Source: Eledone cirrhosa (Eukaryota). From it: a stretch of 64,000 bases of DNA. Both the position numbers and the translations under genes were made by a program. Positions 1 through 64,000 of this stretch are shown here, piece after piece (position 1 is the stretch's first letter; every line of letters begins with the position of its first letter). The DNA lies in NCBI GenBank assembly GCA_964016885.1, contig OZ024766.1, positions 16,368,001 through 16,432,000 on the forward strand, written 5' to 3'. Under the pieces are notes generated by a model. It was given only the letters and a program-made list of their open reading frames with translations, was not told where the DNA came from and made no database searches.

Positions 1-3000
1 TTCTTCCAATGTCAGTTGTCATACAGGTGTCCATGGCTGTCTTATTTAACTGGCTACTCCAGTGACTGCTCCTTCTAGTCTCTTCTTCCAATGTCAGTTG
101 TCATACAGGTGTCCATGGCTGTCTTATTTAACTGGCTACTCCAGTGACTGCTCCTTCTAGTCCCTTCTTCCAATGTCAGTTGTCATACAGGTGTCCATGG
201 CTGACTTATTTAACTGGCTACTCCAGTGACTGCTCCTTCTCGTCTCTCTTTCCAATATCGGTTGTCTTACAGGAGTCCATGGCTGTCTTATTTAACTGGC
301 TACTCCAGTGACTGCTCCTGCTAGTCTCTTCTTCCAATGTCAGCTGACATACAGGTGTCCATGGCTGTCTTATTTAACTGGCTACTCCAGTGATTTCCCC
401 CTCTAGTCTCTTCTTCCAATGTCAGTTGTCATACAGGAGTCCATGGCTGTCTTATTTAAGTGGCTACTCCAGTGACTGCTCCTTCTAGTCTCTTCATCCA
501 ACGTCAGTTGTCATACAGGAGTCCATGGCTGTCTTATTTAACTGGCTGCTCCATTGACTGCTCCTTCTAGTCCCTTCTTCCAATGTCAGTTGTCATACAG
601 GTGTCAATGGCTGTTATTTAACTGGCTACTCCAGTGACTGCTCCTTCTAGTCCCTTCTTCCAATGTCAGTTGTCATACAGGTGTCCAAAGCTGTCTTATT
701 TAACTGGCTACTCCAGTGACTGCCCCTTCTAGTCCCTTCTTCCAATGTCAGTTGTCATACAGGAGTCCATGGCTGTCTTATTTAACTGGCAACTCCAGTG
801 ACTGCCCCTTCTAGTCCCTTCTTCCAATGTCAGTTGTCATACAGGAGTCCATGGCTGTCTTATTTAACTGGCTACTCCAGTGACTGCCCCTTCTAGTCTC
901 ATCTTCCAATGTCAGTTGTCATACAGGTGTCCATGGCTGTCTTATTTAACTGGCTACTCCAGTGACTGCTCCTTCTAGTCTCTTCTTCCAATGTCAGTTG
1001 TCATACAGGTGTCCATGGCTGTCTTATTTAACTGGCTACTCCAGTGACTGCTCCTTCTAGTCCCTTCTTCCAATGTCAGTTGTCATACAGGTGTCCATGG
1101 CTGACTTATTTAACTGGCTACTCCAGTGACTGCTCCTTCTCGTCTCTCTTTCCAATATCGGTTGTCTTACAGGAGTCCATGGCTGTCTTATTTAACTGGC
1201 TACTCCTGTGACTGCTCCTGCTAGTCTCTTCTTCCAATGTCAGCTGACATACAGGTGTCCATGGCTGTCTTATTTAACTGGCTACTCCAGTGACTGCTCC
1301 CTCTAGTCCTTTCTTCCAATGTCAGTTGTCATACAGGAGTCCAAGACTGTCTTATTTAACTGGCTACTCCAGTGACTGCTCCTTCTAGTCCATTCTACCA
1401 ATGTCAGTTGTCATACAGGTGTCCATGGCTGTCTTATTTAACTGGCTACTCCAGTGACTGCTCCTTCTAGTCTCTTCTTCCAATATCAGTTGTCATACTG
1501 GAGTCCATGGCTGTCTTATTTAACTGGCCTACTCCAGTGACTGCTCCTTCTAGTCCCTTCTTCCAATGTTAGTTGTCATACAGGAGTCCATGGCCGTCTT
1601 ATTTAACTGGCTACTTCAGTGACTGCTCCTTCTAGTCCCTTCTTCCAATGTTAGTTGTCATACAGGAGTCCATGGCTGTCTTATTTAACTGGCTACTCCA
1701 GTGACTACTCCTTCTAGTCCCTTCTTCCAATGTTAGTTGTCATACAGGTGTCCATGGCTGTCTTATTTAGCTGGCTACTCCAGTGACTGCTGCTTCTAGT
1801 CTCTTCTTCCAATGTCAGTTGTCATACAGGTGTCCATGACTGTCTTATTTAACTGGCTACTCCAGTGACTGCTCCTTCTAGTCTCTTCTTCCAATGTCAG
1901 TTATCATACAGGTGTCCATGGCTGACTTATTTAACTGGCTACTCCAGTGATTGCCCCTTCTAGTCTCTTCTTCCAATGTCAGTTGTCATACAGGTGTCCA
2001 TGGCTGTCTTATTTAACTGGCTACTCAAGTGACTGCTCCTTCTAGTCCATTCTTCCAATGTCAGTTGTCATACAGGAGTCCATGGTTGTCTTATTTAACT
2101 GGCTACTCAAGTGACTGCTCCTTCTAGTCCATTCTTCCAATGTCAGTTGTCATACAGGTGTCCATGGCTGTCTTATTTAACTGGCTACTCCAGTGACTGC
2201 TCCTTCTAGTCTCTTCTTCCAATGTCAGTTATCATACAGGTGTCCATGGCTGACTTATTTAACTGGCTACTCCAGTGATTGCCCCTTCTAGTCTCTTCTT
2301 CCAATGTCAGTTGTCATACAGGTGTCCATGGCTGTCTTATTTAACTGGCTACTCAAGTGACTGCTTCTTCTAGTCCATTCTTCCAATGACAGTTGTCATA
2401 CAGGAGTCCATGGTTGTCTTATTTAACTGGCTACTCCAGTGACTGCTCCTTCTAGTCCATTCTTCCAATGTCAGTTGTCATACAGGTGTCCATGGCTGTC
2501 TTATTTAAGTGGCTACTCCAGTGACTGCTCCTTCTAGTCTCTTCTACCAATGTCAATTGTCATACAGGAGTCCATAACTGTCTTATTTAACTGGCTACTC
2601 CAGTGACTGCTCCTTCTAGTCTCTTCTTCCAATGTCAGTTGTCATACAGGTGTCCATGGCTGTCTTGTTTAACTGGCTACTCCAGTGACTGCTCCTTCTA
2701 GTCTCTTCTTCCAATGTCAGTTGTCATACAGGTGTCCATGGCTGTCTTATTTAACTGGCTACTCAAGTGACTGCTCCTTCTAGTCCATTCTTCCAATGTC
2801 AGTTGTCATACAGGAGTCCATGGTTGTCTTATTTAACTGGCTACTCAAGTGAGTGCTCCTTCTAGTCCATTCTTCCAATGTCAGTTGTCATACAGGTGTC
2901 CATGGCTGTCTTATTTAAGTGGCTACTCCAGTGACTGCTCCTTCTAGTCTCTTCTACCAATGTCAATTGTCATACAGGAGTCCATAACTGTCTTATTTAA

Positions 3001-6000
3001 CTGGCTACTCAAGTGACTGCTCCTTCTAGTCCATTCTTCCAATGTCAGTTGTCATACAGGAGTCCATGGCTGCCTTATTTAACTGGCCACTCCAGTGACT
3101 GCTCCTTCTAGTCTCTTCTTCCAATGACAGTTGTCATACAGGTGTCCATGGCTGTCTTATTTAACTGGCTACTCCAGTGACTGCTCCTTCTAGTCTCTTC
3201 TTCCGATGTCAGCTGACATACAGGTGTCCATGGCTGTCTTATTTAACTGGCTACTCCAGTGACTGCTCCTGCTAGTCTCTTCTTCCAATGTCAGCTGACA
3301 TACAGGTGTCCATGGCTGTCTTATTTAACTGGCTACTCCAGTGACTGCTCCCTCTAGTCCCTTCTTCCAATGTCAGTTGTCATACAGGAGTCCAAGACTG
3401 TCTTATTTAACTGGCTACTCCAGTGACTGCTCCTTCTAGTCCATTCTTCCAATGTCAGTTGTCATACAGGTGTCCATGGCTGTCTTGTTTAACTGGCTAC
3501 TCCAGTGACTGCTCCTTCTAGTCCCTTCTTCCAATGTCAGTTGTCATACAGGTGTCCATGGCTGTCTTGTTTAACTGGCTACTCCAGTGACTGCTCCTTC
3601 TAGTCCATTCTTCCAATGTCAGTTGTCATACAGGTGTCCATGGCTGTCTTGTTTAACTGGCTACTCCAGTGACTGCTCCTTCTAGTCCCTTCTTCTAATG
3701 TCAGTTGTCATACAGGTGTCCATGGCTGTCTTGTTTAACTGGCTACTCCAGTGACTGCTCCTTCTAGTCCCTTCTTCCAATGTCAGTTGTCATACAGGTG
3801 TCCATGGCTGTCTTGTTTAACTGGCTACTCCAGTGACTGCTCCTTCTAGTCTCTTCTTCCAATGTCAGTTGTCATACAGGAGTCCAAGACTGTCTTATTT
3901 AACTGGCTACTCCAGTGACTGCTCCTTCTAGTCCCTTCTTCCAATGTCAGTTGTCATACAGGTGTCCATGGCTGTCTTATTTAACTGGCTACTCCAAGAC
4001 TGCTCCTTCTAGTCTCTTCTTCCAATGTCAGTTGTCATACAGGTGTCCATGGCTGTCTTATTTAACTGGCTACTCCAGTGACTGCTCCTTCTAGTCCCTT
4101 CTTCCAATGTCAGTTGTCATACAGGTGTCCATGGCTGTCTTATTTAACTGGCTACTCCAGTGACTGCCCCTTCTAGTCCCTTCTTCCAATGTCAGTTGTC
4201 ATACAGGTGTCCATGGGTGACTTATTTAACTGGCTACTCCAGTGATTTCCCCCTCTAGTCTCTTCTTCCAATGTCAGTTGTCATACAGGAGTCCATGACT
4301 GTCTTATTTAAGTGGCTACTCCAGTGACTGCTCCTTCTAGTCTCTTCATCCAATGTCAGTTGTCATACAGGAGTCCATGGCTGTCTTATTTAACTGGCTG
4401 CTCCATTGACTGCTCCTTCTAGTCCCTTCTTCCAATGTCAGTTGTCATACAGGTGTCAATGGCTGTTATTTAACTGGCTACTCCAGTGACTGCTCCTTCT
4501 AGTCCCTTCTTCCAATGTCAGTTGTCATACAGGTGTCCAAAGCTGTCTTATTTAACTGGCTACTCCAGTGACTGCCCCTTCTAGTCCCTTCTTCCAATGT
4601 CAGTTGTCATACAGGAGTCCATGGCTGTCTTATTTAACTGGCTACTCCAGTGACTGCCCCTTCTAGTCCCTTCTTCCAATGTCAGTTGTCATACAGGAGT
4701 CCATGGCTGTCTTATTTAACTGGCTACTCCAGTTACTGCCCCTTCTAGTCTCTTCTTCCAATGTCAGTTGTCATACAGGTGTCCATGGCTGTCTTATTTA
4801 ACTGGCTACTCCAGTGACTGCTCCTTCTAGTCTCTTCTTCCAATGTCAGTTGTCATACAGGTGTCCATGGCTGTCTTATTTAACTGGCTACTCCAGTGAC
4901 TGCTCCTTCTAGTCCCTTCTTCCAATGTCAGTTGTCATACAGGTGTCCATGGCTGACTTATTTAACTGGCTACTCCAGTGACTGCTCCTTCTCGTCTCTC
5001 TTTCCAATATCGGTTGTCTTACAGGAGTCCATGGCTGTCTTATTTAACTGGCTACTCCAGTGACTGCTCCTGCTAGTCTCTTCTTCCAATGTCAGCTGAC
5101 ATACAGGTGTCCATGGCTGTCTTATTTAACTGGCTACTCCAGTGATTTCCCCCTCTAGTCTCTTCTTCCAATGTCAGTTGTCATACAGGAGTCCATGGCT
5201 GTCTTATTTAAGTGGCTACTCCAGTGACTGCTCCTTCTAGTCTCTTCATCCAACGTCAGTTGTCATACAGGAGTCCATGGCTGTCTTATTTAACTGGCTG
5301 CTCCATTGACTGCTCCTTCTAGTCCCTTCTTCCAATGTCAGTTGTCATACAGGTGTCAATGGCTGTTATTTAACTGGCTACTCTAGTGACTGCTCCTTCT
5401 AGTCCCTTCTTCCAATGTCAGTTGTCATACAGGTGTCCAAAGCTGTCTTATTTAACTGGCTACTCCAGTGACTGCCCCTTCTAGTCCCTTCTTCCAATGT
5501 CAGTTGTCATACAGGAGTCCATGGCTGTCTTATTTAACTGGCAACTCCAGTGACTGCCCCTTCTAGTCCCTTCTTCCAATGTCAGTTGTCATACAGGAGA
5601 CCATGGCTGTCTTATTTAACTGGCTACTCCAGTGACTGCCCCTTCTAGTCTCATCTTCCAATGTCAGTTGTCATACAGGTGTCCATGGCTGTCTTATTTA
5701 ACTGGCTACTCCAGTGACTGCTGCTTCTAGTCTCTTCTTCCAATGTCAGTTGTCATACAGGTGTCCATGACTGTCTTATTTAACTGGCTACTCCAGTGAC
5801 TGCTCCTTCTAGTCTCTTCTTCCAATGTCAGTTATCATACAGGTGTCCATGGCTGACTTATTTAACTGGCTACTCCAGTGATTGCCCCTTCTAGTCTCTT
5901 CTTCCAATGTCAGTTGTCATACAGGTGTCCATGGCTGTCTTGTTTAACTGGCTACTCCAGTGACTGCTCCTTCTAGTCTCTTCTTCCAATGTCAGTTGTC

Positions 6001-9000
6001 ATACAGGTGTCCATGGCTGTCTTATTTAACTGGCTACTCAAGTGAGTGCTCCTTCTAGTCCATTCTTCCAATGTCAGTTGTCATACAGGTGTCCATGGCT
6101 GTCTTATTTAAGTGGCTACTCCAGTGACTGCTCCTTCTAGTCTCTTCTACCAATGTCAATTGTCATACAGGAGTCCATAACTGTCTTATTTAACTGGCTA
6201 CTCCAGTGACTGCTCCTTCTAGTCTCTTCTTCCAATGTCAGTTGTCATACAGGTGTCCATGGCTGTCTTGTTTAACTGGCTACTCCAGTGACTGCTCCTT
6301 CTAGTCTCTTCTTCCAATGTCAGTTGTCATACAGGTGTCCATGGCTGTCTTATTTAACTGGCTACTCAAGTGACTGCTCCTTCTAGTCCATTCTTCCAAT
6401 GTCAGTTGTCATACAGGAGTCCATGGTTGTCTTATTTAACTGGCTACTCAAGTGAGTGCTCCTTCTAGTCCATTCTTCCAATGTCAGTTGTCATACAGGT
6501 GTCCATGGCTGTCTTATTTAAGTGGCTACTCCAGTGACTGCTCCTTCTAGTCTCTTCTACCAATGTCAATTGTCATACAGGAGTCCATAACTGTCTTATT
6601 TAACTGGCTACTCCAGTGACTGCTCCTTCTAGTCTCTTCTTCCGATGTCAGCTGACATACAGGTGTCCATGGCTGTCTTATTTAACTGGCTACTCCAGTG
6701 ACTGCTCCTGCTAGTCTCTTCTTCCAATGTCAGCTGACATACAGGTGTCCATGGCTGTCTTATTTAACTGGCTACTCCAGTGACTGCTCCCTCTAGTCCC
6801 TTCTTCCAATGTCAGTTGTCATACAGGAGTCCAAGACTGTCTTATTTAACTGGCTACTCCAGTGACTGCTCCTTCTAGTCCATTCTTCCAATGTCAGTTG
6901 TCATACAGGTGTCCATGGCTGTCTTGTTTAACTGGCTACTCCAGTGACTGCTCCTTCTAGTCCCTTCTTCCAATGTCAGTTGTCATACAGGTGTCCATGG
7001 CTGTCTTGTTTAACTGGCTACTCCAGTGACTGCTTCTTCTAGTCCCTTCTTCCAATGTCAGTTGTCATACGGGAGTCCAAGACTGTCTTATTTAACTGGC
7101 TACTCCAGTGACTGCTCCTTCTAGTCCCTTCTTCCAATGTCAGTTGTCATACAGGTGTCCATGGCTGTCTTGTTTAACTGGATACTCCAGTGACTGCTCC
7201 TTCTAGTCTCTTCTTCCAATGTCAGTTGTCAGACAGGTGTCCATGGCTGTCTTATTTAACTGGCTACTCCAGTGACTGCTCCTTCTAGTCCCTTCTTCCA
7301 ATGTCAGTTGTCATACAGGTGTCCATGGCTGTCTTATTTAACTGGCTACTCCAAGACTGCTCCTTCTAGTCTCTTCTTCCATTGTCAGTTGTCATACAGG
7401 TGTCCATGGCTGTCTTATTTAACTGGCTACTCCAGTGACTGCTCCTTCTAGTCCCTTCTTCCAATGTCAGTTGTCATACAGGTGTCCATGGCTGTCTTGT
7501 TTAACTGGATACTCCAGTGACTGCTCCTTCTAGTCTCTTCTTCCAATGTCAGTTGTCATACAGGAGTCCATGGCTGTCTTATTTAACTGGCTACTCCAGT
7601 GACTGCTCCTTCTAGTCTCTTCTTCCAATGTCAGCTGTCATACAGGTGTCCATGGCTGTCTTATTTAGCTGGCTACTCCAGTGACTGCTCCTTCTAGTCT
7701 CTTCTTCCAATGTCAGTTGTCATACAGGTGTCCATGGCTGTCTTATTTAACTGGCTACTCAAGTGACTGCTCCTTCTAGTCTCTTCTTCCAATGTCAGTT
7801 GTCATACAGGTGTCCATGGCTGACTTATTTAACTGGCTACTCCAGTGACTGCTCCTTCTAATCTCTTCTTCCAATGTCAGTTGTCATACAGGAGTCCATG
7901 GCTGTCTTATTTAACTGACTACTCCAGTGACTGCACCTTCTAGTCCCTTCTTCCAATGTCAGTTGTCATACAGGTGTCCATGGCTGTCTTGTTTAACTGG
8001 CTACTCCAGTGACTGCTCCTTCTAGTCCCTTCTTCCAATGTCGGTTGTCATACAGGTGTCCATGGCTGTCTTATTTAACTGGCTACTCCAGTGACTGCCC
8101 CTTCTAGTCCCTTCTTCCAATGTCAGTTGTCATACAGGTGTCCATGGCTGACTTATTTAACTGGCTACTCCAGTGATTTCCCCCTCTAGTCTCTTCTTCC
8201 AATGTCAGTTGTCATACAGGAGTCCATGACTGTCTTATTTAAGTGGCTACTCCAGTGACTGCTCCTTCTAGTCTCTTCATCCAACGTCAGTTGTCATACA
8301 GGAGTCCATGGCTGTCTTATTTAACTGGCTGCTCCATTGACTGCTCCTTCTAGTCCCTTCTTCCAATGTCAGTTGTCATACAGGTGTCAATGGCTGTTAT
8401 TTAACTGGCTACTCCAGTGACTGCTCTTTCTAGTCCCTTCTTCCAATGTCAGTTGTCATACAGGTGTCCAAAGCTGTCTTATTTAACTGGCTACTCCAGT
8501 GACTGCCCCTTCTAGTCCCTTCTTCCAATGTCAGTTGTCATACAGGAGTCCATGGCTGTCTTATTTAACTGGCTACTCCAGTGACTGCCCCTTCTAGTCC
8601 CTTCTTCCAATGTCAGTTGTCATACAGGAGTCCATGGCTGTCTTATTTAACTGGCTACTCCAGTTACTGCCCCTTCTAGTCTCTTCTTCCAATGTCAGTT
8701 GTCATACAGGTGTCCATGGCTGTCTTATTTAACTGGCTACTCCAGTGACTGCTCCTTCTAGTCCCTTCTTCCAATGTCAGTTGTCATACAGGTGTCCATG
8801 GCTGACTTATTTAACTGGCTACTCCAGTGACTGCTCCTTCTCGTCTCTCTTTCCAATATCGGTTGTCTTACAGGAGTCCATGGCTGTCTTATTTAACTGG
8901 CTACTCCAGTGACTGCTCCTGCTAGTCTCTTCTTCCAATGTCAGCTGACATACAGGTGTCCATGGCTGTCTTATTTAACTGGCTACTCCAGTGACTGCCC

Positions 9001-12000
9001 CTTCTAGTCCCTTCTTCCAATGTCAGTTGTCATACAGGAGTCCATGGCTGTCTTATTTAACTGGCTACTCCAATGACTGCCCCTTCTAGTCTCTTCTTCC
9101 AATGTCAGTTGTCATACTGGTGTCCATGGCTGTCTTATTTAACTGGCTACTCCAGTGACTGCTCCTTCTAGTCTCTTCTTCCAATTTCAGTTGTCATACA
9201 GGTGTCCATGGCTGTCTTATTTAACTGGCTACTCCAGTGACTGCTCCTTCTAGTCCCTTCTTCCAATGACAGTTGTCATACAGGTGTCCATGGCTGACTT
9301 ATTTAACTGGCTACTCCAGTGACTGCTCCTTCTCGTCTCTCTTTCCAATATCGGTTGTCTTACAGGAGTCCATGGCTGTCTTATTTAACTGGCTACTCCA
9401 GTGACTGCTCCTGCTAGTCTCTTCTTCCAATGTCAGCTGACATACAGGTGTCCATGGCTGTCTTATTTAACTGGCTACTCCAGTGATTTCCCCCTCTAGT
9501 CTCTTCTTCCAATGTCAGTTGTCATACAGGAGTCCATGACTGTCTTATTTAAGTGGCTACTCCAGTGACTTCTCCTTCTAGTCTCTTCATCCAACGTCAG
9601 TTGTCATACAGGAGTCCATGGCTGTCTTATTTAACTGGCTGCTCCATTGACTGCTCCTTCTAGTCCCTTCTTCCAATGTCAGTTGTCATACAGGTGTCAA
9701 TGGCTGTTATTTAACTGGCTACTCCAGTGACTGCTCCTTCTAGTCCCTTCTTCCAATGTCAGTTGTCATACAGGTGTCCAAAGCTGTCTTATTTAACTGG
9801 CTACTCCAGTGACTGCCCCTTCTAGTCCCTTCTTCCAATGTCAGTTGTCATACAGGAGTCCATGGCTGTCTTATTTAACTGGCAACTCCAGTGACTGCCC
9901 CTTCTAGTCCCTTCTTCCAATGTCAGTTGTCATACAGGAGTCCATGGCTGTCTTCTTTAACTGGCTACTCCAGTGACTGCCCCTTCTAGTCTCATCTTCC
10001 AATGTCAGTTGTCATACAGGTGTCCATGGCTGTCTTATTTAACTGGCTACTCCAGTGACTGCTCCTTCTAGTCTCTTCTTCCAATGTCAGTTGTCATACA
10101 GGTGTCCATGGCTGTCTTATTTAACTGGCTACTCCAGTGACTGCTCCTTCTAGTCCCTTCTTCCAATGTCAGTTGTCATACAGGTGTCCATGGCTGACTT
10201 ATTTAACTGGCTACTCCAGTGACTGCTCCTTCTCGTCTCTCTTTCCAATATCGGTTGTCTTACAGGAGTCCATGGCTGTCTTATTTAACTGGCTACTCCA
10301 GTGACTGCTCCTGCTAGTCTCTTCTTCCAATGTCAGTTGTCATACAGGTGTCCATGGCTGTCTTGTTTAACTGGCTACTCCAGTGACTGCTCCTTCTAGT
10401 CCCTTCTTCCAATGTCAGTTGTCATACAGGTGTCCATGGCTGTCTTATTTAACTGGCTACTCCAGTGACTGCCCCTTCTAGTCCCTTCTTCCAATGTCAG
10501 TTGTCATACAGGTGTCCATGGCTGACTTATTTAACTGGCTACTCCAGTGATTTCCCCCTCTAGTCTCTTCTTCCAATGTCAGTTGTCATACAGGAGTCCA
10601 TGACTGTCTTATTTAAGTGGCTGCTCCATTGACTGCTCCTTCTAGTCCCTTCTTCCAATGTCAGTTGTCATACAGGTGTCCATGGCTGACTTATTTAACT
10701 GGCTACTCCAGTGACTGCTCCTTCTCGTCTCTCTTTCCAATATCGGTTGTCTTACAGGAGTCCATGGCTGTCTTATTTAACTGGCTACTCCAGTGACTGC
10801 TCCTGCTAGTCTCTTCTTCCAATGTCAGCTGACATACAGGTGTCCATGGCTGTCTTATTTAACTGGCTACTCCAGTGACTGCCCCTTCTAGTCCCTTCTT
10901 CCAATGTCAGTTGTCATACAGGAGTCCATGGCTGTCTTATTTAACTGGCTACTCCAATGACTGCCCCTTCTAGTCTCTTCTTCCAATGTCAGTTGTCATA
11001 CTGGTGTCCATGGCTGTCTTATTTAACTGGCTACTCCAGTGACTGCTCCTTCTAGTCTCTTCTTCCAATTTCAGTTGTCATACAGGTGTCCATGGCTGTC
11101 TTATTTAACTGGCTACTCCAGTGACTGCTCCTTCTAGTCCCTTCTTCCAATGACAGTTGTCATACAGGTGTCCATGGCTGACTTATTTAACTGGCTACTC
11201 CAGTGACTGCTCCTGCTAGTCTCTTCTTCCAATGTCAGTTGTCATACAGGTGTCCATGGCTGTCTTGTTTAACTGGCTACTCCAGTGACTGCTCCTTCTA
11301 GTCCCTTCTTCCAATGTCAGTTGTCATACAGGTGTCCATGGCTGTCTTATTTAACTGGCTACTCCAGTGACTGCCCCTTCTAGTCCCTTCTTCCAATGTC
11401 AGTTGTCATACAGGTGTCCATGGCTGACTTATTTAACTGGCTACTCCAGTGATTTCCCCCTCTAGTCTCTTCTTCCAATGTCAGTTGTCATACAGGAGTC
11501 CATGACTGTCTTATTTAAGTGGCTACTCCAGTGACTGCTCCTTCTAGTCTCTTCATCCAACGTCAGTTGTCATACAGGAGTCCATGGCTGTCTTATTTAA
11601 CTGGCTGCTCCATTGACTGCTCCTTCTAGTCCCTTCTTCCAATGTCAGTTGTCATACAGGTGTCAATGGCTGTTATTTAACTGGCTACTCCAGTGACTGC
11701 TCCTTCTAGTCCCTTCTTCCAATGTCAGTTGTCATACAGGTGTCCAAAGCTGTCTTATTTAACTGGCTACTCCAGTGACTGCCCCTTCTAGTCCCTTCTT
11801 CCAATGTCAGTTGTCATACAGGAGTCCATGGCTGTCTTATTTAACTGGCAACTCCAGTGACTGCCCCTTCTAGTCCCTTCTTCCAATGTCAGTTGTCATA
11901 CAGGAGTCCATGGCTGTCTTATTTAACTGGCTACTCCAGTGACTGCCCCTTCTAGTCTCTTCTTCCAATGTCAGTTGTCATACAGGTGTCCATGGCTGTC

Positions 12001-15000
12001 TTATTTAACTGGCTACTCCAGTGACTGCTCCTTCTAGTCTCTTCTTCCAATGTCAGTTGTCATACAGGTGTCCATGGCTGTCTTATTTAACTGGCTACTC
12101 CAGTGACTGCTCCTTCTAGTCCCTTCTTCCAATGTCAGTTGTCATACAGGTGTCCATGGCTGACTTATTTAACTGGCTACTCCAGTGACTGCTCCTTCTC
12201 GTCTCTCTTTCCAATATCGGTTGTCTTACAGGAGTCCATGGCTGTCTTATTTAACTGGCTACTCCAGTGACTGCTCCTGCTAGTCTCTTCTTCCAATGTC
12301 AGCTGACATACAGGTGTCCATGGCTGTCTTATTTAACTGGCTACTCCAGTGACTGCCCCTTCTAGTCCCTTCTTCCAATGTCAGTTGTCATACAGGAGTC
12401 CATGGCTGTCTTATTTAACTGGCTACTCCAGTGACTGCCCCTTCTAGTCCCTTCTTCCAATGTCAGTTGTCATACAGGAGTCCATGGCTGTCTTATTTAA
12501 CTGGCTACTCCAGTGACTGCTCCTTCTAGTCCCTTCTTCCAATGTCAGTTGTCATACAGGTGTCCATGGCTGACTTATTTAACTGGCTACTCCAGTGACT
12601 GCTCCTTCTCGTCTCTCTTTCCAATATCGGTTGTCTTACAGGAGTCCATGGCTGTCTTATTTAACTGGCTACTCCAGTGACTGCTCCTGCTAGTCTCTTC
12701 TTCCAATGTCAGCTGACATACAGGTGTCCATGGCTGTCTTATTTAACTGGCTACTCCAGTGACTGCTCCCTCTAGTCCCTTCTTCCAATGTCAGTGGTCA
12801 TACAGGAGTCCAAGACTGTCTTATTTAACTGGCTACTCCAGTGACTGCTCCTTCTAGTCCATTCTACCAATGTCAGTTGTCATACAGGTGTCCATGGCTG
12901 TCTTATTTAACTGGCTACTCCAGTGACTGCTCCTTCTAGTCTCTTCTTCCAATATCAGTTGTCATACTGGAGTCCATGGCTGTCTTATTTAACTGGCCTA
13001 CTCCAGTGACTGCTCCTTCTAGTCCCTTCTTCCAATGTTAGTTGTCATACAGTAGTCCATGGCCGTCTTATTTAACTGGCTACTTCAGTGACTGCTCCTT
13101 CTAGTCCCTTCTTCCAATGTTAGTTGTCATACAGGAGTCCATGGCTGTCTTATTTAACTGGCTACTCCAGTGACTGCTCCTTCTAGTCCCTTCTTCCAAT
13201 GTTAGTTGTCATACAGGTGTCCATGGCTGTCTTATTTAGCTGGCTACTCCAGTGACTGCTGCTTCTAGTCTCTTCTTCCAATGTCAGTTGTCATACAGGT
13301 GTCCATGACTGTCTTATTTAACTGGCTACTCCAGTGACTGCTCCTTCTAGTCTCTTCTTCCAATGTCAGTTATCATACAGGTGTCCATGGCTGACTTATT
13401 TAACTGGCTACTCCAGTGATTGCCCCTTCTAGTCTCTTCTTCCAATGTCAGTTGTGATACAGGTGTCCATGGCTGTCTTATTTAACTGGCTACTCAAGTG
13501 ACTGCTCCTTCTAGTCCATTCTTCCAATGTCAGTTGTCATACAGGAGTCCATGGTTGTCTTATTTAACTGGCTACTCAAGTGACTGCTCCTTCTAGTCCA
13601 TTCTTCCAATGTCAGTTGTCATACAGGTGTCCATGGCTGTCTTATTTAACTGGCTACTCCAGTGACTGCTCCTTCTAGTCTCTTCTACCAATGTCAATTG
13701 TCATACAGGAGTCCATAACTGTCTTATTTAACTGGCTACTCCAGTGACTGCTCCTTCTAGTCTCTTCTTCCAATGTCAGTTGTCATACAGGTGTCCATGG
13801 CTGTCTTGTTTAACTGGCTACTCCAGTGACTGCTCCTTCTAGTCTCTTCTTCCAATGTCAGTTGTCATACAGGTGTCCATGGCTGTCTTATTTAACTGGC
13901 TACTCAAGTGACTGCTCCTTCTAGTCCATTCTTCCAATGTCAGTTGTCATACAGGAGTCCATGGTTGTCTTATTTAACTGGCTACTCAAGTGAGTGCTCC
14001 TTCTAGTCCATTCTTCCAATGTCAGTTGTCATACAGGTGTCCATGGCTGTCTTATTTAAGTGGCTACTCCAGTGACTGCTCCTTCTAGTCTCTTCTACCA
14101 ATGTCAATTGTCATACAGGAGTCCATAACTGTCTTATTTAACTGGCTACTCTAGTGACTGCTCCTTCTAGTCTCTTCTTCCGATGTCAGCTGACATACAG
14201 GTGTCCAAGACTGTCTTATTTAACTGGCTACTCCAGTGACTGCCCCTTCTAGTCTCTTCTTCCAATGTCAGTTGTCATACAGGTGTCCATGGCTGTCTTA
14301 TTTAACTGGCTACTCCAGTGACTGCTCCTTCTAGTCTCTTCTTCCAATGTCAGTTGTCATACAGGTGTCCATGGCTGACTTATTTAACTGGCTACTCCAG
14401 TGATTTCCCCTTCTAGTCTCTTCTTCCAATGTCAGTTGTCATACAGGAGTCCATGACTGACTTATTTAAGTGGCTACTCCAGTGACTGCTCCTTCTAGTC
14501 TCTTCATCCAACGTCAGTTGTCATACAGGAGTCCATGGCTGTCTTATTTAACTGGCTGCTCCATTGACTGCTCCTTCTAGTCCCTTCTTCCAATGTCAGT
14601 TGTCATACAGGTGTCCATGGCTGTCTTATTTAATTGGCTACTCCAGTGACTGCTCCTTCTAATCCCTTCTTCCAATGTCAGTTGTCATACAGGTGTCAAT
14701 GGCTGTTATTTAACTGGCTACTCCAGTGACTGCCCCTTCTAGTCCCTTCTTCCAATGTCAGTTGTCATACAGGAGTCCATGGCTGTCTTATTTAACTGGC
14801 TACTCCAGTGACTGCTCCTTCTAGTCTCTTCTTCCAATATCAGTTGTTATACACGAGTCCACGGCTCTCTTATTTAACTGGCTACTCCAGTGACTGCTCC
14901 TTCTCGTCTCTCTTTCCAATATCAGTTGTCTTACAGGAGTCCATGGCTGTCTTATTTAACTGGCTACTCCAGTGACTGCTCCTGCTAGTCTCTTCTTCCA

Positions 15001-16237
15001 ATGTCAGCTGACATACAGGTGTCCATGGCTGTCTTATTTAACTGGCTACTCCAGTGACTGCTCCTTCTAGTCCATTCTTCCAATGTCAGTTGCCATACAG
15101 GTGTCCATGGCTGTCTTATTTAACTGGCTACTCCAGTGACTGCTCCTTCTAGTCCATTCTACCAATGTCAGTTGTCATACAGGTGTCCATGGCTGTCTTA
15201 TTTAACTGGCTACTCCAGTGACTGCTCCTTCTAGTCCATTCTTCCAATGTCAGTTGTCATACAGGTGTCCATGGCTGTCTTATTTAACTGGCCTACTCCA
15301 GTGACTGCTCCTTCTAGTCCCTTCTTCCAATGTTAGTTGTCATACAGGTGTCCATGGCCGTCTTATTTAACTGGCTACTTCAGTGACTGCTCCTTCTAGT
15401 CCCTTCTTCCAATGTTAGTTGTCATACAGGAGTCCATGGCTGTCTTATTTAACTGGCTACTCCAGTGACTACTCCTTCTAGTCCCTTCTTCCAATGTTAG
15501 TTGTCATACAGGTGTCCATGGCTGTCTTATTTAGCTGGCTACTCCAGTGACTGCTGCTTCTAGTCTCTTCTTCCAATGTCAGTTGTCATACAGGTGTCCA
15601 TGGCTGTCTTATTTAACTGGCTACTCCAGTGACTGCTCCTTCTAGTCTCTTCTTCCAATGTCAGTTATCATACAGGTGTCCATGGCTGACTTATTTAACT
15701 GGCTACTCCAGTGATTGCCCCTTCTAGTCTCTTCTTCCAATGTCAGTTGTCATACAGGTGTCCATGGCTGTCTTATTTAACTGGCTACTCAAGTGACTGC
15801 TCCTTCTAGTCCATTCTTCCAATGTCAGTTGTCATACAGGAGTCCATGGCTGTCTTATTTAACTGGCTACTCAAGTGACTGCTCCTTCTAGTCCATTCTT
15901 CCAATGTCAGTTGTCATACAGGAGTCCATAGTTGTCTTATTTAACTGGCTACTCAAGTGACTGCTCCTTCTAGTCCATTCTTCCAATGTCAGTTGTCATA
16001 CAGGAGTCCATGGCTGTCTTATTTAACTGGCTACTCCAGTGACTGCTCCTTTTAGTCCCTTCTTCCAATGTCAGTTGTCATACAGGTGTCCATGGCTGTC
16101 TTATTTAACTGGCTACTCCAGTGACTGCTCCCTCTAGTCCCTTCTTCCAATGTCAGTTGTCATACAGGAGTCCATGGCTGTCTTATTTTACTGGCTACTC
16201 CAGTGACTGCCCCTTCTTGTCTCTTCTTCCAATGTCA
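1..16237 (-). repeat. 82-bp tandem satellite (~198 copies, truncated by window start), derived from Helitron coding sequence
   Basis: Unit ttcttccaatgtcagttgtcatacaggtgtccatggctgtcttatttaactggctactccagtgactgctccttctagtctc recurs at 1, 83, etc. and runs directly into the Helitron fragment at ~16240. Confidence 0.98.
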
Positions 16238-16655
16238 ATTGCCATGCAGGAGTTGATGTTCTTTAAATGCTTCTTGATATGTGCTGCACTCTTCCTCCAA
16301 ATCACCTGAGATCCTCAAATGTCGTTGGTCCTTGAACAATAAGCAGAAGTGGCTGTAAATAAAAACTCTCTCTGTTGTTGGGGTGGTCATTGTAAACATG
16401 CCCAATAGCATCACTTGCCTTGTCTTCATCACCTTCCACTAAATGACCCTGCTTCCTTTGATTCCAAGTCTTACAATTGGTCCAGGTGTAGTATTTTGGG
16501 ATGTCAGCATATAGGAGGGATCGAAGAAATTCTTTATTCTGGCAGAGTTTCAAAAAAGCAGTTAGAGTAGTGTCAGGTGGTGCTGGTGTCAACTGATGAG
16601 CAGTGGTTTCAGTGAAGTACACACTCTGTCCATTTTCTATATGTATAGAGATAAG
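16200..16655 (-). mobile_element. Helitron Rep/helicase pseudogene fragment (module copy 1)
   Basis: Translation HIENGQSVYF..PPDTTLTAF..LLYADIPKYYTW..WNQRKQG..IGHVY..ESFYLQPLL..GPTTFEDLR then (frameshift) TYQEAF..LL matches the conserved Helitron region between the Rep and PIF1 domains. Confidence 0.88.
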
Positions 16656-16679
16656 GATGAAAAGCAAAGTTAATCCCTC

Positions 16680-16935
16680 AGAGGTTAGCTTTGCCTTTCA
16701 TCCCTACGGCGTCGATAAAAGAAAGTACCAGTAATGTACTGGGGTATTGCTGGCCTTGTGCCTAATGTAGAAACAATTATTACGGGGTTGATAAAATATA
16801 GTACCAGTAATACACTAGGGTAATTGCTGACCTTGTGCCAAAAGTAGAAACAATTATTACGGGATCGATAAAATAAAGTACCAGTAATTCACTGATTTAT
16901 TTACTGGCCTTGTGCCAAAAGTAGAAACAATTATC
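16680..16935 (+). repeat. Truncated tRNA-SINE with its 3' part tandemly repeated (~63-65 bp units)
   Basis: gtcgataaaataaagtaccagt...gctggccttgtgcc..tagaaacaatta repeated; same sequence as the 3' half of the SINE at 18691. Confidence 0.75.
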
Positions 16936-17685
16936 ACCTTTCTTTTTAATAAATCACATCACTATAGAATTAAATACGATTGGAAACGTGTCTGAAGGTA
17001 CTAAATTATATCAGGGACTTTTCACGTTTGACACCGGCACGAGACTCGAAACATTCGCTAAGACACCGAGTACCTGCTGTCTTCGTTATAACTTTAATTA
17101 ATCTAATTATATCTTGTGTAACAATTATATATATATACACACACACAATTTTAATTCCCCGACATCAGTCTTACACTGTCATATCTATTCTTACTTTACA
17201 ATTGTGTCTACTAAGAGTTCCATTACAATCTGTAGTAGTAAAACTACTATTTCACCAGAACATCTGCTATCAGTCATTTATAGACAATATATATATATTT
17301 TAGACCACATATCAACCTAATATATATATATTTCCTATCAAATCTGTAGCTAAAGACATAAAGTCAGCCTCACTACTTCATTCTAACAAGATATCAATTT
17401 ATGACTAAAGATGAAGAAGATACACCAACGTTAATGTCGTGAAATAAAGCTGATAACATTGAAACTTCTAATTTGATAACAAAGAGATTATTTCTTTGGT
17501 TGTTTAGTAACAACTAACAAAACAATACATTGATTATATGTGAAGGAGGTAAGTTGACAAAGATTTACTTAATGTCTATATTAATGTGTGTAAATAATAT
17601 TATTATTTTAACCCTACAACGACCAGTAATTAACCAGATTCCACTGTTACATGTGATATAAAATATATTGTTATCATGACTGTCT

Positions 17686-18362
17686 TTATTATTTAAATTA
17701 CCTCCGTCTATTTAATTATCTTGTTCACTACCTTACATTATAAAATATAGTTTATATTTAGCTGTACCTTGTTGCTTTAAGTAAATTAAAGATATATTTA
17801 TTATTTAAATTACCTCCGTCTATTTAATTATCTTGTTCACTACCTTACATTATAAAATATAGTTTATATTTAGCTGTACCTTGTTGTTGCTTTCAGTAAA
17901 TTAAAGATATATTTATTATTTAAATTACCTCCGTCTATTTAATTATCTTGTTCACTACCTTACATTATAAAATATAGTTTATATTTAGCTGTACCTTGTT
18001 GCTTTAAGTAAATTAAAGATATATTTATTATTTAAATTACCTCCGTCTATTTAATTATCTTGTTCACTACCTTACATTATAAAATATAGTTTATATTTAG
18101 CTGTACCTTGTTATTGCTTTAAGTAAATTAAAGATATCTTTATTATTTAAATTACCTCCGTCTATTTACTTATCTTGTTCACTACCTTACATTATAAAAT
18201 ATAGTTTATATTTAGCTGTACCTTGTCATTGCTTTAAGTAAATTAAAGATATATTTATTATTTAAATTACCTCCGTCTATTTAATTATCTTGTTCACTAC
18301 CTTACATTATAAAATATAGTTTATATTTAGCTATACCTTGTTATTGCTTTAAGTAAATTAAT
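17686..18362 (+). repeat. 115-bp AT-rich intronic tandem repeat, ~6 copies
   Basis: Unit containing ttacctccgtctatttaattatcttgttcactacc; reverse complement of the array at 45968-51372. Confidence 0.95.
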
Positions 18363-18690
18363 ATTTTGTCTATTTTAGTCTAAACCTCTTACAATTTAAT
18401 TAACTTCATCTACTTGTGGTTGAACATTACTTTATTGTGGGTTTCATTTCATCGTAATTATGTCTGAGTTAGCCAGCCAAGTAGGGGTTTAGTATCTGTA
18501 TTTCAGGGAACTGCTTTGATGGTGAAGGGACATCTGTTGGTGTGGGATCTCGGTGGCTGTACATAATAAGGTTCTAATACTCTAAAGAGCTAGCTGAATA
18601 ACCGTCTGATACATGTCTTGTATACAGGATCATAAAGCCATGTATAGAAGAGCAGTCAGCAATGTCAGGATTAACATTCATTATAGTGAA

Positions 18691-18871
18691 GTGGCAGTAT
18701 CGGTAGAGAGTCGAACACCATGCTTTGAGGCACAGAGTTACGTCCCTTTATGATCTGAGTTCAAATCCCGCCGAGGTTAACTTTGCCTTACATCCATACG
18801 GGGTCGATAAAATAAAGTACCAGTAGTGTACTGGGTAATTGCTGGCCTTGTGCTTAAAATAGAAACAATTA
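18691..18871 (+). mobile_element. tRNA-derived SINE
   Basis: A-box-like tggcagtatcgg and B-box gagttcaaatcc; flanked by a direct repeat (tta(t/c)agtgaag) consistent with a TSD. Confidence 0.8.
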
Positions 18872-18939
18872 CAGTGAAGAATTTGGAGTGTAGTCTGGTG
18901 TCCACCAGGGCTCTGTTCTTAGCCCTCACTTAGTTATTA

Positions 18940-19535
18940 TCGTCCTGCAGCCTATAACAGAGATGTTTAAGACTGGCTGCCCATGGGAACTCCTGTATGC
19001 TCAGCAGGTCCTGAAGAATGCGGTCATGTGCATTTTCCAGGTCTATAAAACGATAATATATACCTCTTAGCAATACTCCCACGATTTCTCAAAGACGTGC
19101 CACAGTGTGAATATTTGGTGGGTTATGTTGCACCCAGGGAGAAAACAGCACTGTCTATCAGCTAGCTTGGACTCGCTACATCACTTTGCCAGAAACTTAG
19201 CATATACTTTACCAGGGAGGCTTAACAAGGTGATCCCTCTCTATTTGGAACAATCTCTCGTGTGTCCCTTTTTATAAATTGGGATTATCACTCCCGAGTG
19301 CCATTTCAGAGACCCAGTCCATCTGACACACATGAGTTGGTCACATTTGAGCTCTTTAATTGCTCTTGTGACCTCAGCCCCCGAGAGATTAGTCACCGCT
19401 ATCAGATTCACCACATGTACCTCCGAAGATGCTGTCGTGATCGGGTTTAGGAGATCAGCAAAGTATTCTCTCCACCTCATGAGGATCCATCTCTCTGAAG
19501 AGAAGAGAACCCCAGATGCACTCATGTTTGCAGGT
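18940..19535 (-). mobile_element. Old RTE-clade LINE RT fragment (pseudogene)
   Basis: RWREYFADLLN..EVTRAIKELK..IIPIYKKG..DCSK*RGITLLSLPGKVYAK..FIDLENA, with stops and deletions. Confidence 0.8.
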
Positions 19536-20072
19536 GTGGAGGAAGATTTCTTGTAACTAATTAAAAACTAAAATAATTTGATTTTTCAATAAAAAGTTTC
19601 CAGGGTTTATAGATGTAAAATTTCCACTGTTAAATCTATCTCTGCTTCTTAAGTATTCTCTATTATCTCATACTGTTTCTTTTTCATTTCAGAATATCAG
19701 ATGACATTGGGATAAATTATTATTTTCAATCTTGGATACATCACCTCTATTTATCATCATTTGAAGATTAAAACTTTTTAAACAGAACTTATGTAACACT
19801 GTTTATAAAAATCAATCAGAATTACTGTGATATATTTCCTCAGAACTGAGTTTAAAGACAAAATTCCTTTTCTTCACTGTGTGGTATATATATGAGAGAT
19901 ATATTTTGTATTTTAACTCAACTTCAATGACAAAGAAGTTTGCATCATCTTCAGGTATTAACTGAGATCATAATTGAGGGAAATATAACAGAAGAAATAT
20001 TTTTTAGGAATATAATATAAAAAATAGTAAAGAATAACATCTGTAAATTCTGCCAAGGGAAGAAGAATTATT

Positions 20073-21770
20073 ATGGAAAATAAATTGAGTGAAAAGAAGA
20101 TTAAATGTGAAACAATGTCTAAAGATATGGCTATTACAGAAGAGATGTCAAAGGATAGAGGAGAGAAGCCATATCGCTGTGATGTGTGTGGTAAATCATT
20201 CTCTGTTAGTAGTAAATTAACTACTCACATACGTACCCATACAGGAGAGAAGCCATATAACTGTGATATCTGTGGTAAATCATTCGCTCAAAGTAGTATA
20301 TTAACTAACCACATGCATATACATACAGGTGAGAAACCATATCGCTGTGATATCTGTGGTAAATCATTCTCTCTAAGTAGTATATTAACTTGTCACATAC
20401 GTACCCATACAGGTGACAAACCATATCACTGTGATATCTGTGGTAAATCATTCTCTGTTAGTAGTAAATTAACTAGTCACATACGTACCCATACAGGAGA
20501 GAAGCCATATAACTGTGATATCTGTGGTAAATCATTCTCTCAAAGTAGTATATTAACTAACCACATGCATATACATACAGGTGAGAAACCATATCGCTGT
20601 GATATCTGTGGTAAATCATTCTCTCTAAGTAGTATATTAACTTGTCACATACGTACCCATACAGGTGACAAACCATATCACTGTGATATCTGTGGTAAAT
20701 CATTCTCTGAAAGTGGTACCTTAACTAGCCACAAACGTACCCATAGAGGAGAGAAGCCATATCACTGTGATATCTGTGGTAAATCATTCTCTCGAAGTAG
20801 TTATTTAACTACACACAAACATATACATACAGGAGAGAAGCCATATCACTGTGATATCTGTGGTAAATCATTCTTTGTTAATAGTAAATTAACTAGACAC
20901 AAACGTATACATACAGGAGAGAAGCCATATCACTGTGATATCTGTGGTAAATCCTTCAATAAAAGTATTCACTTAACTACACACATGCGTATACATACAG
21001 GTGAGAAACCATATCACTGTGATATCTGTGGTAAATCATTCTCTTTTAGTCGTACATTAACTACTCACAAATGTATACAGACAGGAGAGAAGCCATATCA
21101 CTGTGATATCTGTGGTAAATCATTCTTTGTTAATAGTAATTTAACTAAACACAAATGTATACATACAGGAGAGAAGCCTTATCACTGTGATATCTGTGGT
21201 AAATCATTCTCTCAGAGTAGTGCCTTAACTAGACACAAACGTATACATACAGGAGAGAGGCCATATGACTGTGATATCTGTGGTAAATCATTCTCTCAAT
21301 GTGGTCACTTAACTAGCCACAAACATATACATACAGGAGAGAAGCCATATCACTGTGATATCTGTGGTAAATCATTCTCTCGAAGTGGTCACTTAACTAG
21401 CCACAAACGTATACATACAGTAGAGAAGCCATATCACTGTGATATCTGTGGTATATCATTCTCTCAATGTAGTCAAATAACTAGCCACAAACGTACCCAT
21501 ACAGGAGAGAAGCCTTATCACTGTGATATCTGTGGTAAATCATTCTCTCAAAGTGGTACCTTAACTAGCCACATACATACTCATACAGGAGACCAGCCTT
21601 ATCACTGTGATATCTGTGGTAGATCATTCTCTCAAAGTAGTCACTTAACTAAACACTTACGTATCCATACAGGTGAGAAGCCATATCGCTGTGATATCTG
21701 TGGTAAATCATTCTCTCAATTAAGTAGTTTAACTAGACACAAATATACCCATACCGGTAAGAAACCATAA
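20073..21770 (+). CDS. Poly-C2H2 zinc-finger protein, 565 aa, 19 fingers (finger 11 has H>Q)
   Basis: Open ORF of CxxC-12-HxxxH repeats with TGEKPY linkers after a ~33 aa leader. Confidence 0.95.
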
Positions 21771-22762
21771 CAAAGTCATATCTCATTGTCTCAAAATTGT
21801 AAATTAATTAGACACAAATACATTCATATGAGTGAGAAGCCATACCACTGTGATATTGTGGAGAAATTATTCTCTTGTATTGATACATTAACTACATACA
21901 AACATAAATATATACTGGAGAAAAGCCATATCACTGTGATATCTGTGGGAAATTGTTATCTATAAAAGCTAGCTTAACTAGACACAAACATACATACAGG
22001 AGATATACTATATCACTGTGATATCTGTGGGAAATCATTCTCTGAAATAAGTCACTTCACTCAGCATTAACATTTACAGAAAAGGAACCATATCACTGAG
22101 ATATCTGCAGTAAATCATTCTCTAAATGTGGCTTCACTAGACACTAACATATACAGGAGAGGAACCATATCACTGTGATATCTGCAGTAAATCCTTCTCT
22201 AAATGTTGTGGCTTCACTAGTCACTAATATACAGGAGAGGAACCATATCACTGATGTCTGTGGTAAATCCTTCTCTAAATGTTGTGGCTTCACTAGACAC
22301 TAATATACAGGAGAGGAACCATATCACTGATGTCTGTGGTAAATCCTTCCCTATATGTTGTGGCTTCACTACACACTAACATATACAGGAGAGGAACCAT
22401 ATCACTGTGATGTCTGTGGTAAATCATTTTCTAAATGTTGTGGCTTCACTACACACTAACATACAGGAGAGGAACCATATAATTGTGATGTCTGTGGTAA
22501 ATCCTTCCCTATATGTTGTGACTTTACTAGACACTAACATATACAGGAGAGGAACCATATCACTGTGATGTCTGTGGTAAATCATTTTCTAAATGTTGTG
22601 GCTTCACTACACACTAACATACAGGAGAGGAACCATATAATTGTGATGTCTGTGGTAAATCCTTCCCTATATGTTGTGACTTTACTAGACACTAACATAT
22701 ACAGGAAAGGAACCATATCACTGTGATGTCTGTGGTAAATCATTTTCTAAATGTTGTGGTAC
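21771..22762 (+). repeat. Degenerate zinc-finger repeats (~80 bp) in the 3' UTR
   Basis: About 12 frameshifted units of acaggagaggaaccatatcactgtgatgtctgtggtaaatc after the stop codon. Confidence 0.9.
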
Positions 22763-22859
22763 CAACATAAGGTTACTTAATGTTACACAAACACAATCAG
22801 ACAAGATAAAAACCATGTCACTCACCGAAAATAGTGCCACCAATGTTGTTAATGTCTTG

Positions 22860-22865
22860 AATAAA
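22860..22865 (+). terminator. Putative polyadenylation signal of ZNF copy 1
   Basis: AATAAA followed by T/GT-rich sequence; conserved (as tttatt on +) at ~32702, ~42687 and ~62301. Confidence 0.55.
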
Positions 22866-23196
22866 ACTTGTTTGTTCTGAAATTATTCTCCTTTCATTTT
22901 ATTTGTAGAAGTTGTAACCAAGACTTGTGCTGACAAATCTGTATGTTACAGAATTTACAAACACTGTATATATATATATATATGTGCCAAAACATCTATG
23001 ATCTCGGTTTACAGCTGATGAAGGGTTTCTTCTCTCCTTTCATCCATATTACCATCTTAAACTTTGTTTACAGTAACCACACAGCTCCTTTCGTTTCTTT
23101 TATATATATATGTATATAACAAAGGAGGTGTGGTAAAGAAACAGATGGACCATATACGTACCAGAGTACTCAATACTTACGGTAGTAGAATGGGTA

Positions 23197-23319
23197 ATAG
23201 GAAAATGTTTAACCCCGACGGCAGAGCTCAATCTGTTTCGACGGCTATTTCTGGAAACAGTCCAGACATAACCGTCGAAATGGCTTGAGCTCTGCCGTCG
23301 GGGTTAAACATTTTCCTAT
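23197..23319. repeat. 123-bp near-perfect hairpin (MITE-like)
   Basis: 35-bp perfect outer arms ataggaaaatgtttaaccccgacggcagagctcaa, a paired inner stem and a 5-nt loop; next to (TA)n. Confidence 0.9.
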
Positions 23320-23479
23320 ATATATATATACATATGTTTGAGTGTATATGTCAGTGTGTAGAAATTTCTGTCCATGAAAATGATTATCTTTATTTGTGTA
23401 TATGTGTGTATATATGTATGTGTATGTTTATATGTGTTCTTATATACATGTGTGCACATCTTGATATATTTTCAGTGTC

Positions 23480-23620
23480 TGTTCTAGTTCTCAGAGTACA
23501 AATCCCACTGAGGTAAAGTTGCTTCGATATTCTGAGGTCAATAAATGAAATACCAGTGAAATACTGGGGTGGTTAATTCCTCTTCTTTGTCATTGTCTGT
23601 TTGTCTACTCTTCTCTTTCT
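23480..23620 (+). mobile_element. Degenerate older SINE remnant
   Basis: gagtacaaatcccactgaggt...gtcaataaatgaaataccagt..actgggg resembles the SINE at 18691; present in all four modules. Confidence 0.45.
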
Positions 23621-23640
23621 CTGTATTTATATATATATAT

Positions 23641-23776
23641 AAAGACATGTGACATATCACCCGTAAAATAAGCTCCATGGAGCTTATTTTACGGGTGATA
23701 TGGCGCATGTCTTTCTGGCATGACACCCATAATTTGATTTAGATTAATTTTATTTTAATTTATCTTAATTTTGGAA
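23641..23776. repeat. Loop-less palindrome centred on CCATGG, one arm partly deleted
   Basis: Centre at 23677/23678; the full-length version is at 41718-41913. Confidence 0.9.
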
Positions 23777-24176
23777 ATATATATATAAATACGGCCCCTT
23801 AATTGTAGAGCTAACTCTGTTGAAAGGACCTGACTGCTGTTTCTAGTTGTCAATAACCCTATTCACGCCACTGGGACGAAGCTGGTATGATGTGTGTATT
23901 TTTAGTAGATACAGCACGTGTTACTGGTCAGTCGCTGATTTGAACTTGATGCGTAAACACAGATGGTTGGACTTCTTCCTTGTTGAGAATCCAAGATCTG
24001 GCTACTGTCGTTTACCAATTGATTAATTGGTTTTTCGATACGCACAGGGTCAGGTATGCAACGTTTGTTTGCTGCACCTGCCCGCCTGGGTCAATTGAAG
24101 CCATGTCTGGGATGCATGGTTATTCTACGGATGTTTTTTGCAGCACCTGCTATATATATATATATATATATGAGCG

Positions 24177-24271
24177 AGACACAGTCACCCGACCTAACTT
24201 GCTTCTAAATACGACAAACCCGTCCAACCCATGCTAGCATGGAAGATAGACATTAATCGATGATGATGATA
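24177..24271 (+). mobile_element. RTE-type 3' tail fragment
   Basis: aacccgtccaacccatgctagcatggaa...(gat)n, the same terminus as the LINE at 61780-61845. Confidence 0.65.
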
Positions 24272-24557
24272 TCTAGGGATTGTAACATTATTACCACAAG
24301 AGAAGTCTGAAAAGCTTTTGATTCCAGAGTCAGGCTAGATCAATACAGATCAAACCTTGAGCTGATCGATAGCAAAACGTGCTTCACTGCTCAATAAATG
24401 TAATGAAGACATGACAAATTGTCCTCTCGCTCTCTCTCTATATATAGAGAAAAGGTGAAGTTAGAAATAGCACGGAAAATATATTTTAGGGCCTGTTTTT
24501 CTGTTATATATCTTTTTATTCGTTAAAGTGACCCTATTGAAAAAATGGGAGGGACAT

Positions 24558-25027
24558 CATCATTCCATTTCACGTACGCTTTTTCCCTGCTTGCAAGGAT
24601 GGGACGGGAACTGATTGTGGCTTGATTTCTACAGCTGGATGCCCTTCCTAACGCCAACCTCATTTACAGTGAGTGCTGGGTGCTTTTTTGCCGTGGCACC
24701 TCCACGTCCACTTTACAGTGAGTGCCGGGTGCTTTTTTGCCGTGGCACCTCCACGACCACTTTACAGTGAGTGCCGGGTGCTTTTTTGCCGTGGCACCTC
24801 CACGACCACTTTACAGTGAGTGCTGGGTGCTTTTTTGCCGTGGCACCTCCACGACCACTTTACAGTGAGTGCTGGGTGCTTTTTTGCCGTGGCACCTCCA
24901 CGACCACTTTACAGTGAGAGCTGGGTGCTTTTTTGCTGTGGGAGGGTGTGGTGGCATATTGTCTATATGATTCAACTTCAGATTGTACCTGTGGGAAGTC
25001 GGGTCTTCTGTTTTACGGCATTACGTG
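24558..25027 (-). mobile_element. 3' end of an RTE LINE containing a 49-bp tandem repeat (~5.5 copies, 24663-24940)
   Basis: Reverse complement aligns by eye to 61500-61730 (end of the RTE ORF and its 3' UTR). Confidence 0.75.
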
Positions 25028-25129
25028 TGTATATATATATATATGTATATATCCCACTACCCACAACTCCCCCACCCCCATCAACACCACATCTTTCTCT
25101 GTAAAGTTATGTTGGTACCACAACATCCA

Positions 25130-25388
25130 GTCCTAAATAAATGAGGTCCTGTAGGTGTCACGACAAAAAAACACACAGTCCACGCTGTAATGTGGCTGTG
25201 TAGGTAACACGGTAAAAACCTCCCAGTCCACACTGTAAATGTGGTTGGCGTTAGGAAGGGTATCCAGCTATAGAAAACCTGCCAGACAGTCCTATACGAT
25301 CGAGACGAGCAATCTTGCCTCAAGTGGGACAATTACCGTCTAAACCCATGCTAGCGTGGAAGATGGACGTTAAACGATGATGATGATG
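25130..25388 (+). mobile_element. RTE-related SINE or LINE 3' fragment
   Basis: ggttggcgttaggaagggtatccagc...aacccatgctagcgtggaagatggacgttaaacgatgatgatgat. Confidence 0.6.
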
Positions 25389-25516
25389 CTAATAATATTA
25401 TTTTTAATTATATATGAGTTATATATAATTATAAATACTAGCAGAAAAACCACCGTACGAGTGATTTTCGGGTATGTTTATTTAAGCAATGGCCACCGGA
25501 AGCGTTGAAAATTTTA

Positions 25517-25832
25517 AAGAAGTGAATCTTTAAATAGACTAAATATATTTAATGAACAGCCACGAAATTTAGTAGATAAATTATGTAATATTTCAAGAAG
25601 TGAATCTTTAAATAAACAAAATATATTTAATGAACAGCCACGAAATTTAGTAGATAAATTATGTAATATTTCAAGAAGTGAATCTTTAAATAAACGAAAT
25701 ATATTTAATGAACAGCCACGAAATTTAGTAGATAAATTATGTAATATTTAAAGAAGTGAATCTTTAAATAAACAAAATATATTTAATGAACAGCCACGAA
25801 ATTTAGTAGATAAATTATGTAATATTCATTCA
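25517..25832 (+). repeat. 78-bp satellite, ~4 copies, inverted relative to the main array
   Basis: aagaagtgaatctttaaataaac..aatatatttaatgaacagccacgaaatttagtagataaattatgtaatatt. Confidence 0.93.
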
Positions 25833-25997
25833 TTATTTATTCAAAGTAATCCAACTTATTTTACAAACGGGATAAAAAAAAAAATAAACTGTACGCAGTC
25901 CCGCAGACCTTGCTTTATTATAGTTTAGATGAAAAGGTAGTACTAAGCACTGCCTAATTACCAGTAAGCTGTGATGTGATTTATTAAAAAGAAATAT

Positions 25998-26319
25998 GAT
26001 AATTGTTTCTACTTTTGGCACAAGACCAGCAATTATCCGAGTGTATTACTGGTACTTTATTTTATCGACCCCGTAAGGATGAAAGGCAAAGTAAACCTCG
26101 GCGGGATTTGAACTCAGAATGACAAAACTTTGAATAAATAATTGTTTCTACTATTGGCACAAGGCCAGAAAATTATCCAGTACATTACTGGTACTTTATT
26201 TTATCGACCCCGTAAGGATGAAAGGCAAAGTTAACCTCGGCGGGATTTGAACTCAGAATGGCAAGGGCCGTAACTCTATGCGTCAAAGCATGGCGTCCGA
26301 ACCTCTACCGATACTGCCA
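25998..26319 (-). mobile_element. tRNA-SINE with tandem duplication of its 3' two-thirds
   Basis: Two copies of aacctcggcgggatttgaactcaga (B box on -); head ends at ccgatactgcca. Confidence 0.8.
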
Positions 26320-26320
26320 A

Positions 26321-29300
26321 AATGAATGAATATTACATAATTTATCTCTTGTGCCTGTTCATTAAATATATTTCGTTTATTTAAAGATTCACTTCTTTAA
26401 ATATTACATAATTTATCTACTAAATTTCGTGGCTGTTCATTAAATATATTTCGTTTATTTAAAGATTCACTTCTTTAAATATTACATAATTTATCTACTA
26501 AATTTCGTGGCTGTTCATTAAATATATTTCGTTTATTTAAAGATTCACTTCTTTAAATATTACATAATTTATCTACTAAATTTCGTGGCTGTTCATTAAA
26601 TATATTTTGATTATTTAAAGATTCACTTCTTTAAATATTACATAATTTATCTCCTAAATTTCATGGCTGTTCATTAAATATATTTCGTTTATTTAAAGAT
26701 TCACTTCTTTAAATATTACATAATTTATCTACTAAATTTCGTGGCTGTTCATTAAATATATTTCGTTTATTTAAAGATTCACTTCTCTAAATATTACATA
26801 ATTTATCTACTAAATTTCGTGGCTGTTCATTAAATATATTTCGTTTATTTAAAGATTCACTTCTTTAAATATTACATAATTTATCTACTAAATTTCGTGG
26901 CTGTTCATTAAATATATTTCGTTTATTTAAAGATTCACTTCTTTAAATATTACATAATTTATCTACTAAATTTCGTGGCTGTTCATTAAATATATTTTGA
27001 TTATTTAAAGATTCACTTCTTTAAATATTACATAATTTATCTCCTAAATTTCATGGCTGTTCATTAAATATATTTTGTTTATTTAAAGATTCACTTCTTT
27101 AAATATTACATAATTTATCTACTAAATTTCGTGGCTGTTCATTAAATATATTTCGTTTATTTAAAGATTCACTTCTTTAAATATTACATAATTTATCTAC
27201 TAAATTTCGTGGCTGTTCATTAAATATATTTCGTTTATTTAAAGATTCACTTCTTTAAATATTACATAATTTATCTACTAAATTTCGTGGCTGTTCATTA
27301 AATATATTTCGTTTATTTAAAGATTCACTTCTTTAAATATTACATAATTTATCTACTAAATTTCGTGGCTGTTCATTAAATATATTTCGTTTATTTAAAG
27401 ATTCACTTCTTTAAATATTACATAATTTATCTACTAAATTTCGTGGCTGTTCATTAAATATATTTTGTTTATTTAAAGATTCACTTCTCTAAATATTACA
27501 TAATTTATCTACTAAATTTCGTGGCTGTTCATTAAATATATTTCGTTTATTTAAAGATTCACTTCTTTAAATATTACATAATTTATCTACTAAATTTCGT
27601 GGCTGTTCATTAAATATATTTCGTTTATTTAAAGATTCACTTCTTTAAATATTACATAATTTATCTACTAAATTTCGTGGCTGTTCATTAAATATATTTT
27701 GATTATTTAAAGATTCACTTCTTTAAATATTACATAATTTATCTCCTAAATTTCGTGGCTGTTCATTAAATATATTTTGATTATTTAAAGATTCACTTCT
27801 TTAAATATTACATAATTTATCTCCTAAATTTCGTGGCTGTTCATTAAATATATTTTGTTTATTTAAAGATTCACTTCTTTAAATATTACATAATTTATCT
27901 CCTAAATTTCGTGGCTGTTCATTAAATATATTTTGATTATTTAAAGATTCACTTCTTTAAATATTACATAATTTATCTACTAAATTTCGTGGCTGTTCAT
28001 TAAATATATTTTGATTATTTAAAGATTCACTTCTTTAAATATTACATAATTTATCTACTAAATTTCGTGGCTGTTCATTAAATATATTTCGTTTATTTAA
28101 AGATTCACTTCTTTAAATATTACATAATTTATCTACTAAATTCGTGGCTGTTCATTAAATATATTTCGTTTATTTAAAGATTCACTTCTTTAAATATTAC
28201 ATAATTTATCTACTAAATTTCGTGGCTGTTCATTAAATATATTTTGATTATTTAAAGATTCACTTCTTTAAATATTACATAATTTATCTCCTAAATTTCA
28301 TGGCTGTTCATTAAATATATTTTGTTTATTTAAAGATTCACTTCTCTAAATATTACATAATTTATCTACTAAATTTCGTGGCTGTTCATTAAATATATTT
28401 TGATTATTTAAAGATTCACTTCTTTAAATATTACATAATTTATCTACTAAATTTCGTGGCTGTTCATTAAATATATTTTGATTATTTAAAGATTCACTTC
28501 TTTAAATATTACATAATTTATCTCCTAAATTTCATGGCTGTTCATTAAATATATTTTGTTTATTTAAAGATTCACTTCTCTAAATATTACATAATTTATC
28601 TACTAAATTTCGTGGCTGTTCATTAAATATATTTCGTTTATTTAAAGATTCACTTCTTTAAATATTACATAATTTATCTACTAAATTTCGTGGCTGTTCA
28701 TTAAATATATTTTGATTATTTAAAGATTCACTTCTTTAAATATTACATAATTTATCTCCTAAATTTCGTGGCTGTTCATTAAATATATTTCGTTTATTTA
28801 AAGATTCACTTCTCTAAATGTTACATAATTTATCTACTAAATTTCGTGGCTGTTAATTAAATATATTTTGATTATTTAAAGATTCACTTCTTTAAATATT
28901 ACATAATTTATCTCCTAAATTTCATGGCTGTTCATTAAATATATTTTGTTTATTTAAAGATTCACTTCTCTAAATATTACATAATTTATCTACTAAATTT
29001 CGTGGCTGTTCATTAAATATATTTTGATTATTTAAAGATTCACTTCTTTAAATATTACATAATTTATCTCCTAAATTTCATGGCTGTTCATTAAATATAT
29101 TTTGTTTATTTAAAGATTCACTTCTTTAAATATTACATAATTTATCTACTAAATTTCGTGGCTGTTCATTAAATATATTTTGTTTATTTAAAGATTCACT
29201 TCTCTAAATATTACATAATTTATCTACTAAATTTCGTGGCTGTTCATTAAATATATTTTGTTTATTTAAAGATTCACTTCTTTAAATATTACATAATTTA

Positions 29301-29433
29301 TCTACTAAATTTCGTGGCTGTTCATTAAATATATTTTGATTATTTAAAGATTCACTTCTTTAAATATTACATAATTTATCTACTAAATTTCGTGGCTGTT
29401 CATTAAATATATTTTGATTATTTAAAGATTCAC
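26321..29433 (-). repeat. 78-bp AT-rich satellite, ~40 copies
   Basis: Period 78 (atattacata at 26401 and 26479); very homogeneous units. Confidence 0.97.
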
Positions 29434-29741
29434 TCGGTGGGATTTGCAAAACATGGCGTCAAATCTTCAGCCGATACTGACAATCCACCATAATATAATA
29501 CCATTTTGTCACCCTTCTTTTCAATATGATGTCACTGACACTGTCAATAGTAATGTATCTTTATGAATGTTCCGAAGACTAGGATTATAATTACTTGTTT
29601 AAACATTGTGTATGTTCTGATTAACTCCAGACAGTTGTCTGGAAGAAACGATCGTCAGCAATTAAATGTATTAAACTAGAATTTGATTGTTTTATATTTT
29701 GTGTGTGTATATATATATATATAGAAAGAGAGAGAGAGAGA

Positions 29742-29838
29742 GGCACATGGCTTAGTGGTTAAAGCATTGATGTGTTGTTTCCTTGAGCAAGACAATTTAT
29801 TTCACATTTCTCCAGTTTACATAGCTGTAGAAATGAGA
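29742..29838 (+). mobile_element. Degenerate tRNA-SINE head of a second family
   Basis: ggcacatggcttagtggttaaagc (A box) followed by ccttgagcaagaca..ctccagt..agctgt. Confidence 0.5.
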
Positions 29839-29864
29839 TGATAGGGACTGGGGTCCCTATCATT

Positions 29865-30170
29865 CCACTGTAAAGTGGTCGTGGAGGTGCCACGGCAAAA
29901 AAGGACCCAGCCCACACTGTGAAGTGGACGTGTAGGCCCCACGGCAAAAAGCAGCCAGCACTCACTGTAAAGTGGTCGTGAGGGTGCCACGGCAAAAAAG
30001 CACCCAGCCCACACTGTAAACTGGTCGTGGAGGTGCCACAGCAAAAAAGCACCCAGCACTCACTGTAAATGAGGTTGGTGTTAGGAAGGGCATCCAGCTG
30101 TAGAAATCAAGCCACAATCAGTTCCCGTCCCACCCTTGCAAGCAGGGAAAAGCGGACGTAAAATGATTAT
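29865..30170 (+). mobile_element. RTE 3' end with 49-bp repeats (~4 copies); distal edge of module copy 2
   Basis: Reverse complement of 24558-24940. Confidence 0.75.
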
Positions 30171-31402
30171 GTCCCTCCCATTTTTTCAATAGGGTCACTT
30201 TGATGAATCAAAAGATAAATATCAGAAAAACAGACCCTAAAATATATTTTCCGTGCTATTTCAAACTTCACCTTTTCTCTATATAGAGAGAGAGAGCGAG
30301 AGGACAATTTGTCATGTCTTCATTACATTTATTGAGCACTGAAGCACGTTTTGCTATCGATCAGCTCAAGGTTTGATCTGTATTGATCTAGCCTGACTCT
30401 GGAATTAAAAGCTTGTCAGACTTCTGTTGTGGTAATGTTACAATCCCTAGATATCATCATCATTGATTAATGTCTATCTTCCTTGCTAGCATGGGTTGGA
30501 CGGGTTTGTCGTATTTAGAAGCAAGTTAGGTCGGGTGACTGTGTCTCGCTCATATATATATATATAGCAGGCGCTGCAAAAAACATCCGGAAACTAGAAA
30601 CAGACATGGCTTCAAATGACCAAGGCGGGCAGGTGCAGCAAACAAACGTTGCATACCTGACCCTGTGCGTATCGACAATGGTAGGGTTGTAACCATATCT
30701 TTTAACAGATAAAAAAATTTTCCGGGAAAGACTGCCCTAACACCAGCTAGAGTTACCTCCCTTGACCTACTGCAACATCAAAACACGCTTTTTTGCGTAG
30801 AATGAACTCTGACGTGAACTTATCTCTAAAAACACATTCTGGGCCATGTAAGGAACACTTTTTAGTTATTTATACCCTTGAGAAGCCCATCCAGGTGAAA
30901 CGTACATCTTTTAACGGTCTGTTCTGCTATATTTTACTTTTCCACGTATATATATAGTTATATATATATATATCAACTAGAAATTGATTGACATATAAAT
31001 AAACATATGAAACAATCACAGGGGATAATTTGTAAAAGTGTGTAAGCACACATAGCTAGGTAGGTAACTAAATAAATTTAACTAGAACTTCAAAAATAGA
31101 TACCTTAGAAAATGATTAATCTTCCTTGTATATATTCCATTAAAGAAATATATTTCACCAATTAATCGATTGGTAAACGACAGTAGCCAGATCTTGGATT
31201 CTCAACAAGGATGAAGTCCAACCATCTGTGTTTACGCATCAAGTTCAAATCAGCGACTGACCAGTAACACGTGCTGTATCTACTAAAAATACACACATCA
31301 TACCAGCTTCGTCCCAGTTGCGTGAATAGGGTTATTGACAACTAGAAACAGCAGTCAGGTCCTTTCAACAGAGTAGAGCTCTACAATTAAGGGGCCGTAT
31401 TT

Positions 31403-31803
31403 CATCATTTTATCATCATCATCATCATTTTACGTCCGCTTTTCCCTGCTTGCAAGGGTGGGACGGGTCTTATTCAGCACAGCATCTCTCCACTCGTCAC
31501 GGTCCCTCGTCATCTCCACCGTGAGCTTCAATGATCTGAGGTCTGTTCTCACCACCTCCGCCCATGTTTTTCGTGGTCTACCTCTACCACGTCTTCCTTC
31601 AACTGGCATTTCCTGGCACTTCTTCACCCATCGGTCATCCTCCATGCGCATCACATGTCCATACCACCTCAGTCTCCTCTCCCGTACACTACATTCTATC
31701 CCTCTCAGACACAGTTTCTCTCTCAACACATTTATGCTGGGTCGTTCACGCACATTTACACTGCACATCCAACGGAGCATGCTTGCCTCATTTCTCTCAG
31801 GTG
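31403..31803 (-). mobile_element. 5'-truncated RTE LINE insertion private to copy 2
   Basis: ERNEASMLRWMC..ERRLRWYGHVMR..GRGRPRKTW followed by an (ATG)n tail; absent at the homologous site in copies 1, 3 and 4. Confidence 0.9.
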
Positions 31804-32251
31804 CCATATCACCCATAAAATAAGCTCCATGCAGCTTATTTTACGGGTGATATGTCACATGTCTTTCTGGCATGACACCCATAATTTGATTTAGATTAAT
31901 TTTATTTTAATTTATCTTAATTTTGGATATATATATATATATACAGAGAAAGAGAAGAGTAGACAAACAGACAATGACAAAGAAGAGGAATTAACCACCC
32001 CAGTATTTCACTGGTATTTCATTTATTGACCTCAAAATATCAAAGCAACTTTACTTCAGTGGGATTTGTACTCTGAGAACTAGAACAGACACTGAAAATA
32101 TATCAAGATGAGCACACATATATATAAGAACACATATAAACATACACATACATATATACACACACACATACACAGATAAAGATAATCATATTCATGGACA
32201 GAAATTTCTACACACTGACATATACACTCATACATATATATATATATATAT

Positions 32252-32374
32252 ATAGGAAAATGTTTAACCCCGACGGCAGAGCTCAAGCCATTTCGATGGT
32301 TATGTCTGGACTGTTTCCAGAAATAGCCGTCGAAACGGATTGAGCTCTGCCGTCGGGATTAAACATTTTCCTAT
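32252..32374. repeat. 123-bp hairpin, copy 2
   Basis: Homolog of 23197-23319. Confidence 0.9.
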
Positions 32375-33251
32375 TACCCGCTCTACTACCCTAAGTATTG
32401 AGTACTCTGGTGCGTATATGGTCCATCTGGTTCTTTACCACACCTCCTTTGTTATATATATATATAATATTATAAGAAACGAAAGGAGCTGTGTGGTTAC
32501 TGTAAACAAAGTTTAAGATGGTAATATGGATGAAAGGAGAGAGGAAACCCTTCATCAGCTGTAAACCGAGATCATAGATGTCTTGGCACATATATATATA
32601 TAGTGTTTGTAACTTCTGTACCATACAGATTTGTCAGCATAAGTCTTGGTTACAACTTCTGCAAATAAAATGAAAGGAGAATAATTTCAGAACAAACAAG
32701 ATTTATTCAAAACATTAACAACATTGGTGGCACTATTTTGGGTGAGTGACATGGTTTTTATCTTGTCTGATTGTGTTTGTTACATTAAGTAACTTCATGT
32801 TGGTACCACAACATTTAGAAAATGATTTACCACAGACATCACAGTGATATGGTTCCTCTCCTGTATATGTTAGTGTCTAGTGAAGTCACAACATTTAGAG
32901 AATGATTTACTGCAGATATCACAGTGATATGGTTCCTTTTCTGTAAATGTTAGTGCTGAGTGAAGTGACTTATTTCAGAGAATGATTTCCCACAGATATC
33001 ACAGTGATATAGTTTCTCTCCTGTATATATATGTTTGTGTCTAGTTAAGCTAGCTTTTATAGATAACAATTTCCCCCAGATATCACAGTGATATGGCTTT
33101 TCTCCAGTATATATTTATGTTTGTATGTAGTTAATGTAGCAATACAAGAGAATAATTTCTCCACAATATCACAGTGGTATGGCTTCTCACTCATATGAAT
33201 GTATTTGTGTCTAATTAATTTACAATTTTGAGACAATGAGATATGACTTTG

Positions 33252-34865
33252 TTATGGTTTCTTACCTGTATGGGTATATTTGTGTTTAGTTAAATTACTT
33301 AATTGAGAGAATGATTTACCACAGATATCACAGTGATGTGGCTTCTCACCTGTATGGATACGTAAGTGTTGAGTTAAGGGACTACTTTGAGAGAATGATT
33401 TACCACAGATATCACAGCGATATGGTTTGTCTCCTGTATGTATACGTTTGTGACTAATTAAATTACTACAAGAAGAGAATGATTTACCACAGATATCACA
33501 GTGATATGGCTTGTCACCTGTATGGGTACGTATGTGACGAGTTAATATACTACTTAGAGAGAATGATTTACCACAGATATCACAGCGATATGGTTTTTCA
33601 CCTGTATGTATACGCATGTGTGTAGTTAAGTTACTACTTTTATTGAATGATATACCACAGATATCACAGTGATATGGCTTCTCACCTGTATGTATACGTT
33701 TGTGTCTAGTTAATTTACTATTAACAAAGAATGATTTACCACAGATATCACAGTGATATGGTTTCTCTCTTGTATGTATATGTTTGTGTGTAGGTAAATG
33801 ACTACTTCGAGAGAATGATTTGCCACAGATATCACAGTGATATGGCTTGTCACCTGTATGGGTATGTTTGTGGCTAGTTAAGGTACCACTTTCAGAGAAT
33901 GATTTACCACAGATATCACAGTTATATGGCTTCTCTCTTGTATGTATATGTTTGTGTGTAGTTAAATGACTACTTAGAGAGAATGATTTACCACAGATAT
34001 CACAGTGATATGGTTTCTCACCTGTATGTATACGCATGTGTTTAGTTAAGTTACTAATTTGAGAGAATGATTTACCACAGATATCACAGTGATTTGGCTT
34101 CTCTCCTGTATGTATATGTTTGTGTGTAGTTAAGGTACCACTTAGAGAGAATGATTTACCACAGATATCACAGTGATATGGCTTCTCTCCTGTATGTATA
34201 TGTTTGTGTGTAGTTAAATGACTACTTCGAGAGAATGATTTACCACAGATATCACAGTGGTATGGCTTGTCACCTGTATGGGTACGTTTGTGGCTAGTTA
34301 AGGTACCACTTTCAGAGAATGATATACCACAGATATCACAGTGATATGGCTTCTCTCCTGTATGTATATGTTTGTGTGTAGTTAAGGTACTACTTTGAGA
34401 AAATGATTTACCACAGATATCACAGTGATTCGGCTTCTCTCCTGTATGTATATGTTTGTGTGTAGTTAAGGTACAACTTTGAGAGAATGATTTACCACAG
34501 ATATCACAGTGATATGGCTTGTCTCCTGTATGTGTACGTTTGTGGCTACTTAAGTGACCACTTCCAGAGAATGATTTACCACAGATATCACAGCGATATG
34601 GTTTCTCACCTGTATGTATACGTTTGTGGCTAGTTAATATACTACTTTGAGAGAATGATTTACCACATATATCACAGATATATGGCTTCTCTCCTGTATG
34701 GGTACGTTTGTGTCTAGTTAATTTACTACTAACAGAGAATGATTTACCACAGACATCACAGTGATATGGCTTCTCTCCTCTATTGTTTGACATCTCTTCT
34801 GGAATAGCCATATCTTTAGACATTGTTTCACATTTAATCTTCTTTTCACTCAATTTATTTTCCAT
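33252..34865 (-). CDS. Poly-C2H2 zinc-finger protein, 537 aa, 18 fingers
   Basis: Intact ORF with nearly the same leader and terminal finger as copy 1. Confidence 0.95.
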
Positions 34866-35108
34866 AATAATTCTTCTTCCCTTGGCAGAATTTACAGATG
34901 TTATTCTTTAATATTTTTCATATTATATTCTTAAAAAATATTTCTTCTGTTATATTTCCCTCAATTATGATCTCAGTTAATACCTGAAGATGATGCAAAC
35001 TTCTTTGTCATTGAAGTTGAGTTAAAATACAAAATATATCTCTCATATATATACCACACAGTGAAGAAAAGGAATTTTGTCTTTAAACTCAGTTCTGAGG
35101 AAATATAT

Positions 35109-35340
35109 CACAGTAATTCTGATAGATTTATATAAACAGTGTTATATAAGTTCTGTTTAAAAAGTTTTAATCTTCAAATGATGATAAATAGAGGTGATGT
35201 ATCCAAGATTGAAAACAATAATTTTCACAGTAATTCTGATAGATTTATATAAACAGTGTTATATAAGTTCTGTTTAAAAAGTTTTAATCTTCAAATGATG
35301 ATAAATAGAGGTGATGTATCCAAGATTGAAAAAAATAATT
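35109..35340. repeat. 117-bp tandem duplication in the putative 5' UTR, private to copy 2
   Basis: cacagtaattctgatag...ccaagattgaaaa at 35109 and 35226. Confidence 0.9.
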
Positions 35341-35519
35341 TATCTTAATGTCATCTTATATTCTGAAATGAAAAAGAAACAGTATGAGATAATAGAGAAT
35401 ACTTAAGAAGCAGAGATAGATTTAACAGTGGAAATTTTACATCTATAAACCCTGGAAACTTTTTATTGAAAAATCAAATTATTTTAGTTTTTAATTAGTT
35501 ACAAGAATTCTTCCTCCAC

Positions 35520-36110
35520 ACCTGCAACCATGACTGCATCTGGGGTTCTCTTCTCTTCAGAGAGATGGAGAGAATACTTTGCTGATCTCCCAAACCCGAT
35601 CACAACAGCATCTTCGGATGTACATGAGGTGAATCTGATAGCGGTGACTAATCTCTCGGAGGCTGAGGTCACAAGAGCAATTAAAGAGCTCAAATGTGAC
35701 CGACTCATGTGTGTCAGATGGCCTGGGTCTCTGAAATGGCACTCAAGCAAAGGCAATCGGGAGTGATAATCGCAATTTATAAAAAGGGAGACACGAGAGA
35801 TTGTTCCAAATAGAGAGGGATTACCTTGTTAAGCCTCCCTGGTAAAGTATATGCTAAGTTTCTGGCAAAGTGATGTAGCGAGTCCAAGCTAGGTGATGGA
35901 CAGTGCTGTTTTATCCCTGGGTGCAACATAACCCACCAAATATTCACACTGTGGCAGGTCTTTGTGAAATCGTGGGAGTATTGCTAAGAGGTATATATTA
36001 TCGTTTTATAGACCTTGAAAATCCATACGATTGCATTCTTCAGGACCTGCTGTGCACACAGGAGTTCCCATGGGCAGCCAGTCTTAAACATCTCTGTTAT
36101 AGGCTGCAGG
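35520..36110 (+). mobile_element. Old RTE fragment, copy 2
   Basis: Homolog of 18940-19535. Confidence 0.78.
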
Positions 36111-36182
36111 ACGATAATAACTAAGTGAGGGCTAAGAACAGAGCCCTGGAGGACACCAGACTACACTCCAAATTATTCACTA

Positions 36183-36363
36183 TAATTGTTTCTATTTTAA
36201 ACACAAGGCCAGCAATTACCGAGTACATTACTGGTACTTTATTTTATAGACCCCACATGGATGTAAGGCAAAGTTAACCTCGGCGGGATTTGACCTCAGA
36301 TCATAAAGGGACGTAACTCTGTGCCTCAAAGCATGGTGTCCGACTCTCTACCGATACTGCCAC
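36183..36363 (-). mobile_element. tRNA-SINE, copy 2
   Basis: Homolog of 18691; ttcactataat direct repeat on both sides. Confidence 0.8.
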
Positions 36364-36689
36364 TTCACTATAATGAATGTTAATCCTGACATTGCTGACT
36401 GCTCTTCTATACATGGCTTTATGATCCTGTATACAAGACATGTATCAGACGGTTATTCAGCTAGCTCTTTAGAGTATTAGAACCTTATTATGTACAGCCA
36501 CCGAGATCCCACACCAACAGATGTCCCTTCACCATCAAAGCAGTGCCCTGAAATACAGATACTAAACCCCTACTTGGATGGCTAACTCAAACATAATTAT
36601 AATGAAATGAAACCCACAATAAAGTAATCTTCAACCATAAGTAGATGAAGTTAATTAAATTGTAAGAGATTTAGACTAAAATAGACAAA

Positions 36690-37090
36690 ATATTAATTTA
36701 CTTGAATTAAATAGACGTTTAAATTTACATAATTAAATAGACGGAGGTAATTTAATTAATAAAAATATCTTTAACTTACTTAAAGCAATGACAAAGTACA
36801 GCTAAATATAAACTATATTTTATAATGTAAGGTAGTGAACAAGATAATTAAATAGACGGAGGTAATTTAGATAACAAAAATATCTTTAATTTACTTAAAT
36901 TAATTTACAAGGTACAGGTAAATATAAACTAGTGAACAAGATAATTAAATAGACGGAGGCAATTTAAATAATAAATATATCTTTAATTTACTTAAATTAA
37001 TTTACAAGGTACAGCTAAATATAAACTATATTTTATAATGTAAGGTAGTGAACCACATAATTAAATAGACGGAGGTAATTTAAATAATAA
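36690..37090 (-). repeat. 115-bp repeat, ~3 degraded copies
   Basis: aaatagacggaggtaatt motif recurs, with internal deletions. Confidence 0.8.
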
Positions 37091-37840
37091 AGACAGTCAT
37101 GATAACAATATATTTTATATCACATGTAACAGTGGAATCTGGTTAATTACTGAATCGTTGAAGGGTTCACATAATTATATTATTTACACACATTAATATA
37201 GACATTAAGTAAATCTTTGTCAACTTACCTCCTTCACATATAATCAATGTGTTGTGTTGTTAGTTGTTACTAAACAACCAAAGAAATAATCTCTTTGTTA
37301 TCAAATTAGAAGTTTCAATGTTATCAGCTTTAATTCACGACATTAACGTTGGTGTATCTTCTTCATCTTTAGTCATAAATTGATATCTTGTCAGAATGAA
37401 GTAGTGAGGCTGACTTTATGTCTTTAGCTACAGATTTGATAGGAAATATATATATATTAGGTTGATATGTGGTCTAAAATATATATATTGTCTATAAATG
37501 ACTGATAGCAGATGTTCTGGTGAAATAGTAGTTTTACTACTACAGATCGTAATGGAACTCTTAGTAGACACAATTGTAAAGTAAGAATAGATATGACAGT
37601 GTAAGACTGATGTCGGGGAATTAAAATTGTGTGTGTGTATATATATATAATTGTTACACAAGATATAATTAGATTAATTAAAGTTATAACGAAGACAGCA
37701 GGTACGCGGCGTCTTAGCGAATGTTTCAACACTCGTACCGGTGTCAAACGTTAAAAGTCCCTGACATAATTTAATACCTTCAGACACATTTCCAGTCGTA
37801 TTTAATTCTATAGTGATGTGATTTATTAAAAAGAAATATG

Positions 37841-38315
37841 ATAATTGTTTCTATTTTTTGGCACAAGGCCAGCAATTACTGGTACTATATTTAATCAACC
37901 CCGTAATAACTGTTTCTACTTTAGGCACAAGGCCAGCAATTACCTCAATGTATTACTGGTACTTTATTTCATCAACCGTGTAATAACTGTTTCTACTTTA
38001 GGCACAAGGCCAGCAATTACTCCAGTGTATTACTGGTACTTTATTTTATCTACCCCATAATAATTGTTTCTACTTTAGGCACAAGGCCAGCAATTACTCC
38101 AGTGTATTACTGGTACTTTATTTTATCTACCCCATAATAATTGTTTCTACTTTAGGCACAAGGCCAGCAATTACCCCAGTGTATGGCTGGTACTTTATTT
38201 TATCGACCCCGTAATAATTGTTTCTACTTTAGGCACAAGGCCAGCAATTACCCTAGTACATTACTGGTACTTTATAATACCGACCCCGTAGGGATGAAAG
38301 GCAAAGCGAACCTCT
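37841..38315 (-). repeat. SINE-tail tandem repeat (~63 bp, ~7 copies)
   Basis: aattgtttctactttaggcacaaggccagcaatta..tggtactttatttt repeated. Confidence 0.88.
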
Positions 38316-38344
38316 GAGGGATTAACTTTGCTTTTCATCCTTAT

Positions 38345-40322
38345 CTCTATACATATAGAAAATGGACAGAGTGTGTACTTCACTGAAACCACTGCTTATC
38401 AGTTGACACCAGCACCACCTGACACTACTCTAACTGCTTTTTTGGAACACTGCCAGAATAAAGAATTTCTTCGATCCCTCCTATATGCTGACATCCCAAA
38501 ATACTACAACTGACATTAGAAGAAGGGACTAGAAGGAGCAGTCACTGGAGTAGCCAGTTAAATAAGACAGCCATGGACACCTGTATGACAACTGACATTG
38601 GAAGAAGAGACTAGAAGGAGCAGTCACTGGAGTAGCCAGTTAAATAAGACAGCCATGGACTCCTGTATGACAACTGACATTGGAAGAAGGGACTAGAGGG
38701 AGCAGTCACTGCAGTAGCCAGTTAAATAAGACAGCCATGGACACCTGTATGACAACTGACATTGGAAGAAGAGACTAGAAGGGGCAGTCACTGGAGTAGC
38801 CAGTGAAATAAGACAGCCATGGACTCCTGTATGACAATTGACATTGGAAGAAGAGACTAGAAGGGGCAGTCACTGGAGTAGCCAGTGAAATAAGTCAGCC
38901 ATGGACACCTGTATGACAACTGACATTGGAAGAAGGGACTAGAAGGGGCAATCACTGGAGTAGCCAGTTAAATAAGACAGCCATGGACACCTGTATAACA
39001 ACTGACATTGGAAGAAGGGACTAGAAGGAACAGTCACTGGAGTAGCCAGTTAAATAAGACAGCCATGGACTCCTGTATGACAACTGACATTGGAAGAAGA
39101 GACTAGAAGGGGCAGTCACTGGAGTAGCCAGTTAAATAAGACAGCCATGGACTCCTGTATGACAACTGACATTGGAAGAAGAGACTAGAAGGAGCAGTCA
39201 CTGGAGTAGCCAGTTAAATAAGACAGCCATGGACACCTGTATGACAACTGACATTGGAAGAAGAAGAGACTAGAAGGAGCAGTCACTGGAGTAGCCAGTT
39301 AAATAAGACAGCCATGGACACCTGTATAACAACTGACATTGGAAGAAGGGACTAGAAGGAACAGTCACTGGAGTAGCCAGTTCAATAAGACAGCCATGGA
39401 CTCCTGTATGACAACTGAGATTGGAAGAAGAGACTAGAAGGAGCAGTCACTGGAGTAGCCAGTTAAATAAGACAGCCATGGACACCTGTATGACAACTGA
39501 CATTGGAAGAAGAGACTAGAAGGAGCAGTCACTGGAGTAGCCAGTTAAATAAGACAGCCATGGACACCTGTATAACAACTGACATTGGAAGAAGGGACTA
39601 GAAGGAACAGTCACTGGAGTAGCCAGTTAAATAAGACAGCCATGGACTCCTGTATGACAACTGAGATTGGAAGAAGAGACTAGAAGGAGCAGTCACTGGA
39701 GTAGCCAATTAAATAAGACAGCCATGGACTCCTGTATGACAACTGACATTCGAAGGAGAGACTAGGAGCAGTCACTGGAGTGGCCAATTAAATAAGACAG
39801 CCATGGACACCTGTATGACAACTGACATTGGAAGAAGGGACTAAAAGGAGCAGTCACTGTAGTAGCCAGTTAAATAAGACAGCCATGGACTCCTGTATGA
39901 CAACTGAGATTGGAAGAATGGACTAGAAGTAGCGGTCACTGGAGTAGCCAGTTAAATAAGACAGTTGTTTGCTACTATACTCACAGCATGTGGAATAGAT
40001 CTCATCTACCCTGGCAGGAGCACAAAAACAATATGTCAGACGACTATCTACACCTAGCCCAAAGACGTTATAGCAATATTTATGTGGAATCTACCTCCAG
40101 GATTTACCATCAACCTCTGTGCAACCTGTCCCATTGAATTCCAGCAATGAATAGCAATGCGGGATGCCAGAGCCAGAAGAAATTGAGGTAACACAATCAG
40201 TTTTTCAGGAGACAAACCATGATATTGAAGTGTTGCGTAAGTTTGTGGATGAAAATAAACCTTGACTGGTGGATGACCAGAAATATGCCTACCACAACAT
40301 CATGAAAAACATTCAACATGAC
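38345..40322 (+). mobile_element. Helitron Rep/helicase fragment (copy 2) interrupted by the 82-bp array
   Basis: HIENGQSVYF..DIPKYY, a ~270-bp deletion relative to copy 3, the array, then IRQLFATILTAC..WQEHKNNMSDDYL..LVDDQKYAY. Confidence 0.85.
38508..39964 (+). repeat. 82-bp satellite, ~18 copies
   Basis: Reverse complement of the unit at 1-16237. Confidence 0.97.
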
Positions 40323-41717
40323 AGCACCCAGCACTCACTGTAAATGAGGTTGGCATTAGGAAGGGCGTCCAGCTGTAGAAATCAAGCCAGAATCAGTTCC
40401 CGTCCCACCCTTGCAAGCAGGGAAAAAGCGGACGAGAAATGAAATGATGATGAATGATGATGTCCCTCCCATTTTTTCAATAGGGTCACTTTAACGAATC
40501 AAAAGATAAATAGCAGAAAAACAGGCCCTAAAATATATTTTCCGTGCTATTTCTAACTTCACCTTTTCTCTATATAGAGAGAGAGAGCAAGAGGACAATT
40601 TGTCATGTCTTCATTACATTTATTGAGCAGTGAAGCACGTTTTGCTATCGATCAGCTCAAGGTTTGATCTGTATTGATCTAGCCTGACTCTGGAATCAAA
40701 AGCTTGTCAGACTTCTGTTGTGGTAATAATGTTACAATCCCTAGATATCATCATCATCGATTAATGTCTATCTTCCTTGCTAGCATGGGTTGGACGTGTT
40801 TGTCGTATTTAGAAGCAAGTTAGGTCGGGTGACCGTGTCTCGCTCATATATATATATATATATAGCAGGCGCTGCAAAAAAAATCCGGAAACTAACCATG
40901 CATCCCAGACATGGCTTCATATGACCCAGGCGGGCAGGTGCAGCAAACAAACGTTGCATACCTGACCCTGTGCGTATCGACAATGGTAGGGTTGTAACCA
41001 TATCTTTTAACAGATAAAAAAATTTTCCGGGAAAGACTGCCCTAACACCAGCTAGAGTTACCTCCCTTGACCTACTGCAACATCAAAACACGCTTTTTTG
41101 CGTAGAATGAACTCTGACGTGAACTTATCTCTAAAAACACATTCTGGGCCATGTAAGGAACACTTTTTAGTTATTTATACCCTTGAGAAGCCCATCCAGG
41201 TGAAACGTACATCTTTTAACGGTCTGTTCTGCTATATTTTACTTTTCCACGTATATATATATTTATATATATATATATCAACTAGAAATTGATTGACATA
41301 TAAATAAACATATGAAACAATCACAGGGGATAATTTGTAAAAGTGTGTAAGCACACATAGCTAGGTAAGTAACTAAATAAATTTAACTAGAACTTCAAAA
41401 ATAGATACCTTAGAAAATGATTAATCTTCCTCGTATATATTCCATTAAAGAAATATATTTCACCAATTAATCGATTGGTAAACGACAGTAGCCAGATCTT
41501 GGATTCTCAACAAGGAAGAAGTCCAACCATCTGTGTTTACGCATCAAGTTCAAATCAGCGACTGACCAGTAACACGTGCTGTATCTACTAAAAATACACA
41601 CATCATACCAGCTTCGTCCCAGTTGCGTGAATAGGGTTATTCACAACTAGAAACAGCAGTCACGTCCTTTCAACAGAGTTATCTCTACAATTAAGGGGCC
41701 GTATTTATATATATATA

Positions 41718-41913
41718 TCCAAAATTAAGATAAATTAAAATAAAATTAATCTATATCAAATTATGGGTGTCATGCCAGAAAGACATGGGCCATATCACCC
41801 GTAAAATAAGCTCCATGGAGCTTATTTTACGGGTGATATGTCACATGTCTTTCTGGCATGACACCCATAATTTGATATAGATTAATTTTATTTTAATTTA
41901 TTTTAATTTTGTA
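41718..41913. repeat. 196-bp loop-less palindrome flanked by (TA)n
   Basis: Centre CCA|TGG at 41815/41816; arms are complementary with few mismatches. Confidence 0.95.
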
Positions 41914-42230
41914 TATATATATATAAATACAGAGAAAGAGAAGAGTAGACAACAGACAATGACAAAGAAGAGGAATTAACCACCCCAGTATTTCACTGGT
42001 ATTTCATTTATTGACCTCAAAATATCGAAGCAACTTTACCTCAGTGGGATTTGAACTCTGAGAACTAGAACAGACGCTGAAAATATATCAAGATGTGCAC
42101 ACATGTATATAAGAACACATATAAACATACACATACATATACACACACATATATACACAAATAAAGATAATCATTTTCATGGACAGAAATTTCTACACAC
42201 TGACATATACACTCATACATATATATATAT

Positions 42231-42353
42231 ATAGGAAAATGTTTAACCCCGATGGCAGAGCTCAAGCCATTTCGACGGTTATGTCTGGACTGTTTCCAGA
42301 AATAGCCGTCGAAACGGATTGAGCTCTGCCGTCGGGGTTAAACATTTTCCTAT
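42231..42353. repeat. 123-bp hairpin, copy 3
   Basis: Homolog of 23197-23319. Confidence 0.9.
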
Positions 42354-43232
42354 TACCCGCTCTACTACCCTAAGTATTGAGTACTCTGGTGCGTATATGG
42401 TCCATCTGGTTCTTTACCACACCTCCTTTGTTATATATATATATATATAAAATTATAAGAAACGAAAGGAGCTGTGTGGTTACTGTAAACAAAGTTTAAG
42501 ATGGTAATATGGATGAAAGGAGAAAATAAACCCTTCATCAGCTGTAAACCGAGATCATAGATGTTTTGGCACATATATATATATACAGTGTTTGTAAATT
42601 CTGTAACATACAGATTTGTCAGCACAAGTCTTGGTTACAACTTCTACAAATAAAATGAAAGGAGAATAATTTCAGAACAAACAAGTTTTATTCAAGACAT
42701 TAACAACATTGGTGGCACTATTTGGGGTGAGTGATATGGTTTTTATCTTGTCTGATTGTGTTTCTGTTACATTAAGTAACCTTATGTTGGTACCACAACA
42801 TTTAGAAAATGATTTACCACAGACATCACAGTGATAAGGTTCCTCTCCTGTATATGTTAGTGTCTAGTGAAGTCACATTTAGAGAATGATTTACTGCAGA
42901 TATCACAGTGATATGGTTCCTTTTCTGTAAATGTTAGTGCTGAGTGAAGTGACTTATTTCAGAGAATGATTTCCCACAGATATCACAGTGATATAGTTTC
43001 TCTCCTGTATATATATGTTTGTGTCTAGTTAAGCTAGCTTTTATAGATAACAATTTCCACAGATATCACAGTAATATGGCTTTTCTCCAGTATATATTTA
43101 TGTTTGTATGTAGTTAATGTAGCAATACAAGAGAATAATTTCTCCACAATATCAGTGGTATGGCTTCTCACTCATATGAATGTATTTGTGTCTAATTAAT
43201 ATACAATTTTGAGACAATGAGATATGACTTTG

Positions 43233-44258
43233 TTATGGTTTCTTACCTGTATGGGTATATTTGTGTTTAGTTAAATTACTTAATTGAGAGAATGATTTAC
43301 CACAGATATCACAGTGATGTGGCTTCTCTCCTGTATGGATACGTAAGTGTTGAGTTAAGGGACTACTTTGAGAGAATGATTTACCACAGATATCACAGCG
43401 ATATGGCTTCTCCCCTGTATGGATACGTAAGTGCTCAGTTAAATAACTTCTTCGAGAGAATGATTTACCACAGATATCACAGTGATATGGTTTGTCTCCT
43501 GTATGAGTACGTTTGTGTCTAGTTAAGGTACTACTATCAGAGAATGATTTACTACAGATATCACAGTGATATGGCTTGTCTCCTGTATGTATACGTTTGT
43601 GGCTAGTTAAGGTACTACTATCAGAGAATGATTTACCACAGATATCACAGTGATATGGCTTCTCTCCTGTATGGGTACGTTTGTGGCTAGTTAAGTGACC
43701 ACTTTGAGAGAATGATTTACCACAGATATCACAGTGATATGGCTTCTCACCTGTATGTATACTTTTGTGTCTAGTTAAATTACTATTAACAAAGAATGAT
43801 TTACCACAGATATCACAGTGATATGGCTTCTCTCCTGAATGGGTACGTTTGTGGCTAGTTAAACTAATATTATTAAAGAATGATTTACCACAGATATCAC
43901 AGTTATAAGGCTTCTCTCCTGTATGAGTACGTATGTGAGAAGTTAAATTACTACTAAAAGACAATGATTTACCACAGATATCACAGTGATAAGGCTTGTC
44001 TCCTGTATGTGTACGTTTGTGGCTAGTTAAAGTACTACTTACAGAGAATGATTTACCACAGATATCACAGTGATATGGTTTGTCACCTGTATGGGTACGT
44101 ATGTGACAAATTAATATACGACTTAGAGAGAATGATTTACCACAGACATCACAGTGATATGGCTTCTCTCCTCTATCCTTTGACATCTCTTCTGTAATAG
44201 CCATATCTTTAGACATTGTTTCACATTTAATCTTCTTTTCACTCAATTTATTTTCCAT
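43233..44258 (-). CDS. Poly-C2H2 zinc-finger protein, 341 aa, 11 fingers
   Basis: Intact ORF with the same leader and terminal finger as the other copies. Confidence 0.93.
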
Positions 44259-44794
44259 AATAATTCTTCTTCCCTTGGCAGAATTTACAGATGTTATTCT
44301 TTAATATTTTTTATATTATATTCCTAAAAAATATTTCTTCCGTTATATTTCCCTCAATTATGATCTCAGTTAATACTTGAAGATGATGCAAACTTCTTTG
44401 TCATTGAAGCTGAGTTAAAATACAAAATATATCTCTCATATATACACCACACAGTGAAGAAAAGGAATTTTGTCTTTAAACTCAGTTCTGAGGAAATATA
44501 TCACAGTAATTCTGATAGATTTATATAAACAGTGTTATATAAGTTCTGTTTAAAAAGTTTTAATCTTCAAATGATGATAAATAGAGGTGATGTATCCAAG
44601 ATTGAAAATAATAATTTATCCCAATGTCATCTGATATTCTGAAATGAAAAAGAAACAGTATGAAATAATAGAGTATACTTAAGAAGCAGAGATAGATTAA
44701 ACAGTGGAAATTTCACATCTATAAACCCTAGAAACTTTTTATTGAAAAATCAAATTATTTTAGTTTTTAATTAGTTACAAGAAATCTTCCTCCA

Positions 44795-45390
44795 CACCTG
44801 CAACCATGAGTGCATCTGGGGTTCTCTTCTCTTCAGAGAGATGGATCCTCATGAGGTGGAGAGAATACTTTGCTGATCTCCCAAACCCGATCACAACAGC
44901 ATCTTCGGATGTACATGAGGTGAATCTGATAGCGGTGACTAATCTCTCGGAGGCTGAGGTCACAAGAGCAATTAAAGAGCTCAAATATGACCGACTCATG
45001 TGTGTCAGATGGCCTGGGTTTCTGAAATGGCACTCGGGAGTGATAATCCTAATTTATAAAAAGGGAGACACGAGAGATTGTTCCAAATAGAGAGGGATCA
45101 CCTTGTTAAGCCTCCCTGGTAAAGTCTATGCTAAGTTTCTGGCAAAGTGATGTAGCGAGTCCGAGCTAGCTGATGGACAGTGAAGTTTGCTCCCTGGGTG
45201 CAACATAACCCACCAAATATTCACACTGTGGCAGGTCTTTGAGAAATCGTGGGAGTATTGCTAAGAGGTATATATTATCGTTTTATAGACCTTGAAAATG
45301 CATATGATCGCATTCTTCAGGACCTGCTGAGCATACAGGAGTTCCCATGGGCAGCCAGTCTTAAACATCTCTGTTATAGGCTGCAGGATG
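44795..45390 (+). mobile_element. Old RTE fragment, copy 3
   Basis: Homolog of 18940-19535. Confidence 0.78.
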
Positions 45391-45459
45391 ATAATAACTA
45401 AGTGAGGGCTAAGAACAGAGCCCTGGTGGACACCAGACTACACTCCAAATTCTTCACTA

Positions 45460-45640
45460 TAATTGTTTCTATTTTAAACACAAGGCCAGCAATTACCCAG
45501 TACATTACTGGTACTTTATTTTATTGACCCGGTATGGATGTAAGGCAAAGTTAACCTCGGCTGGATTTGAACTCAGATCATAAAGGGACATAACTCTGTG
45601 CCTCAAAGCATGGTGTCCGACTCTCTACCGATACTGCCAC
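45460..45640 (-). mobile_element. tRNA-SINE, copy 3
   Basis: Homolog of 18691-18871. Confidence 0.8.
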
Positions 45641-45967
45641 TTCACTATAATGAATGTTAATCCTGACATTGCTGACTGCTCTTCTATACATGGCTTTATG
45701 ATCCTCTATACAAGACATGTATCAGACGGTTATTCAGCTAGCTCTTTAGAGTATTAGAACCTTATTATGTACAGCCACCAAGATCCCACACCAACAGATG
45801 TCCCTTCACGATCAAAGCAGTGCCCTGAAATACAGATACTCAACCCCTACTTGGCTGGCTAATCAGACATAATTATAATGAAATGAAACCCACAATAAAG
45901 TAATGTTCAACCATAAGTAGATGAAGTTAATTAAATTGTAAGAGATTTAGACTAAAACAGACAAAAT

Positions 45968-48900
45968 ATTAATTTACTTAAAGCAACAACAAGGTACAGC
46001 TAAATATAAACTATATTTTATAATGTAAGGTAGTGAACAAGTTAATTAAATAGACGGAGGTAATTTAAATAATAAATATATCTTTACTTTACTTAAAGCA
46101 ATAACAAGGTACAGCTAAATATAAACTATATTTTATAACGTAAGGTAGTGAACCACATAATTAAATAGACGGAGGTAATTTAAATAATAAATATATCTTT
46201 AATTTACTTAAAGCAATAACAAGGTACAGCTAAATATAAACTATATTTTATAATGTAAGGTAGTGAACAAGATAATTAAATAGATGGAGGTAATTTAAAG
46301 AATAAAAATATCTTTAACTTACTTAAAGCAATGACAAGGTACAGCTAAATATAAACTATATTTTATAATGTAAGGTAGTGAACAAGATAATTAAATTGAC
46401 GGAGGTAATTTAAATAATAAATATATCTTTAATTTACTTAAAGCAATGACAAGGTACAGCTAAATATAAAATATATTTTATAATGTAAGGTAGTGAACAA
46501 GATAATTAAATAGACGGAGGTAATTTAAATAATAAATATATCTTTAATTTACTTAAAGCAACAACAAGGTACAGCTAAATATAAACTATAATTTATAATG
46601 TAAGGTAGTGAACAAGATAATTAAATAAACGGAGGTAATTTAAATCATAAATATATCTTTAATTTACTTAAAGCAACAACAAGGTACAGCTAAATATAAA
46701 ATATATTTTATAATGTAAGGTAGTGAACAAGATAATTAAATAGACGGAGGTAATTTAAATAATAAATATATCTTTAATTTACTTAAAGCAATGACAAGGT
46801 ACAGTTAAATATAAACTATATTTTATAATGTAAGGTAGTGAACAAGATAATTAAATAGACGGAGGTAATTTAAATAATAAATATATCTTTAATTTACTTA
46901 AAGCAATGACAAGGTACAGCTAAATATAAAATATATTTTATAATGTAAGGTAGTGAACAAGATAATTAAATAGACGGAGGTAATTTAGATAATAAATACA
47001 TCTTTAATTTACTTAAAGCAATGACAAGGTACAGCTAAATATAAACTATATTTTATAATGTAAGGTAGTGAACAAGATAATTAAATAGACGGAGGTAATT
47101 TAAATAATAAATATATCTTTAATTTACTTAAAGCCATAACAAGGTACAGCTAAATATAAACTATATTTTATAATGTAAGGTAGTGAACAAGATAATTAAA
47201 TAGACGGAGGTAATTTAAATAATACATATATCTTTAATTTACTTAAAGCAATAACAAGGTATAGCTGAATATAAAATATATTTTATAATGTAAGGTAGTG
47301 AACAAGATAATTAAATAGACGGGGGTAATTTAAATAATAAATATATCTTTAATTTACTTAAAGCAACAACAAGGTACAGCTAAATATAAACTATATTTTA
47401 TAATGTAAGGTAGTGAACAAGATAATTAAATAGACGGAGGTAATTTAAATAATACATATATCTTTAATTTACTTAAAGCAATAACAAGGTACAGCTAAAT
47501 ATAAAATATATTTTATAATGTAAGGTAGTGAACAAGATAATTAAATAGATGGAGGTAATTTAGATAATAAATACATCTTTAATTTACTTAAAGCAATGAC
47601 AAGGTACAGCTAAATATAAACTATATTTTATAATGTAAGGTAGTGAACAAGATAATTAAATAGACGGAGGTAATTTAAATAATAAATATATCTTTAATTT
47701 ACTTAAAGCAACAACAAGGTACAGCTAAATATAAACTGTATTTTATAATGTAAAGTAGTGAACCACATAATTAAATAGACGGAGGTAATTTAAATAATAA
47801 ATATAGCTTTAACTTACTTAAAGCAATGACAAGGTACAGCTAAATATAAACTATATTTTATAATGTAAGGTAGTGAACCACATAATTAAATAGACGGAGG
47901 TAATTTAAATAATAAATATATCTTTAATTTACTTAAAGCAATGACAAGGTACAGCTAAATATAAACTATATTTTATAATGTAAGGTAGTGAACAAGATAA
48001 TTAAATTGACGGAGGTAATTTAAATAATAAATATATCTTTAATTTACTTAAAGCAATGACAAGGTACAGCTAAATATAAAATATATTTTATAATGTAAGG
48101 TAGTGAACAAGATAATTAAATAGACGGAGGTAATTTAAATAATAAATATATCTTTAATTTACTTAAAGCAACAACAAGGTACAGCTAAATATAAACTATA
48201 ATTTATAATGTAAGGTAGTGAACAAGATAATTAAATAGACGGAGGTAATTTAAATAATAAATATATCTTTAATTTACTTAAAGCAACAACAAGGTACAGC
48301 TAAATATAAACTATATTTTATAATGTAAGGTAGTGAACAAGATAATTAAATAGACGGAGGTAATTTAAAGAATAAAAATATCTTTAACTTACTTAAAGCA
48401 ATGACAAGGTACAGCTAAATATAAACTATATTTTATAATGTAAGGTAGTGAACAAGATAATTAAATAGACGGAGGTAATTTAAAGAATAAAAATATCTTT
48501 AATTTACTTAAAGCAATGACAAGGTACAGCTAAATATAAACTATATTTTATAATGTAAGGTAGTGAACAAGATAATTAAATTGACGGAGGTAATTTAAAT
48601 AATAAATATATCTTTAATTTACTTAAAGCAATGACAAGGTACAGCTAAATATAAAATATATTTTATAATGTAAGGTAGTGAACAAGATAATTAAATAGAC
48701 GGAGGTAATTTAAATAATAAATATATCTTTAATTTACTTAAAGCAATGACAAGGTACAGTTAAATATAAACTATATTTTATAATGTAAGGTAGTGAACAA
48801 GATAATTAAATAGACGGAGGTAATTTAGATAATAAATACATCTTTAATTTACTTAAAGCAATGACAAGGTACAGCTAAATATAAACTATATTTTATAATG

Positions 48901-51372
48901 TAAGGTAGTGAACAAGATAATTAAATAGACGGAGGTAATTTAAATAATAAATATATCTTTAATTTACTTAAAGCAACAACAAGGTACAGCTAAATATAAA
49001 CTGTATTTTATAATGTAAAGTAGTGAACCACATAATTAAATAGACGGAGGTAATTTAAATAATAAATATAGCTTTAACTTACTTAAAGCAATGACAAGGT
49101 ACAGCTAAATATAAACTATATTTTATAATGTAAGGTAGTGAACCACATAATTAAATAGACGGAGGTAATTTAAATAATAAATATATCTTTAATTTACTTA
49201 AAGCAATGACAAGGTACAGCTAAATATAAACTATATTTTATAATGTAAGGTAGTGAACAAGATAATTAAATTGACGGAGGTAATTTAAATAATAAATATA
49301 TCTTTAATTTACTTAAAGCAATGACAAGGTACAGCTAAATATAAAATATATTTTATAATGTAAGGTAGTGAACAAGATAATTAAATAGACGGAGGTAATT
49401 TAAATAATAAATATATCTTTAATTTACTTAAAGCAACAACAAGGTACAGCTAAATATAAACTATAATTTATAATGTAAGGTAGTGAACAAGATAATTAAA
49501 TAGACGGAGGTAATTTAAATAATAAATATATCTTTAATTTACTTAAAGCAACAACAAGGTACAGCTAAATATAAACTATATTTTATAATGTAAGGTAGTG
49601 AACAAGATAATTAAATAGACGGAGGTAATTTAAAGAATAAAAATATCTTTAACTTACTTAAAGCAATGACAAGGTACAGCTAAATATAAACTATATTTTA
49701 TAATGTAAGGTAGTGAACAAGATAATTAAATAGACGGAGGTAATTTAAAGAATAAAAATATCTTTAATTTACTTAAAGCAATGACAAGGTACAGCTAAAT
49801 ATAAACTATATTTTATAATGTAAGGTAGTGAACAAGATAATTAAATTGACGGAGGTAATTTAAATAATAAATATATCTTTAATTTACTTAAAGCAATGAC
49901 AAGGTACAGCTAAATATAAAATATATTTTATAATGTAAGGTAGTGAACAAGATAATTAAATAGACGGAGGTAATTTAAATAATAAATATATCTTTAATTT
50001 ACTTAAAGCAATGACAAGGTACAGTTAAATATAAACTATATTTTATAATGTAAGGTAGTGAACAAGATAATTAAATAGACGGAGGTAATTTAGATAATAA
50101 ATACATCTTTAATTTACTTAAAGCAATGACAAGGTACAGCTAAATATAAACTATATTTTATAATGTAAGGTAGTGAACAAGATAATTAAATAGACGGAGG
50201 TAATTTAAATAATAAATATATCTTTAATTTACTTAAAGCAACAACAAGGTACAGCTAAATATAAACTGTATTTTATAATGTAAAGTAGTGAACCACATAA
50301 TTAAATAGACGGAGGTAATTTAAATAATAAATATAGCTTTAACTTACTTAAAGCAATGACAAGGTACAGCTAAATATAAACTATATTTTATAATGTAAGG
50401 TAGTGAACCACATAATTAAATAGACGGAGGTAATTTAAATAATAAATATATCTTTAATTTACTTAAAGCAATGACAAGGTACAGCTAAATATAAACTATA
50501 TTTTATAATGTAAGGTAGTGAACAAGATAATTAAATTGACGGAGGTAATTTAAATAATAAATATATCTTTAATTTACTTAAAGCAATGACAAGGTACAGC
50601 TAAATATAAAATATATTTTATAATGTAAGGTAGTGAACAAGATAATTAAATAGACGGAGGTAATTTAAATAATAAATATATCTTTAATTTACTTAAAGCA
50701 ACAACAAGGTACAGCTAAATATAAACTATAATTTATAATGTAAGGTAGTGAACAAGATAATTAAATAGACGGAGGTAATTTAAATAATAAATATATCTTT
50801 AATTTACTTAAAGCAACAACAAGGTACAGCTAAATATAAACTATATTTTATAATGTAAGGTAGTGAACAAGATAATTAAATAGACGGAGGTAATTTAAAG
50901 AATAAAAATATCTTTAACTTACTTAAAGCAATGACAAGGTACAGCTAAATATAAACTATATTTTATAATGTAAGGTAGTGAACAAGATAATTAAATAGAC
51001 GGAGGTAATTTAAAGAATAAAAATATCTTTAATTTACTTAAAGCAATGACAAGGTACAGCTAAATATAAAATATATTTTATAATGTAAGGTAGTGAACAA
51101 GATAATTAAATAGACGGAGGTAATTTAAATAATAAATATATCTTTAACTTACTTAAAGCAATGACAAGGTACAGCTAAATATAAACTATATTTTATAATG
51201 TAAAGTAGTGAACAAGATAATTAAATAGACGGAGGTAATTTAAATAATAAATACATCTTTAATTTACTTAAAGCAATGACAAGGTACAGCTAAATATAAA
51301 CTATATTTTATAATGTAAGGTAGTGAACAAGTTAATTAAATAGACGGAGGTAATTTAAATAATAAAGATATC
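45968..51372 (-). repeat. 115-bp satellite, ~47 copies (last unit resumes at 55471-55583)
   Basis: Period 115 (aagca at 46211, 46326, 46441, 46556). Confidence 0.97.
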
Positions 51373-51658
51373 TGTGGGTATGGTGTGGGGTGCGGTGGCC
51401 GGAGTGCTCGACCGGAAGGGGTTTTTGAGTGCTCGACAGGAAGGGGTCTTTGACCGGAAGGATGCTCGACCGGAAGGGCCAGGAGAGGGCCTCAGCATAC
51501 GGTGAGGACGCGTTTTGGGCAGCTTCCGGTGTTAAGCAGTCGGACGCACGTGGAAGAGGAGTACCTGCAGTGGAATTTAGCGGCGCCTGTGAAAAGCGGT
51601 AAGTGAGATAGCTTTTTCTAACCACAAGTTATTTCGGCGACTGAATAAAAAAAAGAAG

Positions 51659-51691
<33 letters not shown>

Positions 51692-51715
51692 ACTTGCCGC
51701 AAAACAAATCAGAAG

Positions 51716-52477
51716 ATGGCGACAAGACTACGGATGAACGAAGCTATCAGGCCATTCACCGGGAAAGGTGATGTTGTCGCTTGGCTGCGGAAGGTTCGGC
51801 TGGTCGCAAGCTTGCAGAAGATAGAGGACGTGGCCGGCCTCATGGCACTGTACCTCGAGGGCGACGCGTTGGTACTCTTCCTTGAGTTGGACGAGCACAG
51901 CCAAAGAGATGTGCAGAAGATTGAGAGGCGTCTGATGGATGCATTCTCCGAGGGACCGTTGGCGGCTTTTGCTAAGCTGGCGAGAATCAGGTGGAATGGT
52001 GAGCGCGTCGACATTTTCGCAGCGGAAATAAGGCGGTTGGCCATGTTGGCGGGTTACCAGGCGGAATGCGAACGCACGGTGCGGTTGGCGTTCATCAATG
52101 GATTTCCGGACGACATAGCGGTGAAACTGCAGCAAGTCCCGGGGTACAAGGAGATGGAAATGCGTACACTGGTGGAACAAGCCCGGATCATAGCGGAAGA
52201 TGCCAAAAAGAGTGTTGCGGCGATAGCAACTACGGAGGCTCAGGACACCTGGCAGCGAAATGGTCAAAGGGAGGCAACCTCGGCATGCGGCCGTTCGCGA
52301 GAATTTAAGGGCCTCTGTTTTAGGTACCAGGGCCCGCATATGGCTAGAGACTGTAGAGAGTCGAAGCCGGATATAATTTGCTACCGGTGTAAGCGACCAG
52401 GCCACATCGCTACTAACTGCGACCAGGGAAACGGTCCAAGGGGAACTACTGCGCCGGTAGTTGCCCCTTACGAGTAG
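51716..52477 (+). CDS. gag: Gag-like protein with CCHC zinc knuckles
   Basis: 253-aa ORF with CYRCKRPGHIATNC and a degenerate CFRYQGPHMARDC knuckle. Confidence 0.85.
   Translation: MATRLRMNEAIRPFTGKGDVVAWLRKVRLVASLQKIEDVAGLMALYLEGDALVLFLELDEHSQRDVQKIERRLMDAFSEGPLAAFAKLARIRWNGERVDIFAAEIRRLAMLAGYQAECERTVRLAFINGFPDDIAVKLQQVPGYKEMEMRTLVEQARIIAEDAKKSVAAIATTEAQDTWQRNGQREATSACGRSREFKGLCFRYQGPHMARDCRESKPDIICYRCKRPGHIATNCDQGNGPRGTTAPVVAPYE
52426..52469 (+). promoter_or_regulatory. -1 programmed ribosomal frameshift signal
   Basis: G GGA AAC in the gag frame, a 5-nt spacer, then hairpin AAGGGG-AACTAC..GTAGTT-g-CCCCTT. The -1 frame is open into the protease. Confidence 0.8.
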
Positions 52478-55291
52478 CGGCGCTGCCCGTGGTGGAAGTC
52501 TTCGTGAGGGGGAAGCCACAGCGAGCCCTCGTGGATACGGGCTGTACGACGACACTGTGGACCGCGGGGGTGGCGCAGAGGTGGGGAGGGAAGAGCAGCG
52601 TAAGGGCAGTCGACGGCAGGAAAATTGAATGCCGAGGTCGCAGCGAGATGGAAATAGCGGTTCGGGGAAGGAGGATAAGGCTTTCCGCCATCGTGGTAGA
52701 CAGTGTGGTGGATGGGATCGGCGTGGTTATGGGCTTGGACGCGATTGGCCGTCTAGGGGGCGTCACGGTGAACAATGTCGGTGTGTCGTTTGGCGCCGCT
52801 GCATCAGTATGCGCTGTGAGTGCACGTCATGAGAACCAGAAGGCCCACGAGGAGCAATACCCCGCTTACACTGTACAGGACAAAGACTTCAAGGCCGTGT
52901 TTGATGGGCAGCGATGGGTTGTTGAGTGGTACTGGAAGGGAGAACCACCAACACTGAAGACCAAAGTGGGCTGCTATCAACACACATTGAAGGGAAACGC
53001 TAGGGGCGAGTTCGAGCGAGAAGTAGAGAGATGGATCGAAGAGGGCATACTGCTTCCCTGGAAGGAGGAGGTGAAGTGCAGAGTATTGCCGTTGATGGCG
53101 GTGGTGCAACCCACGAAGAGCAAGGTGAGGCCGGTGCTGGACTATCGAGAGCTGAACGAGCACGTGTCATGCCACACGGGTGGCGAGGTCACGGATGTCT
53201 GGGGAAACCCTGCGTGAGTGGAGACGCATGACGGGGGGTTCAGCGATCGTGGATCTAAAGTCGGCTTACTTGCAGTTGCATATAGATGAGAAGCTCTGGC
53301 GGTATCAGCTGGTCAGGTATAAGGGCCGGATATATTGCCTGACCAGGCTCGGTTTCGGGCTGAGCTCCGCACCGAAGATCATGGCGGCGGTCCTCAAGAC
53401 CGCTCTGGGGAGGGCCGACAAGATAAAGAGGGCCACTAACTCCTACATTGACGACATCCTAGTGGATAAGTCGGTGGTGTCGACGGCGGAGGTCACGAGC
53501 CATTTGCGGAGGTATGGACTGGCTGCGAAGCCGTCAGAAGCGTTGGAGGGAGGAGCCGCGCTGGGACTTAGGCTACGGCGAGACAGGACGGGCGTCTTGG
53601 TGTTCCAGAGGGGAAACGAAGTTCCGGAACTGGGCCCAAGTATGAGTAGGCGGGAGCTTTTCTCGGTGTGTGGAAAGCTGGTGGGTCACTACCCGATCGC
53701 TGGGTGGCTCCGGACGGCATGCAGCTATGTCAAGAGACGAGCGGGAGGGGTGACTTGGAGTGACAGAGTGGGAGAGAGAACGGTGGCCATGATGCAGGAG
53801 ATCGTGGGGGAGGGTGAAGGCCGATGACCCAGTGCGGGGACGCTGGTACGTTCCCAAATCACGGGGCGGGACCGTATGGTGCGGCGATGCCAGCAGCATA
53901 GCGCTGGGTGTCACGTTGGAGATAGGAGGTGTTGAGGTCGAGGATGCAGCCTGGCTTAGAAAGAAGGACGACTGCAGCCACATCAATGTGGCCGAGCTGG
54001 ACGCGGTGTTGAGAGGGGTGAACCTCGCCCTGCGGTGGGGGCTGCGCACCATCGAGATACGCACCGACTCGGATGGGTAAGATCAGTGCTCACCAGTGAG
54101 AAGAGAGTGCGAACGAGAGGCGCGGCGGAGATGCTGATAAAGCGCCGCCTGGGAACGTTAGGAGAGCTGGCCACCGAGTTCGACCTGAAGCTGAGCGTAG
54201 TTTTCGTGCCCTCAGAGAAAAATAGGGCGGACATCTTAACTAGAGTGAAGAAAGCCTGGATGGAAGCGCCGGAGGAGGTAGAGGATGAGATAGCTGCCGT
54301 GTGTCGGCTGACCGAGTTAGACCTGAAGGGGTTGCATGACATGCACCACATGGGGGTGGATAGGAGCCTGTTCCTAGCCAGGAGAATCGACTCGGACGTT
54401 AGCAGACACAGTGTTCGGGGGGTGGTTAGAGGCTGCGTCCGATGTCAGTCCATTGATCCCGCCCCGGGTGTACACGAAACGGGAAGCCTCCCGGTGGATC
54501 GCGACTGGAAGCGATTAGCGGTGGATGTGACGCACTACCGGCAGGGAACGTACCTCTCGATGGTCGACTGTGGACCAGGTCGAGTGGCGATATGGAGGGA
54601 GATGAAGACTGGAACGGCCGAGGAAATCGTGCGGACGTTGAGAGAGGTGTTCTTGGAGCGGGGCCCTGTGGATGAACTGCTGATGGACAACAGCGCAGCG
54701 TTCCGCTCGGAGACACTGAGGGGGATGCTCGAGGGATGGAAGGTGGACCGTTTCTTCAGAGCGGCGCACAGGCCGAGCGGGAATGGAATCGTGGAGCGAC
54801 ACCACCGGACGATCAAGGCAATGGCGGAGCGGGGCCATATCTCACCAATGGAGGCAGTGTTCTGGTACAATATGTCCCCTCGGGTTGGACAGGTCGAGGA
54901 ATCGGTCCCACACAGAGCAGTATTCAAATACGAGTGGCGGCACCCGTGCACGCCACCACAACGGCCAGTGGGGAGAGAGAGTGCATTCGTGCAGGTGGGC
55001 GAAGAAGTCTGGGTTAAGCCCCCAGATGCACGGTGCACATCTCAATGGGGAAGGGGAACGGTGACGGCCGTAAATTCAAAGAACAATGTGTCCGTGGACG
55101 GGGTACCACGTCATGTCCTGGATGTAAGAAGAATCACTGTATCGACGGACTCCGAGGAAGAGGAAACCCAAGATGAGGTGGAAACCCAGAGCCCTGCCCC
55201 AATACTACGAAGATCGCAACGAAGTCGTAGACCACCGACCTGGACGGCAGACTTTCATATGCAGAGGGACGAGGGGGAAATTGATCCTTGA
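52432..55291 (+). pseudogene. pol: Pol (aspartic protease, RT, RNase H, DDE integrase) with three frameshifts (~53200, ~53812, ~54070)
   Basis: ALVDTGC; KVRPVLD..DLKSAYLQ..GFGLSSAP..YIDD; DAS..HINVAEL..TDS; HHCC, VDV..MDN..NGIVER. Confidence 0.9.
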
Positions 55292-56328
55292 GATCGGGGG
55301 GGGTGTATGGTGTGGCGTGCGGTGGCCGGGGGCGGGGGGCTCGACCGGAAGGGGTCTTTGACCGGAAGGATGCTCGACCGGAAGGGCCTCTCTCTAGTGG
55401 TGACCAGCATACGGTGAGGACGCGTTTTGGCCAGCTCCCGGTGTTAAACAGTCGGACGCACGTGGAAGAGTATCTTTAACTTACTTAAAGCAATAACAAG
55501 GTACAGCTAAATATAAACTATATTTTATAATGTAAGGTAGTGAACAAGATAATTAAATAGACGGAGGTAATTTAAATAATAAAGACAGTCATAACAATAT
55601 ATTTTATATCACATGTAACAGTGGAATCTGGTTAATTACTGAATCGTTGTAGGGGTCACATAATTATATTATTTACACACATTAATATAGACATTAAGTA
55701 AATCTTTGTCAACTTACCTCCTTCACATATAATCAATGTGTTGTGTTGTTAGTTGTTACTAAACAACCAAAGAAATAATCTCTTTGTTATCAAATTAGAA
55801 GTTTCAATGTTATCAGCTTTATTTCACGACATTAACGTTGGTGTATCTTCTTCATCTTTAGTCATAAATTGATATCTTGTCAGAATGAAGTAGTGAGGCT
55901 GACTTTATGTCTTTAGCTACAGCTTTGATATGAAATATATATATATTAGGTTGATACGTGGTCTAAAATATATATATTGTCTATAAATGACTGATAGCAG
56001 ATGTTCTGGTGAAATAGTAGTTTTACTACTACAGATTGTAACGGAACTCTTAGTAGACACAATTGTAAAGTAAGAATAGATATGACAGTGTAAGACTGAT
56101 GTCGGGGAATTAAAATTGTGTGTGTGTATATATATATAATTGTTACACAAGATATAATTAGATTAATTAAAGTTATAACGAAGACAGCAGGTACTCGGTG
56201 TCTTAACGAATGTTTCAACTCTCGTACGGTGTCAAACGTTAAAAGTCCCTGACATAATTTAATACCTTCACACACATTTCCAGTCGTATTGAATTCGAGA
56301 GTGATGTGATTTATTAAAAAGAAATGTG

Positions 56329-56585
56329 ATAATTGTTTCTACTTTTTGCACAAGGCCAGCAATTACCCTAGTGTATTACTGGTACTTTATTTTATTGACC
56401 CCTTAATAATTGTTTCTACTTTAGGCACTAGGCCAGTAAATACATCAGTGAATTAGTGGTACTATATTTTATCGACCCTGTAATAATTGTTTCTACATTA
56501 GGCACAAGGCCAGCAATACCCCAGTACATTACTGGTACTTTATTTTACCGACCCCGTAGGGATGAAAGGCGAAGCTAACCTCTGA
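56329..56585 (-). repeat. SINE-tail tandem repeat, copy 3
   Basis: Homolog of 16680-16935. Confidence 0.8.
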
Positions 56586-56611
56586 GGGATTAACTTTGCT
56601 TTTCATCCTTA

Positions 56612-58752
56612 TCTCTATACATATAAAAATGGACAGAGTGTGTACTTCACTGAAACCACTGCTCATCAGTTGACACCAGCACCACCTGACACTACTCTAA
56701 CTGCTTTTTTGAAACACTGCCAGAATAAAGAATTTGTTCGATCCCTCCTATATGCTGACATCCCAAAATACTACACCTGGACCAATTGTAATACTTGGAA
56801 TCAAAGGAAGCAGGGTCATTTAGTGGAAGGTGATGAAGTCAAGGCAAGTGATGCTATTAGGCATGTTTACAATGACCACCCCAACAACAGAGAGAGTTTT
56901 AATTTACAGCCATTTCTGCTTATTGTTCAAGGACCAACGTCATTTGAGGATCTCAGGTGATTTGGTGGCAGAGTGCAGCACATATCAAGAAGCATTTAAA
57001 GAACATCAACTCCTGCATGGCAATCGACATTGGAAGAAGAGACAAGAAGGGGCAGTCACTGGAGTAGCCAGTTAAATAAGACAGCCATGGACTCCTGTAT
57101 GACAACTGACATTGGAAGAAGGGACTAGAAGGAGCAGTCACTGTAGTAGCCAGTTAAATAAGACAGCCATGGACTCCTGTATGACAACTGACATTGGAAG
57201 AAGAGACTAGAAGGGGAAATCACTGGAGTAGCCAGTTAAACAAGACAGCCATGGACACCTGTATGACAACTGACATTGGAAGAAGAGACTAGAAGGAGCA
57301 GTCACTGGAGTAGCCAGTTAAATAAGACAGCCATGGACTCCTGTATGACAACTGACATTGGAAGAAGGGACTAGAAGGAGCAGTCACTGGAGTGGTCAGT
57401 TAAATAAGACAGCCATGGACTCCTGTATGACAACTGACATTGGAAGGGACTAGAAGGAGCAGTCACTGTAGTAGCCAGTTAAATAAGACAGCCATGGACA
57501 CCTGTACGACAACTGACATTGGAAGAAGGGACTAGAAGGAGCAGTCACTGGAGTAGCCAGTTAAATAAGACAGCCATGGACTCCTGTATCACAACTGACA
57601 TTGGAAGAAGGGACTAGAAGGAGCAGTCACTGGAGTAGCCAGTTAAATAAGACAGCCATGGAGTCCTGTATGACAACTAACATTGGAAGAAGGGACTAGA
57701 AAGAGCAGTCACTGGAGTAGCCAGTTAAATAAGACAGCCATGGACTCCTGTATGACAACTAACATTGGAAGAAGGGACTAGAAGGAGCAGTCACTGTAGT
57801 AGCCAGTTAAATAAGACAGCCATGGACTCCTGTATCACAAATGACATTGGAAAAGGGGACTAGAAGGAGCAGTCACTGGAGTAGCCAGTTAAATAAGACA
57901 GCCATGGGCACCTATATGACAACTAACATTGGAAGAAGGGACTAGAAGGAGCAGTCATTGGAGTAGCCAGTTAAATAAGACAGCCATGGACTCCTGTATG
58001 ACAACTAACATTGGAAAAAGGGACTAGAAGGAACAGTCACTTGAGTAGCCAGTTAAATAAGACAGCCATGGACACCTGTACGACAACTGACATTGGAAGA
58101 AGGGACTAGAAGGAGCAGTCACTGGAGTAGCCAGTTAAATAAGACAGCCATGGACACCTGTACGACAACTGACATTGGAAGAAGGGACTAGAAGGAGCAG
58201 TCACTGGAGTAGCCAGTTAAATAAGACAGCCATGGACTCCTGTATGACAACTAACATTGGAAAAAGGGACTAGAAGGAACAGTCACTTGAGTAGCCAGTT
58301 AAATAAGACAGCCATGGACACCTGTACGACAACTGACATTGGAAGAAGGGACTAGAAGGAGCAGTCACTGGAGTAGCCAGTTAAATAAGACAGTTGTTTG
58401 CTACTATACTCACAGCATGTGGAATAAATCTCATCTACCCTGGCAGGAGCACAAAAACAATATGTCAGACGACTATCTACACCTAGCCCAAAGACGTTAG
58501 AGCAATATTTTTGTGGAATCTACCTCCAGGATTTACAATCAACCTCTGTGCAACCTGTCCCATTGAATTCCAGCAATGAATAGCAATGCGGGATGCCAGA
58601 GCCAGAAGAAATTGAGGTAATACAATCAGTTTTTCAGGAGACAAACCATGATATTGAAGTGTTGCGTAAGTTTGTGGATGAAAATAAACCTTGACTGGTG
58701 GATGACCAGAAATATGCCTACCACAACATCTTGAAAAACATTCAACATGACA
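56612..58752 (+). mobile_element. Helitron Rep/helicase fragment (copy 3, most complete) interrupted by the 82-bp array
   Basis: ..GPTSFEDLR / TYQEAFKEHQLLHGNRHW [array] IRQLFATILTAC..WQEHKNNMSDDYLH..IYNQ..QETNHDIEVLRKFVDENKP*LVDDQKYAY. Confidence 0.9.
57027..58393 (+). repeat. 82-bp satellite, ~17 copies
   Basis: Same unit as 38508-39964. Confidence 0.97.
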
Positions 58753-59576
58753 GCACCCAGCACTCTCTGTAAATGAGATTGGCATTAGGAAGGGCATCCA
58801 TCTGTAGAAATCAAGCCAGAATCAGTTCCCGTCCCACCCTTGCAAGCAGGGAAAAAGCGGACGTGAAATGAAATGATGATGAATGATGATGTCCCTCCCA
58901 TTTTTTCAATAATGTCACTTTGACGAATCAAAAGATAAATAACAGAAAAACAGACCCCTAAAATATATTTTCCGTGCTATTTCCAACTTCACCTTTTCTC
59001 TATATATAGAGAGAGCGCGAGGACAATTTGTCATGTCTTCATTACATAGATGCTATTTTAAATAAACATCTTTTAACGGTCTGTTCTGCTATATTTTACT
59101 TTTCCACGTATATATATATATATTTATATATATATCAACTAGAAATTGATTGACATATAAATAAACATATGAAACAATGACAGGGGATAATTTGTAAAAG
59201 TGTATAAGCACACATAGCTAGGTAGGTAACTAAATAAATTTAACTAGAACTTCAAAAATAGATACCTTAGAAAATTATTAATCTTCCTTGTATATATTCC
59301 ATTAAAGAAATATATTTCACCAATTAATCGATTGGTAAACGACAGTAGCCAGATCTTGGATTCTCAACCAGAAAGAAGTCCAACCATCTGTGTTTACGCA
59401 TCAAGTTCAAATCAGCGACTGACCAGTAACACGTGCTGTATCTACTAAAAATACACATATCATACCAGCTTCATCCCAGTTGCGTGAATAGGGTTATTGA
59501 TAACTAGAAACAGCAGTCAGGTCCTTTCAACAGAGTTATCTCTACAATTAAGAGGCCGTATTTATATATATATATA

Positions 59577-59759
59577 TCCAAAATTAAGATAAATTAAAAT
59601 AAAATTAATCTAAATCAAATTATGGGTGTCATGCCAGAAAGACAGGTGCCATATCACCCGTAAAATAAGCTCCATGGAGCTTATTTTACGGGTGATATGG
59701 CGCATGACTCCCATAATTTGATTTACATTTATTTTATTTTAATTTATCTTAATTTTGGA
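59577..59759. repeat. CCATGG-centred palindrome, copy 4
   Basis: Centre at 59674/59675; small deletion in the right arm. Confidence 0.88.
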
Positions 59760-60072
59760 TATATATATATATATACAGAGAAAGAGAAGAGTAGACAAAC
59801 AGACAATGACAAAGAAGTGGAATTAACTACCCCAGTATTTCACTGGTATTTCATTTATTGACCTCAAAATATCAAAGCAACTTTACCTCAGTGGGATTTG
59901 TACTCTGAGAACTAGAACAGACACTGAAAATATATCAAGATGTGCACACATGTATATAAGAACACATATACACATACACACACACATATATACACAAATA
60001 AAGATAATCATATTCATGAACAGAAATTTCTACACACTGACATATACACTCATACATATATATAATATATAT

Positions 60073-61845
60073 GCCCTCACAAGTGCTGAGAAGAAAGATG
60101 CATGGAAGAGTCATTATGATAGATTACTAAATGAGGAGAATGCATGGGAAGAAGAAACCCTACCCCAAGTGCAGTAGCATCATTGTCAACTGCTACAAAG
60201 GTAAAGGCGATGCACTAGATAGAGGAAACTATAGAGGTATAAAGTTGATGGACCAGGTCATGAAAGTAACAGAAAGAGTTATAGCACAGCTGATTAGGGA
60301 CCGGGTGAATATAGACGAGATGCAATTTGGGTTTGTACCAGGAAGAAGCACCACTGATGCCCTCTTCCTTGTGAGGCAGTTACAGGAAAAGTACCTAGCT
60401 AAAAGTAAGCCACTCTACTTGGCATTTGTCGACCTTGAGAAAGCCTTTGACAGAGTTCCACGTGCAGTAATCTGGTGGGCTCTTAGAAAACTAGGAGTAG
60501 ATGAATGGCTTGGGAAAGCGGTACAAGCCATGTATAGGGGAGCAGTCAGCAAAGTTAGGATTAGCAATGAGTATAGCGAGGAATTTAGCGTACAGGTTGG
60601 GGTCCACCAGGGCTCTGTTCTTAGCCCTCTCCTGTTCATCATAGTCCTGCAGGCAATAACGGAGGAGTTTAAGACCGGATGCCCATGGGAACTCCTGTAT
60701 GCTGATGACCTCGCACTCATAGCTGAATCTATGTGAGAACTAGAGAATAAATTCCAAACCTGGAAGCAGGGACTAGAGAGAAAGGGTCTCAAAGTCAACA
60801 TGACCAAGACTAAGGTCCTTGTAAGTAGACGAGAAAACAGAACCCAGATCCCCTCGGGGAAATGGCCTTGCTCAGTATGTAGGAAAGGTGTAGCAGCAAA
60901 CAGCCACAGGAAACAAGTACCACCAATCTCTGGGAGGGCCCTGTAGAAACAGTAGACAGCTTCTGCTACCTAGGTGACCGAATTAGCAACGGAGGTGGGT
61001 GTTCAGAAAGTAAAATAACTAGGGTAAGAACGGGATGGAAGAAGTTTAGGGAACTACTACCACTGCTAGCTGCAAAAGGCTTCTCCCTCAGAATGAAAGG
61101 CAGACTGTATGATGCGTGTATCCGAACAGCGATGTTGCATGGTAGTGAGACCTGGGCGCTGAAGGTGGAAGACTTACGTAGATTAGAGAGAAACGAAGCC
61201 TGCATGCTCCGATGGATGTGTAACAGTAATATACGTGAACGACAAAGCATAAATGAATTGAGAGAGAGACTGAGCATAAGAGGAATCAAATGCTGTGTGC
61301 AGGAGAGGCGGTTGCGCTGGTATGGACATGTGATGCGTATGAAGGATGACAGCTGCATAAAAAGGTGCAGAGCACTAGAAGTTGATGAAAACCGCGGAGT
61401 GGGGAGACCCAAGATGACCTGGGATGAGGTGATAAAAGCCGACCTTACCCAATTACACCTCTCAAAGACAATGACACACGACCGTGACTTCTGGCGTCAC
61501 GCAGTAATACAGAGTACCCGACCTCCCATGGGTACATGCTGAAGCATATAAACAATATGCCCCCACACCCCCCACCGCAAGGTGGTCGTGGAGGTGCCAC
61601 GGCAAAAAAGCACCCAGCCCACACTGTAAAGTGGACGTGTAGGCGCCACGAAAAAGCACCCAGCACTCACTGTAAATGAGGTTGGTGTTAGGAAGGGCAT
61701 CCAGCTGTAGAAATCAAGCCAGATCAGTTCCTGTATGAGCAAGGCATGGTCAGCCGACCAGACACTGCACACAACAGGACAACCCGTCTAACCCATGCTA
61801 GCGTGGAAGAACGGACGTAAAACGGTGATGATGATGATGATGATG
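60073..61845 (+). mobile_element. 5'-truncated, internally deleted RTE-clade LINE (RT pseudogene), private to copy 4
   Basis: NYRGIKL..QFGFVPGRSTTDA..FVDLEKAFDRV..GVHQGSVLSPLLF..YADD..LRWYGHVMR; (GAT)n tail; inserted in (TA)n with aatatatat on both sides. Confidence 0.93.
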
Positions 61846-61854
61846 AATATATAT

Positions 61855-61977
61855 ATAGGAAAATCTTTAACCCCGACGGCAGAGCTCAAGCCATTTCGAC
61901 GGTTATTTCTGGACTGTTTCCAGAAATAGCCGTCGAAACGGATTGAGCTCTGCCGTCGGGGTTAAACATTTTCCTAT
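61855..61977. repeat. 123-bp hairpin, copy 4
   Basis: Homolog of 23197-23319. Confidence 0.9.
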
Positions 61978-62767
61978 TACCCGCTCTACTACCCTAAGTA
62001 TTGAATACTCTGGTGCGTATATGGTCCATCTGGTTCTTTACCACACCTCCTTTGTTATATATATATATAAAATTATAAGAAACGAAAGGAGCTGTGTGGT
62101 TACTGTAAACAAAGTTTAAGATGGTAATATGGATGAAAGGAGAAAATAAACCCTTCATCAGCTGTAAACTGACATCTTAGATGTTTTGGCACATATATAT
62201 AGAGTTTTTAAATTCTGTACCATACAGATTTGCCAGCATAAGTCTTGGTTACAACTTCTACAAATAAAATGAACGGAGAATAATTTCAGAACAAACAAGT
62301 TTTATTCAAAACATTAACAACATTGGTGGCACTATTTTGGCTGAGTGACATGGTTTTTATCTTGTCTGATTGTGTTTGTGTTACATTAAGTAACCTTATG
62401 TTAGTACCACAACATTTAGAAAATGATTTACCACAGACAACACGGTGATATAGTTCCTCTCCTGTATATGTTAGTGTCTAGTGAAGCCACATTTAGAGAA
62501 GGATTTACTGCAGATATCACAGTGATATGATTCCTCTCCTGTATGTTAGTGTGTAGGGAAGCCACAACATTTAGAGAAGGATTTACCACAGACATCACAG
62601 TGATATGGTTCCTTTTCTGTATATGTTAGTATCTAGTGAAGCCACATTTAGAGAATGATTTACTGCAGATATCACAGTGATATGCTTCCTTTTCTGTAAA
62701 TGTTAGTGCTGAGTGAAGTGACTTATTTCAGAGAATGATTTCCCAGATATCACAGTGATATGGTTTA

Positions 62768-62863
<96 letters not shown>

Positions 62864-63000
62864 TTATGTTTGTATGTAGTTAATGTAGCAATACAAGAGA
62901 ATAATTTCTCCACAATATCACAGTGGTATGGCTTCTCACTCATATGAATGTATTTGTGTCTAATTAATTTACAATTTTGAGACAATGAGATATGACTTTG

Positions 63001-64000
<1,000 letters not shown>

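Follow-up and report, generated by a model that had tools for sequence, protein, structure and literature searches.

Organization of the locus

The analysed window, a stretch of 64,000 nucleotides, was compared with itself after masking of the arrays, and a repeated module was found that consists of a C2H2 zinc-finger (ZNF) ORF, a 115-bp array, a 77-bp array, a Helitron fragment with an 82-bp array, and a spacer. The window's three copies have whole modules in common; the head-to-tail order holds for modules 2 and 3 and the beginning of a fourth, and module 1 is inverted. The modules differ by 1.7-4.4% substitutions (flanks, 2-4%). The ZNF ORFs are located at 20031..21770 (plus strand, 579 aa; inverted module 1), 33252..34907 (minus strand, 551 aa; module 2), 43233..44300 (minus strand, 355 aa; module 3) and 63001..63999 (minus strand; next module, cut by the window end). 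These paralogous ORFs vary in length by whole 84-bp finger repeats, and coding arrays therefore change size as well. The non-finger N-terminus of the module 3 protein is identical at 10 of 13 residues to that of one Octopus bimaculoides ZNF protein, and the other named matches in the protein search were from many animals. The similarity to this protein, together with the style of the repeats, makes an octopus the probable host.

Tandem repeats were called with TRF, and the arrays were then cut into monomers; both procedures agree on three 82-bp arrays of about 17, about 18 and at least 198 copies, the numbers given in the preliminary description. Array 1 (1..16259) is on the minus strand, opposite to arrays 2 and 3, and is open at the window start; TRF placed it at 1-16250 (period 82, 198.3 copies), and monomer cutting gave 198 full units plus a partial one with the end at 16259, a length taken from the assembly only. 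With head-to-tail monomers over at least 16.2 kb, 93% matches, and a mean distance of 4% from the consensus, array 1 is a satellite by structure. The span formerly assigned to this satellite (1..16655) is correct for the array part and too long at its end: the array stops at 16259, and the ~380 bp beyond are Helitron flank. This flank (16260..16636, minus strand) is the Helitron RepHel fragment left of array 1, from the Rep-PIF1 linker, and next to it the diverged first (proximal) unit (16178..16259, minus strand) occupies the place collinear with the ORF.

Array 2 (38506..39964, plus strand; TRF period 82, 17.8 copies) contains 17 full units and one partial unit. A RepHel left-flank remnant (38358..38504, plus strand) is joined to it by a deletion with a 3-bp microhomology, which removed ~230 bp of the left flank and the first unit, and the RepHel right flank follows at 39965..40323 (plus strand). 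Array 3 (TRF period 82, 57009-58393, 16.9 copies) was cut into 17 units on the plus strand, namely a diverged first unit at 57003..57084 and 16 internal units at 57085..58393. Its left RepHel flank (56626..57002, plus strand) is truncated at 56626 and has a stop and a frameshift near 56958-56975, and its right flank (58394..58751, plus strand; two frameshifts and three stops) reaches the first ~20 residues of the PIF1 domain. The unit translation and the junctions of array 3 quoted earlier were checked in the sequence and are as stated; because the stretch HQLLHGNRHW is the diverged first unit of array 3 itself, this array lies between TYQEAFKE and LFATILTAC. The right ends of the Helitron fragment at 40323 and 58752 join a piece of a 49-bp repeat family.

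Non-coding arrays with units of 49-117 bp total 30.6 kb (48% of the window). Beside the Helitron fragment, 77-bp arrays are present in module 2 (37841..38290, ~6 units) and in modules 1 and 3 (16705-16934 and 56329-56558, 3 units each). The 77-bp unit is also found once each in a dispersed element at 18680-18875, 36179-36374 and 45456-45651 in the same modules; judged from its sequence, this element looks SINE-like, and the second array by the Helitron fragment would therefore be mobile-element-derived, too. The 115-bp AT-rich array is longest in module 3 (45969..51373, 47 units); module 1 has 5.9 units (17685-18361), and the short array of module 2 (36694-37091) has a few. Since module 3 combines the longest 115-bp array with a short 82-bp array, the arrays expand independently of each other. 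A search for the origin of the 115-bp unit found none. Two 78-bp AT-rich arrays, at 26351-29434 (39.6 units) and, in opposite orientation, at 25513-25826 (4 units), lie at the centre of the module 1/2 inversion, and the 78-bp unit had no match among the other units in the window. Around the same centre, module spacer without the Helitron fragment is present at 24032-24684 and 30048-31402, joined to 49-bp repeats.

The 115-bp array is split by an LTR retrotransposon at ~51377-55470 and starts again at 55481. The repeats at the two ends of the retrotransposon are 88% similar over 132 bp, and its gag with a zinc knuckle, aspartyl protease, RT, DUF7047 and integrase are found in several separate frames. 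LINE-like reverse-transcriptase fragments are located at 60131-61542 (RVT_1, 60131-60733), and 18870-19001 and 31430-31840 contain related pieces. The module spacers include two palindromic MITE-like elements (41701-41930 and 42231-42353), with paralogous places at 23197-23319, 23641-23792, 31798-31944, 32252-32374, 59558-59776 and 61855-61977.

Origin of the 82-bp unit

The 115-residue ORF beside array 1 had 1176 representative homologs at E up to 0.001, and four longer proteins matched it at 54-56% identity. When 10 homologs were searched with Pfam, Helitron_like_N or PIF1 was found in 8; the full Rep-PIF1-2B layout (Helitron_like_N, PIF1, Pif1_2B) was present in P0001, P0003, P0013 and P0039, and P0001 and P0003 both carry PF14214 and PF05970. 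No Helitron Pfam domain was detected on the two flank ORFs, Pfam not covering the linker; Rfam gave 0 matches, and the search for exact 27-nt matches in metagenome contigs gave 0. The unit comprises 27 codons plus one base of the Rep-PIF1 linker; in P0001, the Rep domain spans residues 392-572 and PIF1 residues 1034-1248, with the unit in the linker between them.

Plain tblastn of the collapsed module kept the frame of the flank and skipped that of the unit because of the neighbouring frameshifts, and a frameshift-aware alignment was therefore used. With the array collapsed, the check proposed in the preliminary description, 56625-58751 aligned with P0001 770-1053 collinearly through the unit (118 of 265 residues identical), and the collapsed module 3 aligned with P0003 1016-1298 (118 of 268 identical). 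For both proteins the best score was obtained with a single unit: without a unit, with the first unit, with an internal unit and with two units, the scores were 367, 441, 433 and 403 for P0001 and 356, 424, 420 and 385 for P0003. A lone internal unit scored 7.0 bits in the predicted frame against a segment HMM (built only from the 85 of 154 homologs long enough past the ORF match), a score exceeded by 1 of 1000 shuffles (best of six frames). In tblastn with the raw module, the last unit and the right flank were aligned to P0003 1146-1181. The opposite case, in which intact Helitrons carry this array as a standard repeat, was not encountered: the homologs run through the segment as one continuous protein, and intact Helitrons are therefore without the array. 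The monomer is thus homologous to RepHel, and the parental fragment adjoins the array, as in a satellite derived from a transposase ORF. The HMM score and the peak at one unit bear out the earlier proposal of an in-register derivation, and on these sequence comparisons the 82-bp unit almost certainly originates from Helitron RepHel coding sequence.

State of the source fragment

The collapsed fragment covers the linker only and contains 3 frameshifts and 5 stops, and is thus not an intact autonomous RepHel ORF. Modules 1 and 3 share the stop and the frameshift to the left of the array, and modules 2 and 3 share two of the three stops in the right flank. An in-frame TAA is present in 227 of the 230 internal units (197/197 in array 1, 14/17 in array 2 and 16/16 in array 3). 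The first unit of array 3 also has it, and that of array 1 does not. The W-to-R spacing is 16 in the unit and 17 in all 49 homologs in which it was measurable (the motif being present in 56 of the 85 homolog segments). The stop and the one missing codon would have preceded the amplification, being present in array 3's first unit and in almost all the others; the missing codon could also be a trait of the parent family. The source copy was likely already dead before amplification. Regardless of the stops, a step of 82 bases shifts the reading frame, and the satellite is therefore non-coding.

Contigs of sequencing runs (4 of 11 runs examined) were matched to a probe of the left flank, the first unit and 41 bases of the second unit. 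In run X1, eleven contigs from other copies diverge from the window at 56626 and continue the Helitron ORF leftward, where their letters translate as an upstream Helitron motif that is also found in P0005; the RepHel fragment is truncated at 56626, because these contigs continue the ORF to the left. A scan for a hairpin plus CTRR on both strands found no Helitron 3' end motif at the fragment ends; its two hits were both within array units.

Age and growth of the arrays

Between arrays 1 and 3 the first unit differs at 2/82 positions, like the flanks, and both first units are at least 8/82 from every internal unit; seven off-consensus differences, absent or rare within the arrays, are common to both. 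At three codons the array consensus (G, D and L) fits the homologs (G in 48, D in 31 and L in 28 of 56), and the first unit has Q, G and Q. Edge units of satellites generally escape homogenisation, and so did the first unit as the edge of its array. The second units of arrays 1 and 3 are also 2/82 apart, as expected for orthologous units. Because the first units are alike between arrays 1 and 3 yet distant from the internal units, the seed is older than the module split; this agrees with the order of events proposed earlier, as do three sites that are polymorphic in all three arrays. One two-site haplotype is common to arrays 1 and 3. These shared polymorphisms mean either that the ancestral module already had several unit types or that conversion moved the types.

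Array 1 comprises 86 unit types among 197 units, 146 of which have an identical twin, and consists largely of re-copied blocks: 156 of 198 units belong to 5- to 15-unit blocks that recur with 0-1.5% divergence and at many offsets, and the best block score was 30 (at most 10.5 in 200 order shuffles). This divergence is below that of the modules, which confirms growth of array 1 after the module split. The growth claimed earlier, more than tenfold, is not borne out: by the copy-parse, 72 of the 197 units are non-copied (at least 173 in shuffles), corresponding to ~2.7-fold growth in the visible part. Unequal crossover likely drove this growth, a step that we infer.

Proposed explanation and alternatives

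Taken together, we consider the following explanation probable. An 82-bp stretch of the RepHel linker would have been duplicated in tandem within a broken, terminus-less fragment, the first duplication presumably being made by replication or repair (no in-register microhomology remains at the seed junction). The arrayed fragment would then have been carried along passively as the whole ZNF module was duplicated, and the array size in each module would rise and fall by unequal exchange, with unequal crossover or gene conversion as the putative driver. Other units, including a second mobile-element-derived array, have also expanded within these modules, which suggests that amplification is favoured by the locus and not by the Helitron ORF. 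Most likely, the 82-bp repeat is a neutral passenger in a region prone to expansion of 49-117 bp repeats of several origins, and its derivation from an ORF appears incidental.

A variant of this explanation fixes the direction of change: the ancestral module had a long array, arrays 2 and 3 contracted, and long arrays are usual in the cluster. It is a real possibility, though we would not put it at even chances. The truncation of array 2 is demonstrated, and the unit divergence within arrays, ~6% (5.8-6.8%), exceeds the flank divergence of 2-4%, with few haplotypes common between arrays; this diversity could be due to a raised mutation rate or, alternatively, to a large ancestral array. In run X1, contig depths summed to 86,000-153,000 across the unit, 1,400-3,800 across the flank and 460-810 where flank and unit meet, which hints at a high-copy 82-bp family; against this use of the depth, it is not a copy number, since short overlapping contigs inflate repeats, and X1 accounts for 0.49 of the sampled words. 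Long diverged contigs of X1 had depths of 3-10. The recent growth of array 1, being real, also speaks against simple contraction. Among the other runs, X5 and X8 gave data too thin for a reading: X5 covered parts of the flank and not the unit, and X8 had one 112-bp contig going back 82 without flank. In X4, unit and flank were covered to a similar depth, and a loose end resembles the right flank by eye, a pattern compatible with a single-unit copy as far as one contig goes.

The preliminary description instead regarded the arrays of 17-18 units as preserved early stages, with array 1 alone expanded more than tenfold. The young block duplications of array 1, the 2/82 distances of the first two units between arrays 1 and 3, and the lack of any copied block of three or more units in array 3 would suit this reading, but the order of the units does not. 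Between arrays, collinearity never extends beyond 2 units, a value equalled in 291-300 of 300 shuffles, and apart from the first two units of arrays 1 and 3 no positional orthology is left. With the three commonest polymorphic sites omitted, array 1 contained 1 of array 3's 26 rare allele pairs and none of array 2's 21, and arrays 2 and 3 had none in common; sharing of single-site alleles (24 alleles) was set aside as weak, array 1 having 78 variant alleles. Moreover, array 2 is without its proximal end and holds a copied 4-unit block, and array 1 retains the 72 non-copied units. An Fst-like differentiation between the arrays was slight, 0.017-0.064 (reached by 16, 1 and 8 of 300 permutations). 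Preserved early stages are thus improbable, and the short arrays are reshuffled sisters, not snapshots.

Spread by transposition, with the array as the central repeat of a non-autonomous Helitron of the DINE/HINE type, is very unlikely. Short satellite arrays are frequent in Helitrons, including those of a bivalve, according to the portions of PMC7492417 and PMC10048060 consulted; at this locus, however, the unit is RepHel sequence between RepHel flanks, the fragment is cut within the ORF at both ends, the two hairpin-plus-CTRR hits are confined to array units, and the similarity between copies spans the neighbouring repeats and ZNF genes far beyond the fragment.

Tandem Helitrons have a characteristic junction, with a TC start, a hairpin and a CTAG end joined head to tail. 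The antisense unit might mimic such a mini-Helitron (TC start, small hairpin, CTAG end, head to tail) and be amplified by RepHel in trans through rolling circle replication. If this were true, a transposon gene would have turned into a substrate of its own transposase, as a satellite of thousands of units across an octopus ZNF cluster. The CTAG/TC joint is present in 215 of 230 units with a 5-bp stem upstream, and both features were found in only 11 of 5000 shuffles; but the pattern was defined after the sequence had been seen, conservation of the joint is ordinary (17 of 82 windows are as good), the stem is broken in 64 of 230 units, and each of the five observed array ends falls in ORF register or at the deletion, not at TC or CTAG. 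We therefore give this idea scarcely any credence. An assembly artefact as the cause of the 16-kb length is about as implausible: blocks of 5-6 units at 0% divergence do exist and the length comes from the assembly, but the array has 86 distinct unit types among 197 with a longest exact repeat of 501 bp, its copied blocks overlap at many different offsets, and the unit is very deep in run X1.

Relation to known satellites and significance

Satellites from transposase ORFs are known already, and the present repeat is a variant from RepHel. The closest case is CficCl-61-40 of Chenopodium, which is derived from the tnp2 domain of the CACTA element Jozin (PMC7320549, in the part of the article consulted). 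In both, a deletion derivative supplied the transposase coding sequence from which the monomer arose, and its parental fragment adjoins the array as the start monomer. CficCl-61-40 is a plant CACTA repeat with a ~40-bp unit and proposed repeated de novo birth, whereas ours is an 82-bp unit of an animal Helitron, both ORF flanks are in register, and one seed was spread by segmental duplication. The consulted sections of a review (PMC9659126) list further satellites from transposable-element ORFs, namely PROsat (LINE-1 ORF2), HinfI (CR1 ORF2) and E3900 (gag), in which coding parts likewise feed tandem repeats; unlike the present case, these are retroelements. The same sections name non-coding parts of transposable elements as the commoner source of satellites, and the one Helitron row in the consulted part of the review's table refers to DINE central tandem repeats and not to RepHel.

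Satellite-like repeats physically linked to Helitron or Helentron sequence have been described as DINE-TR1, Cg_HINE and Heli2Xen minisatellites in oyster, Drosophila and Xenopus (PMC7492417, PMC10048060, PMC12001565, PMC6947457 and PMC12692304, each as far as the text consulted extends). Those arrays are within non-autonomous elements or at the ends of an autonomous one and are mobile by transposition; the unit here, in contrast, is RepHel sequence and was moved with a host gene module. In the portions consulted of the literature on Helitrons and satellites, no satellite derived from a RepHel ORF was found, and Repbase or Dfam entries, supplements or subscription papers may hold the family. 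The ORF origin, called unusual in the preliminary description, would be so with respect to RepHel, and not with respect to other transposon classes, where transposase-ORF satellites are known. The literature on cephalopod satellites yielded no study of an 82-bp repeat, the part of PMC10547256 consulted holds nothing on this repeat, and octopus ZNF clusters as such have been described (PMC9795677, in the excerpt consulted).

In our view, the repeat is a genuine and exceptionally clear example of a satellite carved out of a dead RepHel gene, and it reveals neither a new mechanism nor a new function. For most satellites the birth sequence is lost; here, conserved homologs establish what the single-copy ancestor was like, where the breakpoints lie and in which direction the changes went.

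Tandem repeats of 70-90 bp reportedly flank octopus C2H2-ZNF genes, as described by Albertin et al. in 2015, and the 77-, 78- and 82-bp arrays of the present locus fit in unit size and zinc-finger context. The finding may name the origin of one 70-90 bp repeat of octopus zinc-finger clusters, and the paralogous modules, 2-4% apart, provide a clock of array turnover and therefore a tidy model in which satellite expansion, contraction and edge effects can be measured.

Follow-up and report, generated by a model that had tools for sequence, protein, structure and literature searches.

The question raised by this locus in Eledone cirrhosa is how an LTR-type gene order came to stand beside DIRS-like reverse transcriptase (RT) and RNase H (RH) motifs, and how such an element would be primed. 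The element at 51373..55470 is a damaged member of a retrotransposon family that is compact in size and widespread among animals. On the evidence of RT trees and primer-site sequence, this family probably stands apart from Gypsy, caulimoviruses and retroviruses and is primed by bases 1-12 of a tRNA (Phe, Lys), not by the 3' CCA end. The 12-nt complementarity to a tRNA 5' end directly past the LTR is what is new here.

Structure of the element and its insertion site

A 4.1-kb LTR element occupies 51373..55470 of the window (the whole 64-kb stretch of DNA analysed), and Pfam matches on five unbroken frames give the order gag(CCHC)-PR-RT-RH-IN. Both the coordinates and the gene order given by the first-pass annotation hold, the LTR ends being fixed by alignment and raw reads. 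The features are as follows.

45969..51372, no strand: AT-rich satellite of 115-bp units, 47 units, the element being inserted in the last but one
51373..51626, + strand: 5' LTR, 254 bp, TG..CA with a 5-bp terminal inverted repeat (TGTGG..CCACA)
51627..51638, + strand: putative primer-binding site, 12 nt, directly after the 5' LTR, no TGG
51647..51690, + strand: A-rich run of 44 nt in the leader
51716..52477, + strand: gag, 253 aa, two-domain capsid and zinc knuckles (Pfam zf-CCHC), the first knuckle degenerate in this copy
52426..52432, + strand: slippery heptamer at the end of gag, in its overlap with pol (-1 frame), a predicted -1 frameshift site
52492..52749, + strand: aspartic protease (DTG)
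52960..53806, + strand: reverse transcriptase (YIDD), then DUF7047 (53645-53806), broken near 53200 (Pfam)
53811..54250, + strand: RNase H of DIRS-like type (DAS, HINxxEL, TDS, NxAD; Pfam and profile)
54323..55291, + strand: integrase, HHCC and DDE with an SH3-like tail, no GPY/F
55292..55303, + strand: polypurine tract (PPT), of the same form as in relatives
55304..55470, + strand: 3' LTR, truncated at its 3' end
55471-~55590: one further satellite unit, 3' of the element

The satellite continues in register past the 3' LTR, TATC is found on both flanks of the element, and the joint 51368-55471 occurs in raw reads as empty satellite units. In 206 raw reads of other copies the match to the 5' LTR ends at 51626. 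Aligned with the first ~190 nt of the 5' LTR, the 3' LTR has 146 matches, 16 mismatches and 28 gap columns; it lacks its 3' part, while other copies in raw reads continue into LTR position 51563. Three frameshifts interrupt pol (near 53200, at 53806-53811 and at 54070-54090). The predicted gag model (pLDDT 83) has MLV CA as its top fold match (Z 12.0, rmsd 4.6, 175 aligned), and the gag profile matches dArc1 (E 5.6e-8). Of 42 rows, 34 have a slippery heptamer close to the end of gag, a count made without a chance control, and a hairpin 3' of it was not significant (z -0.9). In the predicted model a single RH sits directly behind RT/DUF7047. There is no env among the element's open reading frames and no Rfam match within it.

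Family size, conserved features and base composition

The family is large, is marked by DUF7047 and is named in five animal phyla, with 722 clusters (50% identity, E<=1e-10) and a compact element size of 4.0-4.7 kb. The catalytic residues of RT, RH and IN are invariant in all 52 relatives; rve is found in 51 of the 52, a protease is present and a recombinase family is not, while GP[YF] occurs in only two integrase tails. Direct LTRs, a primer site, a PPT, a capsid gag and PR-RT-RH-DDE integrase together identify these as LTR retrotransposons (Ortervirales-like). A 5-bp duplication is exact at one of five loci, matches at 4 of 5 positions in two and is absent in two. The gag ATG in relatives is just 12-38 nt past the start of the primer site. 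No family loci were found in viral contigs, a single-sequence PDB search returned nothing useful, and the only matches from profile and fold searches were remote ones to retroviruses, caulimoviruses and Ty3 (10-19% identity), which did not place the family.

The element was described from the sequence as CpG-rich and about 60% GC, which is close to the measured values of 57.6% GC and CpG o/e 0.97; the non-tandem DNA of the window has 36.9% and 0.54. GC3 is also higher, at 0.59-0.71 against 0.24-0.26 in host zinc-finger ORFs. The contrast seen by eye is exaggerated because the adjoining satellite has merely 22% GC. Family pol sequences have GC of 0.39-0.66 (median 0.49, n=77) and a median CpG o/e of 0.9, and elements exceed their own flanks in GC at all five loci; the GC excess over flanks is a trait of the family.

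Placement of the family and alternative origins

In RT trees of 233-239 columns with long stems, built with 13-15 unnamed Gypsy references and not the GyDB set, the family has its own stem (100/98) outside a Gypsy and caulimovirus clade that is recovered without it (99/96), and is apart from the retroviral rows. It falls outside that clade also without BEL rows and with hepadnaviruses added, and an AU test rejects its grouping with Gypsy and caulimoviruses (p=0.007). Other rows include caulimoviral, retroviral, BEL and DIRS-like sequences, with no Troyka, Copia, HEART, VIPER/TATE, Loki or Odin among them; the reference sequences were drawn from prokaryote bins containing animal repeats. Two rows were dropped, a non-LTR one with a wrong anchor and L258, which has no YxDD, and the last tree, with hepadnaviruses, also omits eight near-redundant rows. 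Pattern searches for DIRS and BEL gave no true matches in viral contigs, that for Troyka gave chance matches only, and no complete Copia RT was found.

Three other accounts of the family's origin or its base composition can be weighed against these results. The family is unlikely to be a branch of Gypsy or BEL/Pao that evolves fast, perhaps one already catalogued (e.g., a MolGy/PolGy clade or Repbase Gypsy entries). Its domain order, TG..CA ends and Arc/Ty3-like capsid are the same as in Gypsy, Gypsy integrases are the best match to its integrase profile (E 1e-27), and RT trees join it to BEL (94/90 and 90/83); 16 mollusc clades are listed in PMC6238403, and DUF7047 shows that curators have already met family proteins. 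Members may indeed be filed already as Gypsy in Repbase, GyDB or Dfam; family motifs were not found in the searched parts of supplements on named Gypsy clades, which may hold no protein sequences. However, in addition to the AU result, the Gypsy-type RH model PF17917 matches only 1 of 52 members (E 0.008), PF17919 and PF05380 match none, and both RH models match 20 of 20 Gypsy references at E<=1.1e-25, a partly circular comparison as about half of these were fetched with PF17917. The join to BEL involves only three BEL rows and is flagged as long branches meeting, and the BEL integrase scores just E 0.24. Somewhat unlikely is a chimera, in which a DIRS-type RT-RH was captured by a Gypsy-like gag-PR-IN shell, or a lineage near the LTR ancestor of DIRS, the odd priming having come with the module. 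DIRS-like ORFs are the top 12 rows (9 distinct) of 108 by RT profile and the top six by RH profile while the integrase ranks Gypsy first; grouping with DIRS is not rejected (AU p=0.076), and when BEL is left out the family is placed among DIRS-like rows. The nearest atlas RT-RH clusters are Euglenozoan, which we take to be VIPER/TATE, and module swaps do occur, since a sponge-type member bears a different integrase. On the other hand, the best tree favours BEL, DIRS itself is not a resolved clade (45/69), 12 of 13 family integrases form their own clade (96/95) that is not nested within Gypsy, and slow evolution of DIRS can produce such a profile rank. A chimeric origin concerns origin only, and is compatible with a family apart from Gypsy that is primed by a tRNA 5' fragment. 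Recent horizontal entry into the host, which the first-pass annotation had suggested, is a quite unlikely explanation for the base composition. The element is at the high end of family GC (6 of 77 at 0.57 or more), many copies in raw reads are 90-100% identical, suggesting a recent burst, and crustacean relatives are about as close as cephalopod ones (up to 66% identity against 56-69% for named cephalopods). Yet the GC excess over flanks and the CpG offset are general in the family and so lend no support to horizontal transfer; three other cephalopods also have relatives, no protein from any source was found to be more than 71% identical to the element, and no near-identity across phyla was seen. 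Horizontal acquisition is thus the part of the earlier interpretation that lacks support, while a poorly characterised lineage outside Gypsy, with DIRS-like RT/RH (all quoted motifs are present in the translations) in an element that is not DIRS, is upheld.

The putative primer-binding site

In 40 of 43 relatives and in this copy, the 12 bases past the LTR are the complement of tRNA bases 1-12 and not a TGG site. The element's own site complements bases 1-12 of tRNA-Phe (sequence from PMC11706605) with one G-U pair. The site follows the LTR-terminal CA in 41 of 44 tested (the 40 relatives and this copy; 38 distinct contexts), the motif having been defined from four loci and counted afterwards, and it starts exactly at the LTR end in four of five two-LTR loci. 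In two exceptions (L010 and L045) the dinucleotide ahead of the 12-mer is altered, and a third (L070) lacks the 12-mer; in L040 the 12-mer is ~100 nt beyond the aligned repeat. There were no matches to the motif in 71,740 nt of pol. Site positions 1-5 and 10-12 are near-invariant, 6-9 are variable and 13-24 carry 0.44 bits or less, and conservation stops at tRNA base 1. The variable middle switches among real tRNA starts, which are exact at 15 of 40 sites: Phe at 11, and Lys-CUU and Lys-UUU at two each, the Lys matches resting on PCR primers. No eukaryotic tRNA match was found for 25 of the 40. Among 22 phage tRNAs containing the Phe-type 12-mer, ARAGORN puts its start at tRNA base 1 in 21. 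The 78 family loci contain no tRNA genes. A reading of the site as a Pol III A-box was rejected by inspection, the minus-strand bases beyond tRNA position 12 being LTR sequence. The primer-binding site, the most unusual feature of the element, was absent from the first-pass annotation.

The known routes start from the 3' end of a tRNA, from a tRNA half, from the element itself or from a protein; priming from a short 5' tRNA piece was not found in the literature searched. It is quite unlikely that the 12-nt site has a role other than tRNA priming, with the element self-primed as in Tf1, or with the site used for tRNA capture, packaging or small-RNA control and priming achieved in some other way. 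A 12-nt site that abuts the LTR and has no TGG does resemble the self-priming sites of Tf1 and Tj1 (PMC4600332), and this copy alone has a modest U5-site hairpin (11 bp, z -2.1). A cis self-primer was not found in the family, however: only 3 of 43 elements beat shuffles, none came within 3 kcal of full pairing, and the complementary run to the site within elements averaged 7.26, the same as by chance (7.26). The switching among distinct real tRNA starts and the stop at tRNA base 1 also argue against it, as does the lack of any second candidate past the LTR end in two-LTR loci.

Judged from sequence, priming by a 12-nt 5' tRNA fragment is the likely mechanism. Gag-pol, made by -1 frameshifting, would assemble the capsid; the tRNA 5' arm would pair with the 12-nt site and be cleaved behind base 12. 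The nuclease is most likely the RNase H of the element itself, acting as it does in the self-priming of Tf1, but here in trans. Synthesis of the plus strand would then run off the 5' end of the primer, which would account for the end of conservation precisely at tRNA base 1. The DDE integrase would insert the DNA, probably with a 5-bp duplication.

Implications

Troyka has lately been given the rank of a fifth LTR superfamily, in papers that also predicted further overlooked lineages; this family looks like another, and a large one. We propose only tentatively that it is an undescribed LTR superfamily extending from sponges to octopuses, in which a DIRS-type RT/RNase H is combined with capsid, protease and DDE integrase, and in which a tRNA 5' piece cut by RNase H after base 12 provides a new form of priming. 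The presence of DIRS-like RT/RH in an integrase-using shell bears on the relationships among DIRS, BEL and Gypsy. If the 12-nt piece is the primer, one route is added to those known and short 5' tRNA fragments gain a direct role in retroelement replication. It would also explain why annotation tools that rely on a TGG site would pass over these elements or file them wrongly.

Comparison with known systems

With Metaviridae (Ty3-Gypsy), the family shares gag-PR-RT-RH-IN, TG..CA LTRs, a PPT, an Arc/Ty3-like capsid, an HHCC-DDE integrase and a probable 5-bp duplication; however, the PR-RT-RH-IN order and TG..CA ends are common to Gypsy and BEL and hence not diagnostic. It differs from Ty3-Gypsy in its RT placement, in nearly lacking Gypsy-type RH (one weak match to PF17917, none to PF17919) and GP[YF], and in having DUF7047 and no TGG site. 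Belpaoviridae (BEL-Pao) share the domain order and are the nearest group in two RT trees with long stems, but Peptidase_A17 (PF05380), absent from all 52 members, matches all three BEL references at E<=1.5e-44 (these were fetched with that model), and the family has an integrase unrelated beyond the fold, a small separate gag and a length of about 4 kb. Elements of the DIRS order (DIRS1, Ngaro, VIPER) share RT and RNase H motifs and have the best profile scores, while the family has a protease, DDE integrase, capsid and direct LTRs and no tyrosine recombinase.

Troyka (Kuafuorterviruses) is an LTR lineage of aquatic animals long filed as Gypsy (PMC12440569, PMC11673190). It shares the domain order and the lack of a tether and of GPY/F, but by published definitions it has CG..CG ends, a length of 5-6 kb, [IVL]ADD and CX2CX8-10HX4C, whereas the family has TG..CA, 4-4.7 kb, YxDD (the Troyka form in 0 of 52) and CX2CX4HX4C (the Troyka form in 0 of 33). 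Unlike Retroviridae, Loki and Odin, the family is without a tether and second RNase H and without env; unlike Copia, its integrase is not before RT and it has no RVT_2. Copia uses half-tRNA priming. This route and the self-priming of Tf1 and Tj1 (PMC4600332) share with the family a short non-TGG site beside the LTR and the need for a cut to make the primer; the probable partner in the family, however, is bases 1-12 of a tRNA in trans, and not the element's own 5' end as in Tf1 and Tj1 or an anticodon-arm half as in copia.

Structure and setting of the element

The element is a real LTR retrotransposon, with the following features.

51373-55470, + strand: whole element (LTR alignment, Pfam)
51373-51626, + strand: 5' LTR, with TGTGG..CCACA ends
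55304-55470, + strand: shortened 3' LTR, directly after the polypurine tract

The end of the 5' LTR at 51626 is also where 206 raw reads from other copies stop matching. Aligned with the 5' LTR over its initial ~190 nt, the 3' LTR gives 146 matches, 16 mismatches, and 28 gap columns. The element interrupts the penultimate unit of a 115-bp satellite and TATC flanks it on either side; truncation of the 3' LTR hides the real length of the target duplication at this copy. Pfam matches on five unbroken frames run zinc knuckle, aspartic protease, RT, DUF7047, RNase H-like, and integrase, which bears out the compact gag-PR-RT-RH-IN order proposed in the first-pass annotation. There are three breaks in pol, and near two of them length differs among other copies. 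The family is multi-copy in organism A, the source of the raw reads, where 3055 contigs of one run align to it and cover all 30 bins.

The window is satellite-rich, carries C2H2 zinc-finger arrays, and has the appearance of an animal genome, probably that of an octopus to judge by the arrays and by the hosts of named relatives. The four arrays, at 20031-21767 (+), 33255-34907 (-), 43236-44300 (-), and 63004-64000 (-), three with an identical N-terminus, are interspersed with the same 77-, 82- and 115-bp satellites and represent a duplicated gene-plus-satellite block present in both orientations. The 82-bp satellite has 198 copies at 1-16250, with strong strand skew, and shorter arrays that run the other way lie at 38506-39964 and 57009-58393. 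A broken non-LTR-type RT (Pfam RVT_1, E 3.7e-26) at 60131-61539 also has GC above that of the host.

The GC of ~60% and CpG richness first estimated by eye against an AT-rich host were borne out by measurement (GC 57.6% and CpG o/e 0.97, vs 36.9% and 0.54 in non-tandem window DNA). Pol GC ranges from 0.39 to 0.66 across the family. The suggestion of horizontal acquisition is not supported, since GC exceeds that of the flanks in all five family loci compared, and cephalopod relatives (Octopus sinensis, Argonauta, Acanthosepion; 56-69% identity) and crustacean relatives are similarly close. Horizontal transfer is neither shown nor required.

Placement of the family

Reference sequences were gathered by motif or Pfam model and labeled from domain content; in six of 14 tested DIRS-like loci an adjacent ORF carried a recombinase-type or ALOG domain, and the remaining DIRS-like references were labeled by an RT-RH ORF free of integrase. 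The RT tree (55 rows, 233 columns, Troyka not among them) makes the family one clade (100/98) outside Gypsy plus caulimoviruses (99/96), and holding it with them was rejected (AU test, p=0.007). The tree pairs the family with BEL at 94/90, although both stems are long. Without BEL the family lands among DIRS-like rows with poorly supported branching, family plus DIRS was not rejected (p=0.076), and adding hepadnaviruses left its position unchanged. The RT and RH family profiles score DIRS-like ORFs first, in agreement with the likeness to DIRS noted initially. The integrase profile, in contrast, ranks Gypsy at the top and gives BEL hardly any score. Of the 13 family rows in a separate integrase tree, 12 make up a clade of their own (96/95) and one sponge-type row joins ERV-type integrases (98/95) apart from that clade, a grouping suggestive of an integrase swap. 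The lineage is deep and apparently unnamed.

Locus L308:2-4561 (-) encodes an LTR-type polyprotein of 1520 aa whose RT is unusual (CVDD), whose Gypsy RH scores are weak, and whose integrase groups loosely with Mag-like rows. The language-model clusters nearest residues 180-610 of protein P0001 are Euglenozoan proteins without names, which we take to be possibly VIPER/TATE.

Family extent and proteins

The RT piece matched 387 proteins and 722 clusters (50% identity, E<=1e-10), the weaker of which may include other RTs. Named hosts belong to Mollusca, Arthropoda, Nematoda, Bryozoa, and Porifera. A scan of metagenomes gave 215 confirmed stretches and a set of 78 loci. The five of these loci that have both LTRs are 4.0-4.7 kb long. 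Gag is ~240-280 aa and is modeled with a two-domain retroviral/Arc capsid fold (vs MLV, Z 12.0, rmsd 4.6, 175 aligned). Toward the end of gag, 34 of 42 rows have a slippery heptamer, a count without control. All 52 aligned pol proteins have DUF7047 and invariant catalytic residues in RT, RH, and integrase.

In sponge-type members (P0261 and relatives named from Sycon ciliatum), gag and pol form a single protein of ~1400 aa. RT matches in a bin titled Sedimenticola MAG (G001; loci L192, L194, L196, and others) number at least 150, are of Gypsy, DIRS, BEL, and non-LTR types, and represent animal repeats. The label Bacteroidota MAG on two family proteins is a similar case.

The putative primer site

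No TGG opens the sequence that follows the 5' LTR. Relatives with both LTRs have AGCTA-N4-GGC at this position; among 44 sequences with sufficient upstream DNA, the motif immediately follows CA in 41 and an altered dinucleotide in two, and one has no motif. The 38 distinct contexts agree almost completely at positions 1-5 and 10-12 and differ at 6-9, and from position 13 onward information is at background level. The motif was not found in 71,740 nt of pol.

Judged by sequence, the complement of this site corresponds to tRNA bases 1-12. The commonest variant, present at 11 of 40 sites, is perfectly complementary to the start of human tRNA-Phe (PMC11706605), and Lys-UUU and Lys-CUU forward primers match two further variants (2/40 each). 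Of the other 25, 24 fit the tRNA-start pattern and one nearly does; no eukaryotic tRNA matching these 25 was found. Of the 22 phage tRNAs that contain the Phe-type 12-mer, 21 have it at base 1 according to ARAGORN; those beginning with it are Thr or Met tRNAs, which makes the isoacceptor host-dependent. The window copy (51627-51638) has one change relative to the tRNA complement, with a G-U pair still possible.

Self-priming was considered across the family and rejected: three of 43 LTRs beat shuffled ones, and none came near full pairing. At 51604-51640, U5 folds back on the primer site in a modest local hairpin (11 bp, z -2.1), and similar pairing occurs in few relatives only.

Published descriptions

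No paper on this LTR lineage was found in the open literature, including PMC12440569, PMC11673190, and PMC6238403 (Repbase, GyDB, and Dfam were outside this scope), and none on DUF7047 in open-access papers. The comparison also drew on PMC12859917, PMC2175372, PMC12140204, PMC4600332, PMC8556966, and PMC6681497, and family motifs were absent from the searched supplement files of PMC6238403, PMC8556966, and PMC6681497. No description of a strongly conserved tRNA-5'-end primer site was found in open-access papers. A strongly conserved site complementary to tRNA 5' ends marks this lineage.

Proposed priming and comparison with known elements

From the pairing geometry we infer a route of priming. 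Base 12 of the tRNA would lie opposite the base that directly follows the LTR, and a fragment ending at base 12 would thereby place its 3'-OH at the start of the minus strand. The tRNA would have to be cut, most likely by the element RNase H or alternatively by a host nuclease, and run-off copying of the primer would restore the 12 bases, no more and no fewer. In each of the 38 contexts, the partner at tRNA position 9 is an A. The m1G9 modification blocks copying, and an A there would escape this block.

Tf1, whose self-primer is 11 nt long, offers a precedent for the cut by RNase H; in work by Levin from 1996, its RNase H reportedly cuts an RNA duplex and frees the self-primer. Identity with Troyka is ruled out, as by its description Troyka differs from the family in LTR termini, RT motif (YxDD in the family), and knuckle spacing.
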